Source: a virus
Strand: one strand, 5' to 3'
UHGV virus genome: UHGV-0181052
Length of the DNA stretch: 48,673 nt
Part shown: positions 1 through 48,673 of the stretch, piece after piece
Layout of the letters: the number at the start of each line of letters is the position of its first letter
How positions within the stretch are numbered: position 1 is the first letter of the stretch
Notes under the pieces: generated by a model
Told to the model about the DNA's origin: nothing
Databases searched by the model: none
The model's input: the letters and a program-made list of their open reading frames with translations, nothing else
Program-made: the position numbers and the translations under genes

Positions 1-364
1 GCTTAACGGCGTCGTCCATATCCCGGCGGCGGTTCGGGTATGCCGGGTGCGGTCGGCGTTCAGCAGTCGGCAGATCGCGGTCGTCGGGGTGATACAGCCA
101 GCGCGATCCGGTGGTGGTCAGGTAGGTGCATTCCGCGAACGAGGCGATGAACTTCACGCCACCGCCTACGATCCTGGCTACGTCGCTGGCATGCACGCTG
201 GTAGCTGATGCGTCGAACCACATGCCGACCTCGAACAGGCCCGGCTCCGGGTTATGCACGCCCTCTTTCAGCTGGCCGTCGAACGTCCAGCACTCATATC
301 CAGCGTCTAACCACGGCTGCAACATGTGCCGCGAGCGGTTAAACAGAAATATCGCCTTCTTCAT
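1..364 (-). CDS. hypothetical protein, N-terminal part. The gene runs off the left edge, and its frame continues in phase into the minus-strand ORF at the right edge (48258..48673)
   Basis: ATG at 364-362 with AAGGAG 7 nt upstream. Hand translation of 364 down to 1 gives 121 codons plus 1 nt with no stop: MKKAIFLFNRSRHMLQPWLDAGYECWTFDGQLKEGVHNPEPGLFEVGMWFDASATSVHASDVARIVGGGVKFIASFAECTYLTTTGSRWLYHPDDRDLPTAERRPHPAYPNRRRDMDDAVK. Confidence 0.5.
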   Translation of the reverse strand, partial: MKKAIFLFNRSRHMLQPWLDAGYECWTFDGQLKEGVHNPEPGLFEVGMWFDASATSVHASDVARIVGGGVKFIASFAECTYLTTTGSRWLYHPDDRDLPTAERRPHPAYPNRRRDMDDAVK

Positions 365-545
365 TCTTGTGCTCCTTTTTCCACTCTTTGAAACAACGTT
401 TACACACTACGACATTATTGATCACATGCCAGCGCCCGCTGCGGCCGCCAGCGTGGAAGTACGTCCCACAGCCAACCATCTTCCCGCGCTCGCTGCCTTT
501 GATCATCTTCCGACAGCCGATAACCCCCGGCTTTGCCCCGCTCAC
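339..545 (-). CDS. small Cys-containing ORF (68 aa), doubtful
   Basis: GTG start overlaps the stop of the upstream gene. The ORF overlaps the RBS and start of the 1..364 gene by 26 nt. Cys pattern C..C...CxxC. It may simply be the promoter/RBS region of the neighbouring gene. Confidence 0.2.
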   Translation of the reverse strand: MSGAKPGVIGCRKMIKGSERGKMVGCGTYFHAGGRSGRWHVINNVVVCKRCFKEWKKEHKNEEGDISV

Positions 546-937
546 TATTCTGCCCCCACCAGGTAGTTAGCCAGGCTGCCCATGGTGACATACAGGCGGT
601 TGCACATGATCTTCACGAAGTGCCGGCCGTCGAAGTTGCCCGCTGCCGAAGCCTTGCTCGACTTGATGATCACGACGTGCTGAACGCGGTTGTAGGACTT
701 TCTGAACAGCGTGGCGTTAGCGATCTGGTTCACCACGTCCTTCTCGGTGAATCCGGTGTTCACTCCCAGCTGCTCATCTTCGCGGTAGCCTGTTTTGCTG
801 GCCTCTTTGGCGATCATGAACGCGATGGCTGGCTGGTCTGCGACAATTACCGGGATGCGACGGCGGCCAATAGCTTTTTTGATTTCCTCGGCTACTGCAC
901 TGGCGGTCTTCGGTGATACGGTGGTTTGTTCTGACAT
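545..937 (-). CDS. hypothetical early protein (130 aa)
   Basis: ATG at 937. It lies directly downstream of the strong sigma70-like promoter P1 (-35 TTGACA 996-991, -10 TAATAT 973-968). The 5' UTR is almost identical to those of the 4655 and 38045 genes. Confidence 0.65.
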   Translation of the reverse strand: MSEQTTVSPKTASAVAEEIKKAIGRRRIPVIVADQPAIAFMIAKEASKTGYREDEQLGVNTGFTEKDVVNQIANATLFRKSYNRVQHVVIIKSSKASAAGNFDGRHFVKIMCNRLYVTMGSLANYLVGAE

Positions 938-963
938 TTCGTTGCTCCTTCTGTTGGGTGTTC

Positions 964-996
964 GGGCATATTACTTATGCGTTATATGCCTGTCAA
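964..996 (-). promoter_or_regulatory. early promoter P1 with embedded dyad operator
   Basis: On the minus strand: TTGACA (996-991), 17 nt, TAATAT (973-968). The dyad is GGCATATAA / TAATATGCCC. The UTR is GCCCGAACACC. Confidence 0.7.
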
Positions 997-1003
997 CTGT
1001 ATT

Positions 1004-1510
1004 TCACATGTGATATTTGCGCATCGTCTCGATCAGGTCGAATGCCATCCAAAACCGGCGGTCATAGTCAGGCGCGGCCTGCTGCTTGCGGATGTACTTC
1101 TGAGCGGCTGACAGGTTCTTCTCCTCCATCCTGACGCGCGGAGCCTTCGGGAATGCATCGCGGGCTATCACTGGTTCGGAGGTCATCTCCTGGTCTGGCT
1201 CGACCTTGAGGAAGTTGGCCCCGATCTCATGCAGCGCCACCGGGAACTCATAGCCGGTAGTCTCCATGAACCACCACAGGCCCAGGTGCGAGCCGCACTG
1301 ATTGCAAATTGCAGCACCGCGGCCCTTCATCGTGACGTCTTGCTTCGACTCGCCCCAGCGGAACCGGTCGTTCCCTCCGCATATCGGGCAGGCCTGATGC
1401 CTGCCGTTGAATGCGCGCTTATCCCAGTACTGGGAGAGAAGCAGTTCCCAGCGCCCGACCATGAGCCGCTCTATCTGCTCAATGGGGTAGAACTTCATGC
1501 CATCCTCCAC
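1004..1510 (-). CDS. primase-type zinc-ribbon domain protein (P4-alpha / Prim_Zn_Ribbon-like), with no catalytic domain
   Basis: Motif ACPICGGNDRFRW ... AICNQCG is typical of the zinc-binding domain of primase-helicases. The protein is 168 aa. No TOPRIM or AEP catalytic region is present. Confidence 0.65.
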   Translation of the reverse strand: MEDGMKFYPIEQIERLMVGRWELLLSQYWDKRAFNGRHQACPICGGNDRFRWGESKQDVTMKGRGAAICNQCGSHLGLWWFMETTGYEFPVALHEIGANFLKVEPDQEMTSEPVIARDAFPKAPRVRMEEKNLSAAQKYIRKQQAAPDYDRRFWMAFDLIETMRKYHM

Positions 1511-2058
1511 AGATTCAGGTAGCGGGCGTTGAGGTTAGCCATGATCCCCTGGTCATATTTCGCGTCGAGCTTACGCTTGTGCAGCATCGGCCCCACCTTT
1601 TCCTCATGTACCAGCCCGCGCTGGTTGTACACGTAAAGCCCGGCATAATCCGGCAGGATCTCCCGAGCCTTGTCGACGATAGTCCACGGCACCAGGAAGT
1701 AGAAGCGATTGGCTATCAGCTCCCCAGCTTTCAGGCAGTCGTGCTTCATCTTCACCGGGTAAGGGACGCGCTCCCCGTCAATCCGCCAATATTTCTCAGC
1801 CTCCTCCGCCGTCTTCGGGTAGACCGTGTGGGCCTTACGGAAATCGGCTTTCATATCAGCGATGGAGATCTTCACCTCCACCTCCACCGTGTAGCGGCTC
1901 TTGCGGATGCAGAACATATCCGCCTCATACCCGAGGTTGTCCGGGGTGTAGTAGTTCGGGATCATGATCTGGAACGAGTTACCCAGGCTGCGCACAAATG
2001 CCCGCTGTATCGCACCCTCGTGAATTTCTGGTTCTGGTAGCTTGCCGATACTCATCAT
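1495..2058 (-). CDS. PD-(D/E)XK nuclease-like protein (MmcB-like)
   Basis: Start moved to the ATGATG at 2058 (AAGGA RBS, MMSIGK...). The E-A-D ... V-E-V-E-V-K motif is compatible with a PD-(D/E)XK fold. Family assignment is from memory of MmcB-like phage proteins. Confidence 0.55.
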   Translation of the reverse strand: MMSIGKLPEPEIHEGAIQRAFVRSLGNSFQIMIPNYYTPDNLGYEADMFCIRKSRYTVEVEVKISIADMKADFRKAHTVYPKTAEEAEKYWRIDGERVPYPVKMKHDCLKAGELIANRFYFLVPWTIVDKAREILPDYAGLYVYNQRGLVHEEKVGPMLHKRKLDAKYDQGIMANLNARYLNLWRMA

Positions 2059-2131
2059 TTCAAAAGTCCTTGTGTTTTGGTATTCGTTGTGCAGAATATA
2101 CCGCAATGTTTACTGCGTCAACGAGGCGACA

Positions 2132-4180
2132 ATGGAAAAAATTAAAAGCATCAAGCAAATGATTGAGGAGACGGACATAGAGGCTGTTCGCGGCCAGCTG
2201 CTGCGAGGTCTTCGCGGTATGCCATACGACCCCTACCCGTTCCAGTTCGCGGCACACTTTGCGACGTCGCAGGCCATCAACAACTACAAAGAGATCGGCC
2301 CGTTCGTCGTCAAGGCCGCCGTGTCGGCAGGGAAGACCACGCTGATCAGCCTGGTGGCCCGCCGCCTGACCCAGCTCAATAAGCCAGCGCTCGTTCTGTC
2401 GCGACAGGGCGGGATCATCAAACAAAACGCCATGGAGATACGGAACTTCGGGGTAGAGAACAGCGTGTTCAGCGCTGGCCTGCGCATGAAGTCCACCACC
2501 TTCCCGATCATCTGCGGGAGCGAGAAGACGGTGGTCAACGCCCTCGAAAAGCAACTGGCTAACTTCGTGCCGCGCTTCCTGCTGATCGACGAATGCCAGC
2601 ACGTCAACGTAGATGACATCGTTGAAAGCGAGATGACCTGCGAGCTGGCGGATAAGCACCCTGAGAACGAGAAGTTGCAGGCTAGAGCTGAGCGCACGCT
2701 GGCGCAGATGATCGACGCTGGCCGTACCGGGTACACGCTCATTATCCGGGAGATGCAACGCCGCTGCCGTGAGATGCACGGTCGTGAGCTGGTCGTCATT
2801 GGGTACACCGGCACCGACTACCGCGGCACGCAGCCGATCATCAACGAGGACACGAACACCCCGGGCTTCTGGCGGCGGGCAGTGTGCGACATCTCCACTG
2901 AATACCTGGTTGAAGTTGGCGCAGTGGTTCCGACCCACTACGGCGCGATCGATGATGAGCTGACCTACCAGCTTGATTCATTCGTGAGCCGCGGGGAAGA
3001 AGGGGACGATGAATTCAGTGATGCCGACCTGATCGAGATGGAGAAGCAGATCCTGGCCCAGGGAACCATCACGCAAAACATCATGCTCGACGTCGTGAAG
3101 CGTACCGTCAACCGCAACTGCGTTCTCGTCACCTGCGCCGGTAAGAAGCACTGTAAGGAGGCGGCCAGCGCGTTACCGCCCGGGGTGACTTACGGGATCA
3201 TCACCGATGACACGCCGCAGAAGGAGCGCGATCGGATACTGGAAGACGCATTTAACAACCGCTGTAAATTCATCTTCCAGATCGGTTGCCTTACCACCGG
3301 CTACAACGTCCCGCCGTGGGACACAATCGTTATCCTGCGCAAGATCGGCAGCCTCACTCTGCTGGTTCAGCTCATCGGGCGCGGAATGCGCATCCTCAAA
3401 AAGTTCCACGTCGAAGAGCTGGGAATGGTCAAAGAGGATAACCTCGTGCTCGACTACGGTGGAGCACTGGACGACCTGGCTGAGCTGTACTTCTCGCCAT
3501 TCCTTGAGCAGTACCGCTATGAGACAGACACCAGCAGCGGCCAGACGAAGGAATGCCCCTTCGGGCACACGAACGGCAAGCACGCGCGCCGGTGCCGCCA
3601 TGTGTACGACCACGACGGGATCGAGGACGACGGCACGCCATACCGCAAGGACGACCGCTGTCACTACTGGTTCATCTCGCGCACATGCGAGGACTTTAAG
3701 AACGATCGCGGGGTGGTGGTCAGTCGCGGATGCGGAGCGGAGAACGACATCACCGCCCGGCAGTGCGCCCACTGCGGGAACACGCTGATCGACCCCAACA
3801 AAAGCCTTGAGAAAAAGAGCTACACACGGGATGACTTTGTAGACGTGAGATCCTTCAACGTGGAGCCAACGAAGTGCGGGAACGGCGTGGTGTTCCGCTA
3901 CGTGCTGGGGAATGAGGGCGAGCCTGACTTCGTGGCCTATGAGATATTTTGGCCGGACAGCGACAGCGTGCCAGCAAAACAGCAGTGGAAGGCGGCGCTG
4001 GATAAGCACATTGCATCACCGAACACCCGGGGCAAGATGCGGCGCGGGGTGAAAACGAAGATCCTGCCGTCCGCTCACCTGATTGCAGCGCCGAAGCGTG
4101 TGACGCACCGGCGCATAGGCGGGAGCAAGTCTCGTGACGTGATAGCCCGTAAAATTTTCGAAGGAGGGGACGACCTGTGA
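2132..4180 (+). CDS. superfamily-2 DEAD/DEAH-box type helicase with C-terminal Cys-rich (zinc-ribbon-like) region
   Basis: ATG at 2132 (MEKIKS...). Walker A AAVSAGKTTLISL, DExH-like LLIDECQHV. The C-terminus carries CPFGH...RRCRH...CHYW...RGCGAEN...QCAHCGN. Confidence 0.8.
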   Translation: MEKIKSIKQMIEETDIEAVRGQLLRGLRGMPYDPYPFQFAAHFATSQAINNYKEIGPFVVKAAVSAGKTTLISLVARRLTQLNKPALVLSRQGGIIKQNAMEIRNFGVENSVFSAGLRMKSTTFPIICGSEKTVVNALEKQLANFVPRFLLIDECQHVNVDDIVESEMTCELADKHPENEKLQARAERTLAQMIDAGRTGYTLIIREMQRRCREMHGRELVVIGYTGTDYRGTQPIINEDTNTPGFWRRAVCDISTEYLVEVGAVVPTHYGAIDDELTYQLDSFVSRGEEGDDEFSDADLIEMEKQILAQGTITQNIMLDVVKRTVNRNCVLVTCAGKKHCKEAASALPPGVTYGIITDDTPQKERDRILEDAFNNRCKFIFQIGCLTTGYNVPPWDTIVILRKIGSLTLLVQLIGRGMRILKKFHVEELGMVKEDNLVLDYGGALDDLAELYFSPFLEQYRYETDTSSGQTKECPFGHTNGKHARRCRHVYDHDGIEDDGTPYRKDDRCHYWFISRTCEDFKNDRGVVVSRGCGAENDITARQCAHCGNTLIDPNKSLEKKSYTRDDFVDVRSFNVEPTKCGNGVVFRYVLGNEGEPDFVAYEIFWPDSDSVPAKQQWKAALDKHIASPNTRGKMRRGVKTKILPSAHLIAAPKRVTHRRIGGSKSRDVIARKIFEGGDDL

Positions 4181-4596
4181 TTAAAGAATACCTTGATCCA
4201 CCAGCTGAGCCGACGAAGGCGCTTGAGGATGACCACCTGATTAACTTCACCACCTGGTTTAACCATTGGTATCCAGACGTGTACTGGTTCCACGTGCCGA
4301 ACGAGAACGGCGGGAAGGCTGGCAAGCAGTACTTTCTGCGCCAGCAGGCGAAGGGACTCCGCAAGGGCGTTGCCGACGTCGTGATCCTGCACCGGGGACG
4401 CAACGGGGAGCCGTTCGGGGTGATCGAGATGAAGCGGGAGAACAAGAAGCTGTCGACTCCAGTCAGCAAGGAGCAGGTTGAGTGCCTGAACGCCGTGGCT
4501 GCACAGGGCGGCTTTGCTGCGGTGGCGTATGGGTTCCACTGCGCGAAGCTGGCGGTGATCGACTTCCTCGGGCCGTCGACCATCTTGGTCAAATAG
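4177..4596 (+). CDS. VRR-NUC domain nuclease
   Basis: GTG start overlaps the helicase stop (GTGA), with RBS AAGGAGGGG. The DVVILHRG...GVIEMKREN...LS..Q pattern is typical of VRR-NUC PD-(D/E)XK nucleases. Confidence 0.7.
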   Translation: MIKEYLDPPAEPTKALEDDHLINFTTWFNHWYPDVYWFHVPNENGGKAGKQYFLRQQAKGLRKGVADVVILHRGRNGEPFGVIEMKRENKKLSTPVSKEQVECLNAVAAQGGFAAVAYGFHCAKLAVIDFLGPSTILVK

Positions 4597-4598
4597 TC

Positions 4599-4632
4599 TT
4601 GACAGGGCATATTATGCGGAAGTAATATGCCC
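4599..4632 (+). promoter_or_regulatory. early promoter P2 with embedded dyad operator
   Basis: TTGACA 4599-4604, 18 nt, TAATAT 4623-4628. Perfect dyad GGGCATATTA (4605-4614) / TAATATGCCC (4623-4632). Confidence 0.75.
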
Positions 4633-4654
4633 GAACACCACACAGGAGGTCATC

Positions 4655-5029
4655 ATGACACATGCAGAGTTATCCAGAATATTGCACGGCGGCATTCGCA
4701 ACGTAGACCGCAAGACGTTTAAAGAGGCTTATGGCTTTATGCGCGCATTAAAGCGAGCTGTGTGCTATTTGCCTGTTAAAGAAAATCACAACTTAAAGTC
4801 AGCGGTTGAAGGCGCTGCTTGGTCTTTGATTTTCTGCGGCGTTAGTGCGGAAGAGGAAATAAAGTTAGGAGATATTATTTTCCGCATTAGCGGCAGGCCA
4901 TACCCGGCAATTGAGCATAAAAATAAATGGCTGATGAAGGTTAACTATAAAGGCGACAGCCGCAAGTTCATTAAGCATGAAGATTTAGAACGCAAACTTC
5001 GTTTAGATATGAATAAGGGGATCATGTAA
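4655..5029 (+). CDS. hypothetical protein (124 aa), AT-rich moron-like early gene
   Basis: ATG at 4655 with RBS AGGAGG. Promoter P2 lies immediately upstream. By eye the GC content is clearly lower than that of the flanking genes. No family recognised. Confidence 0.6.
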   Translation: MTHAELSRILHGGIRNVDRKTFKEAYGFMRALKRAVCYLPVKENHNLKSAVEGAAWSLIFCGVSAEEEIKLGDIIFRISGRPYPAIEHKNKWLMKVNYKGDSRKFIKHEDLERKLRLDMNKGIM

Positions 5030-6072
5030 TGTCAGATATTAAATCGCTCAAAGATGATGAAGTTCTGTTCTTCACGAATAACGACCTGTCGAACGAAGAC
5101 TACCACGCTGAGACAGACCACATGAACGGTTCCGGCCTGTGGGAGCTGTTCTCCAGCTGCCCGGCCAACTGGAAATTTGCCGAAGACAAGAAGAAACAAA
5201 GTCGCGCATTGGTCTTCGGTACAGCGGCCCACGCCAACCACCTCGAACCGGAATTATTTGCCCGTGAATATTTCCGCATGCCTGAGAAAGAGGACTTTAT
5301 TAAGCGTGACGATAAAGGCGAGATTATTCCGCAGCCGAACTTTATTACCTCGCTTGAGGCCGCGAAGGCATTTCTGAAAGAGCACGGCGTTGCCGGTTAT
5401 TCGAAGATGAAGGAGGCGGAATTAATTGAAACCGTCACCAACACCGCCGCAGCGCTTGGAATAAACGACGTAGTCTTTTGGCACGATATAGTGAAGAAGG
5501 CCAATGAAGAGCGCGGCGATCGCGAGGGCATTCGCGGGCAGGATTATGACATCATTCAGGAGATGCGCGCCGTTCTGTTTAATAACGAAGACTTTAAAGA
5601 GTATTTCGTTGACGGGATGTCAGAAGTTTCGATCTTTTTCAGCTATCAGGGGTTGCGTTGCAAGGTGCGCCTCGACTGGATCAGCAAGTTCGCCGATATG
5701 GTGGACTACAAAACCACGGACTCAGCCAATCCCGACCGGTTCATGCGTAAGTGCTTCGACCTCGGGTACCCGCTGAAAATGGCGTTGCAGCGTGAAGGGT
5801 TCAAGGCGGCGTTCGGCCAGAAGCCACGCAGAACGATGCTGCTGGCGCAGGAGAAGAGCAGCCCGTTTGTTGTGGCACCGTTCGCCCTGTCAAACAAGAC
5901 GCTGATGATCGGCTATGCGCAGTTGCGTGAAGCCATCGCCACTTATAAGTGGTGCCGTGACAATAATTCATGGCCGACATACGGCGGCGGCAACGTGATT
6001 GACCTCGATCCGCCGTACTACCTGGAAAACGCCTTCCGCCACCTGTGGGAAGATGTGAAAACCAAAAAATAA
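5029..6072 (+). CDS. RecE-like PD-(D/E)XK exonuclease (recombination exonuclease)
   Basis: TAATG coupling to the upstream gene, RBS AAGGGG. Motifs D-x-E-x-K (RLDWISKFADMVDYK) and an N-terminal DYHAE..DH resemble the exodeoxyribonuclease VIII family. Confidence 0.6.
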   Translation: MSDIKSLKDDEVLFFTNNDLSNEDYHAETDHMNGSGLWELFSSCPANWKFAEDKKKQSRALVFGTAAHANHLEPELFAREYFRMPEKEDFIKRDDKGEIIPQPNFITSLEAAKAFLKEHGVAGYSKMKEAELIETVTNTAAALGINDVVFWHDIVKKANEERGDREGIRGQDYDIIQEMRAVLFNNEDFKEYFVDGMSEVSIFFSYQGLRCKVRLDWISKFADMVDYKTTDSANPDRFMRKCFDLGYPLKMALQREGFKAAFGQKPRRTMLLAQEKSSPFVVAPFALSNKTLMIGYAQLREAIATYKWCRDNNSWPTYGGGNVIDLDPPYYLENAFRHLWEDVKTKK

Positions 6073-6080
6073 TTGATTCC

Positions 6081-6106
6081 GGGCTAATATACTGACATAT
6101 TAGCCC
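6081..6106 (+). promoter_or_regulatory. perfect 10-bp inverted repeat upstream of the erf RBS
   Basis: GGGCTAATAT-actgac-ATATTAGCCC. No T-run follows. It is related to the half-sites of the promoter dyads. Confidence 0.5.
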
Positions 6107-6127
6107 CTCAACATAAGGAGTGACAAA

Positions 6128-6823
6128 ATGATGAAATTTTCCCAACCATGCAGCACCATCGTTAAACAGTTTGCCCATGCGCAGGATATGTGCGTTTCGC
6201 CGAAGAAGTCTAAGCAGAACCAGCACCTGAAAAACCACTACTCTACCCTTGCCGACGTTGCGGCGGCCATCGGCCCGGCAATGGAAGACGCCGGATTGAT
6301 CATGATCCAGTCACCGACGCACGAAGCCGGTCAGGCTCCGAACGTGCTGCTGATGGAGACGCGCATTATCCACGTTGCCACTGGCGAATGGGTGTCCGAC
6401 ATCTGCCAGATCCCGCTGGCGAAGAACGACGCCCAGGGATTCGGCTCAACGCTGACCTACGCCCGCCGTTATGCCCGTGTTGCGATCTTCGGCCTCACCA
6501 TGGATGACGACGACGGCAACAAGTCAGTGCGTAGCGCAGCAGACTGCCGACGCTCCATTGAAGCCGCGAAGGATAAGGATGAGGTCGACGCCATCTACCG
6601 CGCTGCATGCGAGCTGTTCCGCAACGACAAAGCATCCCTGCGCATCGTTGAAGACGCCCGCGCCAGCAAGATCGTGGAGCTTAAAAACGCGGAAGCCCGT
6701 CCGTTCAATCCCGGCAAGCCAGCCAACGCTAAACGCGGGAAGGCGACAGTCCAAGTTGCACCTGATGAGGTTCAGCCGCAAGATGTAGCGCCACAACAAC
6801 CAGACGTTGAAGAAGATTTTTAA
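6128..6823 (+). CDS. erf: Erf-family single-strand annealing protein
   Basis: RBS TAAGGAG. The segment GSTLTYARRYARVAIFGL resembles the conserved Erf core. It is followed by SSB and preceded by an exonuclease, which is the layout of a recombination module. Confidence 0.65.
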   Translation: MMKFSQPCSTIVKQFAHAQDMCVSPKKSKQNQHLKNHYSTLADVAAAIGPAMEDAGLIMIQSPTHEAGQAPNVLLMETRIIHVATGEWVSDICQIPLAKNDAQGFGSTLTYARRYARVAIFGLTMDDDDGNKSVRSAADCRRSIEAAKDKDEVDAIYRAACELFRNDKASLRIVEDARASKIVELKNAEARPFNPGKPANAKRGKATVQVAPDEVQPQDVAPQQPDVEEDF

Positions 6824-6835
6824 GGAGCGTTATAG

Positions 6836-7318
6836 ATGGCAAGCCGTGGAATTAACAAGGTGATCCTCGTGGGTCGCATCGGTCAGGATCCAGAGATTCG
6901 CTACATGCCGTCAGGCGGTGCAGTGGCTAACCTCACCATTGCGACGTCGGAATCATGGCGCGATAAGCAGACCGGCGAAGTGAAGGAGCAGACTGAGTGG
7001 CATCGCGTCGTTGTCTTCGGCAAGCTGGCTGAGATCGTCGGCGAGTACGTGAAGAAGGGTTCTCAGATCTACGTCGAAGGGAAGCTGCAAACGCGCAAGT
7101 GGACTGACAGCAACGGCGTGGAGAAGTGGACGACAGAAGTGGTGTTGAACGGGCCGAACGCTATCATGCAAATGTTAGGCGGCAAGGCCGAAGGCGGCCA
7201 GCATGGACAGGCGCAGGGACAGCCGCGAACACAGTCCGGGCCAGCTCGCCAGCAGGCTAAACCACAGCAGCAGTCCAGCGAGCCGCCGATGGACTTTGAC
7301 GACGACATTCCGTTTTGA
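6836..7318 (+). CDS. ssb: single-stranded DNA-binding protein
   Basis: [34 protein letters not shown]...[14 protein letters not shown], with a Gly/Gln-rich tail ending DDDIPF. This is the classic SSB OB-fold plus acidic C-terminal tip. Confidence 0.92.
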
Positions 7319-7326
7319 GGTAGAAG

Positions 7327-7530
7327 ATGACCATCACACTGATTTTGAAAGAGCACCGTGAGCGCGCTGGGTTTTCCCAGCGTAGTCTGGCGAAAGCAGC
7401 AGGTATTGCGCAGTGTCGCGTATGCCGTTATGACAATGGCCGTGAGTTCCCGACCATTGAAACCATGATCCGCCTCGCAAAGCCTTTAGGCATTAAGTGG
7501 CATGAACTCGTAAAAGTAGAAGGGGAATAA
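7327..7530 (+). CDS. HTH (XRE/Cro-like) transcriptional regulator
   Basis: 67 aa. RAGFSQRSLAKAAGIAQCRVCRYDNG is a helix-turn-helix signature. Confidence 0.7.
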   Translation: MTITLILKEHRERAGFSQRSLAKAAGIAQCRVCRYDNGREFPTIETMIRLAKPLGIKWHELVKVEGE

Positions 7531-7532
7531 CC

Positions 7533-7805
7533 ATGACTATCAACATCAAACAGGCATTACTGGCTTTACTGATCGGACTCGTGCTGTCCTTCGTCGCCAC
7601 CTCCGCAATGTCAGCTGAACGCGCCGACAACGGCAACAAGGGCGTTAGCCACATTGAGAACCAGACGAAGATCTATGAGAACACCTCTGCGGGCAAAGAG
7701 CGCGCAGAGTGGGCCGCAGGGCGAGTGATCGCCGTCGGCGACAGCGTCAGCTGCTACAATCCGGCATTGAACAGGGTTAACGGCGTGAAGGTGCGCTGCT
7801 CATAA
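7533..7805 (+). CDS. secreted protein with cleavable signal peptide (90 aa)
   Basis: N-terminal hydrophobic h-region ALLALLIGLVLSFVATSAMSA followed by an ER cleavage context. It is the last gene before the convergent terminator. Confidence 0.55.
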   Translation: MTINIKQALLALLIGLVLSFVATSAMSAERADNGNKGVSHIENQTKIYENTSAGKERAEWAAGRVIAVGDSVSCYNPALNRVNGVKVRCS

Positions 7806-7809
7806 CAAG

Positions 7810-7832
7810 AAGGGGCCATCGGCCCCTTTTTT
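7810..7832. terminator. bidirectional rho-independent terminator between the early (+) unit and the late (-) unit
   Basis: GGGGCC-ATC-GGCCCC stem-loop followed by T6. The T-run overlaps the stop codon of the tail fiber gene. Confidence 0.8.
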
Positions 7833-9048
7833 ACTCCCCTTTCAGCTCCTTCAATTCCTGCCGAAGCTCCTGCACCGAAGCCACCAGGTCAGCGATGATC
7901 GCCACATAGTCCACGTTCATCACCCGGAACTTCTCGCCTTCGATCTCCTGCTCCTCCCCCTGATACGTGTAGACCTTGTCGACGGTATCAGCCTGCTGCG
8001 CGATAAAACCGCGCCTTACGCGGCTTTCTCCCTTCATCCGGTACTGACATACCCCTAAGCGTTCGATACGCTCACAGGCGCTTGCAGGCGCTTCTGTAAA
8101 GCCTTCCTTTAGCCTGACATCGGAGCCTTGTGTCATGACGTCGCCCTTCGGCGTTGAGATGGTACCGGCAGCGCGGAAGATCCATGCGTCCGTTCGGCCA
8201 TAACCGTCGAGATACAGCACCATCCTGTGCTCTGTCCCTACCTGCTCCTCAATGTAGAACTGAGAGTAAGCGCCATCGACGTCGCCGTAAGCGCCTCGCC
8301 CGCGGATCATTGAGCGAACCGGGTTCCCTGTCAGTTGCGCGCCACTCGCCGGATTGGATGGCGCTGTTGATGACGCCGTAACCCTCCCGTCCTGCACCCA
8401 AAAACTTGCCACCTGCGCCGTGAGCCTGTTCGCCTGATCCTGGATGAGGCGGGCGGTAAAGTCCGCGCTGCTGCTGTTGTAGTGAAAGTCGATGTATGGC
8501 GTGCTCATTGACAGCTCAATGGCCTGGGTCAGCACCTTACCCTTCGACGTGTTGTCGATGTTTCCACCAGCAGCCAGCGCCCCGGGTAGCGTCGTCTGCT
8601 TGTCCACGCCGATAACAAGGATGTCCTCATAGGTCGAGCTTGGTGAGACAGTCGCAGTGCTGGCCCGCTGCACCTTAAACGACGTCCCGCTGCCGACGGC
8701 GATGGTGCCACCCTGACCTTGCTTTTTCAGCAGCGCAAGATCTGAGTTCTTGCCCAGGTAGATCATACTGTTGTCGCTGCTGCAATTGATGTTCCCCACC
8801 CTGACGTCAAGCCCGGCGTTGAAGATCTGTAGGCCCGTGAAGGTGTTCGACTGCCCGCGCTGCGCTGCGGTATCAAGCGATCCGATCACCTTGTTCCATG
8901 AGCGCACGGTGGCGGTGGTTCCGTCCTGCTTGGTGATCTGCACGTCGCCGACGCCGAAGAAGATCTGATCCTGATTGGTGAGGTCTGTGTAGTACTTGCT
9001 GAATGCGTTGTGAATATCAGCCGCGAGTTGGTCGCTAATTGTTGCCAT
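7831..9048 (-). CDS. tail fiber / tailspike protein with C-terminal peptidase-S74 intramolecular chaperone domain
   Basis: The C-terminal 100 aa (...DVRLKEGFTEAPASACERIERLGVCQYRMKG...GFIAQQADTV...) match the self-cleaving chaperone of endosialidase-type fibers. Confidence 0.75.
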   Translation of the reverse strand: MATISDQLAADIHNAFSKYYTDLTNQDQIFFGVGDVQITKQDGTTATVRSWNKVIGSLDTAAQRGQSNTFTGLQIFNAGLDVRVGNINCSSDNSMIYLGKNSDLALLKKQGQGGTIAVGSGTSFKVQRASTATVSPSSTYEDILVIGVDKQTTLPGALAAGGNIDNTSKGKVLTQAIELSMSTPYIDFHYNSSSADFTARLIQDQANRLTAQVASFWVQDGRVTASSTAPSNPASGAQLTGNPVRSMIRGRGAYGDVDGAYSQFYIEEQVGTEHRMVLYLDGYGRTDAWIFRAAGTISTPKGDVMTQGSDVRLKEGFTEAPASACERIERLGVCQYRMKGESRVRRGFIAQQADTVDKVYTYQGEEQEIEGEKFRVMNVDYVAIIADLVASVQELRQELKELKGE

Positions 9049-9056
9049 TCAATATC

Positions 9057-9072
9057 GGCCCCCGTAGGGGCC
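9057..9072. repeat. GC hairpin GGCCCCCGTAGGGGCC between the J and tail fiber genes (copy 1)
   Basis: 6-bp stem with CGTA loop and no T-run. Identical to the copy at 35283-35298. Confidence 0.7.
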
Positions 9073-9079
9073 GCCTCCA

Positions 9080-12000
9080 TTAGCTGAATGAGTTGCTGTT
9101 CGTGCGGAACGCGGTGGCCGTGATGTTCTGGATCGAGCAGTTGTAATCGAACGATGCGTCGTTGCCGCGAGCCTTGATGAAGAAGGTCACATTGTTGTTA
9201 TCAGCGGCAAGGTCGGCAGCGAAGCGGAACTCCTGCGTGAAGTCGCCAGCCTGGAAGCCGGAGGCGTTCGCGAAGAAGCGGCGCGTGACTTCCTGCCCGC
9301 CGATGTTAAACGTGATGTCGACAGAATACGACTGCTGAACGTTACCGGCACCAGTGAGCTGATAAACAAGCGTGCAGGATAACACCACCGTCATACCATA
9401 GCCGCGGTTCTGATAAGCACCGTTGCGCTGTACTGTCTGGTTACGACGGAACGACATATCATCGTAGCGACGCGCCACGGCAATATCGCCAATGAACGAC
9501 TCAGCTTGCAGGGTGCCTTTGAACACGCCACTGTTAGCCTCGACACGACCGCGAACGATGACGTTGTTGAACTGCGAGCTGCCATCTTTAGCGATGCGCC
9601 AGCCCTGCGAGCCATCAACAAAGTTGTTCGACCTGATTTCGTTGCCGATCTTCGCGTTGGTGATCGAACCGTCGCGGATGAGCGCTTCCTGCATATACGC
9701 CACGCCGTTCTGCACTACGAACGGGAACGTCTTGTTGCTGCCGCCAGCGTACACTGCGAAGGTGTCAGCCTGAACCAGGAACTGAGAAGAGCCACTCGCG
9801 TCGATGCCCAGCTGAATCCCTGCGATGCGCGGGTTACCGCCGCCGGTGTCAGTCTGAACTTTGACGCCCCACTGCGCCGACAGCTTGCCGTTGATATCCG
9901 CAACCGCCGTTGAGGTCTGCTGTACGGTAGCGCTCATGCCATCCATTGACGCGTTGATCGTGTCGATCTGCTGCGCCGTTGCAGTCTCAAGATCCACCAC
10001 AGCCTTGTTCGTCTGCGTGATGGCCGCCTGATTGTCGCCAATCTGTGCGCGCAACTGCTGGAAGCCGTTTGCCATCGCCAGACCGTTAGCCGCAGTCGTC
10101 TCGTTCAGTCCGTCGATCGCTGACTCTGCATTGCCGACGCGAGAAGTCAGGCTGGTCAGAGCGTTGCTGTTCGCGGTGATCTTGCCTTCCGCATTGGTGA
10201 CGCGGGTAGTCAGGGAATTCAGTGCCGAAGCGCTGGCCTTCGTGTCCACCACGCCAGACAGGTCGGACAGGTCGCTATTCAGCTTGGTAATCGCCTGTCC
10301 CTGAGAGGTCAGCGTATTGCCCTGCTGGGTGACCGTCGATTGCAGGCTGGTGATCGCGTTGGCGTTCGCCGTGATCTTCCCGTTCGCGGTGCTGAGGTCT
10401 GCGGTCAGCTGAGTGATCGCCGTTCCCTGCGACGTGATTTTGCCTTCTGCCGTCGTGACGCGGGTGGTCAGGTTGCTGATGGCTGTCGCGTTCGCTGCGT
10501 TGTTGATCTCGTCGGTGACGTCGATAAAGAACACGTCATCGAAATAGATCTCGCCTGTAGCCAGGTTCCAGTTAATGGAGTAAGCAACATCCATATCTGT
10601 CGCCGGGACAAAGTCCTTAGTGAGCAGCGTCCAGTTGGTGCCGATATTCGCTTCCGAAAAGTTCAGCTCAGACAGCGGGCCAGCGCCGGTGGTTGCATTA
10701 CCCAGGCGGAACTTGTTGTTCCCATAGGTGTTGGGGCCGATCGCCATATCAGCTGTGCGCTTCACATATCCGCCGAACCGGTAGGTGCGCCCAGCCTTCG
10801 CCCCCAGCACATTCTGGCCGATCGCCGTGTTACCGCCTGACTTGCCACGCAGGATCATTGCACCAGACTTCGGAGCCTGAGCTGCGTAGACGTCAGCTCG
10901 TGAACTCCAGCCGCTCCAGCTGTCCGTTCCACGCTCGAAGCCGGTGTTCGTCAGCATGTTATCCGGGTTCGCCGCCAGCGCCACCGCGTCGTTCGTCAGA
11001 CTGGATTTCAGCTGCGTGAGCGCGTTCGACTGTGCGGTGATGTCCTGGCCCTGCTGGGTGACGGTAGTGGTCAGACTGCTGATTGCCGCGCTGTTGGCCT
11101 TGATCGTCAGCTCTTCGGTGATGTCGTACACCTTGAACGAGTCGATCCACACCTCAGCGTTTGACGGGTGGCAATACAGGCCGAACGCTGAACCGTCGAA
11201 GCCGCTTGCCGGGGTGAGGTCAGTTTCCCACGTCAGAGTTTGCCAGTCGGTTGTCAGCGTGTTGTTCTTGTCGGAATAAGAGCCTTCAACGCTGCCGTTG
11301 TAGTTCCAGCGACGCATGAGGAGGTTCATTCCGCCGCTTACGCCTTTCGCACGCACAACATAGCGATAACGGCGCTGACCGTTCTGCGGAACCGGCTTTT
11401 TGTTGTTCGCAAACAGCCCGGGCGATGTGGCGTTGACTTTAACCATACGGACGCCGTTCTTCCCGTCGCCATACGCGCCGAACGTCACCGTGCTGAAACT
11501 ATCCCGTTGCAAGCTGTATGCGGTGTCGCCTTGCAGGAAGTCATAGTTCTGCACGAGGTTTTCACCGGTGCGGCGCTGTGCTTCCAGCCCGTTGTTCAGG
11601 TTGGTGATGGCCGTACCCTGGCTCTCGATCTTGTCTTCTGCGGTGGTCACACGCGTTTGCAGTGCGGTGACTGCGCTGGCGTCAGCCTTCTGGCTCAGTG
11701 TGCCGTTGATGGTGCTCACGTCGCCGTTCAGCTTGGTGATCGCGTCTGCCTGCGATGTGATCTTGCCTTCGGCGCTGCTCACACGGCTGGTCAGGCTGTT
11801 GATCGCGCTGGCGTTAGCGTCTGCGGTGATCTGTGCTGCGTGCGCGTCGGTAACGTCTGTGATAACGAGATCGTCGATGAAGACACGATAGCCCGGGCCA
11901 CCGGATGTGCCACGACAGGAGATCCACAGACGACCGCGAGTCTTCTGCGCGCCACCGGCACCGATCTTGCCTGAGAACTTGACCCACTTACCGCGACCGC

Positions 12001-15000
12001 CACCAGCGGCCAGTGTGGCTTCGTTGATGTTCAGCGCGGTAGGCCATGCTGCCTGTCCTGCGGAGGTGCGAACCATTAAGCCCACCAGACAGCTCCAGCC
12101 TTCCGGGGGCGTCTCGGTTTCCGGCATCATTGCCCAGCACTCAAAGCGGTACACGGCGCTTTCTCGAATAGCCGTTTCATAGCCGATAGTCTTATCAGAG
12201 TTGCCGGTTTCACCGTTTGCACGGCGGCACATGAGCGACTTCTGACCACTGAATGCGAATTCCGTGGTCACCAGCCCGTTAGCTCCGCCGATCGCCTGCT
12301 GGTTATCATACGACTCAAATGAGCCATCTACCCACGGGTTGCTGTTGCTGTACTGAACCGTGAGTAAACGGTTAGTCAGCTGGGTGATCGAGCTGCCCTG
12401 CGACGTGATGTCGTTACCCTGCTGGGTCACTTTCGTGTTCAGCGAGGTGATCGCGTCAGCGTTCGCCTGGATCTTGGTGTCGTTGGTGATGTCGACAACG
12501 TAGACGTCGTCGAAATACATCGCGCCAGCGCTCAGCCATGTAGTCAGCTGGAACAGCGCGTTAGTGGTCTTCGTGGCCGTCCAGTCCATGAAGACGTGTT
12601 GCCATTCAGACGTAAACGGGCCGTAGTTCGTACCGATAAGAAGATTGCCTGATGCGTCAGCGATGCGGAATTTCGTGTTACCCGGATCGTTGATGACAGT
12701 CCCGGTGTCCTGCTTGGCAAACACGCCGAAGCGGTACCGGCGGCCCTGCGTGATTTCCACGGCCTGACTGATTCCAGCACTTCCGCCTGCCGCCATCTTG
12801 GCAATCTTGGTTCCAGAATGCGGCTGCGTTGCCGTGATGATGGTAGCAAGGCTGCTCCATCCGGTGAAGTTAACCGGGCCACGCTCAAACGATGAGTTAG
12901 CCAGCAGGTTGCCGGGGATCTTGCCCTGCGCGTCGATTGATGCGTCAGTGGCTGACAGGCTGTTGCTCAGCTGGGTGATCGACTGACCCTGTGAATCAAT
13001 CTTTCCTTCGGCAGTCGATACGCGGGTAGTGAGCGCATTCAGCGCCGAAGCGTCTGCCTTGCTGTTCACGATGCCGGTGAGCGTGCTCAGATCGCCGGTC
13101 AGCTTGGTGATGGCCTGACCCTGAGACGTGATCGACCCTTCCGCAGAAGTGACACGGGTGGTCAGCTGGGTGATCGCCGTGGCGTTGGCGTCAGCCTTGC
13201 TTTCTGCATTCGCCGCTGCGGTAATGTCGCGAACGCTCCAGTCAGTTGCATACCAGACTGTACCGAAGTCCGGGCCGCCCTGAGCGATTTGCAGGAATGG
13301 ACGGAAGTAACCCTTCGCACCCTGCGCCGCGTTTACTGTCCAGCGCCACGTAGTGCGCGTCCACTTCGCGCCGGTAGCCGCTGAGATCTGGCCGCCGTTA
13401 GCCTGTGGTGACCCGATGCTGCCAGAAACCACCGTCGACGTACCGATGTAGTGCTGGAATGGCGCGGAGCCGGTACCACATGCAGCCAGTACTGATAACT
13501 CAAACACCTGCCCTTCGCGGCACGGGATGTTATTCATTGCCGGAACATGATCGCGGTACTGGCATTTGATTGCCCACGGGTAAGGGCAGTCGGCCGGAAC
13601 GCCTTCGGACGCGGTTGAAACTACGGTAAGCCCCATCTGACCGTATGCCGGGTCTACCGTCGGGTTCGGGATGAGGTTGGCCGCCTGAGTCAGCGCGCCC
13701 TTGATCGATGAGTTGATCGAGGTGATAGCCTCAGCTTGAGAATCAATCTTCCCTTCCGCTGCGGTGACGCGGGTCGTCAGGTTCGTGATCGCCGTGGAGT
13801 TAGCAGCGATCTTCCCGTTCGCTGTCGACAGGTCACTGGTGAGCTGGGTAATGGCGTTGCCATGCGCAGTGATCTTCCCTTCCGCGGTGGTGACCCGGGT
13901 AGTCAGCGACTGCAACGCGCTCGCGTCAGCCTTGTTGTTCAGCGCGGTGTTGATGTCCTGCACTGAGTTGTTCAGCGTCAGGATTGCGGCGCTGTTCGAG
14001 TCAACCTTCCCGGCGGTCTGCTCAACCTGAGATGAGAGGATCTGCGAGGCGGATGCGGCCGCCAGCTGACCGGCACCACTGAACAGCTGATCAACGTTAT
14101 CGGACAGCTTGAGTCCGAAGTTGATATAGAACTGGCCGGTGATCTGTGCAACCACAAATTCCAGCGTGTTCCAGCCCTTTTTGAGCACCAGGTTGTAGGT
14201 AGCGGTGCTTGCGCCGAAGGTGGCCGCCTCTGCGCCGTTGATGTACAACCGGCCGGTATCGTCCACGATGCGGGAGCCGGGAGCGATGGCAATAGTCTTG
14301 TCAGCCGCGACATACACCAGAGACTTCGCATACGCGATTTTGTAGTCGCCGTATGTCAGGAAGTCCAGCTTTGCAGCGTCGGCCATCTCGGACACGGCCA
14401 GAGGAGGAACGCCAGACAGGTCGGACAGTTTCGGGATGTACCCGCTACCGTTAACCTTGATGTCGAAGATCTTGGTCAGCCAGTACTTCGCTTTACCGTT
14501 CTGCGCGGTGTTCTGCAAATCGGTGATGGCCTGACCCTGCGAAGAGATGGTGTTCCCCTGCTGGGTGACAGTGGTCGCCAGCTGCTGCAATGCGCTCGCT
14601 TCGGCCTTGGTCGCCATCTGACCCTGCAAGGTGCTCACGTCGCCTTTGAGCTGGGTGATCGCCTGGCTGTTAGTGCTGATGGTGCCTTCCGCCGCAGTGA
14701 CGCGTGTAGTCAGTGCCTGCAACGCGCTTGCGCTGGCATTGTCAGCCGGTGCTTCGCTCCACTCGGTAGGCATGGTGCCGTACTCGAATTTGGGCGAGCT
14801 GATGTAAACCTCTTTGTCCTTAGACCCTTTCAGCAGTCGGCCAAAGATTACGCGCTGGGTGCCTGTCTGGCCGCTCTTACGGGTGTACTTAACCCAGTAA
14901 CGCGCCCAGTCTTCCGTAAGGTCGATTGTCATCGAACCATCGCCACCATTAGACCAGCTGCCAGTTTTCCCTTGGCTGCTTAAAGCCGTAAGCGTGGCGT

Positions 15001-18000
15001 TCGGGTTGTACAGGTAGACGAAAATTTGCTTACTGTCGGCGTTGTTCGCTTTCGCGTAGAAGCTGACGACCACTTCGGTGCCGTCGATCGGAGCCGCAAG
15101 CTCATATTCAAATTGGTCGTAGGAGCCAGCTGAGGCCGCTGCAATCGCGATGCGACGGATAGCATTGCCTTTGTACGTCTGACCCTGCACAACGCCGCTG
15201 ACGCCTGCCAGCGTGCCAGAGTTAGGGATCAGGTTGGTGCCGCCGACGCGCATGTTATTCAGGTCACTGCGCAGGTTGGTGATCAGGCTGCTGTTTGCCG
15301 TCACTCGACCATCCAGCGCGGTCACGTCTGTTTTGAGCTGGCTGATGGCCGCGGCATTAGCGCCGATCTTGCCGTTCGCGTCAGTAAGGTCGCTTTGAAG
15401 CTGGGTGAGCGCCTGCGCCTGAGACTGGTTTTCGCTGGTCAGCGTGTCGAGACGCTGGGTCACGGCGGCCTTGTTCGCGTTGTAGTCAGTGCGCAGGGTG
15501 TTGACATCGCTGGCGATCGCCTGTTCTGCGGTGACGCGGGTCTGGCGCTCGTTGAAGATGATGCCTGTCACCAGCTTGGACGGGTCGGTTCCCTCATAGT
15601 TCCCGCGGAGCTGTACGGCCAGCGTGTTACGTGCTGCGGCTTCGGCTGAGTCCGCCGCGGTCATGGCGGTGCGAAGATCCTGAATCTGCGCCTGAGACGC
15701 GCCCGGGGTCGGACGTCCGACGGCCATCCAGTCGATCGCGTAGTAGTTATTGGCGTCCTGATTGGTTGAGAAGTCCAGACGCAGGCGGCGCACGGTGCCG
15801 GATGTCGCCCACAGCAGATCAGGCAGCGACAGGACGGTAATGCCGGTGGTCGGGTCAAAGTCAGGTGCCGGGATGGTCAGGGAGCGGGCATTGTTCCAGC
15901 CTGTCTCATCCACGCCAATCCAATACAGCTTACCAGCCCATGCCGGGTTACCTACCTTCTTCATGCGCAGGCGCATGTACTTATAGCTGCGCGCGTCGAT
16001 TGCCAGCGGGTTCGGTGAGCGCATGGTGGCCGCTGCGCCAGCAGGGTACACCCAACCATCCTGGTCGACGGGGAGCAGGTTGGTGTTGGCATCGTCAGAA
16101 GCCCAGCCTTCCGGCCCATTGTCGAAGTACCAGATCGCGAGGCTGTCGAACTGTTCGCCGGTACCAGCGGCAATGGATGCCATCTGCTGCGCCAGGCTGT
16201 CGAATCCGTCCTGCATCGTGGTGTTAGTGGTGCTGATCTGCGCTTCAACTTCGTTCTTCGCGGTCAGCAGGTTGGCCGCTGCGTCAGCTGCTACTTGTGC
16301 GTCATCCGTCTCGGCTTTCGCGATAGCGTCGGCCACGTCCTGAGCCGCCTTGTTGGCGTTCGCGATGTCGCCAGCCTTACGATCGAGGATCTCCTGAGCG
16401 ATTGCGCTGGCGTTAGCCGCCCCCGCGTTAGCGGTGTTGGTGATGTCCTGCGCGTTCTTCTGGATCTCGGCCAGCTGGTTGTTCAGCTGCTGCTGCTGCT
16501 GCTGGTTGGTCGCCACGGCGTCATCTGCGGTGACCTGTGCAGCCTGAGCGGCATCTTTCGCGGCCTGTGCGCTGTCGCCAACTTCCTTGATCCCGCTGGT
16601 CAGCTCGCCGTAGGTGTCGGAGCCTTTGATCGCGTCGTCGATGTTCTGGTAATAGTCGTCCATGTTGTCGGACGTCATCGCCATGACCGGGGCGCTCCAC
16701 TCGCCAGCGTCGCTATATGACGACACAAAGCGGGCGCGTACCTGCACGCGTTCGGCGAAGCTGAGGCCTGCCTGAGTGAACGTTCCGGTTGGGTAGGTCA
16801 CGACGCTGAGATCGATCCATTCGCCAACCGGCGCGCCTGCGTCATTGATACGCTGGAATTGTAGCTCGGTTGACTTCATGTCAACGAGGTCGTCTGTGCC
16901 GGTGACCCAGCGCCAGGTGATGCCGTTCACGATGCCGACGCCGTTCAGGCCAGCTACTGCCGGGATGCTGCCGCGCTTGCCGTCAACGAACACCTGATTC
17001 GACTCGACCCACTGAGACGACCCGCCGTCACGGGACACGGAACGAACGCGGAACTGATAGGTGCCGGTCAGAACGTTGGTCAGATCAACGGACGTGCTCG
17101 ACTGGCTGGCGAGGTTAGTCCAGCCCTGTGACCACTGGCCGTTAGACTGAGAGGTTCGACGCACCTGAATGTCGTAGCTGACAGCCTGATCGACGGTGAA
17201 CCAAGAACAGTTGACGTTGGCGGAGCGAAGACCCTGGTTAACGATGCTGTAGCCTTCGGCCACCACGTTAGTCGGTGCCGGTACCTGACCGGTCGGGATC
17301 AGCGAGGTCGGACGGTCTTCAATTCTCGCGCCGGTATCAACCTGCAAATACTTCGAGTGGCTGTATTGCAGACCGGTGACGGTGAAATTGTTGTCCTGCT
17401 CGTTGTAGGTGATCTTGGTGATGCGGATTAGTTCAGGGGCCAGCTCCTGAGTATCCAGCAGGAACACTTCGCCGCTCTGAATATCCAGGTCAGTGCCGTC
17501 GACGGTGAAGGACATCCGGTCAGCCGCGATTGCGTTGATCACGCGGTTGTAGGTGCCATCGGTTCCACCCTGACGAACGATTACGCGATCGCCGATTGCC
17601 ACGTGATCGGAGATCATGCGGTCTGAGGTGATGGTGGTGCCGGATACGCCAGCCACACGGCCGCCGAACTGTCCGCCCTGCACGTAGCGGTTGGCGATGC
17701 CGACGACGTCGCCGATCAGGTACTTGATGCCGTTCAGGCCGACGCGGTAGCTGATCTGCATATCGTTGATGTTCGACAGCAGCGCCCACAGGCCGCGTCG
17801 TTGCGCCTCGTATTCGTCGGTGCAGCCGATACCGGAAACTTCCAGCGGCTCGACGCCATAGCGTTCCACGAGGTCTTTGAACTGCGCGACGGTGGTCTGC
17901 GTCTTATAGTGCGCCTTCGGGTCGTCAAAGGTGACCATCGCGATCCCGCGACGGTTAGCCATGCTGCCGTAGGAGTATTCGAAGGTGCCGTTCACTACGT

Positions 18001-19147
18001 CGTCGTTCGTCACAACGTGACGGACTTCTGCCGGTGCGTCCTGCGCGAACTGCAACTGCATGTTGCTGTAGCTGACCATGCCGTTAAAGATCGACGCCAG
18101 GTCACGGATGACGCTCCACGCATGCGCACGCTTCTGGATATACACGTTGCAGGTGTAGCGGCGGTTCTGCGTGCCGTCGGCGTTCGTCACCAGCTCATCA
18201 CAGCGCTGTGCGATGCTGTACATCGTCCACTTGTTCAGGAATGAGGCCGGGATACGGCGGCCAATGCCGAAGCGCTTATGCAGAACAATGTCGTAGACGA
18301 TCCATGCCGGGTTATCAGTCCACGCCTGTTTAAATGTCCCGTTCCACGACCCGCTATAGGTGTGGTTCACCGGGTCATAGTTGGACGGAACCAGAACCAG
18401 CCGGCCGCCCATCTTGATGCTGATTTTCGGGATGTTCTGGAATGATTTGGCGTCGAAGCTGACGAACAGCAGGGACGTCCACGGGTAACGAACGCGGGCG
18501 TCAACGATCTCGGTGATAGCCACGATCCCGGAGTTGAGAACGGTGGTATCAGAGGTGCTATCGTCAGTGAGCCGGGTCACGCGGATTTGCCAGCCGGTGC
18601 TGCTCTTAGGCAGGTCGATGCGGTGATCGCGCTCATAGTTGTCTTTCTGCTTACCGTCCACAGCCCCATCGAAGGCCACGGTGTAGACGCTGTCGCCGAC
18701 TTTGCGGTATTCGATCCGATAATCAATGCGGCCGCCGACGCGATCCCCGTCCTTCTGCTGGATGACCAGACGGAAGTTCATACGGATACGGACGGCGTCG
18801 ATCTCGGTATTGGTGACGTTACGCACCCATGCAGCCGACTTTTTCAGCTCCACGTTAATGCGTGTCTCACTCTCCACCGCCGGGAAGCCGTTGATCGGCT
18901 CCTGCTGCGGGGTGCCGTTTCGATATTCCAGTGTTACGCCGGGAATGTTAACTGAGCCGTCTTCGTTCTGAACGGGAGTCCCGTCAAGATAAACGCGCTT
19001 CGGCAGGTCTTCCGCGCTAATCGGCACGGTTTCACCCTCTGACAACGCAAGTAGCATCCTTACCGTTGCGTTGCTGATCAGGGAGTCTGGATCTTCAACG
19101 GGAGTATGCACGTTGCTACTCCCGCCCTTGTATCCTTTGATTTCCAT
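9080..19147 (-). CDS. giant central tail fiber / host-specificity protein (lambda J-like N- and C-terminal parts separated by about 2000 aa of repeated modules)
   Basis: 3355-aa uninterrupted ORF. The N-terminus MEIKGYKGGSSNVHTPVEDPDSLISNATVRMLLALSEGE is J-like, and the C-terminal roughly 350 aa resemble the J receptor-binding region. The middle holds at least 8 repeats of a TTRVTxAEGKI coiled segment plus a roughly 170-aa beta-sandwich, carbohydrate-binding-module-like domain. Confidence 0.9.
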   Translation of the reverse strand: MEIKGYKGGSSNVHTPVEDPDSLISNATVRMLLALSEGETVPISAEDLPKRVYLDGTPVQNEDGSVNIPGVTLEYRNGTPQQEPINGFPAVESETRINVELKKSAAWVRNVTNTEIDAVRIRMNFRLVIQQKDGDRVGGRIDYRIEYRKVGDSVYTVAFDGAVDGKQKDNYERDHRIDLPKSSTGWQIRVTRLTDDSTSDTTVLNSGIVAITEIVDARVRYPWTSLLFVSFDAKSFQNIPKISIKMGGRLVLVPSNYDPVNHTYSGSWNGTFKQAWTDNPAWIVYDIVLHKRFGIGRRIPASFLNKWTMYSIAQRCDELVTNADGTQNRRYTCNVYIQKRAHAWSVIRDLASIFNGMVSYSNMQLQFAQDAPAEVRHVVTNDDVVNGTFEYSYGSMANRRGIAMVTFDDPKAHYKTQTTVAQFKDLVERYGVEPLEVSGIGCTDEYEAQRRGLWALLSNINDMQISYRVGLNGIKYLIGDVVGIANRYVQGGQFGGRVAGVSGTTITSDRMISDHVAIGDRVIVRQGGTDGTYNRVINAIAADRMSFTVDGTDLDIQSGEVFLLDTQELAPELIRITKITYNEQDNNFTVTGLQYSHSKYLQVDTGARIEDRPTSLIPTGQVPAPTNVVAEGYSIVNQGLRSANVNCSWFTVDQAVSYDIQVRRTSQSNGQWSQGWTNLASQSSTSVDLTNVLTGTYQFRVRSVSRDGGSSQWVESNQVFVDGKRGSIPAVAGLNGVGIVNGITWRWVTGTDDLVDMKSTELQFQRINDAGAPVGEWIDLSVVTYPTGTFTQAGLSFAERVQVRARFVSSYSDAGEWSAPVMAMTSDNMDDYYQNIDDAIKGSDTYGELTSGIKEVGDSAQAAKDAAQAAQVTADDAVATNQQQQQQLNNQLAEIQKNAQDITNTANAGAANASAIAQEILDRKAGDIANANKAAQDVADAIAKAETDDAQVAADAAANLLTAKNEVEAQISTTNTTMQDGFDSLAQQMASIAAGTGEQFDSLAIWYFDNGPEGWASDDANTNLLPVDQDGWVYPAGAAATMRSPNPLAIDARSYKYMRLRMKKVGNPAWAGKLYWIGVDETGWNNARSLTIPAPDFDPTTGITVLSLPDLLWATSGTVRRLRLDFSTNQDANNYYAIDWMAVGRPTPGASQAQIQDLRTAMTAADSAEAAARNTLAVQLRGNYEGTDPSKLVTGIIFNERQTRVTAEQAIASDVNTLRTDYNANKAAVTQRLDTLTSENQSQAQALTQLQSDLTDANGKIGANAAAISQLKTDVTALDGRVTANSSLITNLRSDLNNMRVGGTNLIPNSGTLAGVSGVVQGQTYKGNAIRRIAIAAASAGSYDQFEYELAAPIDGTEVVVSFYAKANNADSKQIFVYLYNPNATLTALSSQGKTGSWSNGGDGSMTIDLTEDWARYWVKYTRKSGQTGTQRVIFGRLLKGSKDKEVYISSPKFEYGTMPTEWSEAPADNASASALQALTTRVTAAEGTISTNSQAITQLKGDVSTLQGQMATKAEASALQQLATTVTQQGNTISSQGQAITDLQNTAQNGKAKYWLTKIFDIKVNGSGYIPKLSDLSGVPPLAVSEMADAAKLDFLTYGDYKIAYAKSLVYVAADKTIAIAPGSRIVDDTGRLYINGAEAATFGASTATYNLVLKKGWNTLEFVVAQITGQFYINFGLKLSDNVDQLFSGAGQLAAASASQILSSQVEQTAGKVDSNSAAILTLNNSVQDINTALNNKADASALQSLTTRVTTAEGKITAHGNAITQLTSDLSTANGKIAANSTAITNLTTRVTAAEGKIDSQAEAITSINSSIKGALTQAANLIPNPTVDPAYGQMGLTVVSTASEGVPADCPYPWAIKCQYRDHVPAMNNIPCREGQVFELSVLAACGTGSAPFQHYIGTSTVVSGSIGSPQANGGQISAATGAKWTRTTWRWTVNAAQGAKGYFRPFLQIAQGGPDFGTVWYATDWSVRDITAAANAESKADANATAITQLTTRVTSAEGSITSQGQAITKLTGDLSTLTGIVNSKADASALNALTTRVSTAEGKIDSQGQSITQLSNSLSATDASIDAQGKIPGNLLANSSFERGPVNFTGWSSLATIITATQPHSGTKIAKMAAGGSAGISQAVEITQGRRYRFGVFAKQDTGTVINDPGNTKFRIADASGNLLIGTNYGPFTSEWQHVFMDWTATKTTNALFQLTTWLSAGAMYFDDVYVVDITNDTKIQANADAITSLNTKVTQQGNDITSQGSSITQLTNRLLTVQYSNSNPWVDGSFESYDNQQAIGGANGLVTTEFAFSGQKSLMCRRANGETGNSDKTIGYETAIRESAVYRFECWAMMPETETPPEGWSCLVGLMVRTSAGQAAWPTALNINEATLAAGGGRGKWVKFSGKIGAGGAQKTRGRLWISCRGTSGGPGYRVFIDDLVITDVTDAHAAQITADANASAINSLTSRVSSAEGKITSQADAITKLNGDVSTINGTLSQKADASAVTALQTRVTTAEDKIESQGTAITNLNNGLEAQRRTGENLVQNYDFLQGDTAYSLQRDSFSTVTFGAYGDGKNGVRMVKVNATSPGLFANNKKPVPQNGQRRYRYVVRAKGVSGGMNLLMRRWNYNGSVEGSYSDKNNTLTTDWQTLTWETDLTPASGFDGSAFGLYCHPSNAEVWIDSFKVYDITEELTIKANSAAISSLTTTVTQQGQDITAQSNALTQLKSSLTNDAVALAANPDNMLTNTGFERGTDSWSGWSSRADVYAAQAPKSGAMILRGKSGGNTAIGQNVLGAKAGRTYRFGGYVKRTADMAIGPNTYGNNKFRLGNATTGAGPLSELNFSEANIGTNWTLLTKDFVPATDMDVAYSINWNLATGEIYFDDVFFIDVTDEINNAANATAISNLTTRVTTAEGKITSQGTAITQLTADLSTANGKITANANAITSLQSTVTQQGNTLTSQGQAITKLNSDLSDLSGVVDTKASASALNSLTTRVTNAEGKITANSNALTSLTSRVGNAESAIDGLNETTAANGLAMANGFQQLRAQIGDNQAAITQTNKAVVDLETATAQQIDTINASMDGMSATVQQTSTAVADINGKLSAQWGVKVQTDTGGGNPRIAGIQLGIDASGSSQFLVQADTFAVYAGGSNKTFPFVVQNGVAYMQEALIRDGSITNAKIGNEIRSNNFVDGSQGWRIAKDGSSQFNNVIVRGRVEANSGVFKGTLQAESFIGDIAVARRYDDMSFRRNQTVQRNGAYQNRGYGMTVVLSCTLVYQLTGAGNVQQSYSVDITFNIGGQEVTRRFFANASGFQAGDFTQEFRFAADLAADNNNVTFFIKARGNDASFDYNCSIQNITATAFRTNSNSFS
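16486..16503 (-). repeat. (CTG)6 microsatellite inside the J-like gene, encoding Q6 on the coding strand
   Basis: ctgctgctgctgctgctg. Because it is a triplet repeat, slippage would preserve the reading frame. Confidence 0.8.
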
Positions 19148-19746
19148 TAAGAACGTACCTCGTTAGCGATGATTCCGGCGCTGATGATAGCACCCCCGAT
19201 CTCACGCTCGCCATACAAAACGCCCACGATGTTACCTTGTGCTGTCGTGTTGACCGGTTGGCCGAAGGCGTATGACGGCGCGTTGGCGTCATCCTCCCTG
19301 ATCCTCATGCCTGTCGACTGAGGGGAGAGCATCTGCATGACCCCGCCAGCAGCCGTGGAGATACCAGCAGCCACGAGGTAAGGGGAGACAGCCTGCCCGC
19401 CAGGGATGAACGAAGCCACGACGCCCGCGACAATCATTGCAGCGCCCAGGATGGTCTGAAACAGGCCGCCCTTCTTGTTGCCGATGATGATCGGTGCGAT
19501 GCGGAATTCTTCGCCGTCAGGGATTGGCTGCGACATCTCGTTGAAGCCGATGTTCCGCTTACCGATGAACGGGGCGAAGGTCAGGCCGCGAGACTGGCTG
19601 TCTCGCATGTACTGGTCGAAGCCGGGGAGGATGGCGGAAAGGGCGCTGATTGCTTCGGCGCAGGAGTCGACCGCGAGGTGATGGACACGCCCGAAGCGCG
19701 CGCCCATTTCCCCATACAGTCGGATTGTGCTTAGCTGGTTTCCCAT
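19147..19746 (-). CDS. tail assembly protein (lambda gpI-like)
   Basis: Position and size match. The start/stop overlap (TAATG) with the J gene. Confidence 0.8.
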   Translation of the reverse strand: MGNQLSTIRLYGEMGARFGRVHHLAVDSCAEAISALSAILPGFDQYMRDSQSRGLTFAPFIGKRNIGFNEMSQPIPDGEEFRIAPIIIGNKKGGLFQTILGAAMIVAGVVASFIPGGQAVSPYLVAAGISTAAGGVMQMLSPQSTGMRIREDDANAPSYAFGQPVNTTAQGNIVGVLYGEREIGGAIISAGIIANEVRS

Positions 19747-20480
19747 TGTGTGATCTCCGGTAATAACTCATGCCGGAGGATACCAGTAATGCGCGGCTCA
19801 AGGTAAGTGCCGTACATCCTGTCGATGGTCGACTTACGATTCATGAGGTGGTGCATGATCATCCCGTCGCCGGTGTAGATCCCGCAGTGATTGCTCACGC
19901 TGGCGGCGATGCGGAATACCACCATATCGCCCGGCTCAGCCTCAGCCTTCTTGATAAATCCCGCTGCTGCAAAATTCTCGTCCGTGAAAAGCTCCTCTCC
20001 TTTCTCCCACCACGGGTACGGCTTGCGGAAGTCTGGCAACTGGATGCCGCGCGAACGGTGCCATGCCATCACCAGGCCGTAGCAGTCGGTAGCGCCCAGC
20101 ACGAAGTCACGACCCAGCAGCCCCTTCGGCTCCTCAAAGAATACCGCCATCTCATCCTTGTCCGGGGCGTAGATGAACCACGGCAAGCACGTCTCCTGCA
20201 TAAGCTGGCGATCGAGGATTGACGGATACGCCAGACCGTCGGCACCGGGATGCGAATGGATGACGGCCACGATGTTACCGGCGTCCTCAGCCTCAGCGAA
20301 GTCCTGCGGGGCAATGCGGAAGCTGTTCATTTTGTCGGCCGCTGAGTTGATGACCGGCCAGTATTCGAGGCCTCCACCTGAATCCACCAGAAGCCCGCAG
20401 CCCTCTTGCGGCGAACACTCAGTAAGATGTTGTTTAATATACGTTAATTGCTGTTCCGGGATGTCTTTTACGTCAATCAT
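19731..20480 (-). CDS. tail assembly protein (lambda gpK-like, MPN/JAB plus NlpC/P60 domains)
   Basis: Start moved to the ATG at 20480 with a GGAGG RBS. HSHP...D in the N-terminal half (JAB-like) and a C...H pattern in the C-terminal half. Confidence 0.8.
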   Translation of the reverse strand: MIDVKDIPEQQLTYIKQHLTECSPQEGCGLLVDSGGGLEYWPVINSAADKMNSFRIAPQDFAEAEDAGNIVAVIHSHPGADGLAYPSILDRQLMQETCLPWFIYAPDKDEMAVFFEEPKGLLGRDFVLGATDCYGLVMAWHRSRGIQLPDFRKPYPWWEKGEELFTDENFAAAGFIKKAEAEPGDMVVFRIAASVSNHCGIYTGDGMIMHHLMNRKSTIDRMYGTYLEPRITGILRHELLPEITQWETS

Positions 20481-20496
20481 TTTTGCCTCCACTTGG

Positions 20497-20556
20497 CACC
20501 ACCTGAAATTTTAAGCTATTGATTTAAAAGGCTGAATTTCAGGTGTTAGGTGGTAT
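20497..20556. repeat. inverted repeat carrying the CCACCTGAAATT box, upstream of gpK
   Basis: The 11-bp arms CACCTGAAATT (20500-20510) and AATTTCAGGTG (20535-20545) are separated by 24 nt. The reverse complement of 20535-20556 matches 37646-37667 at 21 of 22 positions. Confidence 0.6.
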
Positions 20557-20781
20557 GGGTTTATATATTTATTACCATAAATACATATAAGACATACCCA
20601 AGACCATATAAATAAAACTCCCTTGTGAGGGTTTTTATTATATATGGCTATGGGATGTATTCTTATCTTCGTGAATCGAAAACTACGGGCCTGAACGGCA
20701 CGCTGTCGCGTTTAACGCCGTCAGGCCATACGTTCGGACGTCTCAGCCACAAAAACGCCTCAGAACGCGTTACAGCGCGTT

Positions 20782-22053
20782 TTAGTCAATCAGCCTTACC
20801 GAGATGAATCCGCCATAGTCCAGAACGGCCGCTTTCGGGTCACTCACCAGCTGGCCGAAGCGCAGGCGACAGTCCTGAATGCATCCCCCGCATTCGTCCT
20901 TGGTGATGTCGTCCACCTCATTCCCGTGCTTGTCGTACCACTTCTTGGCCGTGCCGCGGTTCCAGCTACACCCGTTTTCCTCCCCTGCATCCAGCCCTTT
21001 ACCGTAAAGCCCGCGCGCCTGCCATTGACAGAACGTCGTGATCTGCCGCGTTGGCACCTGGAAGTTCTGGAGGTCGAGCGGCGACGACAGCGCGAACCGA
21101 ACATACTCTTCGCTCTCATAGTCTGGCCGGTCGATGTAGTAGAGCTGCGTCCACTGCTGCATTGAGTCGGCGTACTGGTTGCCGTCGGTGAAGTTGCGCG
21201 GATCGAGGAACTTCGCATAGGTCTGGATGAGCTTAACCTTTGCCCCGACCATCTGCTGATAGGTGCGCAGGTAGGCGCTGACGACCCCCGACTGGTTGCC
21301 GACGGACAGGGTAGGCGTACCCTGCTGCTCGCTGCTGAACTCGATCCCCTCCGCCATAAACGGCCAGTAGCCATACTCGACGTTATCGAACCAGATTGAC
21401 TTCGGGGCCAGCTTGGATGCGTCGACCTCGTGCGGGTTCTTGTTCAGGATGCTGATTCGCTTGATCTCGATCTCGCCGACCGCCTGCTGCCATAGGTCAA
21501 GGCGAATGCCGATGATCTGGCTATCGACCCAATCGGAGCCGCCAGCGCTCAACTTCGACATATCGAACGAGAATTTCAGCCAGCCATCACCAAGATCCTC
21601 AGTGACTGCCGGTAACAGCCCGGTTTTTAGGTAGCCCGGCGAGAAGTCATGCGCCGCCGTCTTATAGTAGATCTGATACAGGTTATCCGACCCTTCTGGC
21701 GGGGTAATCCAGCGCCCAACCACCTCAATCACCTGATACTTCGAGCCAGTCAGGCCGCCGGTGAACGAAGGCAGCAGCAGGTTCGCGTCAGCAGCCGATG
21801 ATTTGAAGTTGATGGTGTTCCGGTCTTCGTTGGCCGTCACTTTCCCGCGGCCGCCATTGCCGTAGCACTTGAACAGCTGATCGCGGGTCAGCGTGCTGTT
21901 CGCGCTGTCGAGGATCTCCTTGCTCGTGTGCGGGAGCTGGCAATAGTGGCCCCGGATGATCCCAGCGCCGAACTCGGTGCCGTCGATCTCCATGAGAATG
22001 ATCTTGCCCGACGGGTCTAGTTTTGTGGCTTCGTCGAAAATGGTGTTGCTCAT
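20782..22053 (-). CDS. minor tail protein (lambda gpL-like), expanded to 424 aa
   Basis: Start MSNTIFDEATKLDPSGKIILMEIDG at 22053 overlaps the gpM stop (ATGA). The C-terminus DITKDECGGCIQDCRLRF...GGFISV matches the Cys cluster of lambda L. Confidence 0.8.
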   Translation of the reverse strand: MSNTIFDEATKLDPSGKIILMEIDGTEFGAGIIRGHYCQLPHTSKEILDSANSTLTRDQLFKCYGNGGRGKVTANEDRNTINFKSSAADANLLLPSFTGGLTGSKYQVIEVVGRWITPPEGSDNLYQIYYKTAAHDFSPGYLKTGLLPAVTEDLGDGWLKFSFDMSKLSAGGSDWVDSQIIGIRLDLWQQAVGEIEIKRISILNKNPHEVDASKLAPKSIWFDNVEYGYWPFMAEGIEFSSEQQGTPTLSVGNQSGVVSAYLRTYQQMVGAKVKLIQTYAKFLDPRNFTDGNQYADSMQQWTQLYYIDRPDYESEEYVRFALSSPLDLQNFQVPTRQITTFCQWQARGLYGKGLDAGEENGCSWNRGTAKKWYDKHGNEVDDITKDECGGCIQDCRLRFGQLVSDPKAAVLDYGGFISVRLID

Positions 22054-22412
22054 CCTTTCACCCCTGTGTAGATGCCCACGGCCTGCTCGGCTGTGAAGGT
22101 GATGTTCATGGTTGCCCGGCCCAGTGCGACATATTTGATCGTTCCGCTCTTCACGGTGTAAAGGCCCAGCTCGCCATGCGGCGGAACCATCTGGAACGGG
22201 TTGGTGATGTGCGCTTTCAGGAAGTTGAGGATCTGGTTTCCGGTCTTCGCGTTGCCAGTCCACGAACAGGGCACTTCCATGATGAACGGGTTAATGCCTT
22301 CCAAAACGTTTTGCTGCGAACCGTCGCCGAAGCTGTTCGACCGGCTGCGGTCTTTCACTGATACCTGTTGACCTGCCGCCAGCGGCCAGATCCACGCGTC
22401 TAATGTAGCCAT
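22050..22412 (-). CDS. minor tail protein (lambda gpM-like)
   Basis: 120 aa. AGGAGG RBS. It lies directly downstream of the tape measure gene. Confidence 0.8.
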   Translation of the reverse strand: MATLDAWIWPLAAGQQVSVKDRSRSNSFGDGSQQNVLEGINPFIMEVPCSWTGNAKTGNQILNFLKAHITNPFQMVPPHGELGLYTVKSGTIKYVALGRATMNITFTAEQAVGIYTGVKG

Positions 22413-22437
22413 AAAAAAAGCCTCCTGTGTGGGAGGC
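22413..22437 (-). terminator. terminator/attenuator-like hairpin between tape measure and gpM
   Basis: Minus strand: GCCTCC-CACACA-GGAGGC followed by T7 and then the ATG. The 3' arm doubles as the SD. Confidence 0.55.
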
Positions 22438-22446
22438 TGTAGGTTA

Positions 22447-25293
22447 TCACGCGTGGCCGTTCATAAGCATCCAGATCTGTCCGCCCGGGGAGCTTGCCCG
22501 GGCAATGCCGTCCTGAATGGCTGCGGCCATTGCATCACCGTAGGCCCGGCCCAGCTTGCCAGACTCTGACACGTTGGCCGTCGCCTGCCCGTTCTGGTCG
22601 ACATTCACTTCCATCGACCCGATGGAGACGCCACCACCGGCACCACCCTGAGCACGAACGCCCAGCCTTCCGCTGGAATCCTTCGCCAGTGGCATGATGG
22701 CTTCCGGCCCTGCTTCGGCGAACACCCCACCCTTCGCAAACGGCTTCGGCTTGTCATACGTGAACAGCTGCGGCGTGGTGTAGACGCGGTTGCTGTACGC
22801 AGACAACGACGGGCTATCGTATACGCCACCCTTCGCGTTGAATCCGATGCTGGACATATCGAAGCCCATCGCGCCGCCGATCCCCTGAATGGCTTTGAAC
22901 ATGAGCCATTTGTTGATCATCTGCACCATCATCCCAAGGATGGACTTGGTGAAGTCGGCGAACGACGCCTTACCGGTCATCACGAAGGTGTTGATCGAGT
23001 CCAGACCGGCATCCATTGCGCCCGTGACGGCCTTCTGCACGTTGGCCGACACGTCGGTGGCGTCCTTACCCCACGCCTCAATCGCTGATCGTGCGCCGCC
23101 TGCCCAGTCCTGCGTTTTCTCATCGGTAGCCTGCCGCAGTGCTTCGCGCTGGCGTGCGTCCTCGTCGATCTGCTCCTGAGTAGCGCCTTTGTCCCGGAGG
23201 GCCGCCGCGCGCTGCATGTTCTCCAGCAGTCGGGCCGCCTCATCGGCTGACAGTCCCCACGAGGCGTTAATGGCCGCCACCTGAACAGAAAGGTCATTGC
23301 CGCTGCGGGTCAGCTCGTCGGTGATCTGCGCCTGACGTTCAAGCTGCTTGACCTGATCGCCCAGCAGACCAACGGTCTTCGCCTTCGCGAGAACTTCCTC
23401 TTTGCTCGCCAGAAGCGACTTTTCATCCTTCGTGAGCGCCCGGCCTTTTGCGTCAGCCCGGATGCCCTCAAGGATGGAGATCTTCGCGACTAACAGCTGG
23501 TAGTTCTTCATCTGCTCGGAGGCGTTGACGTCGAAGGCGTTGCGGTCTTTCAGCGTCTTGATCTGCGCCCGCAATGCCAGCTCCTGCGCCTGATACTGCT
23601 CAAGGATGCGATCACCCTGTGCAACGGTGACGGCCTTCTCCTTGTTGTGCTTCGCCTGCTCACTCGCCAGCTTACTGACGGCTTCACGGCTCTTCTCATC
23701 GGTAGCGCCGCTGCCGGTAGCGCCGTTGGCATTGCGCGCCCGCGCCTCAGAGTCTGCCTGGCTCTCAAATGCCCGCTTGCTGACCTCTGCGAACTCCTTC
23801 GCGATCTGCTTGCCCTTCTCGATGGACTCACGGCCATTTTTCTCGACGGTTTCGACGTCGATCCCCATCGCCCGGAGAACACCACGGCCATCAACGCCCG
23901 GCACCTTGTCCAGCAGGTCAGCGACGCCCAGCGTGAATTTGCTGTCCATCTGCGCTAGGTAGTTCAGCAGGTCATCGATCGACAGCTTGACCATCATGAA
24001 GATGTCGACGGCGCGGTTACCCCACGAGCGCAGCACGATCCCCATATCGTTAAAGGCATCCGATGCGCCGGTTTTGAGCGCCTTCCACGCCTGTCCGACG
24101 TTATCGGTCTTCTCGATCACGTCATCGGCCCGCTTGTTCATGGCCGTCGTGTAGATGTCCAGCGCTTCGGCGGCCGCAGCCTGCTCACCTTTCTCCTTCT
24201 GCGTCTGGATTAGGTGCTTCATCTGCGCTTCTGTCATGAAGCCGTATTGCTCATTGAGCGCGGCGATGGACTTGATCGGGTTCTTCACCAGATTGTCGAA
24301 GTCTTTCATGACGTCGCCAGCGTCCAGCCCTGCATCTGACAGTTTCGACGTGGAGATCGCCACCTTCTCCATCATATCGGCTGTCATCGTCCCCTTGTTG
24401 TTCAGCTCGATCAGCCGGTCGGTGATGCTGCTAATGCTGTCGCCGGTTGACTGCTGGATTCTCATGGCGGCCTGGTTCAGCTGGTCGGCTGACTTAAAGC
24501 CCGCGCCACCCATGAGCGTCACCGATGCGGCGAGGCGGTCGGCCTGATCTGCGCTGGTGTAGGCTGCATAGCCCATTGCGGCGATGGCCGCGGTTGCGCC
24601 AGCCAGCCCGAGGAAGGAAGGGGAGATGAATTGTTTTAGCGCCTGAAAGGTGTTCCCCAGCCCGCCGAAGGAGTCCTTAATCTGGCCGCCCTGCTGGATC
24701 ATGATCAGGAATGGGTTCTGACCACCCGCCAGCTGGGTGACGATATCGGTCATCTGCGCCGGTAGCATGCCCATCGCCGCGCGGTATTGCCCGGTTGTGA
24801 TGGTCAAGCCCTGCTGTAACGTCTTCTGTTTCTCAGACGTCACATTCAGGCCGCGCATTGCTGCGTCGTTGCGGTCGATGATCCCGGCACGGTTGGCGAG
24901 GATGGCGTTGTATTCCTCGGCCTCCTTCGCCCCCAGCAGGCCATTAGCCTGAGCCTTCGCCAGTGCCTCCTGCTGCTGCGCCAGGTCACGAAGCTGAACG
25001 CGCGTTGGTCGGATGCGGTCGAGGAGGTTTTGAAGCTCCTGATTCTGCCGGTACAGGCCCACAGCAGCATCCCCGGCCGCCTCCTGCGTCTGCTTCGCCT
25101 CGTTGTTGAAGTTGTCGACCGCTGCGGCTGCTGCGTCGGCTGACGGCTTCACCTGGTCGAACTTGTCGCCCAGCCCGTCCGCTGCCCTGCCTGCGTCCTG
25201 CGCCGCGTCAACAAGGTCTGCGAGGGATTTGGCCCCCGCGTTGACCCCGCTGGCGTCGACGTCGACGATCAAGCGTTCTGTGTTATCACTCAT
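22447..25293 (-). CDS. tail tape measure protein
   Basis: 948 aa, Ala/Gln-rich and coiled-coil rich, positioned between the G/GT chaperones and gpM. Confidence 0.9.
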   Translation of the reverse strand: MSDNTERLIVDVDASGVNAGAKSLADLVDAAQDAGRAADGLGDKFDQVKPSADAAAAAVDNFNNEAKQTQEAAGDAAVGLYRQNQELQNLLDRIRPTRVQLRDLAQQQEALAKAQANGLLGAKEAEEYNAILANRAGIIDRNDAAMRGLNVTSEKQKTLQQGLTITTGQYRAAMGMLPAQMTDIVTQLAGGQNPFLIMIQQGGQIKDSFGGLGNTFQALKQFISPSFLGLAGATAAIAAMGYAAYTSADQADRLAASVTLMGGAGFKSADQLNQAAMRIQQSTGDSISSITDRLIELNNKGTMTADMMEKVAISTSKLSDAGLDAGDVMKDFDNLVKNPIKSIAALNEQYGFMTEAQMKHLIQTQKEKGEQAAAAEALDIYTTAMNKRADDVIEKTDNVGQAWKALKTGASDAFNDMGIVLRSWGNRAVDIFMMVKLSIDDLLNYLAQMDSKFTLGVADLLDKVPGVDGRGVLRAMGIDVETVEKNGRESIEKGKQIAKEFAEVSKRAFESQADSEARARNANGATGSGATDEKSREAVSKLASEQAKHNKEKAVTVAQGDRILEQYQAQELALRAQIKTLKDRNAFDVNASEQMKNYQLLVAKISILEGIRADAKGRALTKDEKSLLASKEEVLAKAKTVGLLGDQVKQLERQAQITDELTRSGNDLSVQVAAINASWGLSADEAARLLENMQRAAALRDKGATQEQIDEDARQREALRQATDEKTQDWAGGARSAIEAWGKDATDVSANVQKAVTGAMDAGLDSINTFVMTGKASFADFTKSILGMMVQMINKWLMFKAIQGIGGAMGFDMSSIGFNAKGGVYDSPSLSAYSNRVYTTPQLFTYDKPKPFAKGGVFAEAGPEAIMPLAKDSSGRLGVRAQGGAGGGVSIGSMEVNVDQNGQATANVSESGKLGRAYGDAMAAAIQDGIARASSPGGQIWMLMNGHA

Positions 25294-25625
25294 GCTGTAT
25301 CACTCCTGCTCATGAGAACTCTGATCGCGGCCCCCTCCATGATTGCCAGGTCATCCATGAGCAGGCGATCGAACTTGACGCCATACAGGTCAGCCATGAC
25401 GGGGATCACGTTGTAGTCGAGGCCGATTAAACCGCCCGGCCCCGTGCGCCATTGGGTATCAATACGCTGGTAAAAATAAAAGCTATCAACAATCTCTGCT
25501 GATAGCTCCACTTCTGGACGGTAGTCTTCCAGCTCTCCCCCGAAATTATCGACCAGCTGCTGTGGTGGGTCGGGGAAATACAGACCCTCAATCGCGGCGG
25601 TTAGCGCTTTTGGCGCAGTTTCCAC
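25290..25625 (-). CDS. tail assembly chaperone GT extension (-1 frame relative to G)
   Basis: Overlaps the 3' end of the G-like ORF in the -1 frame and ends at the tape measure start. This is the canonical G/GT arrangement. Confidence 0.55.
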   Translation of the reverse strand: METAPKALTAAIEGLYFPDPPQQLVDNFGGELEDYRPEVELSAEIVDSFYFYQRIDTQWRTGPGGLIGLDYNVIPVMADLYGVKFDRLLMDDLAIMEGAAIRVLMSRSDTA

Positions 25626-25990
25626 AGCTCGGACTGATAGCCAACGCTGATAGACATAAATGCTGTCGGGTAGTTATCGAACAGGGTGATCAGGTTCTCT
25701 TTCGTGAACTCATCGGACAGCTCCCAGCCGGTTGCGATGTCCAGCACGAAGTCGGCCATCAAAGGATATTGCAGAACGCTATCTTCGACAGCGGACAGCT
25801 TTTTACCCTTGTATTCCTCGTCCATCTCCTGCACGCGCTTCGCCATCGCCTCCTGCTTCTCTTTCAGCTCGGTGAGCGGCATGCGCTTGAACGTGAATTT
25901 CAGCTCAGTAGGATCGTCCTGCCCTACGGTGGTGATCAGGATCGGAAGTTCGAAAGTGCCAGCGGGTACCAACTTGAATTTTGCAGCCAT
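25601..25990 (-). CDS. tail assembly chaperone (lambda gpG-like)
   Basis: 129 aa, acidic. It lies between the major tail protein and the tape measure. RBS GGAGAC. Confidence 0.7.
   Translation of the reverse strand: MAAKFKLVPAGTFELPILITTVGQDDPTELKFTFKRMPLTELKEKQEAMAKRVQEMDEEYKGKKLSAVEDSVLQYPLMADFVLDIATGWELSDEFTKENLITLFDNYPTAFMSISVGYQSELWKLRQKR
25604..25625 (-). other. probable -1 programmed frameshift window for the G/GT chaperones
   Basis: The G frame ends ...UGG AAA CUG CGC CAA AAG CGC UAA, and the T frame is -1. The only slippery-like sequence is C CAA AAG (plus-strand 25607-25613), which is a non-canonical heptamer. Confidence 0.4.
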
Positions 25991-26009
25991 TGTATTGTCT
26001 CCAGATATG

Positions 26010-26030
26010 AAAAAGGCGGCCTAAGCCGCC
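26010..26030 (-). terminator. terminator/attenuator-like hairpin after the major tail protein gene
   Basis: Minus strand: GGCGGC-TTAG-GCCGCC followed by T5, then the RBS of the G gene. Confidence 0.6.
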
Positions 26031-26046
26031 CTGATGATAGCACGCT

Positions 26047-26718
26047 TTACGCGGCAGGATAGATCACCATCTCACTGACCAGGCTCAGAACGAGGCTGTT
26101 CGTTTCGACGTTGTTCACCTCAGAAGCCGGGATCTCGTTAAAGGAGACCTGGCAACCGTAGACGCGGGTTTCCTTAGCGCGCTTGTTGTAGAACTTGAAC
26201 GCGGTGATGTCCTGGGTGCGATCCAGCTGCTTCAACACTTCACGCACCGGCGCGCTGGCGTCGTGCGCCATGGTGAAGGTCTGCGTTGCCGCCGATTTGT
26301 AGGTGTTGATGTTCACCGCGCGCTCGTGCTGGATAGCCTGGAACGTGGTGGTCTGCTGCTCGTTACCAGAGTTGGAGATGGTCGGGGTCAGCGGGAGGTC
26401 GATCCACGCATTGATCTTGACCAGCGTACCAGCGCCGCCGCCTTCCGGGTAAATGTCGGTGTCGGAGGTGTCGACCTTCTCCAGCGTCACTTTGTCGGTG
26501 GTGATGGACTTCACGCGGCACACCAGACCGGACATATTGACCCAGCTGGTAAACAGCTGCACGTAGTCACCAGCGGCAATACTGGAATCAGCAGCCGACA
26601 GGGTGGCTACCGCCTCTTTCGCGTTGGAGATCCCGGTGACCTGGATGCTTGCGCCCATCGTCTGAGCGATTTGCAGCGTTGAGCCGTTCGGGATGTTGTA
26701 GGAGAGTTTCGTAGCCAT
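26047..26718 (-). CDS. major tail protein
   Basis: 223 aa, directly upstream of the G/GT chaperones and followed by a terminator-like hairpin. Confidence 0.7.
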   Translation of the reverse strand: MATKLSYNIPNGSTLQIAQTMGASIQVTGISNAKEAVATLSAADSSIAAGDYVQLFTSWVNMSGLVCRVKSITTDKVTLEKVDTSDTDIYPEGGGAGTLVKINAWIDLPLTPTISNSGNEQQTTTFQAIQHERAVNINTYKSAATQTFTMAHDASAPVREVLKQLDRTQDITAFKFYNKRAKETRVYGCQVSFNEIPASEVNNVETNSLVLSLVSEMVIYPAA

Positions 26719-26719
26719 G

Positions 26720-27172
26720 TTAGCCTCTTACGTTGTTGATACGGTAGTTCATCGTGACAGCCACATGCAGCCCGGCGTCGTCCTCATAGTCAGCACCGAT
26801 TTCGGCCGGAGCGGTAAGGTATAGCTGCTGATCGTCGTCGCCGATGCTAACATAATTTCCGTCGTAGAACATTGCTTCATTGAAAGCCTCTACCAGCGCG
26901 TCGGCCGCGTCGTAGATCTGACGGGTGCCGGACAGGCGCGGAGCACGCAGCATCACCTGGTAGATCCCGCGCTTCGCCAGGTCAGACTGCTGGAATCCCA
27001 TGGAGATAGACGGTGCCGGGATGTGCTGCGGGAAGCCGACCAGCTGGCTCACCGCCTGCTCGTTCATATCGTTGTCGGCGCTGTTCCGCCACACGAGTGC
27101 GATGTTGTTGTTATTCCCCCACTGCATGGCGATCAGGTCAAATTTAGCCTGAATCTGTGAAGTGCTGATCAT
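26720..27172 (-). CDS. tail terminator-like protein
   Basis: Assigned by position only (the gene preceding the major tail protein). Confidence 0.45.
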   Translation of the reverse strand: MISTSQIQAKFDLIAMQWGNNNNIALVWRNSADNDMNEQAVSQLVGFPQHIPAPSISMGFQQSDLAKRGIYQVMLRAPRLSGTRQIYDAADALVEAFNEAMFYDGNYVSIGDDDQQLYLTAPAEIGADYEDDAGLHVAVTMNYRINNVRG

Positions 27173-27852
27173 ACTTTTTGTGCCTCTGCTGTTGCTGCCG
27201 CGAATGCTTCCTCAAACTGGATACAGGAGATCCTCACCATCCCGGCGGGAGCCTGTCGGGAGTGACCCTCGTATTCCAGCGGGTAGCCATACGGCGAATT
27301 GTTAACGAAATAGATGTGCTCAGCCATGCCAACGCGGAAGCGCTCGACGGCGTTCACCATTTTGTTGATGGTCGGGGTGCCGGACTTGTCCCGCTCATCC
27401 AGCCACTCAATGGGGACAAAGTCGATCCCCACCTGCCAGTTAGCCCGGAACCGGCCACCAACGTAGCCCTTGCCGACAGGGTTAACGCCCTGCTCGTTCT
27501 TGCGAAGGCGGGGGATGCGCGGGCCGACTGGCCCGACAGGGGAAGAGAATTTCGCCGGTGCTGCAACGATGTTCGCTCCCGGCTTGAGGCGGCGGGTGCC
27601 GCGCTTGGTCGTGTAGCCGAAGGTGTCGCTTTCGCGCATGGCCGTGCGCAGGTCACTCATGCGGTTGCGCTCCTTGACGGCCTGCTGGTTGCGGTTCCAC
27701 AGGTCAGGGTTGCCGACTGGCGAGCGCTGGATGATCATCGCGAACACCTTCATGGCCGCCAGCTGCACGATCTCTTCGTGACGCTCGACGACGCCGCCTG
27801 CCCACTTCTCGACGTTGGCGGCAAAGGTTGTGCCGTTCCGCTTGCGTGCCAT
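27169..27852 (-). CDS. neck / tail completion protein
   Basis: Assigned by position only. Its start overlaps the neighbouring gene. Confidence 0.45.
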   Translation of the reverse strand: MARKRNGTTFAANVEKWAGGVVERHEEIVQLAAMKVFAMIIQRSPVGNPDLWNRNQQAVKERNRMSDLRTAMRESDTFGYTTKRGTRRLKPGANIVAAPAKFSSPVGPVGPRIPRLRKNEQGVNPVGKGYVGGRFRANWQVGIDFVPIEWLDERDKSGTPTINKMVNAVERFRVGMAEHIYFVNNSPYGYPLEYEGHSRQAPAGMVRISCIQFEEAFAAATAEAQKV

Positions 27853-28235
27853 TACAGCCCCTTGATCCTCAGCTTATAGACGATGCCGTAGCCACCGTCG
27901 GGGATGACCGGCTTAATCTCGGTGATGGAGTACGTGCGGCCGCCGCCTGCGATGGTCATGTTCATCTTCGGCTCCCACTCCTGTCCGGTAGTGTCCGTCC
28001 ACGCCATGACGATCTGCTGCTCCCCGGGTGGGATGGACGCCAGCCCCCAAAACTTGAGTTCGACGCCGGTGATGACGCCCAGCACCTTGCACACCTGGCC
28101 GGGAGGCGTCACCACTTCTTCTCCAGTGGTCGGGTCACGCCCGATGCTTCCCGGGGTGCTTACGGTAATAACTGCGCCGTACTCCTTGAACAGCTTGCGG
28201 GCCTCAGCCCGCAGTTCGCGATAGAGCTTGTTCAT
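27852..28235 (-). CDS. head-tail joining protein
   Basis: Assigned by position only. Confidence 0.45.
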   Translation of the reverse strand: MNKLYRELRAEARKLFKEYGAVITVSTPGSIGRDPTTGEEVVTPPGQVCKVLGVITGVELKFWGLASIPPGEQQIVMAWTDTTGQEWEPKMNMTIAGGGRTYSITEIKPVIPDGGYGIVYKLRIKGL

Positions 28236-28687
28236 TAGCCACGCTCCAGCTTGACGTTACAGCCGCGGCCATTGCCTTCCAGCCAGTGCCCGATCATGCC
28301 CATCATGTAAGGCGCTTCGAAACCAGCGTTATAGAGGCTCTGCTCGCTGTACTCGACGTCGATCGCTCCCTCGATCCGCGTGCGCTTCTTGTACCCGCCA
28401 GCCGATGCGGTGTTGAATTCCGTCCCGGAGTCGACGGCGTCACACACGACGGCGTAGGTGAAGCGGATAACTTCCGGTGGGGTGTCGTAGTCGAGACAGT
28501 TGTAGTCGTCGCAGATAGTGCGCGGCCAGATGTCCGCTTGCCCGGGTTCGGCTTGCTCACCCTTCCATGACAGTGACCACAGCCATAGGTTAGCCTGCCG
28601 TAGCGCGGTATTCAGCTCTTCGTCGGTCATGCCAGTGTAGCCGTTGGCCGCCGCGAATGCTTTCAGGTCGTCCAGATTGCCGATCAT
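28235..28687 (-). CDS. head-tail connector / head completion protein
   Basis: Start moved to the ATG at 28687 (GGAG RBS), just downstream of the hairpin that follows the capsid gene. Confidence 0.45.
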   Translation of the reverse strand: MIGNLDDLKAFAAANGYTGMTDEELNTALRQANLWLWSLSWKGEQAEPGQADIWPRTICDDYNCLDYDTPPEVIRFTYAVVCDAVDSGTEFNTASAGGYKKRTRIEGAIDVEYSEQSLYNAGFEAPYMMGMIGHWLEGNGRGCNVKLERG

Positions 28688-28701
28688 ATTTTGCTCCAAT
28701 G

Positions 28702-28723
28702 AAAAGGGGGCCAATCGGCCCCC
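28702..28723 (-). terminator. terminator/attenuator-like hairpin after the major capsid gene
   Basis: Minus strand: GGGGGCC-GATT-GGCCCCC followed by TTTT. Confidence 0.55.
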
Positions 28724-28742
28724 ATATTATTCACTTCTTCGC

Positions 28743-29849
28743 TTACACACCAGCATCCGCTGCCGGGACGGTGGTCGGGGTCAACTTCATGATGATCCCC
28801 AGCGTCTCGCGGACGTTGCGAGTTGGCACCACCGGATCGGCGTCGTTGCCAACCGGCTTACGGTCGGTTTCGCCCTTCTCGGCTTCCCAGTTTTCTTTCT
28901 TGACCAGGTCGGCCATAGTCGGAGTTTTCTTGCCTTCGGTGGCGGTGCGGAACGCCAGGGTAGGACGCATGCCTTTCAGGGCGATCCCGTAGTTAAACTC
29001 GCCCTGCCACCAGCTTTCAATGTTCTCGCCGCCCAGCTTAGCCGGGTCAGCAGCCATTTTGAGGCCGGTGGTGGTGACCTGGATGGCGTTGGACGCCAGA
29101 CCGACGATCGCCTGATCAGGTGCGTAGATCGCTGAGCCGCCAGAGGTCGCCGCGGAAATACCAGCGCTTGCCGCGTCGGATACCACGAACGAACGACCGA
29201 AGCCGTCAGAGAAGATCTTCATGTTGCCCAGCTCAAACACCAGCTTAGCGGACTTGACCGCTTCACGTGCGGAGAACTTCGCCCACTGGGTACCGGACAT
29301 AAACCAGGTACGGATGAGGTCAGCCTGGTCGCCGAAGATGGACGCAGCCAGCGGGAAATCTTCAACGGTCGGATACAGCTCACCGGCCTTGCTGGTCACG
29401 TGGGCATCCTGGGTATAGATGCCCTGACCGAACGCTTCGATCGCAGCAACGCCTGCACCCATTGCGACGGTGACATAACGCTTCAACATCGCTTCGGAGG
29501 CAAGGGTTGCGATCTCAGCTGCCGCGCGGTTCACGTCAGTCTCGATCAGGCGGAGCTGCCCGGAGGTGATCGCTACCGGCCCAAGGCGGCCTGCGGAGTT
29601 GATGGAGCCGCCCAGGATGCGGGAAAGCACCTTCGGCTGCACCACGGTGTTAACGGGGGCGTGTTCGTTACGATCCTGCACCAGACCATCAATGATACCA
29701 ATGGTCATTTTCTCCATGGTTTCTTTGATGACCTCGCCGCTGCCGATCAGCATGGTGCCGCCGGAAGCCGCGTTGAACACGTTCAGGTTTTCGGTCAGAA
29801 GCTGAACGGTGGTACCGATCAGTTTTCGTTGAAAGATAGTAAAGCTCAT
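28743..29849 (-). CDS. major capsid protein
   Basis: 368 aa. It follows the scaffold gene and lies between two terminator-like hairpins, which is typical for a highly expressed capsid gene. Confidence 0.7.
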   Translation of the reverse strand: MSFTIFQRKLIGTTVQLLTENLNVFNAASGGTMLIGSGEVIKETMEKMTIGIIDGLVQDRNEHAPVNTVVQPKVLSRILGGSINSAGRLGPVAITSGQLRLIETDVNRAAAEIATLASEAMLKRYVTVAMGAGVAAIEAFGQGIYTQDAHVTSKAGELYPTVEDFPLAASIFGDQADLIRTWFMSGTQWAKFSAREAVKSAKLVFELGNMKIFSDGFGRSFVVSDAASAGISAATSGGSAIYAPDQAIVGLASNAIQVTTTGLKMAADPAKLGGENIESWWQGEFNYGIALKGMRPTLAFRTATEGKKTPTMADLVKKENWEAEKGETDRKPVGNDADPVVPTRNVRETLGIIMKLTPTTVPAADAGV

Positions 29850-29912
29850 CGCGCGATGTCCTTTGAGTGATTAAACGTCTGGATGATAACCGGCAAATAC
29901 TGGTCAAGCAAG

Positions 29913-29934
29913 AAAAAGCCCGGCATTGCCGGGC
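29913..29934 (-). terminator. terminator-like hairpin between the scaffold and capsid genes
   Basis: Minus strand: GCCCGGC-AAT-GCCGGGC followed by T5. Confidence 0.5.
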
Positions 29935-29940
29935 CTGTGC

Positions 29941-30642
29941 TTACTCTGCTACGTCGATGCTTGCCGCGATCTGCTCTGCGCGACTCAGCTGCTTGCCGCG
30001 CACGTCGTCGAGGCTCGGGAGCTTGTCGGTGGCCGGGGGCGTCGGGTTCGGTGCCTGATGGCGGCCGGTGCCAGAGGATGCAGGCGCTACGCACACCGGT
30101 TTGTAGGTCGGGTCTGCCCGGAACTCGCCGATCAGGTCGTTCAGGGACATCGCCGACGGCTTGCCGTCTTTCAGCACGCGGGGGATGAAGTCGGAGCCAT
30201 CTTCGCCGCCCTCGATAGCCAGTCGCTGCTGCAACGCCGGTTTGAACAGTGCGGCATACTCCTTGCCACCCAGCTCTGCGGCCAGCTTGTCGATCTGCGC
30301 GTTCAGGAAGTCATCGCGGCGCTGCTTACCGAAGCCTTCGATCTTGCCGTTCAGCTCGGCGATCTGGCGCTTATAGTCCTCTTCGATGGTTTTGAAGTCA
30401 CCGTTCTTCTTCGCCAGGTCAAGCGCTGCCTGTCGGGCCTTCTCTGCTTCGGCGGCCTTCTCTGCGTCGATGGTACCCAGGCGGGCCTGTAAGTCGGTCA
30501 TCTGCTGTTGCATGGCCTGCACGTCCGGCATGCCTTCGATGTTCATCACGTAGTTGCCGGAATCGCCGACTGCCTTGTATGCAGCCTGCTGTTCAGGGGT
30601 AAGGGCGTCAAACGCTTCTTTGTTAATCAGATATTTCCACAT
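29941..30642 (-). CDS. scaffolding protein
   Basis: 233 aa, helical and acidic (QAMQQQMTDLQARLGTIDAEKAAEAEKARQAALDLAKK). It lies between the minor head protein gene and the capsid gene. AGGAG RBS. Confidence 0.6.
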   Translation of the reverse strand: MWKYLINKEAFDALTPEQQAAYKAVGDSGNYVMNIEGMPDVQAMQQQMTDLQARLGTIDAEKAAEAEKARQAALDLAKKNGDFKTIEEDYKRQIAELNGKIEGFGKQRRDDFLNAQIDKLAAELGGKEYAALFKPALQQRLAIEGGEDGSDFIPRVLKDGKPSAMSLNDLIGEFRADPTYKPVCVAPASSGTGRHQAPNPTPPATDKLPSLDDVRGKQLSRAEQIAASIDVAE

Positions 30643-30674
30643 GTGATAGCTCCTGTGTTGTCAACGGCACGATG

Positions 30675-31793
30675 TTAGTCTTCTGCCGGGATGCGGTCAA
30701 GGTCGCGAAGTTGGGCGAGTGTTAAATACTCCCCCTTGTCGTTGAACAGGTCAGGCGGCGAGATCTTGCCGTCGCGGATGAGTTGGGCACGATCCACGCC
30801 GAACACCTGCGTTAACGTGCTCATCGGCTGGCGCTCCACCCAGCTCGAATAGTCCATGTAAATCGGCACCTGTCCGTTCATGCTGGCGCGCGATGCACCC
30901 TTGATCTTGACTCCCGGAACGCCCAATTCCTCCCAGCTCTTGAACACGAAGGTGGACGTACTGCGGCAGTTCATGTGCAGCCGCCCCGGGCCAGCGCCGT
31001 ATGGCACGCTATGGCCGATAGGCGTGTGCTTCTTGTCCCGCATGTACAGCAGTTGATCGCGGATGATGCACAGTTTTGACGTCTTATTGTCCAGCGTCGA
31101 CAGCCACTGTTCTGACTTGATGAGCGGTGCGTTGGCCTCGCCGATCTTGTCCCGCGCCTCAGCTGCTACGTGCGACACTGCGCTGCGGGTGACGGTGGCA
31201 AGGTGGCGCTCGTTTGTGCCGATCACCCCGTCTTTGTAGGCCGCTGCTGCACTGCCCTTGACCCGGCGAATGATCTGGTCATACGTCTCGCCCTGTAAGA
31301 TGCCCTGCTGCACCGCCCGGCCGATAGAGTCTGTCATGGCCTCACCCAGCACTGACGGGATGTCGCGCAGAAGCATGCCCTGGAACGGGCGACTGTTCGC
31401 CGCCGCCCACACCTGCGTTTCCGGGATCTCCACCAGTCCGCCCACGAAGTCCAGCACAGGGTTAGGGATGAGCGTTCGCCACGTGCGGTACTGGTACGCC
31501 AGCTCGCCGTTACTCAGCGCCTCAAGGTCAGCCTTGAGCTGGCCGTAGGTGGTTTTGTAGATGCGGTTGATCGTTGGGTTAATGGCTGCTTTGATGGCCT
31601 CAAGACGCCTCACCGTGTAGTTGTCGGCGGAGATCTTTGAGTCGTCCAGCGCATATAGCAGGCGGCCGACCACATCCACCGCCATGCGGCGCAGTAGCTG
31701 GGTCATCTTCTTGGCCTGGCCTTCGCCATAGCGGTAGAGGTAGAGGCGGTGCCTTACCGCCTCCGACGCCATCCGCGAGTTAACGGATGTCAT
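30675..31793 (-). CDS. head morphogenesis / minor head protein (Mu F-like, SPP1 gp7-like)
   Basis: 372 aa, directly after the portal gene with an ATGA overlap. Confidence 0.7.
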   Translation of the reverse strand: MTSVNSRMASEAVRHRLYLYRYGEGQAKKMTQLLRRMAVDVVGRLLYALDDSKISADNYTVRRLEAIKAAINPTINRIYKTTYGQLKADLEALSNGELAYQYRTWRTLIPNPVLDFVGGLVEIPETQVWAAANSRPFQGMLLRDIPSVLGEAMTDSIGRAVQQGILQGETYDQIIRRVKGSAAAAYKDGVIGTNERHLATVTRSAVSHVAAEARDKIGEANAPLIKSEQWLSTLDNKTSKLCIIRDQLLYMRDKKHTPIGHSVPYGAGPGRLHMNCRSTSTFVFKSWEELGVPGVKIKGASRASMNGQVPIYMDYSSWVERQPMSTLTQVFGVDRAQLIRDGKISPPDLFNDKGEYLTLAQLRDLDRIPAED

Positions 31794-33400
31794 TTAGCCC
31801 CCTTCTTCGGCGCGCTGGCCTTCTTCTTGGCGATCGGCTTGTCTTCCTCCGGGTCTTTCTCTTCCGGCGGATTGTCCAGTCCCTGTTGGGTCTGTCGAGC
31901 GGCTGCGTTGAAGATCAGCTGCGTCTCTTCGGCCCCGTCTTTCAGCTCCTGCTCAACGTCCTCCAGGTCAACATCGTTCGGGATCAGGCCGATGCGCTGC
32001 TGCCACGCGAGGAAGTCGATCATACGCATCATCCCTGACTGCACCGCCGCCATGTAGGCCGTCAGTTCGGTCGGGTTCAGGACGATATCCTCATAGCGCT
32101 TGTTGATGTGGACGTTCGCGCCCTCGGTGCCGGTGAAGTCCTTCACCATCTCCATCGCCTGATTAAACGCCGCCTCGACGTTGCCGACGCACTGGGACAG
32201 GATCGAGTTGTCGGTTTTCTCATCCGCACCAGCCTGGGTGGCGGTCTTCGTCGCCCCGTTGCGCTCAACCAGCTTAGCGCCCAGCATAGCCAGCTGCTTC
32301 TCACGCTTCTCCAGCAGCGCAGCGGCCGGGGTGTTCGGTGGTGCCACGACCATGCTGGCTGTAGGCGTGCCGGTACCCATGGATTGCAGAATGATCGCTT
32401 CGTCACCGCCCACCTTGATGTTCGGGTTGTCCTTCTGGAAGTTCTGCGGGACACCGGCGATCACGAAGGTCGGCTGGCCGCAGATAAACGAGCTGTCAGT
32501 GTTGTCGGCGTCGGCGTTGTAGTGGGCGATGTTGGTGTTCGCGATGTCGGACAGCGGAGCCGGGTCAATGTCGCTGTCGTTCTTCTCGCTGCCGAACCAG
32601 CAAAACGGCAGGTAGTCGATGTGCTTCCCGCGGGCCATGATCGGGCGCAGTTCTGGCTCCTGCTGGTTCATGCTCCCGTTCTGCTGGATGACTGACGAAG
32701 GAAGACCGGCGGCACCCTGTAATTCATCCGTCCACAGGCGGGAATACGCCTTGCCATCCACCATGCGAAGCTCAAGGTAACGAACCACCTGATAGTGCTC
32801 GAAGCCGTCATAGTCGACGTCGTCCAGGTAGCGCAGCACAACCAGCGTGTACTTCCCGTTGCTCTTGCGCCAGTTGATGATCTGCCGGTGGTCGAACATG
32901 CGGATGGTCACGCGGCCGCTGTTGACCAGCGTAGTCACCTGCCCGACGTCCTCCGGGGAGTCATAATCGACCAGCAGTCCACCACGACCGAAGGTGATGT
33001 TCTGCGCTACGCACATTCGCACCAGCTGATCCATATCCAGCCCTTCGCCGTCGATGTCGGTCGACAGGTAGTCGATGGCCGTCGGCAAGGTGTAGGTGGC
33101 CGGTTTTGCGAACGCGATGCCGACCATACCCATCTGCGTGCGGTAGGTGGCGTTGAGGAAGTGGGCGCGGCGCTTGTACGCGTTGTAACGCTTCATTGTC
33201 CATGCTTCGGGCTTCGGCAGATACAGGACACCGGCGCGCTTGATGACCGTCTGCCCTGCCACGCAGTCCTCAATGGTGCGGTATTCCTGGTTGAACCGCT
33301 TATAGAGCGGGTGTTCGGTGGATACCGTCCCCGCCTGCGGCAGTGTCGTGATCGTCATATCATCGTACCCATTCAATATTATTTGCTGAGATCGTGCCAT
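31790..33400 (-). CDS. portal protein
   Basis: 536 aa, downstream of TerL, with an acidic C-terminus. An alternative start ATG at 33358 sits 1 nt past the TerL stop. Confidence 0.8.
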   Translation of the reverse strand: MARSQQIILNGYDDMTITTLPQAGTVSTEHPLYKRFNQEYRTIEDCVAGQTVIKRAGVLYLPKPEAWTMKRYNAYKRRAHFLNATYRTQMGMVGIAFAKPATYTLPTAIDYLSTDIDGEGLDMDQLVRMCVAQNITFGRGGLLVDYDSPEDVGQVTTLVNSGRVTIRMFDHRQIINWRKSNGKYTLVVLRYLDDVDYDGFEHYQVVRYLELRMVDGKAYSRLWTDELQGAAGLPSSVIQQNGSMNQQEPELRPIMARGKHIDYLPFCWFGSEKNDSDIDPAPLSDIANTNIAHYNADADNTDSSFICGQPTFVIAGVPQNFQKDNPNIKVGGDEAIILQSMGTGTPTASMVVAPPNTPAAALLEKREKQLAMLGAKLVERNGATKTATQAGADEKTDNSILSQCVGNVEAAFNQAMEMVKDFTGTEGANVHINKRYEDIVLNPTELTAYMAAVQSGMMRMIDFLAWQQRIGLIPNDVDLEDVEQELKDGAEETQLIFNAAARQTQQGLDNPPEEKDPEEDKPIAKKKASAPKKGAK

Positions 33401-34751
33401 TATGCACGACAGGGAACTTATAGACCACCGGATAGGTGCCTGCGTCGTTCATGTGATCCTTCCCGGCCTCTTTGTCCGGCTTGCCCTTGTCATCGTAGAT
33501 CTGCTGCTCCAGACACTCGACGAATTGCGGGCAGCGCTTGCTGCTGACGAACAGGCGACGTCGTCCGCTGGCGTTGCAGAACAGGGTGTTCGCGCTGATT
33601 ACCCTGTCCTTCACCGCTGGGTTAGCCAGACCACAGTAGACGTCGAAACCGGCGCTCATGAGCATCGACAGGTCGGACATACTGGCGTTCTTGCTGCTGG
33701 TGTTGCCGCCGGACGCATCCGGGTAGACCTCGATCGGGTGGACGTAGCCGTTGCCCGGGTTCTGGTACTTCTCGACCAGCCAGCGGATGACGTCAGGGGT
33801 GTCGATGCCGTTGTGCCGCTCATCCACGGCGTGCAGTTCGGCCAGACCATCCTCGCCATAGCGCTCGACGTAGACGACGGTCGCCATCTTGTTAACGTTG
33901 AAGTCCTGGCCGACGATCAGCGTCTCCCCGGGGATGATCTCCACGTCGGTATCGTTCAGCTCGCGCTTAAAGTTCTTATAGACCGTGCCCGATTTCAGGT
34001 TGACGAATTGCCCCTTCGCATAGGCCTCGAAGCGCTGCGGGTCGTAGCTGGCGCGCAGGGCGTCCAGGTAGTCGGCAGGCAGGAAGGGGTTGGATGAGGT
34101 GGCGGCCTGGATCATGAGGTAACCGGCCTTGCGGCTGCGCTCCTTGTCCTTCGCCCAGCGGCCATACAGGAAGTTGAATCCCTCGGGCGTGCAGTAGGCG
34201 CTAACCCTGTTCAGCGGGCGGTCATCGGGCAGGAAGTCGAACGGAACATACTCCTTCGGTGACTGACGACAGCGGGCGATGGCTGCGCGCCAGACCCCTT
34301 TGGCCGCCTCTTTCTTGAGGGTGTCGATCTCATCGCAGTGGATGCGGAACGCCTCCCACCCGACCAGGCGAGCCGGGTTGTCCATGGAGCGAAACAGGAA
34401 GTCACCGATCCCGCCGTGGGAGGTGTAGATCTCCTTGTTGCCGACGGTCTTAAAGCGAATGCCCAGTTCGGAGAGGATCTGCTCGATGCGCGGCACGGCA
34501 ATCAGCTTGCACAGGTCGAACGTTGGCTCAAGAATGGCGATCGTGGCATCTGCTCCACCCTCTGAGGCGTCGAGCACGGACGACACGGCCATGGTCTGGC
34601 TCTTGCCGGTACCGAAGCCCGCCACGAATGCCGGGTGTTTGCACGACAATTGCAGAAAATCGTTCTGCGGTGGTGTAAGTGTCAGGTCAATGAATTGACT
34701 GGCGTCGGATTGGATAGACATAAAAAAGCCCCGTTGTGTTAACGGGGCCAT
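33360..34751 (-). CDS. terminase large subunit
   Basis: Walker A GFGTGKSQT and ATPase plus nuclease halves. Alternative start ATG at 34721, immediately after the hairpin. Confidence 0.9.
   Translation of the reverse strand: MAPLTQRGFFMSIQSDASQFIDLTLTPPQNDFLQLSCKHPAFVAGFGTGKSQTMAVSSVLDASEGGADATIAILEPTFDLCKLIAVPRIEQILSELGIRFKTVGNKEIYTSHGGIGDFLFRSMDNPARLVGWEAFRIHCDEIDTLKKEAAKGVWRAAIARCRQSPKEYVPFDFLPDDRPLNRVSAYCTPEGFNFLYGRWAKDKERSRKAGYLMIQAATSSNPFLPADYLDALRASYDPQRFEAYAKGQFVNLKSGTVYKNFKRELNDTDVEIIPGETLIVGQDFNVNKMATVVYVERYGEDGLAELHAVDERHNGIDTPDVIRWLVEKYQNPGNGYVHPIEVYPDASGGNTSSKNASMSDLSMLMSAGFDVYCGLANPAVKDRVISANTLFCNASGRRRLFVSSKRCPQFVECLEQQIYDDKGKPDKEAGKDHMNDAGTYPVVYKFPVVHNGTISANNIEWVR
34722..34748 (-). 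terminator. strong intrinsic-terminator-like hairpin at the very start of terL
   Basis: Minus strand: GCCCCGTT-AACAC-AACGGGGC followed by T6, then ATG (34721). Confidence 0.65.
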
Positions 34752-34767
34752 GATAGCAGTTGTCAGG

Positions 34768-34977
34768 CTATGAGAGCACGCGGAGGAATGCCGTGTACCG
34801 CGTGGCGATGTGCGCCACCCCTACCAGGAGGAAGACGGCCAGCACCAGCTTGGTGATCTGGCTGACCGGGTTAGCCTTGAGGCGTTCCCTGTCCATTGCC
34901 GCCATATGGATCGCGATCATCGCGACAGCTGTAACCAATGCCAACCACACACCCATTACGATCCCCATCATAACCAC
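34768..34977 (-). CDS. small membrane protein (2 predicted TM helices)
   Basis: 69 aa with two hydrophobic stretches. It lies between the coiled-coil gene and terL. Confidence 0.4.
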   Translation of the reverse strand: MVMMGIVMGVWLALVTAVAMIAIHMAAMDRERLKANPVSQITKLVLAVFLLVGVAHIATRYTAFLRVLS

Positions 34978-35055
34978 CTCGCTGTAAGCCTGATTAAAGC
35001 CTATCAGCCAGCCACTTCGGTAATCAACCGCCTAAATGGTACAAAGTGTAAGCAA

Positions 35056-35268
35056 TCAGACCAATCCGAAGGCCCGGATGAAGCCTGCTGCGATGAACGC
35101 CCAGCAAGACCAGTGGAACACGTCGCCAGCGATGCCGAAGGTTCGTGCCATCCTGAGCATACGCTTGTCACTTCCTGCGCCGATATCCAGGGCCACTGAC
35201 CAGCCTTTGCAGCAGAGGAAGCAGAGAAGGCAGAGAACGGCGCTAATGATTGGGTAGTACGTTTGCAT
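35056..35268 (-). CDS. small membrane protein (2 predicted TM helices)
   Basis: 70 aa: MQTYYPIISAVLCLLCFLCCKGW...WSCWAFIAAGFIRAFGLV. Confidence 0.4.
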   Translation of the reverse strand: MQTYYPIISAVLCLLCFLCCKGWSVALDIGAGSDKRMLRMARTFGIAGDVFHWSCWAFIAAGFIRAFGLV

Positions 35269-35282
35269 TGGGTAGCCTCATT

Positions 35283-35298
35283 GGCCCCCGTAGGGGCC
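35283..35298. repeat. GC hairpin GGCCCCCGTAGGGGCC between the coiled-coil gene and the membrane-protein gene (copy 2)
   Basis: Identical 16-mer (17-mer including the following G). Confidence 0.7.
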
Positions 35299-35308
35299 GG
35301 TAGGTGGA

Positions 35309-36910
35309 TTATTTGCGCATCTTCGAAAGGATATCAACAACTGCCTGATTCAGGTCTTTAATCTCATCCCTGATGACTTCACGGATGGCGGCCTTCATTT
35401 CGTCGCTGAACGTCACCTTGCTGGCCGGGATGCAGCCGTTCATGATCACCGCGCTATCCTTGACCATGGCCCAGCCACGAGCAGACGGCAGGACGTACTC
35501 CTTCACCGGCTCATTGCTCACAACTACATCGTCTTTCAGCTTGGTGACCTTCAACGTGCCGCACATGGTCTGCTGGCCGTCGATGTCCACCGTACTCACC
35601 TTCACCTTCGCCTTCACCAGCGAAAGCAGTTGCTCGTTCGTGTACACAACGGCGCAGGTGTCGGTGTAGCTCTTCGCCCACAGCACCCAGGCGTCGCGCT
35701 GTGCTGCGATGGCCTTCACGGTTGCTTCCAGCGTCTCAATACGCTCCTTGCGTTTCAGCATCACTGAGCCGATGGCCTTACGCTGCGCATCCATCGACAT
35801 ATTGGATGGTGAGCAGATGATGTCGTTTGCCCAGCTCTTCCAGTTGGTAAGCATCTTGTCCATCTGTTCAACTTCGTTTCGCAGTGCGTCGACCTTGCGC
35901 GCCTGACACTTCAACGTGTGTTGGTCAACGGCCGTTCCCGCTTTCAGGTCTTCGGCAAGCTGTTTGTAGTTGGCGATCTCCAGACCAGCGTCAGCCAGCT
36001 TGGTAGCCAGCTCGCGGTTCTCACCCTCAAGCAGGGTGATGCGTTGCAGCAGGGCGTTCTCCTGCGCCTCAGCGTGTGATCGAATGTTCGAATACACAGC
36101 CGCCGACTGCACAACCTCACCGTCTAACCGGCGCTTGAGGTCTGCGATCTGCAATCGTGCATTAGCCAGGCGCGTCACGACGTCATCCCGCTGCTTAGTC
36201 AGTGCCTGTGCGTCATTGGTGAGCGCAACGCAACGCCGTGCTGCTGCGCCCAGTTCGCGGCGGTAGTCGTCGGCGAGATGGGTCAGGCGCTCACGCTGCT
36301 TTTTCAGGTCGTTGACCTCACAGGCCAGTTGGTTAGCCTGCTGCCCGTTCTTGTCGCGCTGGCGCACCAGGTCGACGATGGTCTGATCGAGGTGCTCGGT
36401 GCGCTTTTTCAGGCTGTCGTTGGCTTCGTTCAGGGACTTGATTTCTTCCGCTGCGTTGCGGTTGAGGTTGATCACGCCTTCGCGTTCACTTTTCAGCCTG
36501 GCCGACTCGTTGCGAGACGACTCAATGGCCGCTTTCAGGATGATGCGCAGTTGATCGTCATTGGTGACGCTTGTCGGGTAGGTGACGAAGAAACGATCCA
36601 GGATGTGGCGGGTGAATGTGCGCCAGTCTTCCAACTTGCCAGCTGCAACACCGAGGTCTTCGGCGCGTTCGTCGAGGCGTCCCACAAGCGTCTCCTTCTC
36701 CTTCGCCAGCAACTCAACGGCGTCGGTCAGGGCACGCAGGGTGCCAACCTTGATCTTCACGTGCTGCTCGGTGCCACGGCCGTAAAGCTCGATGTCGATG
36801 ACCCTTGCGAGTCTGACGTTATTCTCAGTGCTGCCGCTGCTGTCTGCGCAAGCGAGAACGCCGCTAACTGGTGCCGGTGCCGGGGAGGTGAACTTTAATG
36901 ATTCAGTCAT
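35309..36910 (-). CDS. long coiled-coil protein (533 aa) of unknown function
   Basis: Central roughly 300 aa are heptad-rich (LKKRTEHLDQTIVDLVRQRDKNG...). The ends are globular. No ATPase motif. Confidence 0.6.
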   Translation of the reverse strand: MTESLKFTSPAPAPVSGVLACADSSGSTENNVRLARVIDIELYGRGTEQHVKIKVGTLRALTDAVELLAKEKETLVGRLDERAEDLGVAAGKLEDWRTFTRHILDRFFVTYPTSVTNDDQLRIILKAAIESSRNESARLKSEREGVINLNRNAAEEIKSLNEANDSLKKRTEHLDQTIVDLVRQRDKNGQQANQLACEVNDLKKQRERLTHLADDYRRELGAAARRCVALTNDAQALTKQRDDVVTRLANARLQIADLKRRLDGEVVQSAAVYSNIRSHAEAQENALLQRITLLEGENRELATKLADAGLEIANYKQLAEDLKAGTAVDQHTLKCQARKVDALRNEVEQMDKMLTNWKSWANDIICSPSNMSMDAQRKAIGSVMLKRKERIETLEATVKAIAAQRDAWVLWAKSYTDTCAVVYTNEQLLSLVKAKVKVSTVDIDGQQTMCGTLKVTKLKDDVVVSNEPVKEYVLPSARGWAMVKDSAVIMNGCIPASKVTFSDEMKAAIREVIRDEIKDLNQAVVDILSKMRK

Positions 36911-36987
36911 TTTGATGTCCTGTGCAGTAGGGGCAGGATTGCCCGGCCCCTATATTCCTGCGCAGTCATAGATATGTCAAGCAGTAT

Positions 36988-37485
36988 TTAGTCGTCACCC
37001 CAGTCGACCGCCTCGGACTCCTCGCGCGGCTTCTCCTCCTTCGGCCGCTCGCTGACGATCTTCAACCGCACCGGCTTGTTGGCGTCACCGGTCACGACGA
37101 TCTCAGTGTTGTCGCGGTAGCCGAAGTTCGCTTTCAGCATGAAGGTCGCGAAAGTACTGTTCGTGGCGAATCCAATATTCAGAATCATCTGCTCGTAAAG
37201 CTCGCGCGCCTGCGTGTAAGCGACAGCAAATTCCTTATGCTTCGAACGCCAGTCATGAAACGTCGTCGTCGTGATGCCGATGCTTTCACAGAAATTGAGA
37301 ATAGACGGCATGTGCTTCGGGTTGATGCGGATGTTGCTCTTACCGGCTGTCGTGTGTGAGTGCTGGATATAGTCATCAACGTCGACCCGGAAGTATTCAA
37401 GGAGTTTTTCCGGCATATCCTCGGTGTAACTGGTTGGTCTGCCGACTGGGTTCCGCGGTGTCGTCACCTTCACCTTGTCAGTCAT
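36988..37485 (-). CDS. terminase small subunit (putative)
   Basis: 165 aa, first gene of the leftward late unit, with an N-terminal HTH-like region and an acidic tail. The assignment rests partly on position. Confidence 0.55.
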   Translation of the reverse strand: MTDKVKVTTPRNPVGRPTSYTEDMPEKLLEYFRVDVDDYIQHSHTTAGKSNIRINPKHMPSILNFCESIGITTTTFHDWRSKHKEFAVAYTQARELYEQMILNIGFATNSTFATFMLKANFGYRDNTEIVVTGDANKPVRLKIVSERPKEEKPREESEAVDWGDD

Positions 37486-37549
37486 GTTGTTTTTCCTCTT
37501 TCAAGTGGCTCTGCCTCAGTTTACCCCTATACGGCATGGTGGGGAGAAT

Positions 37550-37582
37550 AAAAACGCGCAGCCACTGCGTAGCGCTTTTTTC
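37550..37582. terminator. GC-rich imperfect hairpin flanked by A5 and T6 (bidirectional terminator-like), upstream of terS
   Basis: AAAAACGCGCAGCCACTGCGTAGCGCTTTTTT. Confidence 0.35.
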
Positions 37583-37645
37583 TTCCCCCATGTGCGTAAG
37601 GGTGTACGTGTTTCTGTAATTATATGGGTTTTATATATAATAGGG

Positions 37646-37810
37646 ATACCACCTAACACCCGAAATTAATCCTTTCATATCAGTAGCTTGCGAACGTCAG
37701 GAAGTGAGGTGTTTCGACATCTCCACCTGAATTAATCCTTTCGCATCAATCACTTAGTATTTTCACCGCTCGAAGCACGGCAAAATGCCTCCACCCGAAA
37801 TATTGCTGAC
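37646..37810 (+). repeat. iteron-like direct repeats in the divergent control region (candidate origin of replication)
   Basis: Copy A GAAATTAATCCTTTCATATCA at 37662-37682. Copy B GAATTAATCCTTTCGCATCA at 37730-37749. Each is preceded by CCACCT. A third partial copy CCACCCGAAATATTGC lies at 37791-37806. Confidence 0.55.
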
Positions 37811-37989
37811 ACTGTACACGCACTTTTTGTGCTCAATTTGTGTACAGCGATTCTGTGGATAACTTTTCCCCAGTCGATTGATTTCACTGGAAAATATAAT
37901 ATTGATACGGGGGAGTCCCTATCTGTTGTGTTTACATACTGTATAAGCGCTCAAAGTCCTCCCTGTTTTCAGGTGGAAAGTAATTGCTA

Positions 37990-38021
37990 TTGACACGGTA
38001 TTACTCGCCGTTAATAATACC
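37990..38021 (+). promoter_or_regulatory. early promoter P_rep with dyad
   Basis: TTGACA 37990-37995, 16-17 nt, TAATAAT. The dyad is GGTATTA / TAATACC. The UTR ACCCGAACC is related to those of P1 and P2. Confidence 0.65.
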
Positions 38022-38044
38022 CGAACCAAATCAGGAGGAAAACG

Positions 38045-39706
38045 ATGAACGAAGAGAACAAAAGGCCGATGACGCCAGACGACTGGAAGGCGTTGCTGGG
38101 CGATCAGGAGAAACAGCACGAAGCGGCGGACATTCTCAACCAGCCGATGACCCGCGAGGAAGAGGACGAAGCCTACTCGCAGGAAATGGCCGATATGCAG
38201 GCGTACTTCGACCAGGTAGCACGTGCTGAGGTGGAGGCACTCGAACAGGAGGAAGATGTAGCGCCACCTGCTCCACCTGAACCACCTAAGCAGAAGAAGA
38301 AAGACGCCGGACAGCGCCACCTTGAGCTGCAACGCATCGTTCGCGAGGAGAATGAAAAGCAGAATCTCGGCATGGACTTATCCGCCCAGCGCGTTGAGGT
38401 GGCAAAGCGTCTCGCTGAGGAAGTCGAGCAGGGTCTGGTTGAAGATCCTGCACTGAAAGACTACGACCCGGGCGAGTACGTGCTGAACACCTCGCCGGAC
38501 TTCTACGACCCGGTGATCGAAGGCCTGCTGAACCGCCGAACCATCAACGAGATCAACGGTGATGCAGGCGCGGGCAAGACGACGCTGCTGGTGCAAATGG
38601 CCGTCAGCCTCGCCATGGGTCGACCGCTGTTCAACTGCTTCCGCGTGTGTAACCCGGGTGTCAGCGTGTTCTTCACCGAAGACCCGGACAGCGTCGAGTT
38701 GCAGGTGGCCGCCTGGTCGCTGCGCACTGGCGTGAATCTTCGCGACTGGATCAAGGTGTTCAAGCGGCCGGCCGATCTGATGGAGCCGGGTAAGCTGCGC
38801 ATCCAGAAGAGTCGCGTGTTGCAGTTCGCCAACGGCAGGCCGGTGAATCTGGTCATCTTCGACAGCAAAATGTTCCACCTGGCCGCAGCCAACAACAACG
38901 GCGTGAGCATGGACGAGAACAGCAACACCGACCAGCAGTTGATCACCACCGCCGGGCACCGGTTCGCTGAGTCCCTCAACTGCGCCGGGATCTTCATCCC
39001 GCACGTCAGCAAGGGAAGCCTGATGTCCGGCCAGTACGACCTTGAGTCTCGTGGTGGATCGGCAGCGAAGGGCGCGGTGTATAAAACGTTCAGCCTGGTG
39101 CGCGAGAAGACGCAGACCGGCAAGGGGTTGAACGCCCGCCAGAAGGAGACAGGCTACACTGTCCTGAACGTCGGCAAGAGCCGCCAGGGCGGGTTGAAGG
39201 GGCGCTTTAAGCTCAAAGGCTTTCAGGTGCCGGTATTCGCGAAGGACGTTGAGGCGAAGAAGAAAAGCACGTATGAGAAGAAGCTCGCACCGGGTCAGGA
39301 GGTCGATCGGCCAGACTTCATCTACATCGACGACGCCACGAAGGTATGGCTGTTCGAAGACCGCGTTTACGATATGGACGCCGGTTCAGAGGATGAGCAT
39401 TTTGAACCGGAAGAGAAGCGTCAGGCGCACGTGTACACGCCATTGCAGGAGGCTGTTTATTCGCTGCTGAGGGCTGAGCCGCATGGCACCGCGCCGTACA
39501 AGGAGATCCTGCACCGTATCAGCTCCACGGTGTTCAAGGCCGACGGCTCGCCGTATTCCCGGGAGTCAGTGCGCGACGCAATTTACAAAATGGCTGAGCT
39601 GGGGCACCTGAGCAAAGAGGCTAACCCACACGAAGCCCGTAACCCGTATTACACGATCAAAGATGCCGTTCCCCCGCTGATGGGTAGCTGCCGTGATAAC
39701 CACTGA
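38045..39706 (+). CDS. replication protein: RecA-like (AAA_25 / DnaB-type) ATPase with C-terminal winged-helix domain
   Basis: Walker A NGDAGAGKTTLLVQMA, Walker B VNLVIFDS. The C-terminal wHTH-like region is YSLLRAEPHGTAPYKEILHRI. The gene is driven by the P_rep promoter and preceded by iteron-like repeats. Confidence 0.75.
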   Translation: MNEENKRPMTPDDWKALLGDQEKQHEAADILNQPMTREEEDEAYSQEMADMQAYFDQVARAEVEALEQEEDVAPPAPPEPPKQKKKDAGQRHLELQRIVREENEKQNLGMDLSAQRVEVAKRLAEEVEQGLVEDPALKDYDPGEYVLNTSPDFYDPVIEGLLNRRTINEINGDAGAGKTTLLVQMAVSLAMGRPLFNCFRVCNPGVSVFFTEDPDSVELQVAAWSLRTGVNLRDWIKVFKRPADLMEPGKLRIQKSRVLQFANGRPVNLVIFDSKMFHLAAANNNGVSMDENSNTDQQLITTAGHRFAESLNCAGIFIPHVSKGSLMSGQYDLESRGGSAAKGAVYKTFSLVREKTQTGKGLNARQKETGYTVLNVGKSRQGGLKGRFKLKGFQVPVFAKDVEAKKKSTYEKKLAPGQEVDRPDFIYIDDATKVWLFEDRVYDMDAGSEDEHFEPEEKRQAHVYTPLQEAVYSLLRAEPHGTAPYKEILHRISSTVFKADGSPYSRESVRDAIYKMAELGHLSKEANPHEARNPYYTIKDAVPPLMGSCRDNH

Positions 39707-39710
39707 GGAA

Positions 39711-39929
39711 ATGACCATGACTATGATTTGCCACGTTACAAGCATCCCGGCCCTTCTCGAAAAAGCGGGCAGTATGCGCAAGCTGACCACCAAGACCGGC
39801 CTGAACACCATGACCATCCTGAAATTCCGGGACGATCATAACTGCGAGCGTCACGCGATCATTAACGGCCGGTTGATGACCTGGCGCGAGACATCCTCCG
39901 CAGATTTCAAAGAATTCATTAAAGAGTAG
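39711..39929 (+). CDS. hypothetical protein
   Basis: Start uncertain (ATG at 39711 or 39717, GAGGA upstream). Confidence 0.45.
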   Translation: MTMTMICHVTSIPALLEKAGSMRKLTTKTGLNTMTILKFRDDHNCERHAIINGRLMTWRETSSADFKEFIKE

Positions 39930-39940
39930 TGTAAGCAGTA

Positions 39941-39969
39941 TTGACACGATGCGGCCCCTATAATATATT
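39941..39969 (+). promoter_or_regulatory. promoter-like element
   Basis: TTGACA 39941-39946, 17 nt, TATATT. Confidence 0.4.
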
Positions 39970-40014
39970 TATCGAACAGGCAGTAACTAACCGATAAATT
40001 CAAGGGGTCGCAAA

Positions 40015-40674
40015 ATGTCTAAATCAGCTATCAAATATCTTACCGCCGCTAACGAAATTCTCTCCGCGCTGGATCTGACCATCGGTAACCCGGCCAGCTG
40101 GATGACAAACGAGCAAGCCCGCAGCCAGTTCAAGAACTCCGACCTGCTGGCCTGCCTGATCATCGACTCCGCAGCGAACGCCCTGATCTGCGAAAACGTC
40201 GACACCCTTGACGAAACCATGTACGACGATATGCAGCAGGCGATCGAAGGTTACATTTCCTCTAACCTCGACGACTGGAACCAGGCAGAGTGGAAAGCTA
40301 ACGCCAGCCTGTGCGACGTGAAAGCGCTGCTGTCTAAGCTGCTGGACGCCGTTGAAGGCCAGCGTGTCTACGCAGCCCGTCAGGAAGCGCATGCCGAAGC
40401 GCTGGTGGTTAACGACATCGTCGACCATGCCATTATGGTGACTCGCTGCTACTCCGACCTGGACAGCCTGACTCATGCCAGTATTCAGCACGCCGTTGAC
40501 TACGCCCGTCAGGAGTTGCTCGCCCTCAACCGTTACCCGGCCCGCTTCATCGTCAAGATGATGATCAGCGTTCGCCGCCTGGCCGGGCTGGCAAGAGAGC
40601 AGGCCCAAAAGGAATACCGCGAAATGATGGCCCGCCCGCGCGTGACGGGGATCGATAGCGAGCTGCCTTTTTGA
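40015..40674 (+). CDS. hypothetical protein (219 aa)
   Basis: Own promoter-like element 39941-39969. RBS AAGGGG. Confidence 0.6.
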   Translation: MSKSAIKYLTAANEILSALDLTIGNPASWMTNEQARSQFKNSDLLACLIIDSAANALICENVDTLDETMYDDMQQAIEGYISSNLDDWNQAEWKANASLCDVKALLSKLLDAVEGQRVYAARQEAHAEALVVNDIVDHAIMVTRCYSDLDSLTHASIQHAVDYARQELLALNRYPARFIVKMMISVRRLAGLAREQAQKEYREMMARPRVTGIDSELPF

Positions 40675-40683
40675 TAAATATTG

Positions 40684-40724
40684 TTGACTCTATGTGCTTG
40701 GGTGTATATAGTGTTTATACACCC
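40684..40724 (+). promoter_or_regulatory. promoter-like element with palindrome
   Basis: TTGACT 40684-40689, 17 nt, TATAGT. The palindrome is GGGTGTATA-TAGTGTT-TATACACCC. Confidence 0.5.
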
Positions 40725-40744
40725 AACGAAATGAGGAAAACGAA

Positions 40745-40981
40745 ATGACAACTGCACAGACCGTAGCCGCAAAATTCAGCAAAATGAACATGAACGCAGT
40801 AGCCGCGTTGGAAGTAATCCTCAACGCTACCCTGCCAGAAGTTTCAAAAGTATCTATTCACCACTGTGAGATCACGTTCAAGGATGGCTCGCTGGTTATC
40901 CTCCACGATACCCGTAACGCGCGCTCCATCGGCCTGACCAACTATGACTACGCGATCCGCACCCAAGACGCTGCGTGCTAA
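40745..40981 (+). CDS. hypothetical protein (78 aa)
   Basis: Promoter at 40684-40712. RBS GAGGAAAA. Confidence 0.55.
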   Translation: MTTAQTVAAKFSKMNMNAVAALEVILNATLPEVSKVSIHHCEITFKDGSLVILHDTRNARSIGLTNYDYAIRTQDAAC

Positions 40982-41010
40982 CCCAACCGGCCCCTTCGGG
41001 GGCCAACCGG
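40982..41010 (+). other. GC hairpin flanked by the direct repeat CCAACCGG
   Basis: CCAACCGG-GGCCCC-TTCG-GGGGCC-AACCGG, with no T-run. The second repeat copy overlaps the SD of the 41019 gene. Confidence 0.45.
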
Positions 41011-41018
41011 AGGAAACT

Positions 41019-41348
41019 ATGAGCAAATGCATTGCCGTCACCGCTAACGGCGTGGAAATGGCTTATTTCCCTTACCATGACCAGCCGTCCTTCATTCGCG
41101 CAGACGAAGAGGCCGATAAGTTCATAAAGACCCTTTGCGGCAAGGTCGATGGTGCATGGAAGGGCATTTCCTACCCTCGTGTTCGCGTCACCACCGCCAG
41201 CGGGATCGTATATGAGGCCTCGTTGTGTCACGTCGATATTGACGACAGCCACGGCGAGGAGCGGATGTTTTCTTTCTGGTATATACCAGCTCTCGGTCGC
41301 TGTAAGTACGCGGCGATCATTCCTGAAACCGTCGAATATATCCAATAA
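41019..41348 (+). CDS. hypothetical protein (109 aa)
   Basis: Start at MSKCIAV with RBS GGAGGA. The preceding hairpin lacks a T-run. Confidence 0.55.
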   Translation: MSKCIAVTANGVEMAYFPYHDQPSFIRADEEADKFIKTLCGKVDGAWKGISYPRVRVTTASGIVYEASLCHVDIDDSHGEERMFSFWYIPALGRCKYAAIIPETVEYIQ

Positions 41349-41360
41349 CGGGAGGGCATT

Positions 41361-41687
41361 ATGGACGGAAGAAAAAGACCACCGCTGTCAATGACGTTCA
41401 AGTTTTGGGACGGCCGCCAGCGCAAGCACGAGGGCGCGGGCACCGTCTCCATGTGCATACGGGCGATCATGCGTGAAATGACAGCCAGACAGCGCGTCTC
41501 CCTGCTGCTGTCGCTGAACAGCTATCACCACGCGCTCGCAGCCGATGAGGGCAAGCCGATGCCGCTGAACCTGACGTTCACCCAATGGGTCAACGCGGAC
41601 GAAGACCGCAAGATCACCATGAAGTGCGATCTGACCCGCTCCATCGCTTACGCTGCATGGCTGGCCGCAGGAGGACGCCCGGAGTGA
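41361..41687 (+). CDS. hypothetical protein (108 aa)
   Basis: RBS GGAGGG. Confidence 0.55.
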   Translation: MDGRKRPPLSMTFKFWDGRQRKHEGAGTVSMCIRAIMREMTARQRVSLLLSLNSYHHALAADEGKPMPLNLTFTQWVNADEDRKITMKCDLTRSIAYAAWLAAGGRPE

Positions 41688-41887
41688 AACTGCGTATCAG
41701 ACAGCGGGCCGTGTTGAAGCGGCTGGCTGTTTCTGAATGGCGCGCCGGTGAGTGGGTCTACGACAGCAAGGCCCACACTGTCACCGCGCTGAACAGCCTC
41801 GTTAACCGAGGTCTGGCAAAATGGAACCTAACCACAGGAGCGTGCGAGATCACGCCGGAAGGCCGACAGGAGGCCCGCAATGATTGA
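41683..41887 (+). CDS. hypothetical protein (68 aa, GTG start)
   Basis: GTGA start/stop overlap with AGGAGG 9 nt upstream. Basic (VKLRIRQRAVLKRLAVSEWRAGEW). Confidence 0.4.
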
Positions 41888-42212
41888 CCAGTTGAAGAAG
41901 ATCACCAACCGTGACGAAGCCCGCGAGCTGGGTGCGCATATCTGCGCCATGCTCATGCCCGGGGCGCAGTTCGCCGTACTGGAAGCCGTTAACGACAAGA
42001 CGAAGGAGACGACCTACCGTGTCGTCGTCGAGTTCGGGCGCGTCCGCTGTATTGCCTACGGCCACAACCGCTTCAAAGCGTCGTACACCGACTCGAAGAA
42101 CCACGTCACCGAGATAGATGCAAAGACCGCCTCCGGTGCGTTGAAGTCACTACGCCTTGAGCTGCTGACGATCGCCACCGTTTACACGCACGGCGCTGGA
42201 ATTATTCTATAG
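41880..42212 (+). CDS. hypothetical protein (110 aa)
   Basis: Translationally coupled to the upstream gene. Confidence 0.5.
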   Translation: MIDQLKKITNRDEARELGAHICAMLMPGAQFAVLEAVNDKTKETTYRVVVEFGRVRCIAYGHNRFKASYTDSKNHVTEIDAKTASGALKSLRLELLTIATVYTHGAGIIL

Positions 42213-42214
42213 TG

Positions 42215-42246
42215 TTGACACGGGATATTATTCCGTACTAATATGC
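42215..42246 (+). promoter_or_regulatory. early promoter with dyad (drives the membrane-protein / lipoprotein pair)
   Basis: TTGACA 42215-42220, 18 nt, TAATAT 42239-42244. The dyad is GGGATATTA / TAATATGC. Confidence 0.65.
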
Positions 42247-42248
42247 AG

Positions 42249-42269
42249 TTCCCGGCACGGTGCCGGGAA
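42249..42269 (+). promoter_or_regulatory. perfect 21-nt palindrome at the predicted 5' end of the 42287 transcript
   Basis: TTCCCGGCACGGTGCCGGGAA, 5 nt after the -10 element. Confidence 0.5.
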
Positions 42270-42286
42270 TAACAGGAGAGAGAATC

Positions 42287-42517
42287 ATGAGCTTATTAAT
42301 TATTTGGGGTGTTATGGCTGTTCTGGTAGGCATCGCTGCTGACCGTCGTGGACGCAATGGGCTGGGCTGGGCGCTGCTGTCGCTGGTGTTCTCCCCGCTG
42401 CTGGCGATCCTATTCTTGCTGGTGATGCGCAACGTCGCAGCAGACGAAGAGCGCCGCCGTATTGAAGAGCGCCGCCACATTGAGACACTGGCCGCCATCC
42501 GTTCTAACAAGGAGTGA
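42287..42517 (+). CDS. small inner-membrane protein (2 TM)
   Basis: MSLLIIWGVMAVLVGIAA...LGWALLSLVFSPLLAILFLLVM. It has its own promoter (42215-42244) and a 5' palindrome. Confidence 0.55.
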   Translation: MSLLIIWGVMAVLVGIAADRRGRNGLGWALLSLVFSPLLAILFLLVMRNVAADEERRRIEERRHIETLAAIRSNKE

Positions 42518-42519
42518 TC

Positions 42520-42882
42520 ATGAAACGTATTACCGCCATCGCCATCGTAGCCGCTGCCGTGCTGGGCTGCTCATACGTCGGAACCGCCAGCGCCGTCAGC
42601 TGCACCGTGGGCATCAAGAACATCAACATCCAGCGCGGATTGGGCGTGTACGACCTCCTGCCGGATAACGCACAGATGGATAAGGTCATGAAGGACGCAT
42701 GCAAGCTGGGTGAGCGCTACCGTAAGGGTAACGTGTCCGAGCCGATGTTCGAAGTCACCCGCGAAGCAGTGATGAAGGCCGTAGCCAACAATAAGGCAGA
42801 CGATGAGGCGAAGGCGCAGGTCATCGCGGTCGTTTCCGACCTGATGGACGTTGGCTACTACGGCGAGGTGAAAGCACGATGA
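42520..42882 (+). CDS. lipoprotein (candidate superinfection-exclusion / receptor-blocking protein)
   Basis: Signal peptide with lipobox AAVLGCS. GGAG RBS, ATG at 42520. Confidence 0.55.
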   Translation: MKRITAIAIVAAAVLGCSYVGTASAVSCTVGIKNINIQRGLGVYDLLPDNAQMDKVMKDACKLGERYRKGNVSEPMFEVTREAVMKAVANNKADDEAKAQVIAVVSDLMDVGYYGEVKAR

Positions 42883-43163
42883 GCAAGATCCCGGCATTCC
42901 CAACTAAGCTCGTGGAAGTCGCCGACGTGAAGCCCGGGCAATGGGTGTGGCACTATGGCCGGTTCGTCCGCGCTGAGTTCATCGACCGCCCGCAAGTGCG
43001 CTGGGACGACGTCGGCACACTGAAAGGCTTCTGGCGTCGCATGCATTACAGCGACATTAACCAGTGCAGCACACTGATCCACCGGTTCGGCCTCAGCTTC
43101 CTGCGCGCAGGCAACATGGTCATGACCCCGGATTTCATCAACGTAGAGGACTTTTGCAAATGA
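42879..43163 (+). CDS. hypothetical protein (94 aa)
   Basis: ATGA coupling. Confidence 0.5.
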   Translation: MSKIPAFPTKLVEVADVKPGQWVWHYGRFVRAEFIDRPQVRWDDVGTLKGFWRRMHYSDINQCSTLIHRFGLSFLRAGNMVMTPDFINVEDFCK

Positions 43164-43546
43164 AACAGAAAGAGCCAGTTTTTGAGCAGTTTTTGCCGTC
43201 TACTTGGACTTTGGGCGACACCCCGGACATTGAGCACGGCCATGAAATGGAGTTTTGGGTGGTGGTGCGCCTGCGTAACAACTGCCGCCTCATCCGCCGC
43301 TTCTGGTACGTCAATTTCGACGAGTGCGGATATACTGACGAACAGCTGGCAAACTGGGACGGCCGCAGCGACGACAGCGGTGAGCCGTTCTTCTTCGTCG
43401 GCTGGTGTCAGGAGGGCGTACACCCGGAGTTCAGCTCCTACTACCTCCCGCTCGACCGCAACCGCGATTTCAGGATCGAGGCTTATGCACCAGTGACCAC
43501 GCCGCGCGTGCCGTACTTCGGAGACGATCATGAAGTTAATCACTAA
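43160..43546 (+). CDS. hypothetical protein (128 aa)
   Basis: Start at MKQKEP with ATGA coupling. Confidence 0.5.
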   Translation: MKQKEPVFEQFLPSTWTLGDTPDIEHGHEMEFWVVVRLRNNCRLIRRFWYVNFDECGYTDEQLANWDGRSDDSGEPFFFVGWCQEGVHPEFSSYYLPLDRNRDFRIEAYAPVTTPRVPYFGDDHEVNH

Positions 43547-43766
43547 AGGGGTGTTTAAGGTCTTCAACTACAACGGTGTAGTGATAACTGCGCCGGGGTG
43601 GGCAGCGTGGATCGCTGTCGATATGGATGGCGCGCTCTACGTCTACGACAACGAGCCGTTCATTTCCGACGGCAACGAATTTTGGAGTGTTGACGGTACG
43701 CCCGATCTGTTAGGCTACGTCGACCTTGATGGCGCGGACTGGCGCAAAACACTGATGAAATGCTGA
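43530..43766 (+). CDS. hypothetical protein (78 aa)
   Basis: GGAG RBS 6 nt upstream. Confidence 0.55.
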   Translation: MKLITKGVFKVFNYNGVVITAPGWAAWIAVDMDGALYVYDNEPFISDGNEFWSVDGTPDLLGYVDLDGADWRKTLMKC

Positions 43767-43776
43767 GGAGCAAAAC

Positions 43777-44466
43777 ATGACTACCAAGAAGAAAAAGACA
43801 GCCGACGTTACCGACCGCTTCACTGCTGGTGACATCCTGCGCTTCGGCTATGAGATCAGCGAAGGCGGTAGCCCGGTTCGCGGTAGCAACATCCCGGGGC
43901 GTAACTCGCTGGTGACGTTTCTGGCCTACGGCGAGCTGGCTGGTCAGGAAACCATCATTGCCCGCTGGCATTGCCTGGCCGACCACGGTGAATATTCCGT
44001 ACCGCACGTGGTTGAATTCCCGTCCAACTTCTTCCAGCACCACGGCGTAGCAGATGAGTCGGCGCTGACCCTCGACAACATCGCGACGCTCAACCGCGAT
44101 TGCGCACGGAAGGACGGCACGGCTATCTATCTGGTCACTGAAAAGGCCGATTCCCCTGAGAGCGCCTCAGAGCCTCTTGACGCCGTTCAGGTGCTCGAAC
44201 GGGTGAAAGGTCATCTTGAGGAGCGCGGACGCCGCTACGGCGCGGAGAACGGCAAAGAGCGCCAGTTCGACCGCATTGCTGATGCGTTCAACATCGTGCG
44301 AGCGTCTGCGAACCGCCAGAACTCCCCACTGACCGGGCTGGATGTGGTGACGCTGCAATCCATCCTAAAGATCTGCCGCGCTCAGACTGACGACAACACC
44401 GACTCGTTCGAAGACCTCGCTGGGTACGCGGCAATTGGCGCTGAGGTTGTTGGTGGCATGAAATGA
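43777..44466 (+). CDS. hypothetical protein (229 aa)
   Basis: GAGGAG RBS. It has a conserved-looking C-terminal RYGAENGKERQFDRIADAFNIVRASANRQNSPLTGLDV segment, but no family could be assigned. Confidence 0.6.
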   Translation: MTTKKKKTADVTDRFTAGDILRFGYEISEGGSPVRGSNIPGRNSLVTFLAYGELAGQETIIARWHCLADHGEYSVPHVVEFPSNFFQHHGVADESALTLDNIATLNRDCARKDGTAIYLVTEKADSPESASEPLDAVQVLERVKGHLEERGRRYGAENGKERQFDRIADAFNIVRASANRQNSPLTGLDVVTLQSILKICRAQTDDNTDSFEDLAGYAAIGAEVVGGMK

Positions 44467-44699
44467 TTCACGATCTGAAAATCCTGCCGGTTCACTTCGA
44501 TGCTGTCAGGTGTGGGAACAAGCGCGCTGAGCTGCGAAAGTGGGATCGGAACTTCTCGGAGGGTGACACGCTTCGCCTTCGGGAGTGGACAGAAGCAGAT
44601 GGCTACACTGGCCGGGTGATCGACGTCCTTGTGGTTCACGTCTGCAACGTCGGCGAATATGCGCCCGGGTACCTGATGTTAAGTTTCTTCGTGCTGTAA
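44463..44699 (+). CDS. ASCH-domain (DUF3850-like) protein
   Basis: ILPVHFDAVRCGNKRAELRKWDRNFSEGDTLRLREW is ASCH-like. ATGA coupling. Confidence 0.6.
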   Translation: MIHDLKILPVHFDAVRCGNKRAELRKWDRNFSEGDTLRLREWTEADGYTGRVIDVLVVHVCNVGEYAPGYLMLSFFVL

Positions 44700-44708
44700 T
44701 AAACAACA

Positions 44709-44733
44709 AGGGGCCGATTGGCCCCTTTTTTTT
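44709..44733. terminator. bidirectional rho-independent terminator (convergence of the + early unit and the - lysis unit)
   Basis: GGGGCC-GATT-GGCCCC followed by T8. The T-run overlaps the endolysin stop. Confidence 0.8.
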
Positions 44734-45229
44734 ACACCTTCGCGTTCCGGCCAACGGCCTCAGCATCCCGCCAGTTCATCCCCTTCGCCAGCGCCTGCCG
44801 CGCCAGCGCACGACGAACCAGCCCGGGGACAATCTTACCGCTCTGCTTGCGGAAGAACTCCAGCTGTACGATCAGCTCATCCCAGCGGCCTTGCGTTACC
44901 AGGTCGTCGAAGTCACCTGCCTTCTTGTCCGGCCTGATCGGCTCTTCACCGGCATTGATGACCAGATCAACCAGCGCGTCAAAGATTGGCTGCGTGATGG
45001 ACTTATGCGCCCACTCGTTCACCTTCTTCTCCGCGTAGGCGAGATCTTCACGCAGGATCGCCAGTGCCGCCTCTCGTGTGATGTTGATTCGTGGAGGGTT
45101 CCGGCCAGTGTGACCGAAGCCCCAGGTGTAGATCCCGCGACGGCGCTCATCTTCGGTTGCGAAGTAAGGCGCGCTGCGGAATTTCTCCCAGGCTGCTGTA
45201 AATTGCAGCCCGTTATCACTCATCTTCAT
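44732..45229 (-). CDS. endolysin (phage lysozyme, GH24-like)
   Basis: 165 aa: YFATEDERRRGIYTWGFGHTG. It lies adjacent to the spanin and holin genes. Confidence 0.75.
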   Translation of the reverse strand: MKMSDNGLQFTAAWEKFRSAPYFATEDERRRGIYTWGFGHTGRNPPRINITREAALAILREDLAYAEKKVNEWAHKSITQPIFDALVDLVINAGEEPIRPDKKAGDFDDLVTQGRWDELIVQLEFFRKQSGKIVPGLVRRALARQALAKGMNWRDAEAVGRNAKV

Positions 45230-45527
45230 TTGTTACCCCTTGTTGCTTGCAATAGTCGGTTGTACTGGGTGTTGCAGCGCTGCCCGGCGATGTAGTACCG
45301 ATCAGCTTCTGCTGCCAGTTCGTTACCCGCTTGCACTGACTGATAGAACAGCTCGGCGAGCAGATCGGAGAGCGTTCCGGCATCACTGCTAATGCCGACA
45401 GCGGCGGCGTGTTGTTTTGCGAGGGCAGTGGCTGCGTTGAGTTGCTGGCGCAGCCGGTCAGCAGCATAAGCAGCACCAGCAGCGTCAGCGCGTGCTTGGT
45501 CAATCCGGCGAGACGTGTCGCGATCAT
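45216..45527 (-). CDS. o-spanin (Rz1-like lipoprotein), overlapping/overhanging Rz
   Basis: MIATRLAGLTKHALTLLVLLMLLTGCAS has a lipobox. The remainder is Pro-rich. It ends 10 nt beyond the Rz stop. Confidence 0.6.
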   Translation of the reverse strand: MIATRLAGLTKHALTLLVLLMLLTGCASNSTQPLPSQNNTPPLSALAVMPERSPICSPSCSISQCKRVTNWQQKLIGTTSPGSAATPSTTDYCKQQGVTNEDE

Positions 45528-45726
45528 CTTGGTCTTTCTCCCGCTGGCGCATATCGGCCAGCTCACGGTCAATTTTATTTCTGCGTTCAGCCTCCTTGTT
45601 GATCCCAGCTGTAACGCCGCTTTCATAACGGCTTTCGCCGTACTTGCTCAGTGCATAGCTGCCGCCCTGCCATAGCAAAAAGGCGGCAAGGGCCGCCAGC
45701 AGGTAGATTTTAAGGTTGCCGATCAT
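45226..45726 (-). CDS. i-spanin (Rz-like)
   Basis: N-terminal TM IYLLAALAAFLLW, then a charged coiled-coil. It contains the o-spanin ORF in the +1 frame. Confidence 0.7.
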   Translation of the reverse strand: MIGNLKIYLLAALAAFLLWQGGSYALSKYGESRYESGVTAGINKEAERRNKIDRELADMRQREKDQDDRDTSRRIDQARADAAGAAYAADRLRQQLNAATALAKQHAAAVGISSDAGTLSDLLAELFYQSVQAGNELAAEADRYYIAGQRCNTQYNRLLQATRGNK

Positions 45727-46093
45727 TTTTCCCCCTGAGATTCATGGACGGGAAATACCGCTCAACCACGCGAATGACCTTATCGATCCCAACGTACCCA
45801 AGCACGCAGGCAACGATCCAGCCTGCATCCTGGTTTGCGATCCAGTGCATCCGCGGAACGGAATCCCCGATGATGGTGATGATGAAGGTGATGCCCTTCG
45901 CGAACATTGCCGCCATGATCGCATTCGTCCAGATCTGCCGCCTTTCGTGACCAAGCTGGATGTGACGCAATGTAGCCATGACGGCCGCAGCGATGGGGTA
46001 ATCTAAGTCGGTCTTATACATCCGATAGATGTCGGTGATGCCGTGGAAGAAGTCGCCCAAAAGAAAAGCCCCCGTGTTAGTAACGGGGGCCAT
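45710..46093 (-). CDS. holin (start uncertain)
   Basis: Three hydrophobic segments. The annotated ATG at 46093 is immediately followed by a terminator-like hairpin, so the true start may be internal. Confidence 0.5.
   Translation of the reverse strand: MAPVTNTGAFLLGDFFHGITDIYRMYKTDLDYPIAAAVMATLRHIQLGHERRQIWTNAIMAAMFAKGITFIITIIGDSVPRMHWIANQDAGWIVACVLGYVGIDKVIRVVERYFPSMNLRGKNDRQP
46061..46090 (-). terminator. intrinsic-terminator-like hairpin at the start of the holin gene, a paralogue of the terL element
   Basis: Minus strand: GCCCCCGT-TACTAAC-ACGGGGGC followed by TTTTCTTTT. Confidence 0.6.
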
Positions 46094-46111
46094 GATAAGC
46101 GCAAAATCTAT

Positions 46112-46639
46112 TTAGTTGAAAGCATAACACTCCTGACCGTACCGGTTGACCATCGGCCGCCACTTCTCGATCACTTCCACCGGCGATACCTGCTGCATGA
46201 TCCGGCACTCTGCCTTCGCCTTGTTGATCTGCACTGCCACCAGAATGATTGCATCAACGCCGTTCATCACGTAGCTCTCAGCGTTGTCCTGCCGGATGGT
46301 CGGCAACTGCCGCCCGGTTCCCTCGGTGGACTTCACCTCGTAGATGTGTGTCTGCCGTTCGCGCTTCCCTACGCGGGAGATGGTCATGATGTCACCCTGG
46401 CCGAACGCGTTCACCGACACGCCAGTGCGCGCGTTGACTCCCATCGGGATGATAATCCGGTGGCGGCCATGAATATTGTTCAGGTGCTTCGCTGCTGCAA
46501 TTTCCCCCAGTAGGCCCACGAGGCGCTTGCGGAACTCTACGTTCTGGTTCCAGTTGTAGATCTTCTCTTCACGCCCAAGGATGTAGACGGCGTTATGAAA
46601 TTCAGCAGTGTCGATTTGAATAACGGTAGGTTTTTTCAT
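46112..46639 (-). CDS. PD-(D/E)XK nuclease-like protein
   Basis: GQGDIMTISRV...THIYEVKS gives a D-x(n)-E-x-K pattern. Confidence 0.45.
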   Translation of the reverse strand: MKKPTVIQIDTAEFHNAVYILGREEKIYNWNQNVEFRKRLVGLLGEIAAAKHLNNIHGRHRIIIPMGVNARTGVSVNAFGQGDIMTISRVGKRERQTHIYEVKSTEGTGRQLPTIRQDNAESYVMNGVDAIILVAVQINKAKAECRIMQQVSPVEVIEKWRPMVNRYGQECYAFN

Positions 46640-46890
46640 TTTGCGGTCGGAATCCCAAAACGGTAGCAGGCGTTGTAAAAGCCGCTCTCAGTGATATTGT
46701 GCTTCTCCATGATCTGCGCCTTCGTCATGCGACGAACGGTAACATCATCCGTCACCTCCTGAATGCGCTCATCCGTCCAGAACTTGCCATTGCGCGGGCC
46801 AATGTGCTTGTTCTCGCGGTCAACGCCCTTCCCGACTTTAAGATCTCGCCCTTCGATTGCTGCCTTCAAAATTGCCTGTGCTAACGTCAT
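46636..46890 (-). CDS. hypothetical protein (84 aa)
   Basis: Strong RBS AAGGAG 6 nt upstream. Confidence 0.55.
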   Translation of the reverse strand: MTLAQAILKAAIEGRDLKVGKGVDRENKHIGPRNGKFWTDERIQEVTDDVTVRRMTKAQIMEKHNITESGFYNACYRFGIPTAK

Positions 46891-47032
46891 GATCTTCTCC
46901 TTCCGGTAACCGGGAGAGTGTCCCGGCGATGTATTTGGTGATTACTCGTGTGTTCTTATCCTGGTTCATCCTGCGCAGCCTGTCAGCCCGTGAGACAGTT
47001 CGGGCCTTGTGCCGCTGATACGTCTTACCCAT
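46838..47032 (-). CDS. hypothetical basic protein (64 aa)
   Basis: RBS GAGGAG 8 nt upstream. It overlaps the next gene by 53 nt. Confidence 0.4.
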   Translation of the reverse strand: MGKTYQRHKARTVSRADRLRRMNQDKNTRVITKYIAGTLSRLPEGEDHDVSTGNFEGSNRRARS

Positions 47033-47044
47033 TGGTGCTACTCC

Positions 47045-47302
47045 TCAATTTTCCCCTTTATATCGCATAGTAACACCAGATTTCGTCCTTATCTCCTTGA
47101 CTTGCTGCTTTGTGAGAGTGACGCCCGGCTTCACCCTCACCAGCCGCCGCAGCATGCGGTCGTCAGTCGCCAGAACACCAATCCCTTTCGCCGATATCGC
47201 CACGCCGTCAATCGCGCCGGGAAACGCTTTTGACACTGCGGTAATGAATTCGTCGAGGCCGCATTCCTTCGCGGCCTGCCAGACTTGCGCCTTACTGTGC
47301 AT
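47045..47302 (-). CDS. hypothetical protein (85 aa)
   Basis: Overlaps the dam stop by 11 nt. Weak RBS. Confidence 0.45.
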   Translation of the reverse strand: MHSKAQVWQAAKECGLDEFITAVSKAFPGAIDGVAISAKGIGVLATDDRMLRRLVRVKPGVTLTKQQVKEIRTKSGVTMRYKGEN

Positions 47303-48038
47303 CCAGTAAACCCAGCTCGCTCAGCATTTGATCCTGATCGATGTAGAGCGTCTCCACACCGCCGCGGCGCTTACGACCGCGCAGGATGAAAAGCACAGTG
47401 CCTTTGTTGTTCTGCTTGCCTGGCTTCCCGGTGCCAGCGTGCTCGAACGACAGGCGGCCAGAGTTCTTGCCGTTGCTGACGATGTTGATGATGGTGTAAG
47501 CCTGATCAACCATGTTGCGGAACCACACCGTGCTGTTGTCGTTCGGCAGCACCACCGCCAGCACTGCGCCCGGCTTGATCTCCCGGCTTTTCTCAGTCCA
47601 TGGCGTGATGTCGTCATAAGGAGGGTTCAGAAACATCGCATCGAATTGGCTCCAGTCTTGATCCAGGCTGTTCTCTTCCTTGCAAAAGTAGAAGTCGCAT
47701 TTCGTCGACTTCTCGCAGGCCGCAAGGTCTACCTCGAACGGGCCGTAGGTCATATCCAGCCACGCGAACACGTGCTCGGGGGTGCGCCAGTTCGGGCGGA
47801 CGTTGTCCGGGGTCTTGCTACCGTTGAACCGGCGGCCGGTCACTTTCTGCGGGCGAACAGCCTGGTAGTGCCCACCAGTCACCAGCCCCTTCGTCGCCCA
47901 TACGCGGTTACTGAACAGTTGCCACGGGGTCAGTCCTTTTGCTGCGGCCTCTGCATGCAACGCCGGGTTACGATCCCCGCCGAACACCTGCGCCGCTTCC
48001 CATGCGTCGATCGTAAATTTGTCTGCTTCGTCTTTCAT
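47292..48038 (-). CDS. dam: DNA N6-adenine methyltransferase (phage Dam family)
   Basis: Start moved to the ATG at 48038 (RBS AAGGAAACGAA). WRTPEHVFAWLD...FEVDLAA...FLNPPY gives the NPPY motif. Confidence 0.8.
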   Translation of the reverse strand: MKDEADKFTIDAWEAAQVFGGDRNPALHAEAAAKGLTPWQLFSNRVWATKGLVTGGHYQAVRPQKVTGRRFNGSKTPDNVRPNWRTPEHVFAWLDMTYGPFEVDLAACEKSTKCDFYFCKEENSLDQDWSQFDAMFLNPPYDDITPWTEKSREIKPGAVLAVVLPNDNSTVWFRNMVDQAYTIINIVSNGKNSGRLSFEHAGTGKPGKQNNKGTVLFILRGRKRRGGVETLYIDQDQMLSELGLLDAQ

Positions 48039-48265
48039 TTCGTTTCCTTTGGGGTATTTGACCGATATTTGATTTTGCTCACATAAAACAGCTGTCCGCC
48101 TAACGTCCATTCACGGCAGGAGATCACCTCCACGTGAATATCAAGGCGGCCCTCACACGATATGCAGGCATCGCCCAGCGGCGGCTCTTCAACGGTGATC
48201 ACGCGATGCTCTTCACGCAAGGCGAACAGCCGGTAATCCTCCAGCGGCATGATGAACTTATGCAT
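48035..48265 (-). CDS. hypothetical protein (76 aa)
   Basis: ATGA overlap with dam. Confidence 0.45.
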   Translation of the reverse strand: MHKFIMPLEDYRLFALREEHRVITVEEPPLGDACISCEGRLDIHVEVISCREWTLGGQLFYVSKIKYRSNTPKETK

Positions 48266-48673
48266 GGTGGTTCGCCTCGAATACAGCCAGCGCGAAGCCG
48301 CGAGGGGTGGCGCTGCGGATGTTCTTGGTGCGGGTGCTCTTCCCGCCGACCTTGATCGCCCGATTGAAGTCCTTCCCTACCGGAGTCACCGGCTTCGGCT
48401 CGGGCATCACGAACGCCTCACTGCACCAGATGGCGGTCAGCTTGGTGTAGGCGTCACGGTCAGGGATGACCCCCGGGTAGTCCGGGTGCATCTCTTCACC
48501 CTCCGGGATATAGCCGCCATAGTCACACGGATTGAAGGTGTGATCGAACTTGCGCCACAGCTTAGGCAGGAAGGATCGCGCCGGGTTCTCCAGCATCCAC
48601 GGGATAGGCCCGGTGGCAAAATCACTGTTGACGATATGGCAATATGCCTCCACTAGCTCAACGAACTTCGCCA
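48258..48673 (-). CDS. hypothetical protein, C-terminal part. The frame is open to the right window edge and in phase with the 1..364 ORF
   Basis: No stop between 48653 and 48673. The tracked GTG start is probably internal. Joining position 48673 to position 1 gives ...DDAVK-L-AKFVELVEAYCHIV... Confidence 0.5.
   Translation of the reverse strand, partial: AKFVELVEAYCHIVNSDFATGPIPWMLENPARSFLPKLWRKFDHTFNPCDYGGYIPEGEEMHPDYPGVIPDRDAYTKLTAIWCSEAFVMPEPKPVTPVGKDFNRAIKVGGKSTRTKNIRSATPRGFALAVFEANHHA

Follow-up and report, generated by a model that had tools for sequence, protein, structure and literature searches.

Four promoters in the genome of a Klebsiella phage share an 18-bp dyad whose right half coincides with the -10 element, and this shared dyad probably serves to bind a repressor, an ordinary type of control in a phage group that has not been studied. 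We put the full reading, in which a dimeric protein binds the dyad, covers the -10 element and shuts the promoters off, with a 67-aa helix-turn-helix (HTH) protein as the best candidate for the binder, at a probability of about 50%. The window, 48,673 nucleotides long, is the complete genome of an unclassified, virulent siphophage related to T1.

The first promoter, P1 (931..996, minus strand), has the -35 element TTGACA (996-991), a 17-bp spacer, and the -10 element TAATAT (973-968), with dyad arms GGCATATAA (990-982) and TAATATGCC(C) (973-964) around the core TATAA-N8-TAATA (969-986). Downstream follow GCCCGAACACC, AGGAG, and the ATG at 937, with the leader GCCCGAACACCCAACAGAAGGAG, and the driven gene encodes 130 aa (545..937). 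P2 (4599..4657, plus strand; TTGACA 4599-4604, 18-bp spacer, TAATAT 4623-4628) carries a dyad with perfect 10-bp arms (4605-4614 and 4623-4632, core 4610-4627) and the leader GCCCGAACACCACACAGGAGG before the ATG at 4655, and it heads an operon of genes for a 124-aa protein, ExoVIII, Erf, Ssb, and the HTH protein. The first of these genes (4655..5029) is AT-rich, as had been proposed, with a GC content of 42.7% vs. 57.8% genome-wide. P3 (37990..38047, plus strand; TTGACA 37990-37995, 17-bp spacer, AATAAT 38013-38018), the first promoter of the rightward block, precedes a primase/helicase gene (ATG 38045) and has the arms GGTATTA and TAATACC, with the core TATTA-N8-TAATA at 37999-38016. P4 (42215..42289, plus strand; TTGACA 42215-42220, 18-bp spacer, TAATAT 42239-42244, ATG 42287) has its dyad core at 42226-42243; an inner stem distinct from the dyad (ACGGG/TCCGT, 42220-42236) lies in its spacer, and its 5'UTR contains a hairpin (42249-42269). 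All four are predicted to be near-consensus promoters for the host sigma70: a consensus scan gave 10 of 12 matches for P1, P2, and P4 and 11 of 12 for P3, each has a -35 near TTGACA, a 16-18 bp spacer, and a -10 of the form TAnnnT, and each is followed within 20-40 nt by an AGGAG-type ribosome binding site and an ATG. The -35 and -10 elements are unchanged across 9-13 orthologous variants, and the combination TTGACA-N18-TAATA occurs three times in the genome vs. 0.18 expected.

Searching the genome for TATTA-N8-TAATA with at most one mismatch returned four matches, exactly P1-P4, vs. 0.08 expected, and none of 100 shuffles gave four. The -10 hexamer itself makes up the right half of the site consensus, (A)TATTA(C)-N6-(G)TAATA(T), and an inverted copy of this hexamer, always 8 bp further upstream (roughly -25 to -21), makes up the left half. 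The symmetry does not stop at the pentamers, with A at -1 matched by T at +18 and C at +5 by G at +12, and in P2 and P4 the left arm is a perfect TAATAT on the reverse strand. Among 9-13 orthologous variants of P2, P3, and P4 the ATTA of the left arm is invariant, amid flanking spacer positions that take two to four states; GTATTA is invariant in 13 variants of P3, and the P4 dyad pairs 13-16 with 25-28 show no variation among the orthologous variants. Judged from these alignments, the ATTA of the left arm is constrained. Being the -10 element, the right half-site is so in any case, and the left half is possibly kept merely as its complement.

The same dyad is enriched 10- to 200-fold in four related phages: HSE3 (6 vs. 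0.05 expected), K70PH128C1 (4 vs. 0.55), KLB22 (11 vs. 0.35), and the E. coli phage KW1E_UTAR (10 vs. 0.05). In these relatives, too, the dyad always has the N8 spacing; the spacing profile has a sharp peak at N = 8 and none elsewhere. Counts stay at background level in T1 (2 vs. 1.8 expected) and in Setonix, where no enrichment was found. Most copies in KLB22 and KW1E lack complementarity beyond the pentamers and would form very weak hairpins at best, so that they look like a sequence motif. In the S8a clade, the half-site reads TATTC in P1, P2, and P5, and the recognition helix of the HTH protein is without a clear matching change.

A part of the resemblance among the promoters comes from descent, as P1 and P2, and likewise P3 and P4, look duplicated. 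P1 and P2 align in inverted orientation over about 62 nt (score 37), their near-identity being that of inverted duplicates, and they flank a replication cassette whose orientation is reversed in a sister clade, that of S8a, where the two flanking promoters again resemble each other; the inverted pair would account for this difference in cassette orientation. P3 and P4 have TTGACACGG..TATTA..CCGT in common. It could be argued from this that the dyad is functionless: a single ancestral promoter would have been multiplied by duplication and recombination into the present four, which would simply have inherited its symmetry. We consider this very improbable, as the ATTA stays unchanged beside variable neighbours and the dyad is also retained at promoters that are not orthologous, in lineages with only about 45% protein identity. 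The grouping of the four sites as one family, made in the earlier note, holds, given a non-random dyad of fixed geometry kept well beyond close relatives. Repeated dyad-symmetric sites of fixed geometry that overlap promoters are also the arrangement of Cro/CI-type operators, and the invariant ATTA within a varying spacer, together with the KLB22 and KW1E copies that lack extended pairing, favours an operator for a dimeric protein.

The candidate binder is encoded at 7327..7530 (plus strand), in the second-to-last gene of the operon driven by P2 and P6 (see below). This 67-aa protein has a genuine Xre/Cro-C1-type domain, as the "Cro-like" label given to it earlier implied, with Pfam scores above the cut-off for HTH_31 (33.6 bits, cut-off 27) and HTH_3 (32.7 bits, cut-off 23), and its PHROG category is transcriptional regulators. 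Profile matches in the PDB include C.Csp231I (3e-8) and C.AhdI (8e-7), as well as P22 C2 and 434, all of them remote. The HTH gene is present in each of the five dyad-rich lineages, always in synteny behind ssb, and T1 lacks both the gene and the dyad enrichment. The claim that this is the only candidate was correct in that no other recognisable DNA-binding protein of the phage fits by distribution, but it overlooked a second, weak candidate, a NinH-like protein (39711..39929), which was ruled out by its distribution. Being the only recognisable DNA-binding protein with a fitting distribution, the 67-aa protein is the best candidate for the dyad binder. In the mechanism that we propose, a dimer of a sequence-specific DNA-binding protein, putatively this protein of the phage's own, would sit on the dyad, occlude the -10 element, and switch off P1-P4; since it is expressed from the P2-driven operon, its own production would be repressed as well. 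What we infer from the conserved sites and the gene's distribution is that a protein binds and represses, which protein this is, and that the timing is early. The regulon of early promoters under one dimeric protein suggested in the earlier note is supported in part, by one dyad family, a constrained left ATTA, and a genuine HTH protein, and the palindrome at 6081-6106 does not belong to it.

Setonix encodes an orthologue of the HTH protein (54-56% identity), yet the dyad is not enriched there. Such a genome would be easier to explain if the dyad were read by a host component, either an enterobacterial transcription factor or the RNA polymerase with sigma70 itself, recognising the inverted TAATAT on the opposite strand as a competing or divergent promoter. 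The perfect reverse-strand TAATAT in the left arms of P2 and P4 and the presence of the dyad in Klebsiella and E. coli phages alike would agree with a host reader, which we nevertheless regard as distinctly improbable: the position of the reverse -35 reads TGTTCG (two of six matches), and T1 is without the dyad despite infecting the same host genus as KW1E. To our knowledge, the dyad is also unlike the sites of LexA, Fur, ArgR, NrdR, NagC, and CRP. Bidirectional promoters with overlapping -10 elements, reportedly described by Warman and co-workers in 2021, are said to have about 18 bp between divergent starts. A bidirectional promoter based on -10 symmetry was rejected here, given the 2/6 match of the reverse -35 and -10-like boxes that lie 8 bp apart, which would place the starts about 33 bp from each other.

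Further promoters, some with palindromes of their own, bring in the main competitor of a protein operator. The sequences reported earlier for P1-P4 and for the palindrome at 6081-6106 were all found in place, and three more promoters of the same build had been missed: P5 (39941..40017, plus strand, TTGACA-17-TATATT), P7 (40684..40747, plus strand, TTGACT-17-TATAGT), and P8 (at 2121, minus strand). P5 is without the dyad in this genome, the P5 of the HSE3 clade has TATTA-N8-TAATA, and a hairpin in the P5 5'UTR (TTTATCG..CGATAAA) is conserved. P7 contains an 11-bp palindrome (TTGGGTGTATA/TATACACCCAA, 40698-40726) whose centre lies shortly after the -10 element. The weaker, promoter-like P6 (6073..6130, plus strand; TTGATT 6073-6078, 17 bp, CATATT 6096-6101) lies upstream of erf (ATG 6128) and spans the perfect palindrome GGGCTAATAT/ATATTAGCCC (6081-6106), which had been proposed as a relative of the family. 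Its half-sites are everted (TAATAT-N6-ATATTA) and it shows stem-like covariation, with GGGC/GCCC changed to GGGG/CCCC in a compensatory manner in the MUC-5 clade, so that it is not the operator of P1-P4. At the same place, K70 has CCCGCGT..ACGCGGG and S8a has AGCGCGC..GCGCGCT, arms that are unrelated.

Compensatory outer GC arms and unrelated palindromes elsewhere mean that the dyads may act partly or wholly as nucleic-acid structures, selected for self-complementarity and not for the sequence of a half-site. A hairpin or cruciform role is therefore a real rival to the protein operator, and we rate it as possible but rather unlikely. In one form, a stem-loop in the read-through polycistronic RNA would act as an intercistronic stabiliser or a leaky terminator of the kind found in T1 transcriptons, and would be placed inside the promoter for want of intergenic space (only about 55 nt); in the other, a cruciform extruded by supercoiling would disrupt the promoter. 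P1, P2, and P6 have 9-11-bp stems that are stable (-10.5, -16.1, and -13.8 kcal/mol, respectively), with z-scores of about -5 to -6 (P1 -4.9, P2 -6.4); P3 (-1.4) and P4 (-1.65) are not significant alone. The strongest stems belong to internal promoters with a same-strand gene before them. Outer GC clamps vary in a compensatory way at P1, P2, and P6, and compensatory changes are seen at P6, at P1 of the HSE3 clade (where the change equals that of P6), in the inner stem of P4 (GC to CG; GC/GU/AU), and in its 5'UTR hairpin. There are also five different GC-rich spacer stems among the KLB22 promoters, and in the early region of T1, annotated terminator hairpins are flanked by a TTGnTA repeat on one side and a T-rich, -10-like tract on the other. 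Compensatory outer GC clamps are not predicted by a protein site, and unrelated palindromes occur in P6, P7, the inner stem of P4, and several KLB22 promoters. A purely structural role is, however, at odds with an N8 spacing that is strict over deep divergence and with the KLB22 and KW1E dyads that lack extended pairing. A U-tract is absent after the stems of P1 and P2 (GAACACC) and P6 (CTCAAC), sense and antisense folding show no asymmetry (18 vs. 16, p = 0.9), and pair breaks are uncompensated in some variants (L010 and L024 at P2, L014 at P4). Every compensatory change represents only one or two phylogenetic events, and quasipalindrome template-switch mutation could yield such changes without selection. 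Quite unlikely, in our view, is the more far-reaching idea that the promoter palindromes form a dual-use structural code and that the inverted P1 and P2 are the substrate for flipping the 3.6-kb replication cassette between clades. If true, DNA or RNA hairpins would have two tasks, terminating or stabilising transcripts that read through and gating, for instance through cruciform extrusion driven by supercoiling, the sigma70 promoter that they overlap, and TATTA-N8-TAATA would merely be the commonest solution because the -10 element supplies one arm.

The protein operator that we prefer has its closest parallels in the Cro/CI operators of lambdoid phages (lambda OR/OL, 434, P22), where a small Xre-type HTH protein acts on several dyads over strong sigma70 promoters and where, as would be the case here, the regulator's own operon is a target. 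The 434 operator has a 4-N6-4 layout, which is also that of the inner TTAC-N6-GTAA. In contrast to lambdoid phages, this phage is virulent and neither an integrase nor a CI-type switch was seen, its sites are single and scattered over the genome instead of tripartite, one half-site is the -10 hexamer itself, and the HTH protein resembles Cro and C2 only remotely. Operators between or over the -35 and -10 elements of the regulated promoter are also known from P22 Arc at Pant and from the C-boxes of restriction-modification systems, whose C proteins rank near the top of the PDB matches of the HTH protein; methyltransferases are encoded by this phage as well. Arc, however, is a ribbon-helix-helix protein, and C-boxes have the core GACT..AGTC and adjoin the C gene, whereas here the HTH gene lies behind ssb, with no dyad directly in front of it. 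In a synthetic promoter that Horwitz and Loeb are said to have described in 1988 as cruciform-regulated, and in the hairpin promoters of N4, an inverted repeat extrudable under negative supercoiling likewise lies between the -35 and -10 elements or inside the promoter; the arms here are short and extrusion is hypothetical, and an N4-type virion RNA polymerase was not noticed in this genome, its 3355-aa ORF being a tail protein in the annotation of relatives. As in this genome, hairpins and promoter-like elements fill nearly every intergenic gap in the related T1 and TLS, T1-type transcriptons being intergenic modules of terminator and promoter and TLS having direct repeats (PMC11447400). These phages differ in having the direct repeat ATAGCACnnnTTGnTAAAA and terminators with GNRA loops, and in lacking both the TATTA-N8-TAATA dyad and the small HTH protein.

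T1-related virulent siphophages time their gene expression without an RNA polymerase of their own. For the Klebsiella group, which is collected for therapy, the literature holds no promoter analysis and no transcript or binding data. What the analysis yields is a well-defined motif of 18 bp, a few putative target promoters (those of the primase/helicase, the recombination genes, the methylase block, and small early genes), and one candidate regulator. In about 45 related genomes the dyad motif can help annotators to recognise real promoters, and motif, targets, and candidate together make the putative early shut-off directly testable.

The window spans the whole genome, in rotated form, of a virulent Klebsiella siphophage that is unclassified. 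Megablast retrieved no more than 36 relatives, the nearest being vB_KPJD2 and HBM00 (~96.6% identity), and the gene map was taken from HBM00. It comprises a rightward block with the primase/helicase and small genes (38045-44699), a second rightward block with the genes for a helicase, a VRR-NUC nuclease, exoVIII, Erf, SSB, and a helix-turn-helix (HTH) protein (2134-7805), a leftward block that starts at 2059 and continues past the window ends (MmcB-like, primase, 130-aa, methylase, and lysis genes), and a leftward structural block (37485-7831). Remoter kin by protein identity are the clade of VLCpiS8a, ATCEA85, and Diencephalon (S8a clade), K70PH128C1 (K70), and KLB22/KW1E_UTAR, followed by T1-like phages. 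Conservation was read from the stretches upstream of orthologous genes in 27 loci, about 20 of which are whole related genomes and the remainder partial IMG/VR and metagenome loci; these two sources contributed three close loci each, and the independent events are too few for a strong covariation test. We found no literature on promoters, transcription start sites, or regulators for HSE3, vB_Kp3, PMBT64, and other relatives, nor on transcription start sites in Drexlerviridae.

The promoter family described in the earlier note is real and better supported than that note could have known. All sequences it quoted are present in place, and its sigma70-like promoters P1 (964-996, minus strand), P2 (4599-4632), and P4 (42215-42246) each agree with 10 of the 12 consensus positions, and P3 (37990-38021) agrees with 11. 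The string TTGACA-N18-TAATA occurs three times against 0.18 expected, and further promoters of the same build, not listed there, lie at 39941 (P5), 40684 (P7), and 2121 on the minus strand (P8). The leader motif CCCGAAC is weakly enriched genome-wide (14 vs. 7.4). In the core dyad, TATTA-N8-TAATA, the right half is the -10 element and the left half its inverted copy 8 bp upstream. When one mismatch is allowed, the genome contains four copies, one at each of P1-P4 and none elsewhere (0.08 expected; 0 of 100 shuffles reached four). The -35 and -10 elements are invariant among orthologous upstream regions, as is the spacer TATTA (ATTA in P4, GTATTA in P3) over 9-13 distinct variants, with two to four states at neighbouring positions; the ATTA/TAAT pairs of the P4 dyad show no variation.

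The dyads are also kept in related phages, and the motif is lineage-wide with a rigid geometry. When TATTA-Nx-TAATA was counted for x = 2-14, the window, KLB22, and KW1E_UTAR (an E. coli BL21 phage) each gave one sharp peak, at x = 8; overlapping ATTATTA repeats add a peak at x = 5 in HSE3, and N8 was only a weak maximum in K70. Compared with Markov-shuffle means, N8 dyads are enriched in the window (4 vs. 0.05 expected), HSE3 (6 vs. 0.05), K70PH128C1 (4 vs. 0.55), KLB22 (11 vs. 0.35), and KW1E_UTAR (10 vs. 0.05), but are at background in T1 (2 vs. 1.8) and Setonix (2 vs. 1.65); S8a, whose clade carries a TATTC variant, has 2 vs. 0.1. The sites, 28 of which give the consensus (A)TATTA(C)-N6-(G)TAATA(T), are found at promoters of non-orthologous genes; they keep a constant distance to the -10 but not to the -35, for which the implied spacers range from 14 to 19 bp. 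Most dyads in KLB22 and KW1E_UTAR have no complementarity beyond the pentamers and would thus be useless as hairpins. Together, the fixed geometry, the non-orthologous sites, and the missing extended pairing fit the needs of a dimeric DNA-binding protein, not those of a stem-loop. In KLB22 (L013), the gap between four of the dyads and the -35 of the promoter that follows is exactly 8 nt (5083-5140, 6258-6310, 7405-7450, and 42580-42630), and that promoter carries its own GC-rich spacer stem; the same tandem layout occurs in KW1E_UTAR (L027) and was not seen in the window.

That the promoter dyads act instead as structural hairpins or cruciforms is less likely but the main rival reading, and several observations point that way. 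Relative to shuffles, the stems of P1 and P2 are unusually stable (z -4.9 and -6.4), but those of P3 and P4 are not significant alone (z -1.4 and -1.65). The outer GC clamps behave as paired bases, with GGGC..GCCC at P6 (6073) in the window and HBM00 replaced by GGGG..CCCC in the MUC-5 clade, and the same switch at P1 in the HSE3 clade; at the P6 position, unrelated arms bracket the -10 in K70 (CCCGCGT..ACGCGGG) and S8a (AGCGCGC..GCGCGCT). Within the P4 spacer is a second, inner stem that covaries (GC-to-CG and GC/GU/AU), and the conserved 5'UTR hairpin of this promoter (42249-42269, TTCCCGGCA..TGCCGGGAA) has three pairs with compensatory changes; a 5'UTR hairpin is likewise conserved at P5 (39972-40003, TTTATCG..CGATAAA). 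Five different GC-rich spacer stems occur in KLB22 promoters, and in T1 the space separating a TTGnTA repeat from a -10-like tract holds terminator hairpins. The compensatory changes, however, amount to only one or two events each, and some variants lack compensation (L010 and L024 at P2, L014 at P4). The clamp changes, the unrelated arms, and the stems of P4, KLB22, and T1 indicate that this phage family has a second and general tendency to embed palindromes in its promoters. The palindrome at 6081-6106, which the earlier note had joined to the P1-P4 dyads, is present within a weaker promoter (TTGATT-17-CATATT), but its half-sites are everted (TAATAT-N6-ATATTA), and it is grouped with these general palindromes, not with the P1-P4 operators. 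Neither a hairpin-only reading nor a single operator for all palindromes holds, as the former fails on the KLB22 and KW1E_UTAR dyads lacking extended pairing and the latter on P6, P7, the P4 inner stem, and the KLB22 GC stems. An argument for RNA hairpins from coding-strand G.T wobbles was dropped, as 34 promoter cores folded on both strands gave no asymmetry (18 vs. 16, p = 0.9); the structures may act in RNA or in DNA.

Other structured elements were observed in these genomes. A GC hairpin follows, at about +2, the promoter of the structural (late) block (36915-36980, minus strand; TTGACA-17-GAATAT). In the HSE3 clade (L002, ~12000-12055) it forms a complete intrinsic terminator (GGCCGG..CCGGCC TTTTT), and a different gene in KLB22 is preceded in the same way; such layouts hint at control by attenuation or antitermination. 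Near-identical AAGGGGCC..GGCCCCTT stems at 7810-7828 and 44708-44727, where convergent gene blocks meet, look like bidirectional terminators. Direct repeats (37635-37908) lie in the 560 bp of non-coding DNA that separate terS from the primase/helicase gene, namely AATTAATCCTTTC..ATCA twice, 66 bp apart and preceded by CACC(C/T)GAA, and ATATAATAnnGATAC twice; an origin or a packaging site may be located here. In T1 (L025), annotated early-region terminators with GNRA loops (38957-39024, 39986-40052, and 41956-42028) have the TLS-type repeat ATAGCACnnnTTGnTAAAAC on their upstream side and a T-rich, -10-like tract on their downstream side, a layout that agrees with the described 'transcripton' (PMC11447400); the repeat described for TLS differs from the dyad of the window (PMC11447400).

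Part of the resemblance between promoters has another origin. P1 and P2 align over ~62 nt in inverted orientation (score 37), and their ~60-nt copies (931-996, minus strand, and 4599-4664, plus strand) bound a 3.6-kb cassette (997-4598) encoding the primase, MmcB-like protein, helicase, and VRR-NUC nuclease. In the S8a clade (L007, 1860-6366), this cassette has the opposite orientation with respect to the 130-aa and 124-aa genes on either side, which suggests recombination between the promoter copies. Both flanking promoters are mutually alike there (ATATTCAGGgtTCGTAATATC) and unlike those of the window, so the pair evolves in concert by recombination, and part of the P1/P2 family resemblance is therefore history, not regulation. 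Extending this to the dyad as a whole, as a feature inherited without function, is the least probable of the readings considered. The 124-aa gene behind P2 (4655-5029) is AT-rich, as the earlier note had remarked (42.7% GC vs. 57.8% for the genome), has no match in Pfam or PHROG, and shows rapid divergence, with identities of 57% in HSE3 and ~26% in K70; it may be an early gene that was acquired recently or evolves fast.

As to what reads the dyad, a host factor or RNA polymerase itself appears improbable: to our knowledge, none of the LexA, Fur, ArgR, NrdR, NagC, and CRP sites matches it. A reverse-strand promoter was rejected, as no usable -35 was found. The 67-aa HTH protein (7327..7530) proposed in the earlier note is a Cro/C1-type protein (HTH_31 and HTH_3 over Pfam cut-offs) that matches PHROG regulator families and has C.Csp231I, C.AhdI, P22 C2, and the 434 repressor as remote solved relatives. 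Of the 34 non-structural proteins compared, no other recognisable DNA-binding protein is found in every dyad-rich lineage, and the HTH gene follows ssb in the window, HSE3, S8a, K70, and KLB22/KW1E_UTAR; no counterpart was found in T1. A NinH-like 72-aa protein (39711..39929) was discarded as a binder, with a weak Pfam match (19.7 bits vs. a cut-off of 29.8) and no copy in dyad-bearing K70 and KLB22. Since Setonix encodes an HTH orthologue (54-56% identity) without dyad enrichment, the link between protein and site is not clean. The most probable reading, to which we give a probability of about one half, is that P1-P4 form a Cro-like repressor regulon, with the -10 and its inverted copy as operator and binding predicted; this would be a known kind of control, here in an unstudied phage group. 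As the HTH protein is encoded downstream of P2, repression by it would be autoregulatory.

Follow-up and report, generated by a model that had tools for sequence, protein, structure and literature searches.

The gene analyzed here is identified from its sequence as encoding a central tail fiber of the lambda gpJ/TipJ type, from a Klebsiella siphophage of the unclassified vB_Kp3 cluster, with an insert of approximately 2150 aa (residues 845–3000) between its J-type ends. This insert is composed of nine helical coiled-coil segments (c0–c8) that alternate with eight globular modules of 150–175 aa, and all eight modules are lectin/CBM-like, drawn from three or four families. We consider it likely that the protein forms a long trimeric shaft carrying these lectin-like modules, which would serve in the non-degrading, multivalent capture of sugars and so guide the distal tip.

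The gene is a single intact, ATG-started open reading frame, as judged from the ORF listing and its translation, and takes up 10,068 of the 48,673 bases (20.7%) of the window, i.e., the whole stretch of viral DNA that was analyzed. Its product is 2.96 times the length of lambda J (1132 aa). Because the frame is unbroken in all but one of the 11 relatives examined, the HSE3 record alone splitting J, this is not a chance open reading frame. Searched against the PHROGs, the protein matched phrog_2589 (3616 bits) and phrog_31, ‘central tail fiber J’ (906 bits). The NCBIfam model lambda_TipJ (NF049904) scored 359 bits, far under its cut-off of 1950; since this model recognizes lambda J specifically, the score excludes a ‘lambda J equivalog’ and not the wider family. 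The SMC and S-layer identities suggested by other NCBIfam matches were rejected as coiled-coil artefacts, as were the GenBank labels ‘chromosome partition protein Smc’ and ‘methyl-accepting chemotaxis protein’ carried by the J proteins of relatives.

Both ends of the protein are those of a J protein. Residues 2–844 matched the solved J-like tip protein 23gd_D (E 2.9e-224), residues 9–708 matched lambda J (8iyk_J, E 8.8e-91), and the Pfam domain FNIII-A_GpJ (PF24801) was found at residues 91–217 with 120.7 bits. Toward the C-terminus, residues ~3001–3205 align with the C-terminal fiber part of the F2 pyocin fiber, 23gd, 9l9p and lambda J; Phage_Tail_Tip (PF09327) scored 132.6 bits at residues 3074–3208 in Pfam, and the counterparts of this region are residues 840–1001 of lambda J and 996–1197 of the F2 pyocin fiber (25vf_A, E 3.9e-24). 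The order of the genes, tape measure-M-L-K-I-J, is of the lambda type according to Pfam and NCBIfam. Lambda gpJ/TipJ (8iyk), the ‘J-like tail tip protein gp24’ (23gd), 9l9p and 25vf share with this protein the hub and FNIII domains, the Phage_Tail_Tip domain and the position after M-L-K-I. The lambda-type relatives, however, are 1130–1200 aa long with ~60 residues between these parts, in place of the ~2150 aa found here, and have no counterpart of the last 150 aa. This last stretch (domain T) had no PDB or Pfam match and is presumed to be the terminal receptor-binding domain. The 405-aa fiber encoded downstream had no PDB sequence match. An earlier note, made from the DNA letters with no database searches, had described a gene of about 10 kb, filling some 21% of the genome, for a J-like central tail fiber about three times the size of lambda J, with a J core at one end and a distal, receptor-binding part at the other; the gene neighborhood, the measured sizes and the domain matches agree on the size, the J core and the J-type distal end, with receptor binding there being presumed.

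Table 1. Positions in the window of the J-type fiber gene, its domains and its neighboring tail genes.
Feature	Position	Strand	Residues	Basis
J-type central tail fiber (tip attachment protein), 3355 aa, whole gene	9080..19147	minus		ORF listing and translation; PHROG matches
J/TipJ hub and FNIII domains (tail-tip core)	16616..19147	minus	1-844	matches to 23gd_D, F2 pyocin fiber, 9l9p_S, lambda J 8iyk; Pfam
c0, Ala/Gln-rich helical segment	16139..16615	minus	845-1003	sequence; hydrophobic period 3.6, P+G fraction 0.05
Module A, CBM-type beta-sandwich, homologous to R4C megatron carbohydrate-binding domain	15677..16138	minus	1004-1157	
Module B, probable remote CBM_4_9-like beta-sandwich	14744..15247	minus	1301-1468	hhalign, profile matches
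Module C, PA14/GLEYA-like lectin fold	14060..14500	minus	1550-1696	
Module D, CBM_4_9-family paralogue	13199..13684	minus	1822-1983	E-family profile 1.5e-20; hhalign D-E 99.6%
Module E, CBM_4_9 domain	12470..12913	minus	2079-2226	Pfam PF02018 33.4 bits
Module F, CBM_4_9-family paralogue	11825..12352	minus	2266-2441	hhalign E-F, F-H 100%; hmmsearch 1e-36 to 1e-40
Module G, CBM_4_9-family paralogue	11102..11569	minus	2527-2682	hhalign E-G 100%, G-H 99.9%
Module H, CBM_4_9 domain	10508..10963	minus	2729-2880	Pfam PF02018 27.8 bits; PDB 2zex
Span of 12 DNA copies of 84-nt coil repeat (family D1), inside c2-c8	10154..14737	minus		60-76% identity
c8, longest distal coiled coil	9929..10507	minus	2881-3073	P22-family gp26 needle 4lin, E 3e-6
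Phage_Tail_Tip (DUF1983) central straight fiber domain	9533..9928	minus	3074-3205	Pfam PF09327; fiber alignments
Domain T, variable C-terminal domain	9083..9532	minus	3206-3355	replaced or strongly diverged in relatives
Second fiber, 405 aa, C-terminal intramolecular chaperone domain, downstream of J	7831..9048	minus		Pfam Peptidase_S74 309-356; phrog_1980 tail fiber
Tail-tip genes, lambda-type, upstream of J	19147..25293	minus		Pfam and NCBIfam matches
Gene I	19147-19746	minus		Lambda_tail_I
Gene K, JAB+NlpC/P60	19731-20492	minus		JAB+NlpC_P60
Gene L	20782-22263	minus		Phage_tail_L
Gene M	22050-22412	minus		Phage_min_tail
Tape measure gene	22447-25293	minus		TMP_2/Tape_meas_lam_C

The modules were delimited by iterated profiles. 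Self-BLAST of the whole protein gave the identity match only and was replaced by masked 200-aa windows together with these profiles, and an alignment of residues 2070–2887 with 48 homologues ran to 3824 columns and was unusable because the modules are shuffled, so that domain-level alignments were used instead. Searched singly, modules E and H exceeded the Pfam gathering score of CBM_4_9 (PF02018, 25.9 bits), and nothing was found in Pfam for A, B, C, D, F, G or the terminal domain. Module H also aligned to the solved CBM 2zex (E 4e-5); the BppA-type CBM_4_9_1 reached only E 0.056 on it. Although D, F and G fall under the gathering score on their own, they are homologous to E and H (hhalign probabilities mostly 96–100%; D-G is weak, 8%), and by these profile comparisons D–H are one family, CBM_4_9. 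Module B is probably a remote relative of the same family: hhalign gave 72–87% to E, G and H over ~130 columns, its profile matched 3see, a ‘sugar binding protein’ (E 9.5e-4), and two of the eight members of its own family matched CBM_4_9 (E ~5e-4).

Structure models were made for modules A and C. Module A showed homology of both sequence and fold to residues 482–629 of the R4C megatron, a domain designated carbohydrate-binding by the authors of the R4C tail structure (8gtc). For module C, the model has a PA14 β-barrel fold and is of moderate confidence (pLDDT 76, 8-sequence alignment). The module had no PA14 or GLEYA match in Pfam, where at E values up to 10 only Cadherin-like appeared (0.13), and it likewise resembles the sugar-binding domain of GH2 enzymes. 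A homologue search with module C alone returned three fragments, and an exhaustive search of representatives was more useful. The alignment of its family contains an invariant DD dipeptide (D82 D83), which we take to be a possible counterpart of the Ca2+/sugar-binding Asp-cis-Asp (DcisD) site of PA14 lectins. The suggestion that at least eight modules, each a coil block with a β-sandwich, belong to the CBM4/9/22 type is thus upheld in the number, with the fold of D–H read from sequence, and in the CBM_4_9 assignment of D–H with B as a remote relative, but A is a megatron-type CBM and C is PA14-like.

Solved tail tips contain J as a trimer (three chains per entry both for 8iyk, with 15 chains over 5 entries, and for 25vf, with 9 chains over 3 entries). 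On that basis the insert would assemble into a trimeric coiled-coil shaft that could reach ~140 nm at full extension and would present 24 lectin-like domains on each virion. A rigid extension of 140 nm is open to doubt, although a coiled coil 2 nm across can escape negative stain or fold back. The modules would bind sugars of the capsule or LPS weakly and multivalently, without degrading them, so that the phage is captured on the thick Klebsiella surface layer and its distal tip guided to the terminal receptor. Once the last domain had bound that receptor, this would in turn set off opening of the tip, as in lambda and the F-pyocins. A CBM-like fold is not proof of sugar binding, and glycan binding by the modules is putative. 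The usual view is that Klebsiella phages get through the capsule with depolymerase tailspikes. Here, searches with Pfam, NCBIfam and PHROGs found no enzymatic or catalytic domain in J, in the 405-aa fiber or in the variable regions of the relatives, nor did these proteins contain a pectate-lyase-like β-helix of the capsule depolymerase tailspike kind, in agreement with the earlier note, which had seen no depolymerase in J. The cluster has no recognizable depolymerase but has a very long J with what would be 24 lectin-like domains per virion; this suggests that the capsule is crossed by avidity, without enzymes.

Comparable devices are known from Gram-positive siphophages, in which ‘evolved’ Dit and Tal proteins are decorated with CBMs, including BppA-type CBMs (review PMC7291167). 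There too, conserved tail-tip proteins have acquired non-enzymatic CBMs, which serve as auxiliary sites for binding the host and are exchanged like building blocks (PMC7291167). Unlike those devices, which have one or two CBMs in loops of Dit or of the Tal N-terminal domain, this J carries eight modules along a coiled-coil extension, in a Gram-negative phage. The megatron domain of roseophage R4C/RcGTA (8gtc), where the comparison is of the domain only, protrudes from a compact baseplate protein and not, as here, from a fiber.

A heptad-based repeat resembling that of the P22-family tail needle is present in most of the helical segments. The motif LTTRVTxAEGKI... occurs 11 times in the protein, in keeping with the several copies of a heptad-like coil motif reported before, and the hydrophobic period of the coils is 3.4–3.6, with a Pfam SlyX match in J. 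The coil repeat LTTRVTTAEGKI... is nearly the motif LNVRVTTAEGEI... of the needle gp26 (4lin, 2poh, 3c9i), a trimeric coiled coil; gp26, however, is a plug or needle of 230–300 aa in podophages, whereas in this J the motif is a repeated linker between lectin modules.

The coils also bear on a different view of the shaft, in which they are duplicates of the segment that, in the central fibers of F-type pyocins, switches from a trimeric coiled coil to a β-prism upon receptor binding; the shaft would collapse stepwise after binding, with the lectin modules as anchors, and so draw the tip of the tail across the capsule as far as the outer membrane. At each of its ends J shows homology to the F2 pyocin fiber, c8 sits directly upstream of the Phage_Tail_Tip β-prism seed as in the pyocin, and the internal coils are 37–52% identical to c8. 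The switch has been reported in a preprint, in which 21 of 24 central fibers of siphophages are predicted to undergo it (PMC12874032), and the published SxSxxMxxLxS pattern is enriched over shuffles in five of the nine coils (c1, c2, c4, c7 and c8). The pattern test, made against shuffles, is a loose one that would score any heptad coil rich in Ala, Ser or Thr; the match of c8 to residues 908–1067 of the F2 pyocin fiber is weak (E 0.042), and that to the gp26 needle 4lin is better (E 3e-6). We regard such a shortening fiber as unlikely. Its full form, a chain of fold-switch units in which a ~140-nm fiber shortens several-fold once the lectin modules and terminal domain have engaged the cell, is still more doubtful; if true, it would work as a winch that needs no ATP and hauls a non-contractile tail across the Klebsiella capsule. 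Fold-switching would add to multivalent capture and does not exclude it.

Returning to multivalent capture, comparison of related phages and prophages shows that the modules and the terminal domain are swapped as cassettes, with junctions in the coil linkers. At least 80% of the J gene is present in 23 GenBank records of Klebsiella phages at 81–96% DNA identity, and orthologues in the vB_Kp3 cluster include those of HBM00, vB_KPJD2, vB_Kp3, EKq1, HJK1 and phiKp_14. HBM00 and vB_Kp3 share the order A-B-C-D-E-F-G-H-T; across the architectures of 11 relatives, J has 4–8 modules (five in NewHawk, four in JVSB2) in 2328–3391 aa. In several relatives, swaps affect position 2, positions 7–8 and the terminal domain, with EKq1 and K49PH164C2 as B/H′-swapped variants; domain T is 35% identical in vB_Kp3, Wooten, Haden and Carter and has no match in EKq1, HJK1 or phiKp_14, and homology to the relatives breaks in c1, c2, c3, c6 and c8. 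The same modules are abundant in the tip proteins of Klebsiella prophages, under the NCBI name ‘carbohydrate binding domain-containing protein’. Such exchange is a plausible route to a change of host range.

Two processes within the gene were considered as the source of this architecture. Recent tandem duplication of modules is ruled out because the five true paralogues (D–H) are 15–37% identical and have almost no DNA similarity, limited to one 47-nt stretch between E and H; nor are the modules a single duplicated unit, since A, C and B are separate families. Intragenic homologous recombination between coil repeats is doubtful as the main driver, because the repeats share only 60–76% DNA identity, with exact repeats reaching 20 nt at most. 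Exchange at the coils between different phages and prophages fits better. The divergence of the modules in DNA, which the earlier note had recorded, is therefore real, and its proposal of a fiber built by repeated domain duplication does not hold; coils that promote recombination and variation in module number are supported by the breakpoints and the varying number, but not by the intragenic repeats.

A purely structural part for the modules, which would stabilize, space or protect the shaft and leave recognition to domain T and the 405-aa fiber, has in its favor that the modules are known by fold and family membership alone, that domain T and the 405-aa fiber vary among relatives too, and that phage PMBT64 has a narrow host range despite its many modules. 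Yet three or four different lectin-type families have been recruited independently to the same shaft, reshuffling of module content between phages from different hosts is hard to explain for inert spacers, and equivalent CBMs on the tips of lactococcal and streptococcal phages have been shown to bind the host (PMC7291167); mere decoration thus seems rather improbable. The faint halo around PMBT64 plaques, with its restriction to K3 hosts, hints at a capsule-specific, possibly enzymatic, activity somewhere in the virion, and an unrecognized polysaccharide-degrading activity in a module or linker of J, to which the halo and the GH2 likeness of module C might point, is very improbable given that the GH2 match is to a non-catalytic N-terminal domain, that the searches above returned no catalytic family, and that all modules are too small for a β-helix tailspike.

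The J protein is not unusual, contrary to what had been supposed of a 3.3-kaa product, since besides the 23 GenBank records PHROGs v4 contains a matching family (a 3686-position profile) and J proteins can be longer still, with examples of 4233 and 4797 aa. Its architecture is real, and it is a poorly studied known protein and no new kind; in the published literature, papers on vB_Kp3-cluster phages included, we found no analysis of it. The sequence is not new, and the value of these results is in flagging an unstudied but common protein. Its architecture could also be used to examine the switch from coiled coil to β-prism that was recently proposed for central fibers, and the natural exchange of cassettes at the coil linkers (position 2, positions 7–8 and the terminal domain) makes it resemble a plug-and-play scaffold, which could guide host-range engineering for phage therapy.

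The J gene of the window is a single ORF of 3355 codons with an ATG start, and at 20.7% of the 48,673 bases it agrees with the single gene of ~10 kb, ~21% of the genome, described in the earlier note. The gene order and size of the window match the complete genomes of related phages (48-49 kb). Because the frame is unbroken in 10 of the 11 related phages examined, the comparison marks J as a real gene and excludes a chance ORF. The split record, vB_KleS-HSE3 (MT075871), carries J at 3094-12885 as four 'tail fiber protein' ORFs that overlap or abut (gp047, gp048, gp049, gp052), which are probably the product of frameshift sequencing errors and not a real split.

In PDB sequences, J residues 2-844 matched the 'J-like tail tip protein gp24' (23gd_D, E 2.9e-224), this N-terminal part also matched the F2 pyocin fibre (25vf) and 9l9p_S, and lambda J (8iyk) matched over residues 9-708. 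Towards the other end, residues ~3001-3205 matched the C-terminal fibre part of the 23gd, F2 pyocin fibre, 9l9p and lambda J proteins. Whereas the solved J-type proteins (1130-1200 aa) have ~60 residues between the two matched parts, the window J has ~2150. Since the end domains (Pfam, PDB) and the upstream M-L-K-I genes match, J is, judged by sequence, the central tail fibre of a lambda-type tail tip, as first proposed. Among these neighbours, the L ORF is 493 aa from its first GTG, compared with 423 aa annotated in relatives; because the Phage_tail_L match is confined to residues 286-491, it has an N-terminal extension of at least 200 residues. Relatives annotate a 126-132-nt hypothetical ORF at about the ~290-nt gap between K and L.

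Positions of genes, domains, modules and DNA-homology ends (w, window nucleotides; others, J residues)
Feature	Position	Strand	Remarks
Exonuclease VIII	w 5029-6072	+	by size and synteny with annotated HBM00
Erf-like annealing protein	w 6128-6823	+	by size and synteny with annotated HBM00
SSB	w 6836-7318	+	by size and synteny with annotated HBM00
Second fibre	w 7831-9048	-	405 aa, downstream of J; C-terminal Peptidase_S74 intramolecular chaperone domain
J	w 9080-19147	-	
K-L gap	w 20493-20781		
L ORF	w 20782-22263	-	
Tape measure, M, L, K (JAB + NlpC/P60), I		-	upstream of J
FNIII-A_GpJ	91-217		Pfam
Module A	1004-1157		
Module B	1301-1468		
Module C	1550-1696		
Module D	1822-1983		
Module E	2079-2226		
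Module F	2266-2441		
Module G	2527-2682		
Module H	2729-2880		
Phage_Tail_Tip	3074-3208		Pfam
Homology ends	1261-1290		in c1
Homology ends	1477-1479		in c2
Homology end	1772		in c3
Homology ends	2453-2511		in c6
Homology end	2867		inside module H, near its C-terminus; 13 residues short of c8
Homology ends	2927-3014		in c8
Homology ends	3199-3223		Tip/T boundary

Masked self-comparison and iterated profiles from 229 fetched homologues, searched back against J, delimited eight globular modules (A-H) in the insert, in line with the at least eight coil-plus-globular modules in ~2000 aa described earlier. Between and flanking them lie nine helical segments (c0-c8, 966 residues in total). The coil motif LTTRVTxAEGKI quoted in the earlier note does recur, with 11 occurrences in the protein; in the DNA it appears as an 84-nt unit repeated 12 times (60-76% identity). 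It comes very close to the motif of gp26, the trimeric coiled-coil tail needle of the P22 family (4lin, E 3e-6). The hydrophobic period of the coils is 3.4-3.6 residues. Because the PDB entries of solved J and pyocin fibres each contain three chains of the protein, we infer by analogy a trimeric coiled-coil shaft, up to ~143 nm if fully extended, that would display 8 x 3 = 24 modules. Counter-evidence to a long fibre comes from TEM of the relative PMBT64, in which a 150-nm tail with no appendage was seen (PMC13435897).

Modules E and H pass the Pfam threshold for CBM_4_9 (33.4 and 27.8 bits, threshold 25.9), and H resembles a solved CBM (2zex, E 4e-5). Modules D, F and G had no Pfam match when searched alone, and profile searches identify them as homologues of E and H (E 1e-20 to 1e-40); hhalign probabilities among D-H pairs are mostly 96-100%, with one weak pair (D-G, 8%). 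Module B is a probable remote relative: it aligned over its full length to E, G and H at 72-87% probability, two of the eight members of its family matched CBM_4_9, which is weak support, and a further weak match was to the 'sugar binding protein' 3see (E 9.5e-4). Module C, whose predicted model was built from 8 sequences alone (pLDDT 75.8, moderate), resembles PA14/GLEYA-annotated phage proteins in BFVD. A DD dipeptide is invariant in its family, and we take this to be a candidate counterpart of the calcium/sugar site in PA14 lectins. The module A model is confident (pLDDT 91.3), and its profile reaches R4C megatron residues 489-617 by sequence (E 5.5e-10), within residues 482-629, termed a carbohydrate-binding domain by its authors (PMC10276861). 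All eight modules have a carbohydrate-binding-type fold or family membership, which supports the lectin/CBM-like assignment, with sugar binding itself putative.

The modules derive from three or four families, at odds with simple repeated duplication. Because the five true paralogues (D-H) are 15-37% identical, with almost no DNA similarity (a divergence correctly anticipated), duplication appears to be an old, partial story at best. Module order was compared in eleven relatives. HBM00 (J of 3355 aa) and vB_Kp3 (3358 aa) carry A-B-C-D-E-F-G-H and then T, the last 150 aa of J; EKq1 (3381 aa) and K49PH164C2 (3347 aa) keep the HBM00-type order with B replaced by an H-like CBM; HJK1 (3391 aa) has A to H in order, with no T match. 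Other sequence takes the G-H positions in phiKp_14, Wooten, Haden and Carter (3049-3300 aa), and NewHawk (2644 aa) and JVSB2 (2328 aa) have five and four modules. The expected variation in module number and cassettes is therefore present (4-8 modules, 2328-3391 aa). T is 35% identical in vB_Kp3, Wooten, Haden and Carter; no match to it was found in EKq1, HJK1 or phiKp_14. The 405-aa fibre gene is 1218-1287 nt among relatives. As an alternative module, an ILEI domain (PF15711) is present at ~2560-2640 of Haden J and in many tip proteins of Klebsiella prophages, which enlarges the module pool by one more lectin-type cassette.

When the window gene is compared with nine relatives by megablast, DNA homology ends mostly in coils; since coils are 29% of J, this concentration is striking, though the events are not independent and the ends approximate. 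The idea that coils promote recombination stands in this respect, but is doubtful for recombination within the gene: because the longest exact stretch shared by its coil repeats is 20 nt, conserved coil sequence more plausibly served for swaps between different phages and prophages than for slippage inside the gene. Three plus-strand genes next to the fibre genes (5029-7318), by size and synteny the phage's own exonuclease VIII, Erf-like annealing protein and SSB, might help diverged fibre cassettes to be exchanged.

The giant J fibre is not unusual by database comparison, contrary to the earlier note, and close relatives commonly carry it. Forty GenBank phage records match the gene, 23 over at least 80% of its length (identity up to 96%), and a PHROGs v4 'tail protein' family (3686-position profile) scores 3616 bits. 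The modules also fill Klebsiella prophage tip proteins, named by NCBI 'carbohydrate binding domain-containing protein' or 'phage tail tip fiber protein', and occur in Stenotrophomonas prophages and Xanthomonas phage Xop411. Module C is present in larger J-type proteins of 4233 and 4797 aa (P0240 and P0234). Both, from public assemblies, have FNIII-A_GpJ, CBM_4_9, ILEI and Phage_Tail_Tip domains; the P0234 gene is ~28% of its 52,223-bp contig. Among the papers found on these phages, none analyses J. The labels 'chromosome partition protein Smc' and 'methyl-accepting chemotaxis protein I', given in several records of relatives to structural proteins rich in coiled coil, are coiled-coil artefacts, as NCBIfam SMC matches on J score 50-59 bits against cut-offs of 300-567.

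The earlier note is partly supported: architecture, lectin-like modules, enzyme absence and cassette variation hold, and simple duplication and unusualness fail. As it had claimed, no catalytic domain was found in J (Pfam, PHROGs, NCBIfam), in the 405-aa fibre, whose N-terminal 300 residues had no PDB sequence match, or in the unassigned parts of J in relatives, which contained coils, Phage_Tail_Tip and, in Haden, the ILEI domain, and nothing else. PMBT64 gives a faint plaque halo and infects K3 strains alone (PMC13435897), which may reflect an unrecognised activity. A 2026 preprint (PMC12874032) shows that, in an F-type pyocin fibre, binding converts the coiled coil preceding the tip domain into a beta-prism, a change that opens the tip. 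That the J shaft coils switch fold likewise, in addition to binding sugar, we consider improbable: both ends of J are homologous to this fibre, the internal J coils share 37-52% identity with the distal one, and five J coils are enriched in the published strand pattern, but the test of this pattern was run without a negative control and the direct match of a J coil to the pyocin coil is weak (E 0.042). A non-enzymatic, multivalent, putatively sugar-binding fibre is the best-supported reading, and the auxiliary CBMs of Dit and Tal in Gram-positive siphophages, for which host binding was demonstrated (PMC7291167), offer a parallel. Through its lectin-like modules, such a fibre would attach the virion to capsule or LPS and so bring the distal tip to a terminal receptor.

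Follow-up and report, generated by a model that had tools for sequence, protein, structure and literature searches.

A Conserved Non-Coding Island between Tail Genes L and K of a Kp3-Like Klebsiella Phage, a Putative Auxiliary Origin-Like Site

The Gap between Tail Genes L and K

The window, i.e., the whole stretch of 48,673 nucleotides analyzed here, is the complete genome of a Kp3-like Klebsiella siphophage whose late genes are encoded by the minus strand. An intergenic gap of 301 nt (positions 20481-20781) separates tail genes L and K and confirms the island of about 300 bp that an earlier note on this DNA had placed between them. Relatives have gpL annotated with the same extent, and its canonical tail L domain is confined to residues 216-421. 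The island is the only non-coding break in the 30-kb late operon, and it lies between the conserved head/tail-shaft genes and the swappable tail-tip/host-range genes, precisely at the junction that precedes the variable ones. Most of it is AT-rich: the stretch from 20504 to 20685 has 30% GC, compared to 57.8% for the genome, and is the largest AT island in the window. This stretch had been noticed before, but at 182 nt it is larger than the roughly 130 bp claimed, and the genome GC content had been put at about 55%. The coordinates of the features are collected in Table 1.

Table 1. Genes and sequence features of the L-K gap, the terS-rep region and the candidate binding proteins, in window coordinates.
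Feature	Position	Strand	Sequence or remark
XRE protein (repressor)	7327-7530		67 aa; candidate regulator
gpK	19731-20480	minus	249 aa; JAB/MPN and NlpC/P60
K start codon	20480-20478	minus	ATG
K ribosome-binding site	20486-20490	minus	GGAGG
Module, gap copy	20497-20597	minus	about 100 nt; homologous to 37604-37706 (+)
Second gap box, inverted	20500-20510	minus	AATTTCAGGTG; 9 nt upstream of K ribosome-binding site
Perfect inverted repeat, 11 nt	20500-20510 / 20535-20545		CACCTGAAATT; arms 24 nt apart
Putative IHF site	20512-20524	minus	AATCAATAGCTTA; centered between the two inverted boxes
Lineage-specific box, 22 nt	20535-20556	minus	ATACCACCTAACACCTGAAATT; two overlapping CCACCTRA half-repeats
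Candidate unwinding element	20560-20613		least stable duplex of the whole genome
Invariant ATATATA tract	~20562-20569		
Hairpin H2	20589-20661		long imperfect palindrome; core CCCT-loop-AGGG at 20620-20631, AAAA and TTTTT flanks
Sequence after H1	20687-20673	minus	CGTAGTTTTCGATT
Hairpin H1	20688-20727	minus	GGCCTGACGGCG...CGTGCCGTTCAGGCC; inner CGCG/CGTG stem
Palindrome	20688-20698 / 20718-20727		GGCCTGAACGG/CCGTCAGGCC
Hairpin H0	20751-20783	minus	AAAACGCGCTGTAACGCGTTCTGAGGCGTTTTT; directly 3' of L stop; inner 6-bp stem
Palindrome	20764-20781		AACGCG-TTACAG-CGCGTT
L stop codon	20784-20782	minus	TAA
gpL	20782-22053	minus	423 aa; Phage_tail_L
Small terminase (TerS)	36988-37485	minus	P22 gp3-like (GP3_package); first late-operon gene; rival candidate binder
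Bidirectional terminator-like hairpin	37549-37585		between terS and second module copy
Module, second copy	37604-37706	plus	terS-rep intergenic; ATATATAAT tract and box 37646-37667
IHF-like site	37678-37690		TATCAGTAGCTTG; in second module copy
Further box copies	37723-37733 (+), 37791-37801 (+), 37966-37976 (-)		
Second IHF-like site of terS-rep region	37744-37756		
DnaA box	37854-37862	minus	TTATCCACA; only exact one in window
rep promoter	37990-38018	plus	strong sigma-70-type; TTGACA-17-AATAAT, 11/12
Rep	38045-39706	plus	553 aa; RepA-like (AAA_25) helicase with C-terminal winged-helix domain
Rep winged-helix domain	~39420-39664		residues ~460-540

The alignment with related phages that had been proposed as a check places the gap in all of the Kp3-like relatives inspected (34 obtained with megablast, plus more distant ones), at a length of 300-375 nt, and K70PH128C1 has it as well, though BLAST did not pick that gap up. 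Phages in which K is just 36% identical also have the gap; in the JVSB2-type phages it contains a mosaic junction, the C-terminus of L being 89% identical and K 36%. In the HSE3 group, the first 220 nt of the gap are 93% identical, compared to about 82% for the flanking genes. The outgroups lack the gap: L and K are 2 nt apart in HK578 and overlap in an IMG/VR locus (L007), which agrees with the expectation that these genes are normally adjacent or overlapping in lambda-like tails. The ATCEA85 record opens within the L-K gap.

Public annotations of the gap are at odds, with three small hypothetical proteins that differ from each other and in strand. Open reading frames of at least 20 codons differ by lineage in frame, strand and extent, and none is conserved in frame across the relatives. 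A missed protein-coding gene was therefore rejected, and a coding gene at this place in related phages, which the earlier note had named as a refuting observation, was not seen. The earlier suggestion that the island is the remnant of a small mobile insertion fares no better. The island has a fixed position throughout the clade, its repeat listing shows neither terminal inverted repeats nor a target-site duplication, and the phage, plasmid and E. coli collections contain no full-length copies; a MITE or similar element was rejected because it would have such repeats, duplication and dispersed copies. Within the genome, the island has one partial paralogue.

A Module in Two Copies

This paralogue lies in the terS-rep intergenic region and matches the K-proximal part of the gap at 76 of 105 positions (E = 4e-11 within the genome). 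The earlier note had reported a 22-nt box common to the gap and the origin region; the box does match at 21 of 22 positions, and two matches arose in none of 100 shuffles, but the similarity extends over about 100 nt. The module reads, in order, ATATATA tract, box, IHF consensus and second box.

The last 11 nt of the 22-nt gap box form the first arm of a perfect inverted repeat. This repeat and its 24-nt spacer are as described before, except that it ends 9 nt rather than 10 nt before the GGAGG of K. Its arms are free of G-U wobble. The orientation of the second box varies, being inverted in the window, both inverted and direct in JVSB2 and direct in K70, and so the potential to form a stem is not the conserved property. 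These comparisons of sequences suggest that the box acts as a putative DNA-binding site rather than as an RNA hairpin. Its core, CCACCYGAAAT, occurs seven times in the window at up to one mismatch, where 1.4 would be expected; the gap contains two of these copies and 37656-37976 contains four.

The spacer contains AATCAATAGCTTA, the sole exact match in the 48.7-kb window to the IHF consensus WATCAANNNNTTR, and the IHF core TCA....TT is invariant in all 15 module copies, which represent seven lineages. On the other side of the 22-nt box is the least stable DNA of the genome, where a 30-nt window has a dG of -27.9, the mean over the genome being -45.4 (sd 3.3). Ranked by duplex stability, the two lowest windows of the genome are each next to a box, one in each module copy. 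The gap thus has a candidate for the adjacent AT-rich unwinding element of an iteron-type theta origin. It has two to three boxes and no DnaA box. Most of the module copies compared have an ATATATA(A) tract without the -7 T, and no -35 element is kept.

Hairpins Downstream of L

Three hairpins (H0, H1 and H2) lie between the L stop codon and the module, and the two imperfect palindromes noticed earlier just after this stop codon are both present, as parts of H0 and H1. With an A run on one side of its stem and a T run on the other, H0 looks like a bidirectional terminator. H0 forms the initial part of a 69-bp unit, of which one relative (L005) has 4.1 perfect tandem copies; the 34-nt H0 sequence also occurs in about 800 plasmids. 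H1 has compensatory changes, a G-C pair having become A-U in four of 11 sequences and an inner A-U pair having become U-A or G-C. In H2, six pairs are doubly compensated between clades, including the change from CCCT/AGGG to CCCG/CGGG. Altogether, 14 base pairs of the gap show double compensatory changes, and its folding exceeds that of shuffled sequence (-106 kcal/mol, z = -6.2). Since both strands fold equally well (-53.4 and -54.6 kcal/mol), the acting strand is not identifiable from their energies; G-U versus A-C pairs were rejected as a strand indicator because the reasoning is circular.

Consensus scans of both strands of the gap detected neither a terminator nor a sigma-70 promoter. The GC stems of H0 and H2 are short, with A4-5 and T5 flanks, and H1 has an interrupted U tract; a strict scan gave no terminator. 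No -35 and -10 hexamers are spaced at 16-18 nt on either strand, and a search by eye for sigma-32, sigma-28, sigma-E and T4-late motifs gave no match that was consistent across lineages. Rfam searches of the gap at a permissive threshold returned just chance matches to miRNA models (E below about 1), and ARAGORN found no tRNA or tmRNA. The internal terminator plus promoter proposed in the earlier note therefore has a mixed outcome: there are three conserved, compensated hairpins after L, two of them with A/T runs, but the scans find neither element and the ATATATA tract mostly lacks the -7 T.

One explanation for this much structure would be an RNA element of the late mRNA, in which a segment of about 220 nt together with the hairpin before K would provide processing, stability or anti-termination (nut- or put-like) signals and would set the ratio of shaft to tip gene products. 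The folding relative to shuffled sequence and the 14 doubly compensated pairs are what such an element would predict, and each module copy is oriented with its own downstream genes, as nutL and nutR are. However, the two strands fold alike, the hairpin before K is not kept (the K70 boxes are direct), the additional boxes are found in either orientation, the conserved "loop" matches the IHF DNA consensus exactly, and no Rfam family, tRNA or tmRNA was found. We consider this explanation quite unlikely. A nut/put-type site in the strict sense, with a conserved RNA stem-loop, was rejected on the direct boxes of K70 and the lack of an Rfam match.

The terS-rep Region

The second module copy is preceded by a hairpin whose structure, but not sequence, is kept in EKq1, K70 and one further relative (L028). 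Downstream of it, extra box copies in both orientations populate the region; the boxes are spaced about 67 nt apart, which is looser than in classical iterons. The DnaA box is kept in JVSB2, S8a and Diencephalon, and the -35 hexamer of the rep promoter begins 14 nt downstream of the last box copy. This region would be the main box cluster, with features of a replication origin, and from its sequence we propose that the primary origin is located there. The cumulative GC skew has a maximum near 18-20 kb that is weak, too small to be informative and confounded by gene composition.

No sigma-70 promoter was found upstream of terS, and so the phage must use non-canonical promoters. This observation is relevant to an explanation in terms of operon punctuation, which we regard as possible but rather unlikely. 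The hairpins would stop or attenuate the terS-to-L transcript, and the module would be a regulated internal promoter and operator for K-I-J and the tail fiber; its regulator, either the 67-aa XRE protein or a late activator, would be common to the homologous terS-rep promoter, with IHF as an architectural cofactor. A late-activator target is also among the roles that the earlier note proposed, and it is conceivable. Besides the need for non-canonical promoters, several patterns are in keeping with this. The three hairpins after L are conserved and compensated, and two have A and T runs; the terS-rep region repeats the layout of terminator-like hairpin, about 50 nt and module; the ATATATAAT of the second copy includes a perfect TATAAT; the XRE protein diverges in the HSE3 lineage as well; and the mosaic junction that precedes the variable tip and host-range genes coincides exactly with the island. 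Should late transcription indeed end at the hairpins, K-I-J would need a promoter in the island, and that need would favor such a promoter or a dual role.

Other patterns are difficult to reconcile with punctuation. The consensus scans of both strands show no promoter- or terminator-like site, and the ATATATA(A) tract mostly lacks the essential -7 T and has no conserved -35. Furthermore, the gap copy points toward K, and the copy in the terS-rep region points toward rep and away from terS; the two are opposite relative to the late genes and therefore cannot both be late promoters. The rep gene already has its own near-consensus promoter, and the lysis genes and other transcription units have no preceding module copy.

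Box Co-Variation and Candidate Binders

The boxes fall into at least four clearly distinct types: that of the window, Kp3 and Mingus, with a close variant in ER4; that of EKq1 and HSE3; that of JVSB2, Diencephalon and S8a; and that of K70. The gap box matches the terS-rep box of its own genome at 17-22 of 22 positions, compared to 12-16 of 22 for the boxes of other groups. HSE3 lacks the second module copy, unlike its near-twin EKq1, which stands in for it in this comparison, and the P0006 contig, with a more distant Rep, contributes the terS-rep region only, its L-K gap being beyond the 10-kb flank. In K70PH128C1, the 9-mer ACGCGAAAT has six copies in 47.5 kb, and all six are confined to the two regions, together 2% of the genome. 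That gap and terS-rep boxes change together by lineage makes a secondary site for the protein that binds the iteron region the best supported of the four roles proposed in the earlier note, as far as sequence comparison goes. The co-variation could also stem from gene conversion between the copies instead of from a shared protein.

The favored candidate for a binder of the boxes is the winged-helix C-terminus of Rep, a choice based on sequence comparison and a structural model. The C-terminus is confidently predicted to be a winged helix (pLDDT 79-92) with a MarR-type Foldseek match; the full-length model is poor (pLDDT 57), and the domain alone is usable. Its identity to the window domain follows box similarity (Kp3 99%, ER4 94%, JVSB2 75%, EKq1 62% and K70 53%), which, since the lineages number seven, amounts to a rank correlation only. 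In EKq1, the helicase core of Rep is 96% identical and the C-terminus 62%. A homologue search with the C-terminal fragment alone gave no matches and one with full-length Rep gave nine; a search of PDB sequences with Rep gave only a marginal match to RSF1010 RepA. The matches are limited to AAA_25/RepA-like helicase families, and homology to SPP1 gp38 was not found among them. The N-terminal HTH half of TerS and the 67-aa XRE repressor likewise diverge between lineages.

TerS would be the binder if the boxes were a packaging site, i.e., an array like lambda cosB, whose main set would precede terS and to which the tail operon would add a secondary pac-like site. In lambda cosB (R3-I1-R2), gpNu1-binding repeats flank an IHF site. 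The box, IHF and inverted box of the gap resemble this layout, the main cluster is directly upstream of terS, and the terS HTH half diverges between lineages; one could add the start of the ATCEA85 record in the gap and an odd PhageTerm result for EKq1, an 8.8-kb "direct terminal repeat". Nevertheless, we regard packaging as highly improbable. TerS is P22 gp3-like and not Nu1-like, and in P22 the pac site is part of terS itself. The HTH identity of TerS does not follow box similarity, for the ER4 box is near-identical while its HTH is 67% identical, as low as in distant lineages. The two sites are 17 kb apart, not the reported 8.8 kb, and the DnaA box and the box near the rep promoter suit replication better. 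A lambda-type cosB was rejected on the GP3_package family of TerS and the distance of the gap copy from terS.

It is very unlikely, in our opinion, that the island is a passive feature, either a non-coding linker or recombination joint for tail-tip cassettes or a functionless insertion remnant. The mosaic junction within the gap, the tandem amplification of the 69-bp unit in one relative and the H0 sequence common to many plasmids are what one might expect of such DNA. Against this, co-variation of the box with a distant locus has held through the at least four distinct types, neither the IHF consensus nor the ATATATA tract varies, the island is better conserved than its flanking genes in the HSE3 group, the hairpins show compensatory changes, and terminal inverted repeats, a target duplication and other full copies were not seen.

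A Possible Auxiliary Origin

The most likely explanation for the island, in our tentative judgment, is an auxiliary origin-like site and not junk or a missed gene. This reading draws on clade-wide conservation without coding, the duplication of the module and the co-variation of its copies, and on an origin-like syntax, namely the IHF consensus, the melting minima, the DnaA box and the box before the rep promoter; Rep as a candidate binder and the precedent of SPP1 add to it. Several points weigh against it: the gap lacks a DnaA box and has just two to three boxes, the terS-rep boxes are loosely spaced, the case for Rep is a rank correlation and TerS and the XRE repressor diverge as well, gene conversion could account for the co-variation, and terminating hairpins would call for a promoter in the island. 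The island may well be a cis-acting DNA element that contains a second putative site cluster for the phage's own sequence-specific DNA-binding protein, although we would not call this probable outright. By analogy with SPP1 oriR and P4 crr, our preferred, still provisional, picture is a second initiator-binding, IHF-bent, origin-like site located after three hairpins. From the sequence patterns, we infer the identity of the binder, the use of IHF and any role in replication.

The auxiliary site might work as follows. The boxes would be bound by the winged-helix domain of the Rep helicase, and IHF would bend the 24-nt spacer so that the two bound boxes are brought together. The resulting nucleoprotein complex would adjoin the most meltable DNA of the genome and would serve, comparably to SPP1 oriR and P4 crr, either as an auxiliary origin or replication enhancer or else as a replication-fork barrier. 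Presumably H0, H1 and H2 punctuate or attenuate the late transcription that arrives from L.

A more speculative and unlikely proposal is that a Rep/IHF complex on the island is a physical coupling device that does three things at once. It would stall or fire forks and so lead to the theta-to-sigma switch; it would gate late read-through into K-I-J and thereby make tip gene expression dependent on the state of replication; and it would provide a conserved non-coding joint for the exchange of host-range cassettes between phages.

Comparison with Known Systems

The publications on phages HSE3, EKq1, PMBT64, Diencephalon and MED16 mention no promoters, terminators, origins or L-K gap. The closest parallels come from other systems. 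Lambda cosB, discussed above, shares with the island two repeats that flank an IHF site and a main cluster directly upstream of the small terminase gene; it differs in the type of terminase, and the island has its second copy 17 kb away in the tail genes and boxes near the rep promoter and DnaA box.

In the left half of E. coli oriC and in pSC101/R6K-type origins, an unwinding element is followed by an initiator site, an IHF site and further initiator sites, and IHF bending brings the bound initiator toward meltable DNA. The syntax of the module is the same. Unlike these origins, the gap has no DnaA box and just two to three boxes, and the likeness is one of sequence.

The P4 alpha protein has a helicase and a C-terminal winged-helix origin-binding domain in one polypeptide, and its repeats are at ori and at the distant crr. 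Rep is likewise a helicase with a winged helix, and its putative repeats are at the proposed origin and a second distant region. However, alpha is a primase and SF3 helicase, whereas Rep is an AAA_25 helicase with a RecA fold, and a gene of its own encodes the primase. P4 crr consists of two direct 120-bp repeats and is not known to have an IHF-centered layout. Unlike the island, crr is not known to lie inside a structural operon. The crr region is named in PMC9942202.

SPP1 oriR is a second origin with repeats that bind the initiator (gp38) and an AT-rich unwinding element; the non-coding segment that contains it breaks up the late morphogenesis genes and has transcription signals on either side (PMC6316719, PMC3485210). 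It has been proposed to stall forks and thereby trigger the theta-to-sigma switch (PMC6316719, PMC3485210). The island similarly has a second set of repeats and an AT-rich element kilobases away from a proposed primary origin at the replication gene, and it is a non-coding interruption of the late gene order, here with hairpins upstream and no downstream promoter detected; in this comparison, the island is known from its sequence. Both phages are virulent siphophages with recombination-dependent replication functions, the window phage encoding an exonuclease, an Erf-type annealing protein and an SSB. The differences are that the proteins are unrelated, the window phage having as candidate binder a RepA-like helicase that includes a winged helix, while SPP1 has a gp38-type organizer, a separate loader and a DnaB-type helicase; that the island centers on an IHF consensus with a box on either side; and that it lies between L and K with no moron genes, while the SPP1 segment holds genes 8-10. 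If the island is like SPP1 oriR, the design of a second origin in the late region would extend to unrelated enterobacterial phages with a different replication protein.

Kp3-like phages are candidates for therapy against Klebsiella and are widely isolated for this purpose. The map proposed here has a primary origin in the terS-rep region, a co-evolving second site in the tail operon, a candidate origin-binding domain in Rep and a part that host IHF is predicted to play. As a marker of the junction of the tail-tip/host-range cassette, the island would also be useful for host-range engineering that spares the cis-acting site. The lineage-specific boxes would constitute a specificity code, which could be tested by swapping boxes between phages.

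The gap between L and K

The island of 301 nt that separates the tail genes L and K in the window is very probably a conserved, non-coding, cis-acting element, with a putative protein-binding module that co-evolves with a putative origin. The genome that contains it (~48.7 kb, 57.8% GC) is that of a complete Kp3-like Klebsiella siphophage, and its L-K region is matched by 34 phage records with 82-98% identity. Published work refers to this group solely as a 'Kp3-like' cluster that is unclassified (PMC9022592). The late genes form a minus-strand operon that begins with the small terminase and includes the tape measure, M and L, then the gap, and then K, I, J and a fibre gene. L matches Phage_tail_L in Pfam (aa 216-421 of 423) and K matches JAB plus NlpC/P60.

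An earlier note had described palindromes, an AT-rich stretch and an inverted repeat in the gap, and all of these elements are present where it placed them. However, the AT-rich stretch, reported as roughly 130 bp, is actually 182 nt with 30% GC and exceeds every other AT island in this genome. The gap does not hide a missed protein-coding gene, because no ORF is conserved among the relatives. Depending on the public record, the gap is left empty or bears one of three different small 'hypothetical proteins', not all on one strand, and the ORFs of at least 20 aa in eleven aligned gaps vary in frame, strand and extent, mostly have non-ATG starts and are accompanied by indels of 1-2 nt.

The gap is conserved and clade-specific. 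It is found in all of the relatives that are at least 82% identical, and it is ~330 nt long in the more distant Klebsiella aerogenes phages JVSB2, Diencephalon, VLCpiS8a and ATCEA23, in which the L C-terminus is 89% identical and K only 36%. K70PH128C1 has a 375-nt gap that was undetected by BLAST. The closest outgroups have L and K directly next to each other, 2 nt apart in HK578 and overlapping in IMG/VR locus L007. The HSE3 group is 93% identical over the first 220 nt of the gap vs ~82% over the surrounding 2.7 kb. A mosaic junction also lies inside the gap (L009-L012 vs window 19731-22053): the JVSB2-type L C-terminus is 89% identical and the K N-terminus 36%, and thus the shaft block on one side of the gap is conserved and the tip/host-range block on the other side is swapped.

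Features of the window and lineage-specific forms of the 22-nt box
Feature	Position (strand)	Sequence or description
XRE protein	7327-7530	67 aa
J, central tail fibre	9080-19147	3355 aa
K	20480..19731 (-)
L-K gap	20481-20781	non-coding
Module, gap copy	20497-20597 (-)
IHF-like site	20512-20524	AATCAATAGCTTA
Box: window, Kp3, Mingus	20535-20556 (-)	ATACCACCTAACACCTGAAATT
Box: ER4		..CCCCTGAAATT
Box: EKq1, HSE3		ATTGTCCCTGTTCCGCGAAATT
Box: JVSB2, Diencephalon, S8a		TYACCGTCTGACTTCCGAAATT
Box: K70		TTTTACGCGAAATT
Hairpins H0, H1, H2	20589-20783
18-nt direct repeat	20707-20724 / 20776-20793
69-bp unit	~20708-20784	single
Sequence after L stop	20751-20784 (-)	TAAAACGCGCTGTAACGCGTTCTGAGGCGTTTTT, 34 nt
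L	22053..20782 (-)	423 aa
Coiled-coil protein	35309-36910	533 aa
Small terminase (terS)	37485..36988 (-)
terS leader	37486-37600
Module, terS-rep copy	37604-37706 (+)
DnaA box	37854-37862
rep	38045..39706 (+)	553-aa helicase

A module shared with the terS-rep region

The 22-nt box that the earlier note had matched to the origin region does agree at 21/22 positions, and two matches occurred in 0/100 shuffles; it is, however, only the core of a ~100-nt homology (72% identity, E = 4e-11) between the gap and the intergenic DNA separating terS from rep. The core CCACCYGAAAT occurs 7 times in the window vs 1.4 expected; the gap accounts for two copies and the 560-nt terS-rep intergenic region for four. 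An alignment of 15 module copies covered the gap and the terS-rep region in seven lineages and, from L028, the terS-rep copy. Three parts are invariant (the ATATATA(A) tract, GAAATT at the box end and a TCA....TT core fitting the IHF consensus), and the 22-nt box and a second box are lineage-specific. The only place in 48.7 kb that matches WATCAANNNNTTR exactly is the IHF-like site of the gap, midway between the inverted boxes.

The orientation of the second box varies: it is inverted in the window group and direct in K70, and JVSB2 has both an inverted and a direct copy; therefore, the conserved feature is an IHF site with at least two boxes around it and not a stem. The terS-rep region has additional copies in both orientations, one of which ends 14 nt before the rep promoter's -35 hexamer, and no G-U wobble was seen in the inverted-repeat arms. 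These patterns favor reading the gap module as a putative DNA-binding site rather than an RNA hairpin. The HSE3 record (L019 11093-11560) lacks the terS-proximal module and terminator, both present in the near-identical EKq1 (L023), and its terS is annotated as truncated; a deletion or a fault in the assembly probably explains the absence.

The strongest result of the analysis is that the gap and terS-rep boxes co-vary. Each genome's gap box has its best match in its own terS-rep region, and boxes agree at 17-22/22 positions within groups vs 12-16/22 between groups. For example, the K70 9-mer ACGCGAAAT occurs six times in its genome, two in the gap and four in the terS-rep region. On these sequence patterns, either both loci would be read by one lineage-specific factor or they would be homogenised via gene conversion.

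The terS-rep region has features typical of an origin and control region. It adjoins rep, has repeated boxes and IHF-like sites, and contains the sole exact DnaA box of the window, which is retained in JVSB2, S8a and Diencephalon although the surrounding sequence is unalignable. Duplex stability across the whole genome is lowest in the gap and second lowest in the terS-rep region, and both minima directly adjoin the shared box.

Candidate binding proteins

Rep is an AAA_25 (RSF1010 RepA-like) helicase, and its residues ~460-540 are predicted to form a winged helix (helix-strand-helix-helix-strand-strand, pLDDT 79-92) with a MarR-type match by Foldseek. Identity of this C-terminal domain to that of the window phage (Kp3 99%, ER4 94%, JVSB2 75%, EKq1 62%, K70 53%) parallels box similarity, and the EKq1 helicase core is still 96% identical. 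With few lineages, the winged helix as the putative box binder is a lead rather than proof. The 67-aa XRE protein, which likewise diverges in HSE3, is another candidate.

TerS is disfavored. Its N-terminal HTH half is 99% identical in Kp3, 67% in ER4, 64% in S8a and 63% in K70; ER4 has an almost unchanged box, yet an HTH half as divergent as in distant lineages.

Possible functions and known systems

As the best single mechanism, we tentatively propose that the island is an auxiliary origin, replication enhancer or fork barrier, putatively bound by Rep and IHF. The main rival, a regulated internal promoter or operator, seems less likely. The two are compatible because the hairpins upstream of the module would make K-I-J expression reliant on read-through or re-initiation.

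The island has several analogues. The module order resembles that of oriC and pSC101 (unwinding element, site, IHF, site). A second analogue of the island and Rep is P4, with ori/crr and an alpha helicase that has a winged-helix domain. The layout is also similar to lambda cosB R3-I1-R2, but this phage has a P22 gp3-like terminase, and the TerS data disagree with that comparison. Among documented cases SPP1 oriR comes closest: it combines a second set of gp38-binding repeats with an AT-rich unwinding element, in a non-coding segment that breaks the conserved late gene order and has transcription signals on either side. It is proposed to block forks and so cause a change to the synthesis of concatemers (PMC6316719, PMC3485210). 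As for packaging, PhageTerm gave 'direct terminal repeats of 8,798 bp' for the 48.2-kb EKq1 genome (PMC10793312), whereas headful packaging was suggested for Diencephalon.

Hairpins and other features

Three hairpins (H0, H1 and H2) lie between the L stop and the module. The whole gap folds far more stably than shuffled sequence (z = -6.2), and its alignment has 14 pairs with changes on both sides, e.g., a G-C pair replaced by A-U in H1 and, in the core of H2, CCCG/CGGG in place of CCCT/AGGG. A runs and T runs bracket H0 and H2, so these resemble weak bidirectional terminators; a strict terminator scan of the gap called none of the three. The two strands fold alike (-53.4 vs -54.6 kcal/mol), and therefore folding does not distinguish RNA of either strand from DNA as the acting form.

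L005 (2490-2773, IMGVR_UViG_3300045988_087187) has 4.1 perfect tandem copies of a 69-bp unit starting at the L stop codon and the window has one, bounded by an 18-nt direct repeat; therefore, the left end of the gap is a variable-number repeat. The 34 nt right after the L stop match ~800 enterobacterial plasmids at 94-97% identity, as well as 535 places on E. coli plasmids and Erwinia jumbo phage Kwan. Plasmid pCP53-38k has two unannotated similar copies (L029 2003-2024 and 2192-2213) ~500 bp upstream of its origin. The sequence looks like a terminator-like hairpin common to phage and plasmids. The circular ATCEA85 assembly (L013, MN656993.1) opens ~151 nt past the L stop, at the center of the H2 palindrome, where the assembler may have broken the sequence or where a physical end may be hinted at.

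No sigma-70-type promoter was found in the leader upstream of terS, the first late gene, and a bidirectional terminator-like hairpin precedes the gene; therefore, late transcription probably depends on a phage factor or anti-termination. The gpL protein is about twice the usual size, with an extra N-terminal domain of ~210 aa outside Phage_tail_L; K70PH128C1 L has 267 aa. J has long internal repeats in translation (e.g., 'LTTRVTxAEGKI'); it is 2329 aa in JVSB2 and annotated as several pieces in HSE3. The most divergent late gene encodes the coiled-coil protein between terS and terL, with 42-55% identity to Kp3, ER4 and HSE3, and the adjoining genes are 95-99% identical.

Follow-up and report, generated by a model that had tools for sequence, protein, structure and literature searches.

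Duplicated terminator hairpins directly before terL and the holin gene of a Klebsiella siphophage as candidate self-insulating junctions

The analysed window (48,673 nucleotides; UHGV-0181052) is a complete genome of a Klebsiella siphophage of the vB_Kp3/HBM00 group. Two hairpins are present on its minus strand as the original prediction had described them, at 34749-34727 (site 1) and 46091-46067 (site 2). Site 1 is composed of a 5′ arm (34749-34741, GGCCCCGTT), a loop AACAC (34740-34736) and a 3′ arm (34735-34727, AACGGGGCT), followed by a tract of six T residues (34722-34727) that is invariant in alignment A2. Site 2 is composed of a 5′ arm (46091-46083, GGCCCCCGT), a loop TACTAAC (46082-46076) and a 3′ arm (46075-46067, ACGGGGGCT), followed by a U-rich tract TTTTCTT (46061-46067). 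The first tract directly adjoins the start codon of terL (33360-34721, minus strand, 453 aa; Pfam Terminase_6N/6C), and the second directly adjoins that of a holin gene of the lambda S family (45710-46060, minus strand, 116 aa; Pfam Phage_holin_3_1). Site 1 is preceded by the TAG stop codon of a small membrane-protein gene (34768-34770, minus strand) and forms the end of a cassette inserted between terS and terL, which encodes a 533-aa protein and two small membrane proteins. Site 2, preceded by a stop codon at 46114-46112, forms the end of a methylase/nuclease operon. The gene always found directly upstream of the holin-site cassette encodes a 175-aa PD-(D/E)XK-like protein (46112-46639, minus strand) and is the last gene of the upstream early/middle operon. 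The two sites lie 16-18 nt past the upstream stop codons, with 16-20 nt between stop codon and stem; the hairpins are intergenic. They had been placed at the starts of terL and the holin gene; they do lie directly before both genes, but outside the first codons.

The conserved start codon of terL is the ATG at 34721-34719 and not the ATG at 34751, and that of the holin gene is the TTG at 46060-46058 and not the ATG at 46093. Residues M1 and S2 of TerL are invariant (alignment A1). For the holin, tblastn alignments begin at residue 1 in all relatives, and in JVSB2 no start other than the TTG is available once the in-frame stop has been passed and before conserved coding sequence is reached. An in-frame ATG just 5′ of the stem had been listed as a feature shared by the two copies, but it is not part of the conserved element. 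Before terL, this ATG lies 30 nt upstream of the conserved start and is in frame in this genome only; in ATCEA85/JVSB2, L006, K70PH128C1 and KLB22 the distance is 31, 34 or 35 nt, which is out of frame, and KW1E also has it out of frame. Before the holin gene, JVSB2/ATCEA85, KW1E and Abuela have no such ATG. The upstream ATG was also considered as the opening of a leader peptide or N-terminal extension and rejected, given its inconsistent frame and the absence of a Shine-Dalgarno (SD) sequence and of a consistent stop. As it is not a start codon, the hairpin does not occlude the first codons, a role that had been suggested for it; the real starts follow the U-tract, and an SD-like G-run is occluded instead. 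These results correct the starts of terL and the holin gene, which are mis-annotated in many GenBank relatives; in one published genome description the holin was missed altogether.

Each site has a 9-bp stem with 6-7 G-C pairs, and the loops are 5 and 7 nt long. The minimum free energies are -17.9 kcal/mol (site 1) and -20.1 kcal/mol (site 2), with z-scores of about -2.9, and the two sites rank as the top two among terminator-like sites in a scan of positions 33000-48673. The TTTT after the stem is invariant across 14 lineage-sites, and the U-tract is kept in every close relative carrying the cassette. Across orthologues the stems are 91.9% paired, with double (compensatory) changes in five of the nine pairs, a result matched by none of 500 shuffles, and G·U pairs are tolerated on the sense strand only. 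Both the compensatory changes and the restriction of G·U pairs to the sense strand indicate that selection acts on the RNA structure. In the cassette stems the C-run is always 5′ and the G-run always 3′, while other terminators of the phage differ. The annotation of PP444685.1 independently marks a "terminator" at the place orthologous to site 2. The GC-rich stems, short loops, U-tracts and location after gene ends agree with the earlier reading that canonical intrinsic terminators stand before the packaging/structural and lysis genes. On sequence grounds this assignment is solid, and the hairpins presumably terminate transcription in vivo.

The element is duplicated specifically at these two junctions. 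A 16-mer (TATCATGGCCCCGTTA) searched with up to three mismatches matched at sites 1 and 2 only, against 0.24 matches expected. A descriptor combining TAnnnT, a C-run, a G-run and a T-run gave exactly two matches per genome, one at each junction, in four whole genomes (0.04-0.07 matches expected by chance from shuffles), one of which belongs to an E. coli phage with an unrelated holin. When a covariance model was built from the terL-site orthologues alone, the holin site was its sole other match in the window (E = 0.017). Both junctions carry the element in every relative with this gene order. Because both junctions conserve it and its stem covaries, the duplication is functional rather than accidental, as had been argued from the two copies in this genome.

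Searches of IMG/VR with proteins and patterns returned just three near-identical contigs. A metagenome scan with a TerL profile yielded 80 loci, nearly all about 50% identical, in which terS overlaps terL and the hairpin is missing, and Jerseyvirus and Dhillonvirus showed the same picture. Therefore, the element is limited to phages of the one lineage whose terS and terL genes stand apart. The hairpin before terL in phage Ymer lacks a U-tract. In phage Skarpretter, which has a distant holin homologue, a terminator is followed by TGtTATATT and then by the holin gene, without overlap. The loops are A/C-rich and 5-8 nt long across lineages, and in most of them share YTAAC.

The 3′ arms contain SD-like G-runs at 34729-34732 (site 1) and 46069-46073 (site 2) on the minus strand, at a fixed spacing of 7 nt from the ATG of terL and the TTG of the holin gene. 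The predicted duplex with the 3′ end of 16S rRNA has an energy of -5.0 kcal/mol at site 1, similar to the SD sequences of terS and the MCP gene, and of -8.6 kcal/mol at site 2. Ribosome-binding site (RBS) features are annotated in KLB22, on the same GGGG of site 1, and in JVSB2, with a ribosome_binding_site at the site 2 G-run in PP444685.1. The 3′-arm G-run thus probably serves as the SD for the gene that follows.

On the 5′ side of the stem, invariance is limited to the T, A and T of a hexamer TAnnnT (positions 1, 2 and 6), and the inner positions vary. T, A and T at these positions are the -12/-11/-7 signature of the sigma-70 -10 element. The motif was found in all sites, which were located by gene homology, as TATCAT, TAGAAT, TAGCAT and, among the orthologues of site 2, TATTAT, TATCCT, TATATT, TACTAT and TAACCT. 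At site 1 it belongs to an extended -10-like sequence TGcTATCAT (34750-34758, minus strand; TG at 34758-34757, hexamer at 34755-34750), with a local transcription start predicted at about G34743. At site 2 the hexamer TATCAT (46092-46097, minus strand) has TTCAAC 17 nt upstream, and a local start is predicted at about G46084. In every case, the C-run is followed by a purine at a distance of 6-8 nt from the hexamer. With a promoter position weight matrix (PWM), the holin site ranks 29 and the terL site 173 of 97,274 positions. Five lineages have a TG at -15/-14 at the terL site, the holin site has none, and the -35 term is at or above the 90th percentile in 6 of 12 lineage-sites, as illustrated by GTGACA-16-TGcTATCAT in terL-site relatives and TTGACC-17-TACTAT at the holin site of KW1E. 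Of the seven TATCAT copies on the minus strand, four fall between late genes, and another precedes the giant tail gene by 36 nt. These features suggest that the hexamer is part of a promoter, the activity and timing of which we infer from sequence.

Several observations weigh against a promoter. The -35 region is poor at the terL site of the window (-2.2 bits) and at the holin site of ATCEA85 (-4.0 bits), both sites score well under the early promoters of the phage by PWM, and the GC-rich discriminator GGCCCC is unfavourable to open-complex stability. The AT-rich sequence that precedes terminators by itself raises the chance of a TAnnnT, and the "TG" and "TA" at the TMP junction are merely tandem stop codons. 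No activator for the putative promoter was identified. The repeats GAAAGGATTAATT upstream of terS were rejected as a shared activator site, as both elements lack them. A TGCT recurs near -35 in the sites of the window and is not seen in KW1E; being post hoc and missing from KW1E, it was not used as evidence. A known effect of an A directly upstream of a terminator hairpin (bioRxiv 10.64898/2026.07.06.736697) was likewise rejected as the source of the hexamer, since the stem-adjacent bases are G's that extend the stem.

Strong sigma-70-like promoters are predicted upstream of both sites. One at 968-996 (minus strand, TTGACA-17-TAATAT) heads an operon that runs across the window end into the site 2 terminator, provided that the window represents a circularly permuted genome, an arrangement supported by the gene order in OY979434.1. 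The cassette ending at site 1 is headed by promoter-like sites at 36952-36980 (minus strand, TTGACA-17-GAATAT), before the gene for the 533-aa protein, and at 35308-35337 (minus strand, TTGATA-18-AATAAT). A hairpin without a U-tract (35299-35282) lies at the 5′ end of the small-membrane-protein unit. Further terminators occur in the late operon at 29936, 28723, 26032 and 22438. A junction related to sites 1 and 2 follows the major tail gene (26013-26042, minus strand), where TGcTATCAT (26042-26034) abuts the terminator hairpin (26032-26013); at the same junction of KW1E, GATAAT abuts the terminator. Another TATCAT (29883-29888, minus strand; TTGCTT-17-TATCAT, PWM rank 21), conserved in ATCEA85, follows a terminator (29936-29916) and precedes the major head gene. 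This phage often has hairpins behind its highly expressed genes.

The best model for these data, to which we assign a probability of roughly one half, is a self-insulating junction in which a terminator, a promoter and an RBS are combined. The Rho-independent terminator would stop transcripts arriving from the strong upstream sigma-70 promoters, and terminators at both sites would thus keep early transcription out of the structural genes and the holin gene. The G-run of the 3′ arm would serve as the SD for the terL ATG (34721) and the holin TTG (46060). Since it lies within the 3′ arm, read-through transcripts would carry an RBS locked in the hairpin. The TAnnnT hexamer would act as the -10 of a promoter that is weak or needs an activator; RNA polymerase may then begin transcription 6-8 nt further on, inside the 5′ arm, at the first purine following the C-run. 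A local transcript without the 5′ arm would neither terminate nor hide the SD, and could therefore be the productive mRNA for terL and the holin gene. In its full three-in-one form, which we put forward tentatively and rate somewhat below even odds, the 5′ arm would double as the discriminator and initial transcribed region of the abutting promoter and the 3′ arm as the RBS, so that upstream transcripts are terminated and silenced and local ones are immune. The two copies would then mark the packaging/structural and lysis units, with looser versions at other late junctions. The model leaves the conservation of YTAAC in the loops unaccounted for.

A possible though less likely explanation is that the hairpins are plain terminators or attenuators without a local promoter, and that the late genes are expressed from the upstream promoters by partial read-through or through an unrecognised antiterminator, either a protein or an RNA of the lambda N/Q or HK022 put kind. 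The strong promoters upstream of both sites fit this explanation, and the late-operon terminators would need read-through as well. A sequence-specific RNA binder could explain YTAAC, and an ASCH/DUF3850 "RNA-binding" protein is encoded at 44463-44699. Such a factor might recognise the conserved loop or hairpin, and melting of the hairpin would free the SD too. However, Pfam, PHROGs and fold searches recognised no Q- or N-type antiterminator protein in this genome, and Pfam and PHROGs detected no other antiterminator family here or in OY979434.1, which has a pharokka-type annotation. The Q position is taken by the 175-aa protein. It has a PD-(D/E)XK motif (GD...EVK), no Pfam or PDB sequence match and an assignment to PHROG 10558 (unknown function), and its AlphaFold2 model (pLDDT 68) gave weak fold matches to restriction endonucleases only; a Q-like role for it was therefore rejected. 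The 84-aa "D5-like" protein encoded next to it lacks conservation in both KW1E and Abuela. With 16-20 nt before the stems, a Q-type promoter, its Q-binding element and the sigma-dependent pause site would not fit, and the sole -10-like element abuts the hairpin.

RNA-based antitermination fares similarly. The boxB element is a hairpin with a GNRA-like pentaloop and without a U-tract, and put is a double stem-loop. Neither a lambda N/nut boxA-boxB nor an HK022 put motif fits the two sites, with their A/C-rich loops of 5-8 nt and a U-tract after the hairpin. Rfam searches of the whole window and of both sites, at gathering and relaxed thresholds, gave generic sRNA terminator tails only, and no alternative antiterminator pairing was found. 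Plain terminators also leave unexplained the invariant T/A/T, the -35-like and TG elements and the fixed distance to the first purine. Compared with antitermination, the conserved -10-like hexamer that abuts the stem is a simpler way to express the late genes.

It is improbable that the element acts in RNA processing or stability, with UAUCAU as an endonuclease site and the hairpin capping the downstream 5′ or the upstream 3′ mRNA end to set segmental stability. The frequent hairpins after highly expressed genes and the hairpins without U-tracts at 35299-35282 and before terL in Ymer would suit such a role. Yet the U-tract, superfluous for a 5′ cap, is invariant in close relatives, an SD-containing hairpin would block translation of the very mRNA it stabilised, and the T/A/T is conserved rather than the general AU-richness that an RNase E-type site predicts. 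More doubtful still is a DNA-level site, in which a phage protein such as the PD-(D/E)XK protein would bind the hexamer and a (G)TTAAC-like loop, which would serve as an operator or roadblock, the hairpin being secondary. The gene of this protein always adjoins the holin-site element, and its weak best fold matches are to HincII, whose recognition site GTTAAC is in site 1 and several orthologues. Against this, the matches are not significant (E at least 0.05, TM 0.26), the model is poor around the active site, the holin site of the window and KW1E lack GTTAAC, and the compensatory changes and sense-strand G·U pairs point to selection on RNA structure. The view that the ATG 5′ of the stem is the true start of terL or the holin gene, with the hairpin in the first codons for translational coupling or occlusion, has hardly any likelihood: both ATGs are in frame in this genome and are used by automatic gene callers in GenBank relatives, but neither is preceded by an SD, and the comparative data already contradict it through the frame shifts and losses in relatives described above and through TerL and holin homology that starts at the downstream codons.

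The element shows where early/middle transcription gives way to late transcription in siphophages of Klebsiella, Enterobacter and E. coli, a family that has received little study and is used in collections for phage therapy. Roughly 330 genomes are assigned to the proposed family (PMC11845039). If the hexamer is indeed part of a promoter, the 45-nt cassette would be a very compact natural insulator of interest for synthetic biology, and would show how lysis and packaging genes can be silenced beside strong early promoters without a recognisable antiterminator.

In lambda, late control operates through pR′ and the tR′ terminator upstream of the S/R/Rz lysis cassette, which is read through by the antiterminator Q. 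The self-insulating junction resembles pR′-tR′ in that a strong intrinsic terminator directly before a lambda S-family holin gates the lysis genes, and in that the late structural genes hold further terminators. Unlike in lambda, a Q homologue was not found in this genome and a nuclease-like gene occupies the Q position. The promoter-like -10 abuts the hairpin, whereas that of lambda is 50-200 nt further upstream and accompanied by a Q-binding element and a sigma-dependent pause site. A second copy of the cassette also stands before terL, so that there would be two separate late units rather than one operon through cos. As in dual-acting riboswitch and attenuator platforms, the 3′ arm of the terminator holds the SD of the next gene, and one structure would block both transcription and translation. 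Unlike in those platforms, an aptamer, a leader peptide or an alternative pairing was not found at these sites, and the proposed escape is a transcription start inside the hairpin rather than refolding.

Activator-dependent late promoters with a good -10 and a poor -35 are those of Mu (Plys, PI, PP and Pmom with C) and of P2/186 (with Ogr/B), and they are preceded by a middle-operon terminator. Likewise, several late units of the present phage each open with a similar promoter-like motif with a weak -35, the first of them before the lysis genes and just past the end of the earlier operon. The differences are that no C, Mor or Ogr homologue was recognised in this genome, that the -10 physically overlaps the upstream terminator and that an RBS is built in. 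Lambdoid morons are units of a promoter, a gene and a terminator inserted in late operons. Similarly, the insertion that separates terS from terL brings its own sigma-70-like promoters and is closed by the terminator of site 1, and more distant TerL relatives show terS overlapping terL without an insertion. Unlike in morons, the same architecture stands before the holin gene, where nothing is inserted, and the cassette is conserved within the core genome organisation of the family.

Both sequences quoted in the original prediction are present on the minus strand of the window. The stem of site 1, before terL, spans 34749-34727 and is followed by a T6 run and an ATG at 34721; that of site 2, before the holin gene, spans 46091-46067 and is followed by TTTTCTT and a TTG at 46060. 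Folding energies were -17.9 and -20.1 kcal/mol, respectively. The two sites were the top two terminator-like sites in a scan of 33000-48673, and a 16-mer common to both matched nowhere else in the window (0.24 expected). The duplication, previously argued not to be accidental, is thus a real and non-random sequence observation, and the proposed reading of both hairpins as intrinsic terminators is well supported. The stop codons of the preceding genes lie at 34770-34768 (TAG) and 46114-46112 (TAA), and the hairpins are therefore intergenic.

This corrects the suggestion that the hairpins lie within the first codons of terL and the holin gene. The ATG immediately 5′ of the stem, taken as the gene start in that suggestion and in automatic annotations of both genes in relatives, was contradicted by comparison among the relatives. 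For terL, the spacing between this ATG and the downstream ATG is 30 nt in the window, 31 nt in ATCEA85, JVSB2 and one 96%-identical IMG/VR contig, 34 nt in K70PH128C1 and 35 nt in KLB22, and the TerL alignment shows conservation of the downstream ATG and of the initial residues (MS..Q/SD). At the holin site, the upstream ATG is missing in JVSB2, ATCEA85, KW1E and Abuela. In JVSB2, the TTG after the U-tract is the sole start between an in-frame stop and the conserved coding sequence, and the annotators of this phage placed the CDS start, an RBS (GGGGG) and a terminator feature all at this location. Synonymous third-position differences in the holin gene start directly after the TTG, and all holin homologues align from residue 1 (tblastn). 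GenBank relatives, such as OY979434.1 (2798-4189 and 40237-40620) and MT075871.1, have both genes annotated as starting at the ATG within the terminator hairpin. The ATCEA85 record leaves the holin unannotated, and according to the HSE3 paper no holin was found.

Homology to TerL, the holin or the 175-aa protein encoded upstream of the holin located 14 distinct lineage-sites, all of which fold (-12 to -19 kcal/mol). With stem arms registered by hand, guided by predicted folds, 91.9% of the alignment cells are paired and five of the nine stem pairs show compensatory double changes (13 cells); shuffles and slid registers gave nothing near the observed stem covariation. The central C3/G3 core is invariant and the C-run is 5′ in every lineage-site, while the polarity of other terminators of the same phage is opposite or mixed. 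Selection thus acts on the hairpin, and the elements form a single family. When four whole genomes (the window, K49PH164C2, ATCEA85 and E. coli phage KW1E_UTAR) were searched with a descriptor (TAnnnT, C-run, G-run, T-run), it matched exactly twice in each (0.04-0.07 expected), every time at the terL and lysis junctions. The KW1E holin is unrelated to that of the window, yet the element lies at its lysis junction; therefore, the element tracks the junction and not the gene. A covariance model built from terL sites alone gave the holin sites as its best non-training matches, and it retrieved no other window terminator. The element is missing where terS overlaps terL, namely in Serratia Smarc2, Jerseyvirus, Dhillonvirus and metagenomic relatives of about 50% identity.

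The start codon lies directly 3′ of the U-tract, and in every lineage the G-run of either site ends 7 nt before it. The pairing predicted with the 3′ end of 16S rRNA (terL, -5.0; holin, -8.6 kcal/mol) is comparable to that of the terS and major-head Shine-Dalgarno (SD) sequences. The G-run of the hairpin is thus the predicted ribosome-binding site of the next gene. As this SD is inside the hairpin, it would be locked in a stem-loop in read-through RNA (whole-transcript MFE, -16.5 and -23.5 kcal/mol). A third junction shares this design, with the hairpin AGCCTCC-CACACA-GGAGGCT (22438-22419, minus strand) carrying a perfect GGAGG SD in its 3′ arm, followed by T7 and the ATG (22412) of the minor tail gene (22438-22410 for hairpin to ATG); the design recurs at the orthologous junction of KW1E (L110, 30242-30264) and in ATCEA85.

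Upstream of the stem, only the T, A and T of a hexamer located 1-2 bases from it are invariant in the 14-sequence alignment. Positions 3-5 are free to vary (TATCAT, TAGAAT, TAGCAT, TATTAT, TATCCT, TATATT, TACTAT and TAACCT), which is how a sigma-70 -10 element is conserved. In five lineages, TG is found at -15/-14 of the terL site. Correctly spaced sequences resembling a -35 element were seen at the KW1E holin (TTGACC-17-TACTAT), KW1E terL (TCGACT-18-TAGAAT) and ATCEA85, JVSB2 and L032 terL sites (GTGACA-16-TGcTATCAT); the -35 term reaches the 90th percentile of background in six of 12 lineage-sites, and some lineages have a poor -35 region. In a simple position weight matrix ranking of 97,274 window positions, the holin and terL sites came 29th and 173rd, below the early promoters. 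The first purine past the C-run is 6-8 nt from the hexamer in every case. A transcript beginning there would be without the 5′ arm and is predicted to have a leader with almost no structure (-4 kcal/mol). Skarpretter, with a distant holin homologue, has a terminator, TGtTATATT and the holin gene in order with no overlap. AT-rich DNA before terminators raises the background odds of TAnnnT, and tandem stop codons account for the TG and TA of the tape-measure junction. The major-tail junction of ATCEA85 has neither the hexamer nor a good U-tract, which fits co-dependence of these signals but also shows that the pattern does not hold everywhere. Overall, the promoter component of the junction stands at roughly even odds.

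TATCAT occurs seven times on the minus strand, four of them in late intergenic regions preceding the holin gene, terL, the major head gene and the tail chaperone gene; a fifth precedes the 3355-aa tail gene by 36 nt. An identical extended -10-like 13-mer, GTGCTATCATCAG, occurs twice on this strand, before the tail-chaperone gene adjoining a terminator (26030-26042) and at that fifth position, 36 nt ahead of the tail gene's ATG (19180-19192), the latter kept in ATCEA85.

The window (48.7 kb) represents an entire siphophage genome that shares 94-98% identity with Klebsiella phages HBM00, vB_KPJD2 and vB_Kpl_K49PH164C2; one paper places this phage group in a proposed family, 'Ca. Mavericviridae' (PMC11845039). 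Minus-strand genes for terS, a 533-aa protein, two small membrane proteins, terL, portal, head and tail run from 37485 down to 7831, and those for methylases, an 84-aa protein, the 175-aa protein, holin, spanin and endolysin run from the start of the window round to 48673 and then down to 44732. The plus-strand early block (38045-44700) is closed by a gene for a 78-aa ASCH/DUF3850 protein (PHROG 'RNA-binding protein'; 44463-44699) and ends at a bidirectional terminator (44708-44727). This and two near-identical terminators (7810-7828 and 28706-28723) form a second family sharing GGGGCC-GAT(T)-GGCCCC; they lie, respectively, at the lysis-cassette end, at the tail-operon end and downstream of the major head gene, and a similar terminator is present in HK578 (L111, about 1262-1285). 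Two exact GAAAGGATTAATT direct repeats (37664-37676 and 37730-37742, minus strand; spaced 66 nt), located ahead of terS (ATG 37485) within the divergent control region, may be a regulator-binding site; GAAAGGATTAATT is absent from both hairpin elements. The 533-aa coiled-coil protein and the two small membrane proteins part terS from terL (34768-36980, minus strand). This cassette looks like a moron-type insertion, because terS overlaps terL in more distant TerL relatives.

Sigma-70-like promoters with a perfect or near-perfect TTGACA lie upstream of both sites on the same strand, one for the operon ending at site 2 (-10 at 973-968) and two within the terS-terL cassette for the genes ending at site 1 (-10 at 36957-36952 for the 533-aa gene and at 35313-35308 for the small membrane-protein genes). 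Without the hairpins, these promoters would be expected to read into the holin gene and terL. Less probably, late expression may instead depend on an unrecognised antitermination factor. This explanation stays in play because of additional terminators within the late operon. Pfam and PHROGs searches of the window's proteins detected no antiterminator family, whether of Q, N or another type. The 175-aa protein gene (46112-46639, minus strand) occupies the lambda-Q position, always directly upstream of the lysis cassette, and adjoins the element in KW1E, JVSB2 and Abuela; homologues also occur in Dhillonvirus. Its invariant residues, GD(83)...E(101)VK(103), form a putative PD-(D/E)XK nuclease-like motif, and a moderate-confidence structural model matched restriction endonucleases only, weakly, with HincII as the best match. 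The HincII site GTTAAC is found inside site 1 (34743-34738) and several orthologous elements, which may be a coincidence.

A combined terminator, ribosome-binding site and promoter junction is the most economical mechanism, with a probability of about 0.5, and would shield both late units from early transcription arising upstream. The YTAAC conserved in the hairpin loops is not accounted for by this combined junction. Such a junction would represent known parts in a new arrangement rather than a new kind of system.

Follow-up and report, generated by a model that had tools for sequence, protein, structure and literature searches.

Several described phage systems bear on the locus analyzed here. 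The lambdoid morons, such as the superinfection-exclusion moron gp15 of HK97, are reportedly extra genes set between genes that are adjacent in relatives; they are said to possess their own sigma-70-type promoter and a hairpin at the end of the unit, to encode small inner-membrane proteins, to be dispensable for lytic growth, and to differ from their flanks in base composition. In T7, genes 18.5 and 18.7 (spanins), an embedded Rz/Rz1 pair that functions in lysis, are interposed between gene 18 (small terminase, terS) and gene 19 (large terminase, terL). Coiled coils are known from p16.7 of phi29, a membrane-anchored dimeric organiser of DNA replication (130 aa; it carries a TM helix of its own as well as a DNA-binding domain), and from T4 fibritin (wac) and the phi29 head fibre gp8.5, which are non-essential, late-expressed segmented rods, trimeric and bearing a foldon or another defined knob.

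We analyzed a window of 48,673 nucleotides (UHGV virus genome UHGV-0181052), the complete genome of a lytic siphovirus of Klebsiella that belongs to the vB_Kp3/HSE3 cluster. Its lifestyle seems to be virulent: the annotation of its closest relative includes no integrase, and PMBT64 has been classed as virulent by PhaTYP (PMC13435897). Phages of the vB_Kp3-like group, represented by at least 32 GenBank genomes, have repeatedly been isolated as therapeutic candidates against multidrug-resistant Klebsiella, and one member has already been used in a cocktail. Between terS and terL lies a cassette encoding a coiled-coil protein (hereafter CC) and two small membrane proteins (hereafter tm70 and tm69).

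Comparison with the described systems reveals a mixture of similarities and differences. As in the morons, extra genes separate genes that are adjacent in related phages, small inner-membrane proteins are encoded, and the unit is dispensable for lytic growth (Holland_MM2, HSE3 and an IMG/VR genome); a predicted promoter of the sigma-70 type before it and a hairpin at its end may correspond to the signals of the morons. Unlike the morons, the cassette resides in a phage that appears virulent, is not atypical in base composition, includes a 60-kDa coiled-coil orphan among its cargo and shows no sequence similarity to known moron proteins, and the terminator downstream of it belongs to terL. With T7 18.5/18.7 it shares the placement of membrane-protein genes between the terminase genes, but tm70 and tm69 contain neither an embedded gene nor a lipobox, and a spanin is annotated in a separate lysis cluster. 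CC is similar to p16.7 in being non-essential, probably a dimeric coiled coil and possibly located at the membrane, but it lacks a TM helix and any recognisable DNA-binding domain. Like fibritin and gp8.5, it is a segmented coiled-coil rod with a conserved N-terminal region and a variable C-terminus; unlike them, it has dimer-like heptads and an unconstrained length, matches no family or fold, and is at most a candidate virion protein.

The terS-terL junction

All genes of the cassette and both terminase genes are located on the minus strand (Table 1). The gap between terS and terL amounts to 2,266 bp and contains CC (533 aa), tm70 (70 aa) and tm69 (67 aa); the segment 34768-36910 runs exactly from the stop codon of tm69 to the start codon of CC. 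The start of terL is the ATG directly after the T-run, and its homologs align from residue 1-2 of MSIQ; an alternative start at ATG 34751, which would yield a 463-aa protein, was rejected, as in ATCEA85 and K70 this upstream ATG is in another reading frame. Likewise, we rejected the 95-aa version of tm69 annotated in OY979434; the window has stop codons in the extension and a good Shine-Dalgarno sequence before ATG 34971.

Table 1. Features of the terS-terL region, in the direction of transcription (window coordinates).
Feature	Position	Strand	Remarks
terS (small terminase)	36988..37485	minus	upstream flank of the cassette; Pfam GP3_package 1.1e-11; PHROG 3064 terminase 4e-48
P(CC), predicted sigma-70-like promoter	36952..36980	minus	TTGACA-N17-GAATAT
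CC leader GC hairpin	36930..36950	minus	GGGGCCGGGCAATCCTGCCCC; directly after the -10, in the 5' leader of the CC mRNA
CC	35309..36910	minus	533-aa, 59-kDa segmented coiled-coil orphan
Intercistronic GC hairpin	35283..35298	minus	CGGCCCCTACGGGGGCC; between the CC stop and the tm70 RBS; no T-run
tm70	35056..35268	minus	70-aa Cys-rich membrane protein
tm69	34768..34971	minus	67-aa two-TM membrane hairpin; ATG 34971 behind a GAGGTG Shine-Dalgarno
terL 5' element	34722..34757	minus	TGCTATCAT (extended -10-like), hairpin GGCCCCGTT/AACGGGGC and T6; abuts the terL ATG
terL (large terminase)	33360..34721	minus	downstream flank of the cassette; Pfam Terminase_6N and Terminase_6C

The flanking genes are well conserved, with TerS 85-99% identical in relatives and TerL 96-100% identical across 32 GenBank phages, and their junction is a hotspot for accessory genes, because terS and terL overlap in the Jerseyvirus Shelanagig and different small ORFs occupy the junction in intermediate relatives. 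In the Serratia phage Smarc2 this is a single 50-aa ORF that overlaps both neighbours. A small hydrophobic ORF directly 5' of terL recurs in Smarc2, Ymer, K70, ATCEA85 and KLB22. The cassette itself is kept in at least 30 GenBank phages of the vB_Kp3-like group, and a TerL-based scan of IMG/VR returned 4 loci.

A reading of the window made from its sequence alone (the sequence-only reading) had regarded the 2.2 kb as an insertion between genes that are normally adjacent, and not a recent one. Synteny with relatives bears out the first point, as the segment is an insertion with respect to Jerseyvirus and is conserved within the vB_Kp3/HSE3 cluster. The second is upheld by homologous cassettes in three lineages (TerL identity down to 78%) and by a genome-like composition: the GC content of the insert is 0.573 (values of 0.573-0.579) versus 0.578 for the genome, and the GC3 of its genes (0.72-0.81) is like that of terS and terL, so that no difference in base composition from the flanks was detected.

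Predicted transcription signals

The predicted promoter P(CC) retains its -35 and -10 hexamers across three lineages; in HJK1, ATCEA85 and K70PH128C1 they are kept while the spacer has diverged (TTGACA-N16-AATAAT in ATCEA85, TTGACT-N18-GAATAT in K70PH128C1). It belongs to a TTGACA...TAATAT family that precedes other non-structural transcription units. The same family also heads the block ending with the lysis genes, so the promoter does not prove "early" expression of CC. The leader hairpin that follows is predicted at -13.1 kcal/mol and is no better than shuffled sequences (z = -0.7); its support is comparative, with hairpins sharing the motif GGCAAT in or beside the loop in the leaders of ATCEA85 and K70, and a register-shifted hairpin with the loop GCTAATA in HJK1. 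Scans for Rfam families and tRNAs gave no match.

The GC hairpin between CC and tm70 (-17.7 kcal/mol) had been noticed as an identical repeat, and we found that the 16-mer GGCCCCCGTAGGGGCC indeed occurs at 35283-35298 and as an exact copy at 9057-9072, with a variant at 40989 (3 matches versus 0.01 expected). All three sites are stop-hairpin-RBS-ATG junctions without a T-run. JYSS1 and vB_Kp3 have another GC hairpin at this place, and ATCEA85 has a hairpin followed by T5; a hairpin after CC is maintained, by replacement.

The strong terminator-like hairpin (34749-34727 with T6; -17.2 kcal/mol, z = -4.2) had been thought to close the unit. Comparative analysis assigns it differently: it is an ancestral part of the 5' flank of terL and not of the insert, and its stem is kept, with compensatory changes, in ATCEA85, K70 and even KLB22, a phage without the cassette. 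It has a twin at 46064-46099, before the holin gene, and the combination of TATCATGGCCCC, hairpin and T-run is found only before terL and before holin.

The CC protein

Analysis of CC agrees with the description of a long coiled coil without an NTPase motif. In the AF2 model, helices cover residues 55-109, 116-323, 331-365, 373-415 and 503-532, of which 116-323 is one helix of 208 residues. A crude heptad score on the best register carried no information, owing to an excessively high null, and was replaced by Fourier periodicity and a dynamic-programming assignment of the register. Hydrophobicity along 116-323 shows a sharp 3.5-residue period (power 88.6 versus 11.3 for the null; 0 of 1000 shuffles). 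Leu occupies 17 of the 30 d positions, a is occupied by I/L/A/V together with N/R, e by K/R and g by E/Q, a composition that by rule of thumb probably indicates a parallel dimer. Walker A motif, TM helix and recognisable DNA-binding domain are all absent.

The conserved parts of CC comprise an N-terminal region of ~60 aa, three Trp-rich "knuckles" (WRTF..TYPTS, WKSW..CSPS and WVLW..YTD), the signature YKQLxEDLKAGTAVD and an amphipathic C-terminal helix (503-532), which is preceded by a variable, beta-ish region (438-500). The knuckle motifs, like both ends, do not vary between lineages, even as far as ATCEA85 and K70. The protein may be pictured as a ~60-kDa rod, in which conserved N- and C-terminal modules would be joined by a coiled coil of freely variable length. 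The "globular ends" of the sequence-only reading are not supported: residues 1-24 and 438-500 have pLDDT <50 in two AF2 runs (the full-length model has pLDDT 64.6 and pTM 0.23, that of the C-terminal 234 aa pLDDT 55.5 and pTM 0.27), and because both ends are below 50, no fold can be assigned to CC. A Foldseek search of the model against PDB returned nothing at E ≤0.001.

A profile search against PDB yielded nothing but coiled coils of designed proteins, a short tail fibre and reovirus sigma-1 (E >0.03 throughout), and searches of Pfam, PHROG and PADLOC with CC, tm70 and tm69 gave only sub-threshold coiled-coil matches (OVT1, Cep57, and the arms of JetC and LmuB); the PADLOC matches of CC to JetC and LmuB involve only coiled-coil arms, with E 1e-4 or weaker. 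Among known fibre, decoration or Ig-like families (Pfam, PHROG, PDB profile and Foldseek) CC produced only sub-threshold coiled-coil noise, and no family, fold or solved structure identifies it as a standard structural protein. Known Sie, Imm, Cor or anti-defence families in PHROG, Pfam and PADLOC gave no match for any of the three proteins, which lowers the probability that they are members of such families, not that they work like them. A link to the KpAvs2 triggers Ksap1 and Ksap2 was dropped; Ksap1 is a 74-aa soluble protein encoded elsewhere in Dhillonvirus genomes.

Homologs of CC are limited to this one phage group and amount to 12 representatives in a set of 1.84 billion proteins, and a profile of the N-terminal 125 residues run against the 1.84e9 representatives retrieved only family members and one spurious repeat protein. 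By these searches CC is an orphan family, present in no other kind of phage. In databases its relatives are mislabelled as a chemotaxis receptor or a chromosome partition protein. The GenBank label "methyl-accepting chemotaxis protein I" is an artefact, as there is no MCP signalling domain, HAMP or TM helix, and so is "chromosome partition protein", as there is no SMC ATPase head, hinge or Walker A; a long coiled coil is the only feature that CC has in common with such proteins.

Evolution and natural losses of the cassette

The cassette is the most variable locus of these phages outside the tail genes. Phages that share 96-99% identity in TerL and 87-97% in portal have only 35-46% in CC, and the dN/dS of CC is 0.36-0.43 versus 0.04 for terL and portal. 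Its dS is elevated too, which indicates recombination; with an overall dN/dS <1, these values are no demonstration of an arms race. Length variants range from 309 to 612 aa, through in-frame deletions within the coil that keep both ends. CC varies independently of its neighbour: K49 combines the same CC type with another type of terS, and in JYSS1 the situation is reversed. Phages isolated on one strain, ATCC 700603, represent at least five types of CC, so CC type may be independent of host range. This pattern suggests that CC, which is repeatedly lost, evolves by relaxed constraint and cassette recombination.

Three genomes carry disruptions of CC. In Holland_MM2 a deletion extends from codon 20 of CC into the tm70/tm69 spacer; in HSE3 a frameshift and a deletion connect codon ~146 of CC with codon ~17 of tm70; in IMGVR_UViG_3300007747_000003 codon 34 is joined to the last 68 codons. 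The breakpoints differ, and by comparison of the sequences the three events are independent; two of the three also affect tm70, while tm69 is kept in all of them. A further probable frameshift is present in L015/P0022, and CC is possibly split in Haden_MM8. HSE3 grows with a latent period of 30 min and a burst size of ~277 (PMC7232175). Because CC has been deleted naturally three times in viable phages, an essential role in the virion, in ejection or in packaging is excluded; the virion, ejection and packaging functions considered from the sequence alone thus fail in their essential form. Dispensability makes the cassette a safe engineering site, with ~1.8 kb of free capacity behind a native (predicted) promoter, and Holland_MM2 and HSE3 are natural deletion mutants with near-isogenic relatives for comparison.

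The small membrane proteins had been taken for a pair with two hydrophobic helices each. This is true of tm69, which has two clear TM helices and the short tail TRYTAFLRVLS; in tm70 the N-terminal TM helix is strong, and the hydrophobic helix at the C-terminus is weaker. Nor do they behave as a matched pair. tm69 (82-98% identical in relatives, dN/dS 0.02-0.17) is always retained and looks core-like, with homologs confined to the same phage group, including a weak one in K70PH128C1. tm70 (74-90%, dN/dS 0.24-0.69) is variable and was lost twice, being deleted in Holland_MM2 and truncated in HSE3, and has no family match in Pfam, PHROG or PADLOC.

Possible function of the cassette

The explanation we favor, with a probability of roughly 0.45, is that the 2.2-kb segment is a lineage-specific, dispensable, moron-like accessory cassette, which serves as an intracellular, membrane-level module for interaction with the host or with competitors and is not a part of the virion. 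It would form its own transcription unit, consisting of the predicted host-type sigma-70 promoter, the leader hairpin, CC, the intercistronic GC hairpin, tm70 and tm69, upstream of the hairpin/T-run element that marks the start of the terL-to-tail block. Its expression within the infected cell could precede that of the structural genes or be independent of it. Its products may act at the inner membrane, by excluding superinfection or by modulating a defence or membrane function; CC would then be an adaptor or tether rather than a building block of the virion. Superinfection exclusion or anti-defence would be the role most compatible with the data. tm69 probably has a separate, more core function, which may be tied to terL expression or to late infection. 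A more specific version is tentative and, on balance, rather unlikely: CC and tm70 (perhaps also tm69) would constitute an undescribed inner-membrane system, a dimeric tether on membrane hairpins, which blocks the entry of competitor genomes or neutralises or decoys a membrane-associated host defence, and an arms race whose costs and benefits depend on the strain would account for the hypervariability and loss of CC. In either case, CC represents an orphan family that has yet to be exploited and might control competition between phages or the evasion of defence.

An unlikely alternative, though the best surviving one, places CC on the virion as a non-essential appendage or decoration, i.e. a fibritin- or head-fibre-like rod with an N-terminal anchor and a variable distal C-terminal module that aids adhesion to capsule or mucus, the membrane proteins being unrelated passengers. 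The anatomy of CC fits (a conserved ~60-aa N-terminal region, then a coiled coil in segments, with loops, and a variable, beta-ish part towards the C-terminus), its mosaic evolution resembles that of receptor-binding proteins, and its gene shares the location and the direction of transcription of the head and packaging genes. Dispensability in the laboratory is shared with T4 wac, hoc and soc and with the phi29 head fibres, so the non-essentiality of CC is compatible with decoration. Against this, the a/d/e/g pattern of CC looks more like that of a parallel dimer, whereas known fibres are trimeric; the length of the rod is unconstrained; no fibre, decoration or Ig-like family matches; and at least five CC types infect one host strain. 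CC is also located behind its own predicted sigma-70-type promoter, upstream of the terL 5' element; terS, too, is upstream of that element, so that a gene's place relative to it is not enough to tell structural and non-structural genes apart. No appendages are reported in the description of PMBT64 virions by TEM (PMC13435897), and the literature searched contains no virion proteomics for this phage group.

The robust burst of HSE3 without CC or tm70 makes it doubtful that the cassette assists packaging or assembly in a non-essential way, through a membrane-anchored dimeric tether (CC with tm70 or tm69) that, similar to p16.7 of phi29, would gather at the inner membrane TerS, TerL, procapsids or replicating DNA. 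The position between terS and terL and the common orientation are in keeping with such a helper, as are the recurrence of a small hydrophobic ORF directly 5' of terL across the wider clade and the strong purifying selection on tm69, which is never deleted. However, except for K70, the small ORFs of the distant relatives show no detectable sequence similarity, CC varies independently of terS, and it is hypervariable while TerS, TerL and portal are highly conserved.

Still less probable is that CC lacks a function altogether and persists as a decaying passenger, a neutral remnant undergoing slow loss. Its high substitution rate and the three independent losses, together with the probable frameshift in L015/P0022 and the possible split in Haden_MM8, would be expected of such a remnant, but the ORF is intact in ~30 of 32 close GenBank relatives, dN/dS (~0.4) is well below 1, length changes are mostly in frame, and the ends, the knuckle motifs, the promoter and the 3' hairpin are conserved.

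Least probable of all is that tm70 and tm69 are lysis-timing factors (holin, antiholin or pinholin-like) placed like T7 18.5/18.7, with CC as an unrelated accessory: both are hydrophobic hairpins of ~70 aa, T7 provides the precedent for lysis genes between terS and terL, and the HSE3 paper reports no holin, but Pfam and PHROG contain no matching holin family, tm70 is dispensable, tm69, measured by the features of holins and pinholins (TM domains, charged tail, endolysin neighbour), has the two TM helices but a short tail and not the charged C-terminal one typical of holins, and a separate holin-spanin-endolysin cluster is located at 44735-46093.

Genome organization and gene content of the terS/terL junction

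A megablast search with positions 33300-37600 retrieved 39 phage records, nearly all of them Klebsiella siphoviruses of the unclassified vB_Kp3/HSE3/ATCEA85 cluster, with OY979434 as the best match (93.5%). Mapping of all 61 OY979434 proteins onto the window reveals a complete, circularly permuted genome of ~48.7 kb, in which no integrase is annotated and a scan for tRNAs and Rfam families gave zero matches. As the sequence-only reading had claimed, terS and terL are separated by an insert of about 2.2 kb (2,266 bp from the terS stop codon to the terL ATG), which encodes a coiled-coil protein (CC) and the small membrane proteins tm70 and tm69, and whose GC content is like that of the genome (0.573 vs 0.578).

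Annotated and predicted features of the window
Feature	Position	Strand	Remarks
structural block	terS at 37485 to tail fibre at 7834	-	OY979434 protein mapping
two early/middle blocks			OY979434 protein mapping
terS	36988-37485	-	Pfam GP3_package, PHROG terminase
CC	35309-36910	-	533-aa ORF
tm70	35056-35268	-	70-aa ORF
tm69	34768-34971	-	67-aa ORF
terL	33360-34721	-	Terminase_6N/6C
portal	next after terL in minus-strand order	-	
holin	45713-46093		separate lysis cluster
spanin	45229-45726		separate lysis cluster
endolysin	44735-45229		separate lysis cluster
promoter	36952	-	CC
promoter	37990	+	primase-helicase block
promoter	4599	+	ExoVIII/Erf/SSB block
promoters	39941, 42215	+	two internal early units
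promoter	968	-	methyltransferase-to-lysis block
GGCCCCCGTAGGGGCC	35283-35298		between CC and tm70
GGCCCCCGTAGGGGCC	9057-9072		between giant tail protein and tail fibre
GGCCCCCGTAGGGGCC variant	40989		
TATCATGGCCCC element	34722-34757	-	abuts terL ATG
TATCATGGCCCC element	46064-46099	-	at predicted holin start
hairpin + T-run	29916-29936	-	after scaffold
hairpin + T-run	28706-28723	-	after major capsid
hairpin + T-run	26013-26032	-	after major tail
hairpin + T-run	22419-22438	-	after tape-measure

The 560-bp AT-rich (GC ~0.49) divergent intergenic region between terS and the primase-helicase gene (37486-38044) carries two direct repeats, GAAAGGATTAATT(C/T)(A/C)GGTG, ~70 bp apart, which may mark a pac site or an origin, or may bind a regulator. 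In the 3,355-aa tail protein (9080-19147, minus strand), an 84-nt (28-aa) repeat is present in at least 12 diverged copies that form higher-order units.

We ordered the TerL relatives by tblastn and then read their upstream regions. In the vB_Kp3-like phages (32 records, TerL 96-100% identical) the junction holds CC (~460-590 aa), tm70 and tm69, with the exception of Holland_MM2 and HSE3, which have no intact CC. ATCEA85-like phages (85%) possess a CC homolog of 612 aa and a four-TM protein of 144 aa, while K70PH128C1 (K70; 79%) possesses a CC homolog of 390 aa, proteins of 70 and 99 aa, and a two-TM protein of 66 aa. Local BLAST shows that the N-terminal module and the C-terminal tail of CC in the window are common to both homologs, and that the 66-aa protein is a weak homolog of tm69. 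Pectobacterium phage Ymer (68%) has six small ORFs, of which two encode two-TM proteins, KLB22 (66%) has small TM ORFs 5' of terL with terS not nearby, Serratia phage Smarc2 (65%) has a single hydrophobic 50-aa ORF overlapping both neighbors, and in Jerseyvirus (50%) terS and terL overlap with no insert. By its gene content, the junction is an accessory-gene hotspot; in T7, too, membrane-protein genes (18.5 and 18.7) sit between terS and terL. The cassette truly exists, is old and accessory, and is confined to this lineage; such accessory cassettes in phage hotspots are of an already known kind, and the new part is the orphan family carried here.

In Ymer the match to TerL falls into two pieces over 2,166 nt of the 2,265-nt terL ORF (2451-4715). 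This split is common to eight Pectobacterium/Dickeya phages and is probably explained by an in-frame insertion in TerL, such as an intein.

Sequence and structure of the cassette proteins

CC belongs to a novel orphan family, outside all described protein families. A word-indexed search of 5.8 billion proteins found 64 homologs, all on phage contigs of ~48 kb, and a profile covering the first 125 residues, compared with 1.84 billion representatives, retrieved 12 proteins, i.e. 11 family members and a spurious one. GenBank labels of CC relatives such as "methyl-accepting chemotaxis protein I" or "chromosome partition protein" are coiled-coil artefacts.

The sequence-only reading described CC as a long coiled coil with globular ends and without an NTPase motif. 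The Walker A motif is indeed absent from its 533 residues, and the coiled coil is real, since its 208-residue helix exhibits a sharp 3.5-residue hydrophobicity period that none of 1000 shuffles reached. The globular ends found no support: AlphaFold2 predicts helices at 55-109, 116-323, 331-365, 373-415 and 503-532, and in two runs residues 1-24 and 438-500 had pLDDT <50. In the register assigned to residues 116-323, position d is Leu in 17 of 30 cases, a is I/L/A/V with some N/R, e is K/R and g is E/Q, a composition that by the usual heptad rules favors a parallel dimer over a trimer.

The alignment reveals an invariant N-terminal core (F7, T8, A13, P14, C21, QHVKIKVGTL), a Trp-rich "knuckle" repeated three or four times (W-x2-3-[WF]...[YC][PS][TS]...), the signature motif Y-K-Q-L-x-E-D-L-K-A-G-T-A-V-D, coiled-coil cassettes that occur in alternative versions and have large indels, C-terminal modules of several alternative "beta-ish" types, and a conserved amphipathic last helix. 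CC is an orphan protein, hypervariable and mosaic. Natural in-frame deletions (P0064, 309 aa; P0055, 430 aa) have removed most of the coil and kept both ends, hence the two ends are constrained and the rod length is not. CC is probably a dimeric adaptor that binds partners by its conserved ends, the length of the rod being irrelevant.

Of the two hydrophobic helices earlier ascribed to each small protein, both are clear TM helices in tm69; in tm70 one is strong and the other weaker. The tm69 homolog in OY979434 (2494-2781, corresponding to 34768-35055 of the window) is annotated as 95 aa; stop codons interrupt the counterpart of its extension in the window, which leaves as the conserved product the protein of 67 aa whose start is the ATG at 34971.

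Natural loss and divergence of the cassette genes

A CC homolog is detectable in 30 of the 32 GenBank phages with TerL identity >=96%. Holland_MM2 (46,433 bp) has a clean ~1.8 kb deletion that starts at CC codon 20 and ends in the tm70/tm69 spacer, and retains the promoter, leader, a 31-aa remnant, tm69 and the terL element. In HSE3 (46,747 bp) CC is frameshifted after codon 94, and a deletion extends from CC codon ~146 to tm70 codon ~17; this phage has a latent period of 30 min and a burst size of ~277 (PMC7232175). We also found an IMG/VR genome (IMGVR_UViG_3300007747_000003, 46,372 bp) in which CC is lost, out of frame, from codon 34 to ~68 residues before its end, and tm70 and tm69 are retained. 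The breakpoints are all different and fall into two sub-lineages, with tm69 present in all three genomes. Nature has supplied the deletion mutants that the sequence-only reading called for, and they exclude an essential structural, ejection or packaging role as far as CC and tm70 are concerned: both are dispensable. CC also seems frameshifted near codon 412-424 in IMGVR_UViG_3300045988_080205 (P0022, 2834-4410) and is spread over three annotated ORFs in Haden_MM8, which may reflect further pseudogenization or sequencing errors.

Between the window and JYSS1, vB_Kp3 and HJK1, amino acid identity is 85-99% for terS, 96-99% for terL, 87-97% for the portal, 82-97% for tm69, 74-77% for tm70 and 35-46% for CC. 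Nei-Gojobori dN/dS values, calculated with the closer relative K49 included, are 0.04-0.05 for terL and portal, 0.02-0.17 for tm69, 0.24-0.69 for tm70 and 0.36-0.43 for CC. CC changes at roughly ten times the rate of its neighbors and has been lost repeatedly, while tm69 behaves like a core gene. In the JYSS1 comparison the dS of CC is ~3 times that of the flanks, which argues that its divergent segments were imported by recombination.

Predicted transcription signals of the cassette

CC is preceded by TTGACA-N17-GAATAT, both hexamers of which are kept in HJK1, ATCEA85 and K70 with diverged spacers, and directly 3' of this predicted promoter lies a GC hairpin. In the window, ATCEA85 and K70 the loop of this hairpin contains or adjoins GGCAAT; in HJK1 the leader hairpin is register-shifted and has a different loop. 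The GC hairpin noticed earlier between CC and tm70 does recur, as the 16-mer GGCCCCCGTAGGGGCC, identical at two sites; these and the variant site are each flanked by a stop codon and the next RBS, and have no T-run. In JYSS1 and vB_Kp3 another GC hairpin takes its place 3' of CC, and in ATCEA85 a hairpin with T5 does so; it is the structure that is maintained and not the sequence.

The strong hairpin taken to close the cassette before terL folds as proposed (34749-34727 followed by T6, -17.2 kcal/mol, z = -4.2), but it belongs to terL, because compensatory changes preserve the stem of the terL copy in ATCEA85 (CCCCTGT/ACAGGGG vs CCCCGTT/AACGGGG in the window), K70 and even KLB22 (CCCCAT/ATGGGG), which has no CC cassette. 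The genome has exactly two copies of the element, TATCATGGCCCC followed by a GC stem-loop and a T-run, and OY979434 retains both. At terL it could be an attenuator or antitermination gate, an operator sequestering the GGGG Shine-Dalgarno sequence 7 nt 5' of the ATG, or, since TGCTATCAT resembles an extended -10, a composite terminator/late promoter. The twin elements may provide a common gate or composite terminator/late promoter for two late-function clusters.

Possible role of the cassette

The cassette would constitute an autonomous transcription unit working like the morons, with HK97 gp15 as the paradigm; its predicted promoter is of the host type and would act from upstream of the element opening the terL-to-tail block. 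We tentatively favor, with a probability of about 45%, an intracellular, membrane-associated interaction with the host or a competitor, e.g. exclusion or defence modulation, the role agreeing best with CC being dispensable, hypervariable and, as predicted, co-transcribed with inner-membrane hairpins, and with its occurrence in at least five types on a single host strain. The main rival, according to which CC is a non-essential virion appendage, agrees with the anatomy of the protein, but is unlikely given the dimer-like heptads, the unconstrained length, CC types that do not correlate with the host, the position and promoter of the gene, and the TEM description of the related phage PMBT64, which reports no appendages (PMC13435897). 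That the cassette is a non-essential helper of packaging is improbable; that CC is a decaying passenger is slightly more doubtful still, and a lysis-timing role of the small proteins is the least probable. The natural deletion mutants make the function of the cassette directly testable.

Other regulatory elements

Predicted promoters of the CC type (TTGACA...TAATAT or AATAAT) are also found 5' of other units, and this sigma-70-like family (TTGACA-N16-18-[TGA]AATAT/AATAAT) stands at the head of each non-structural transcription unit. Several members, the CC promoter not among them, contain a palindrome between -35 and -10 (GCATATAACGC, GCATATTATGC, GGGATATTATTCC) that may be an operator. Inside the structural operon, strong hairpins with T-runs follow the scaffold, major capsid, major tail and tape-measure genes, and a promoter-like TTGACC-N17-TAACAT (30672-30700) precedes the scaffold gene; together these sites suggest that transcript levels are tuned stepwise.
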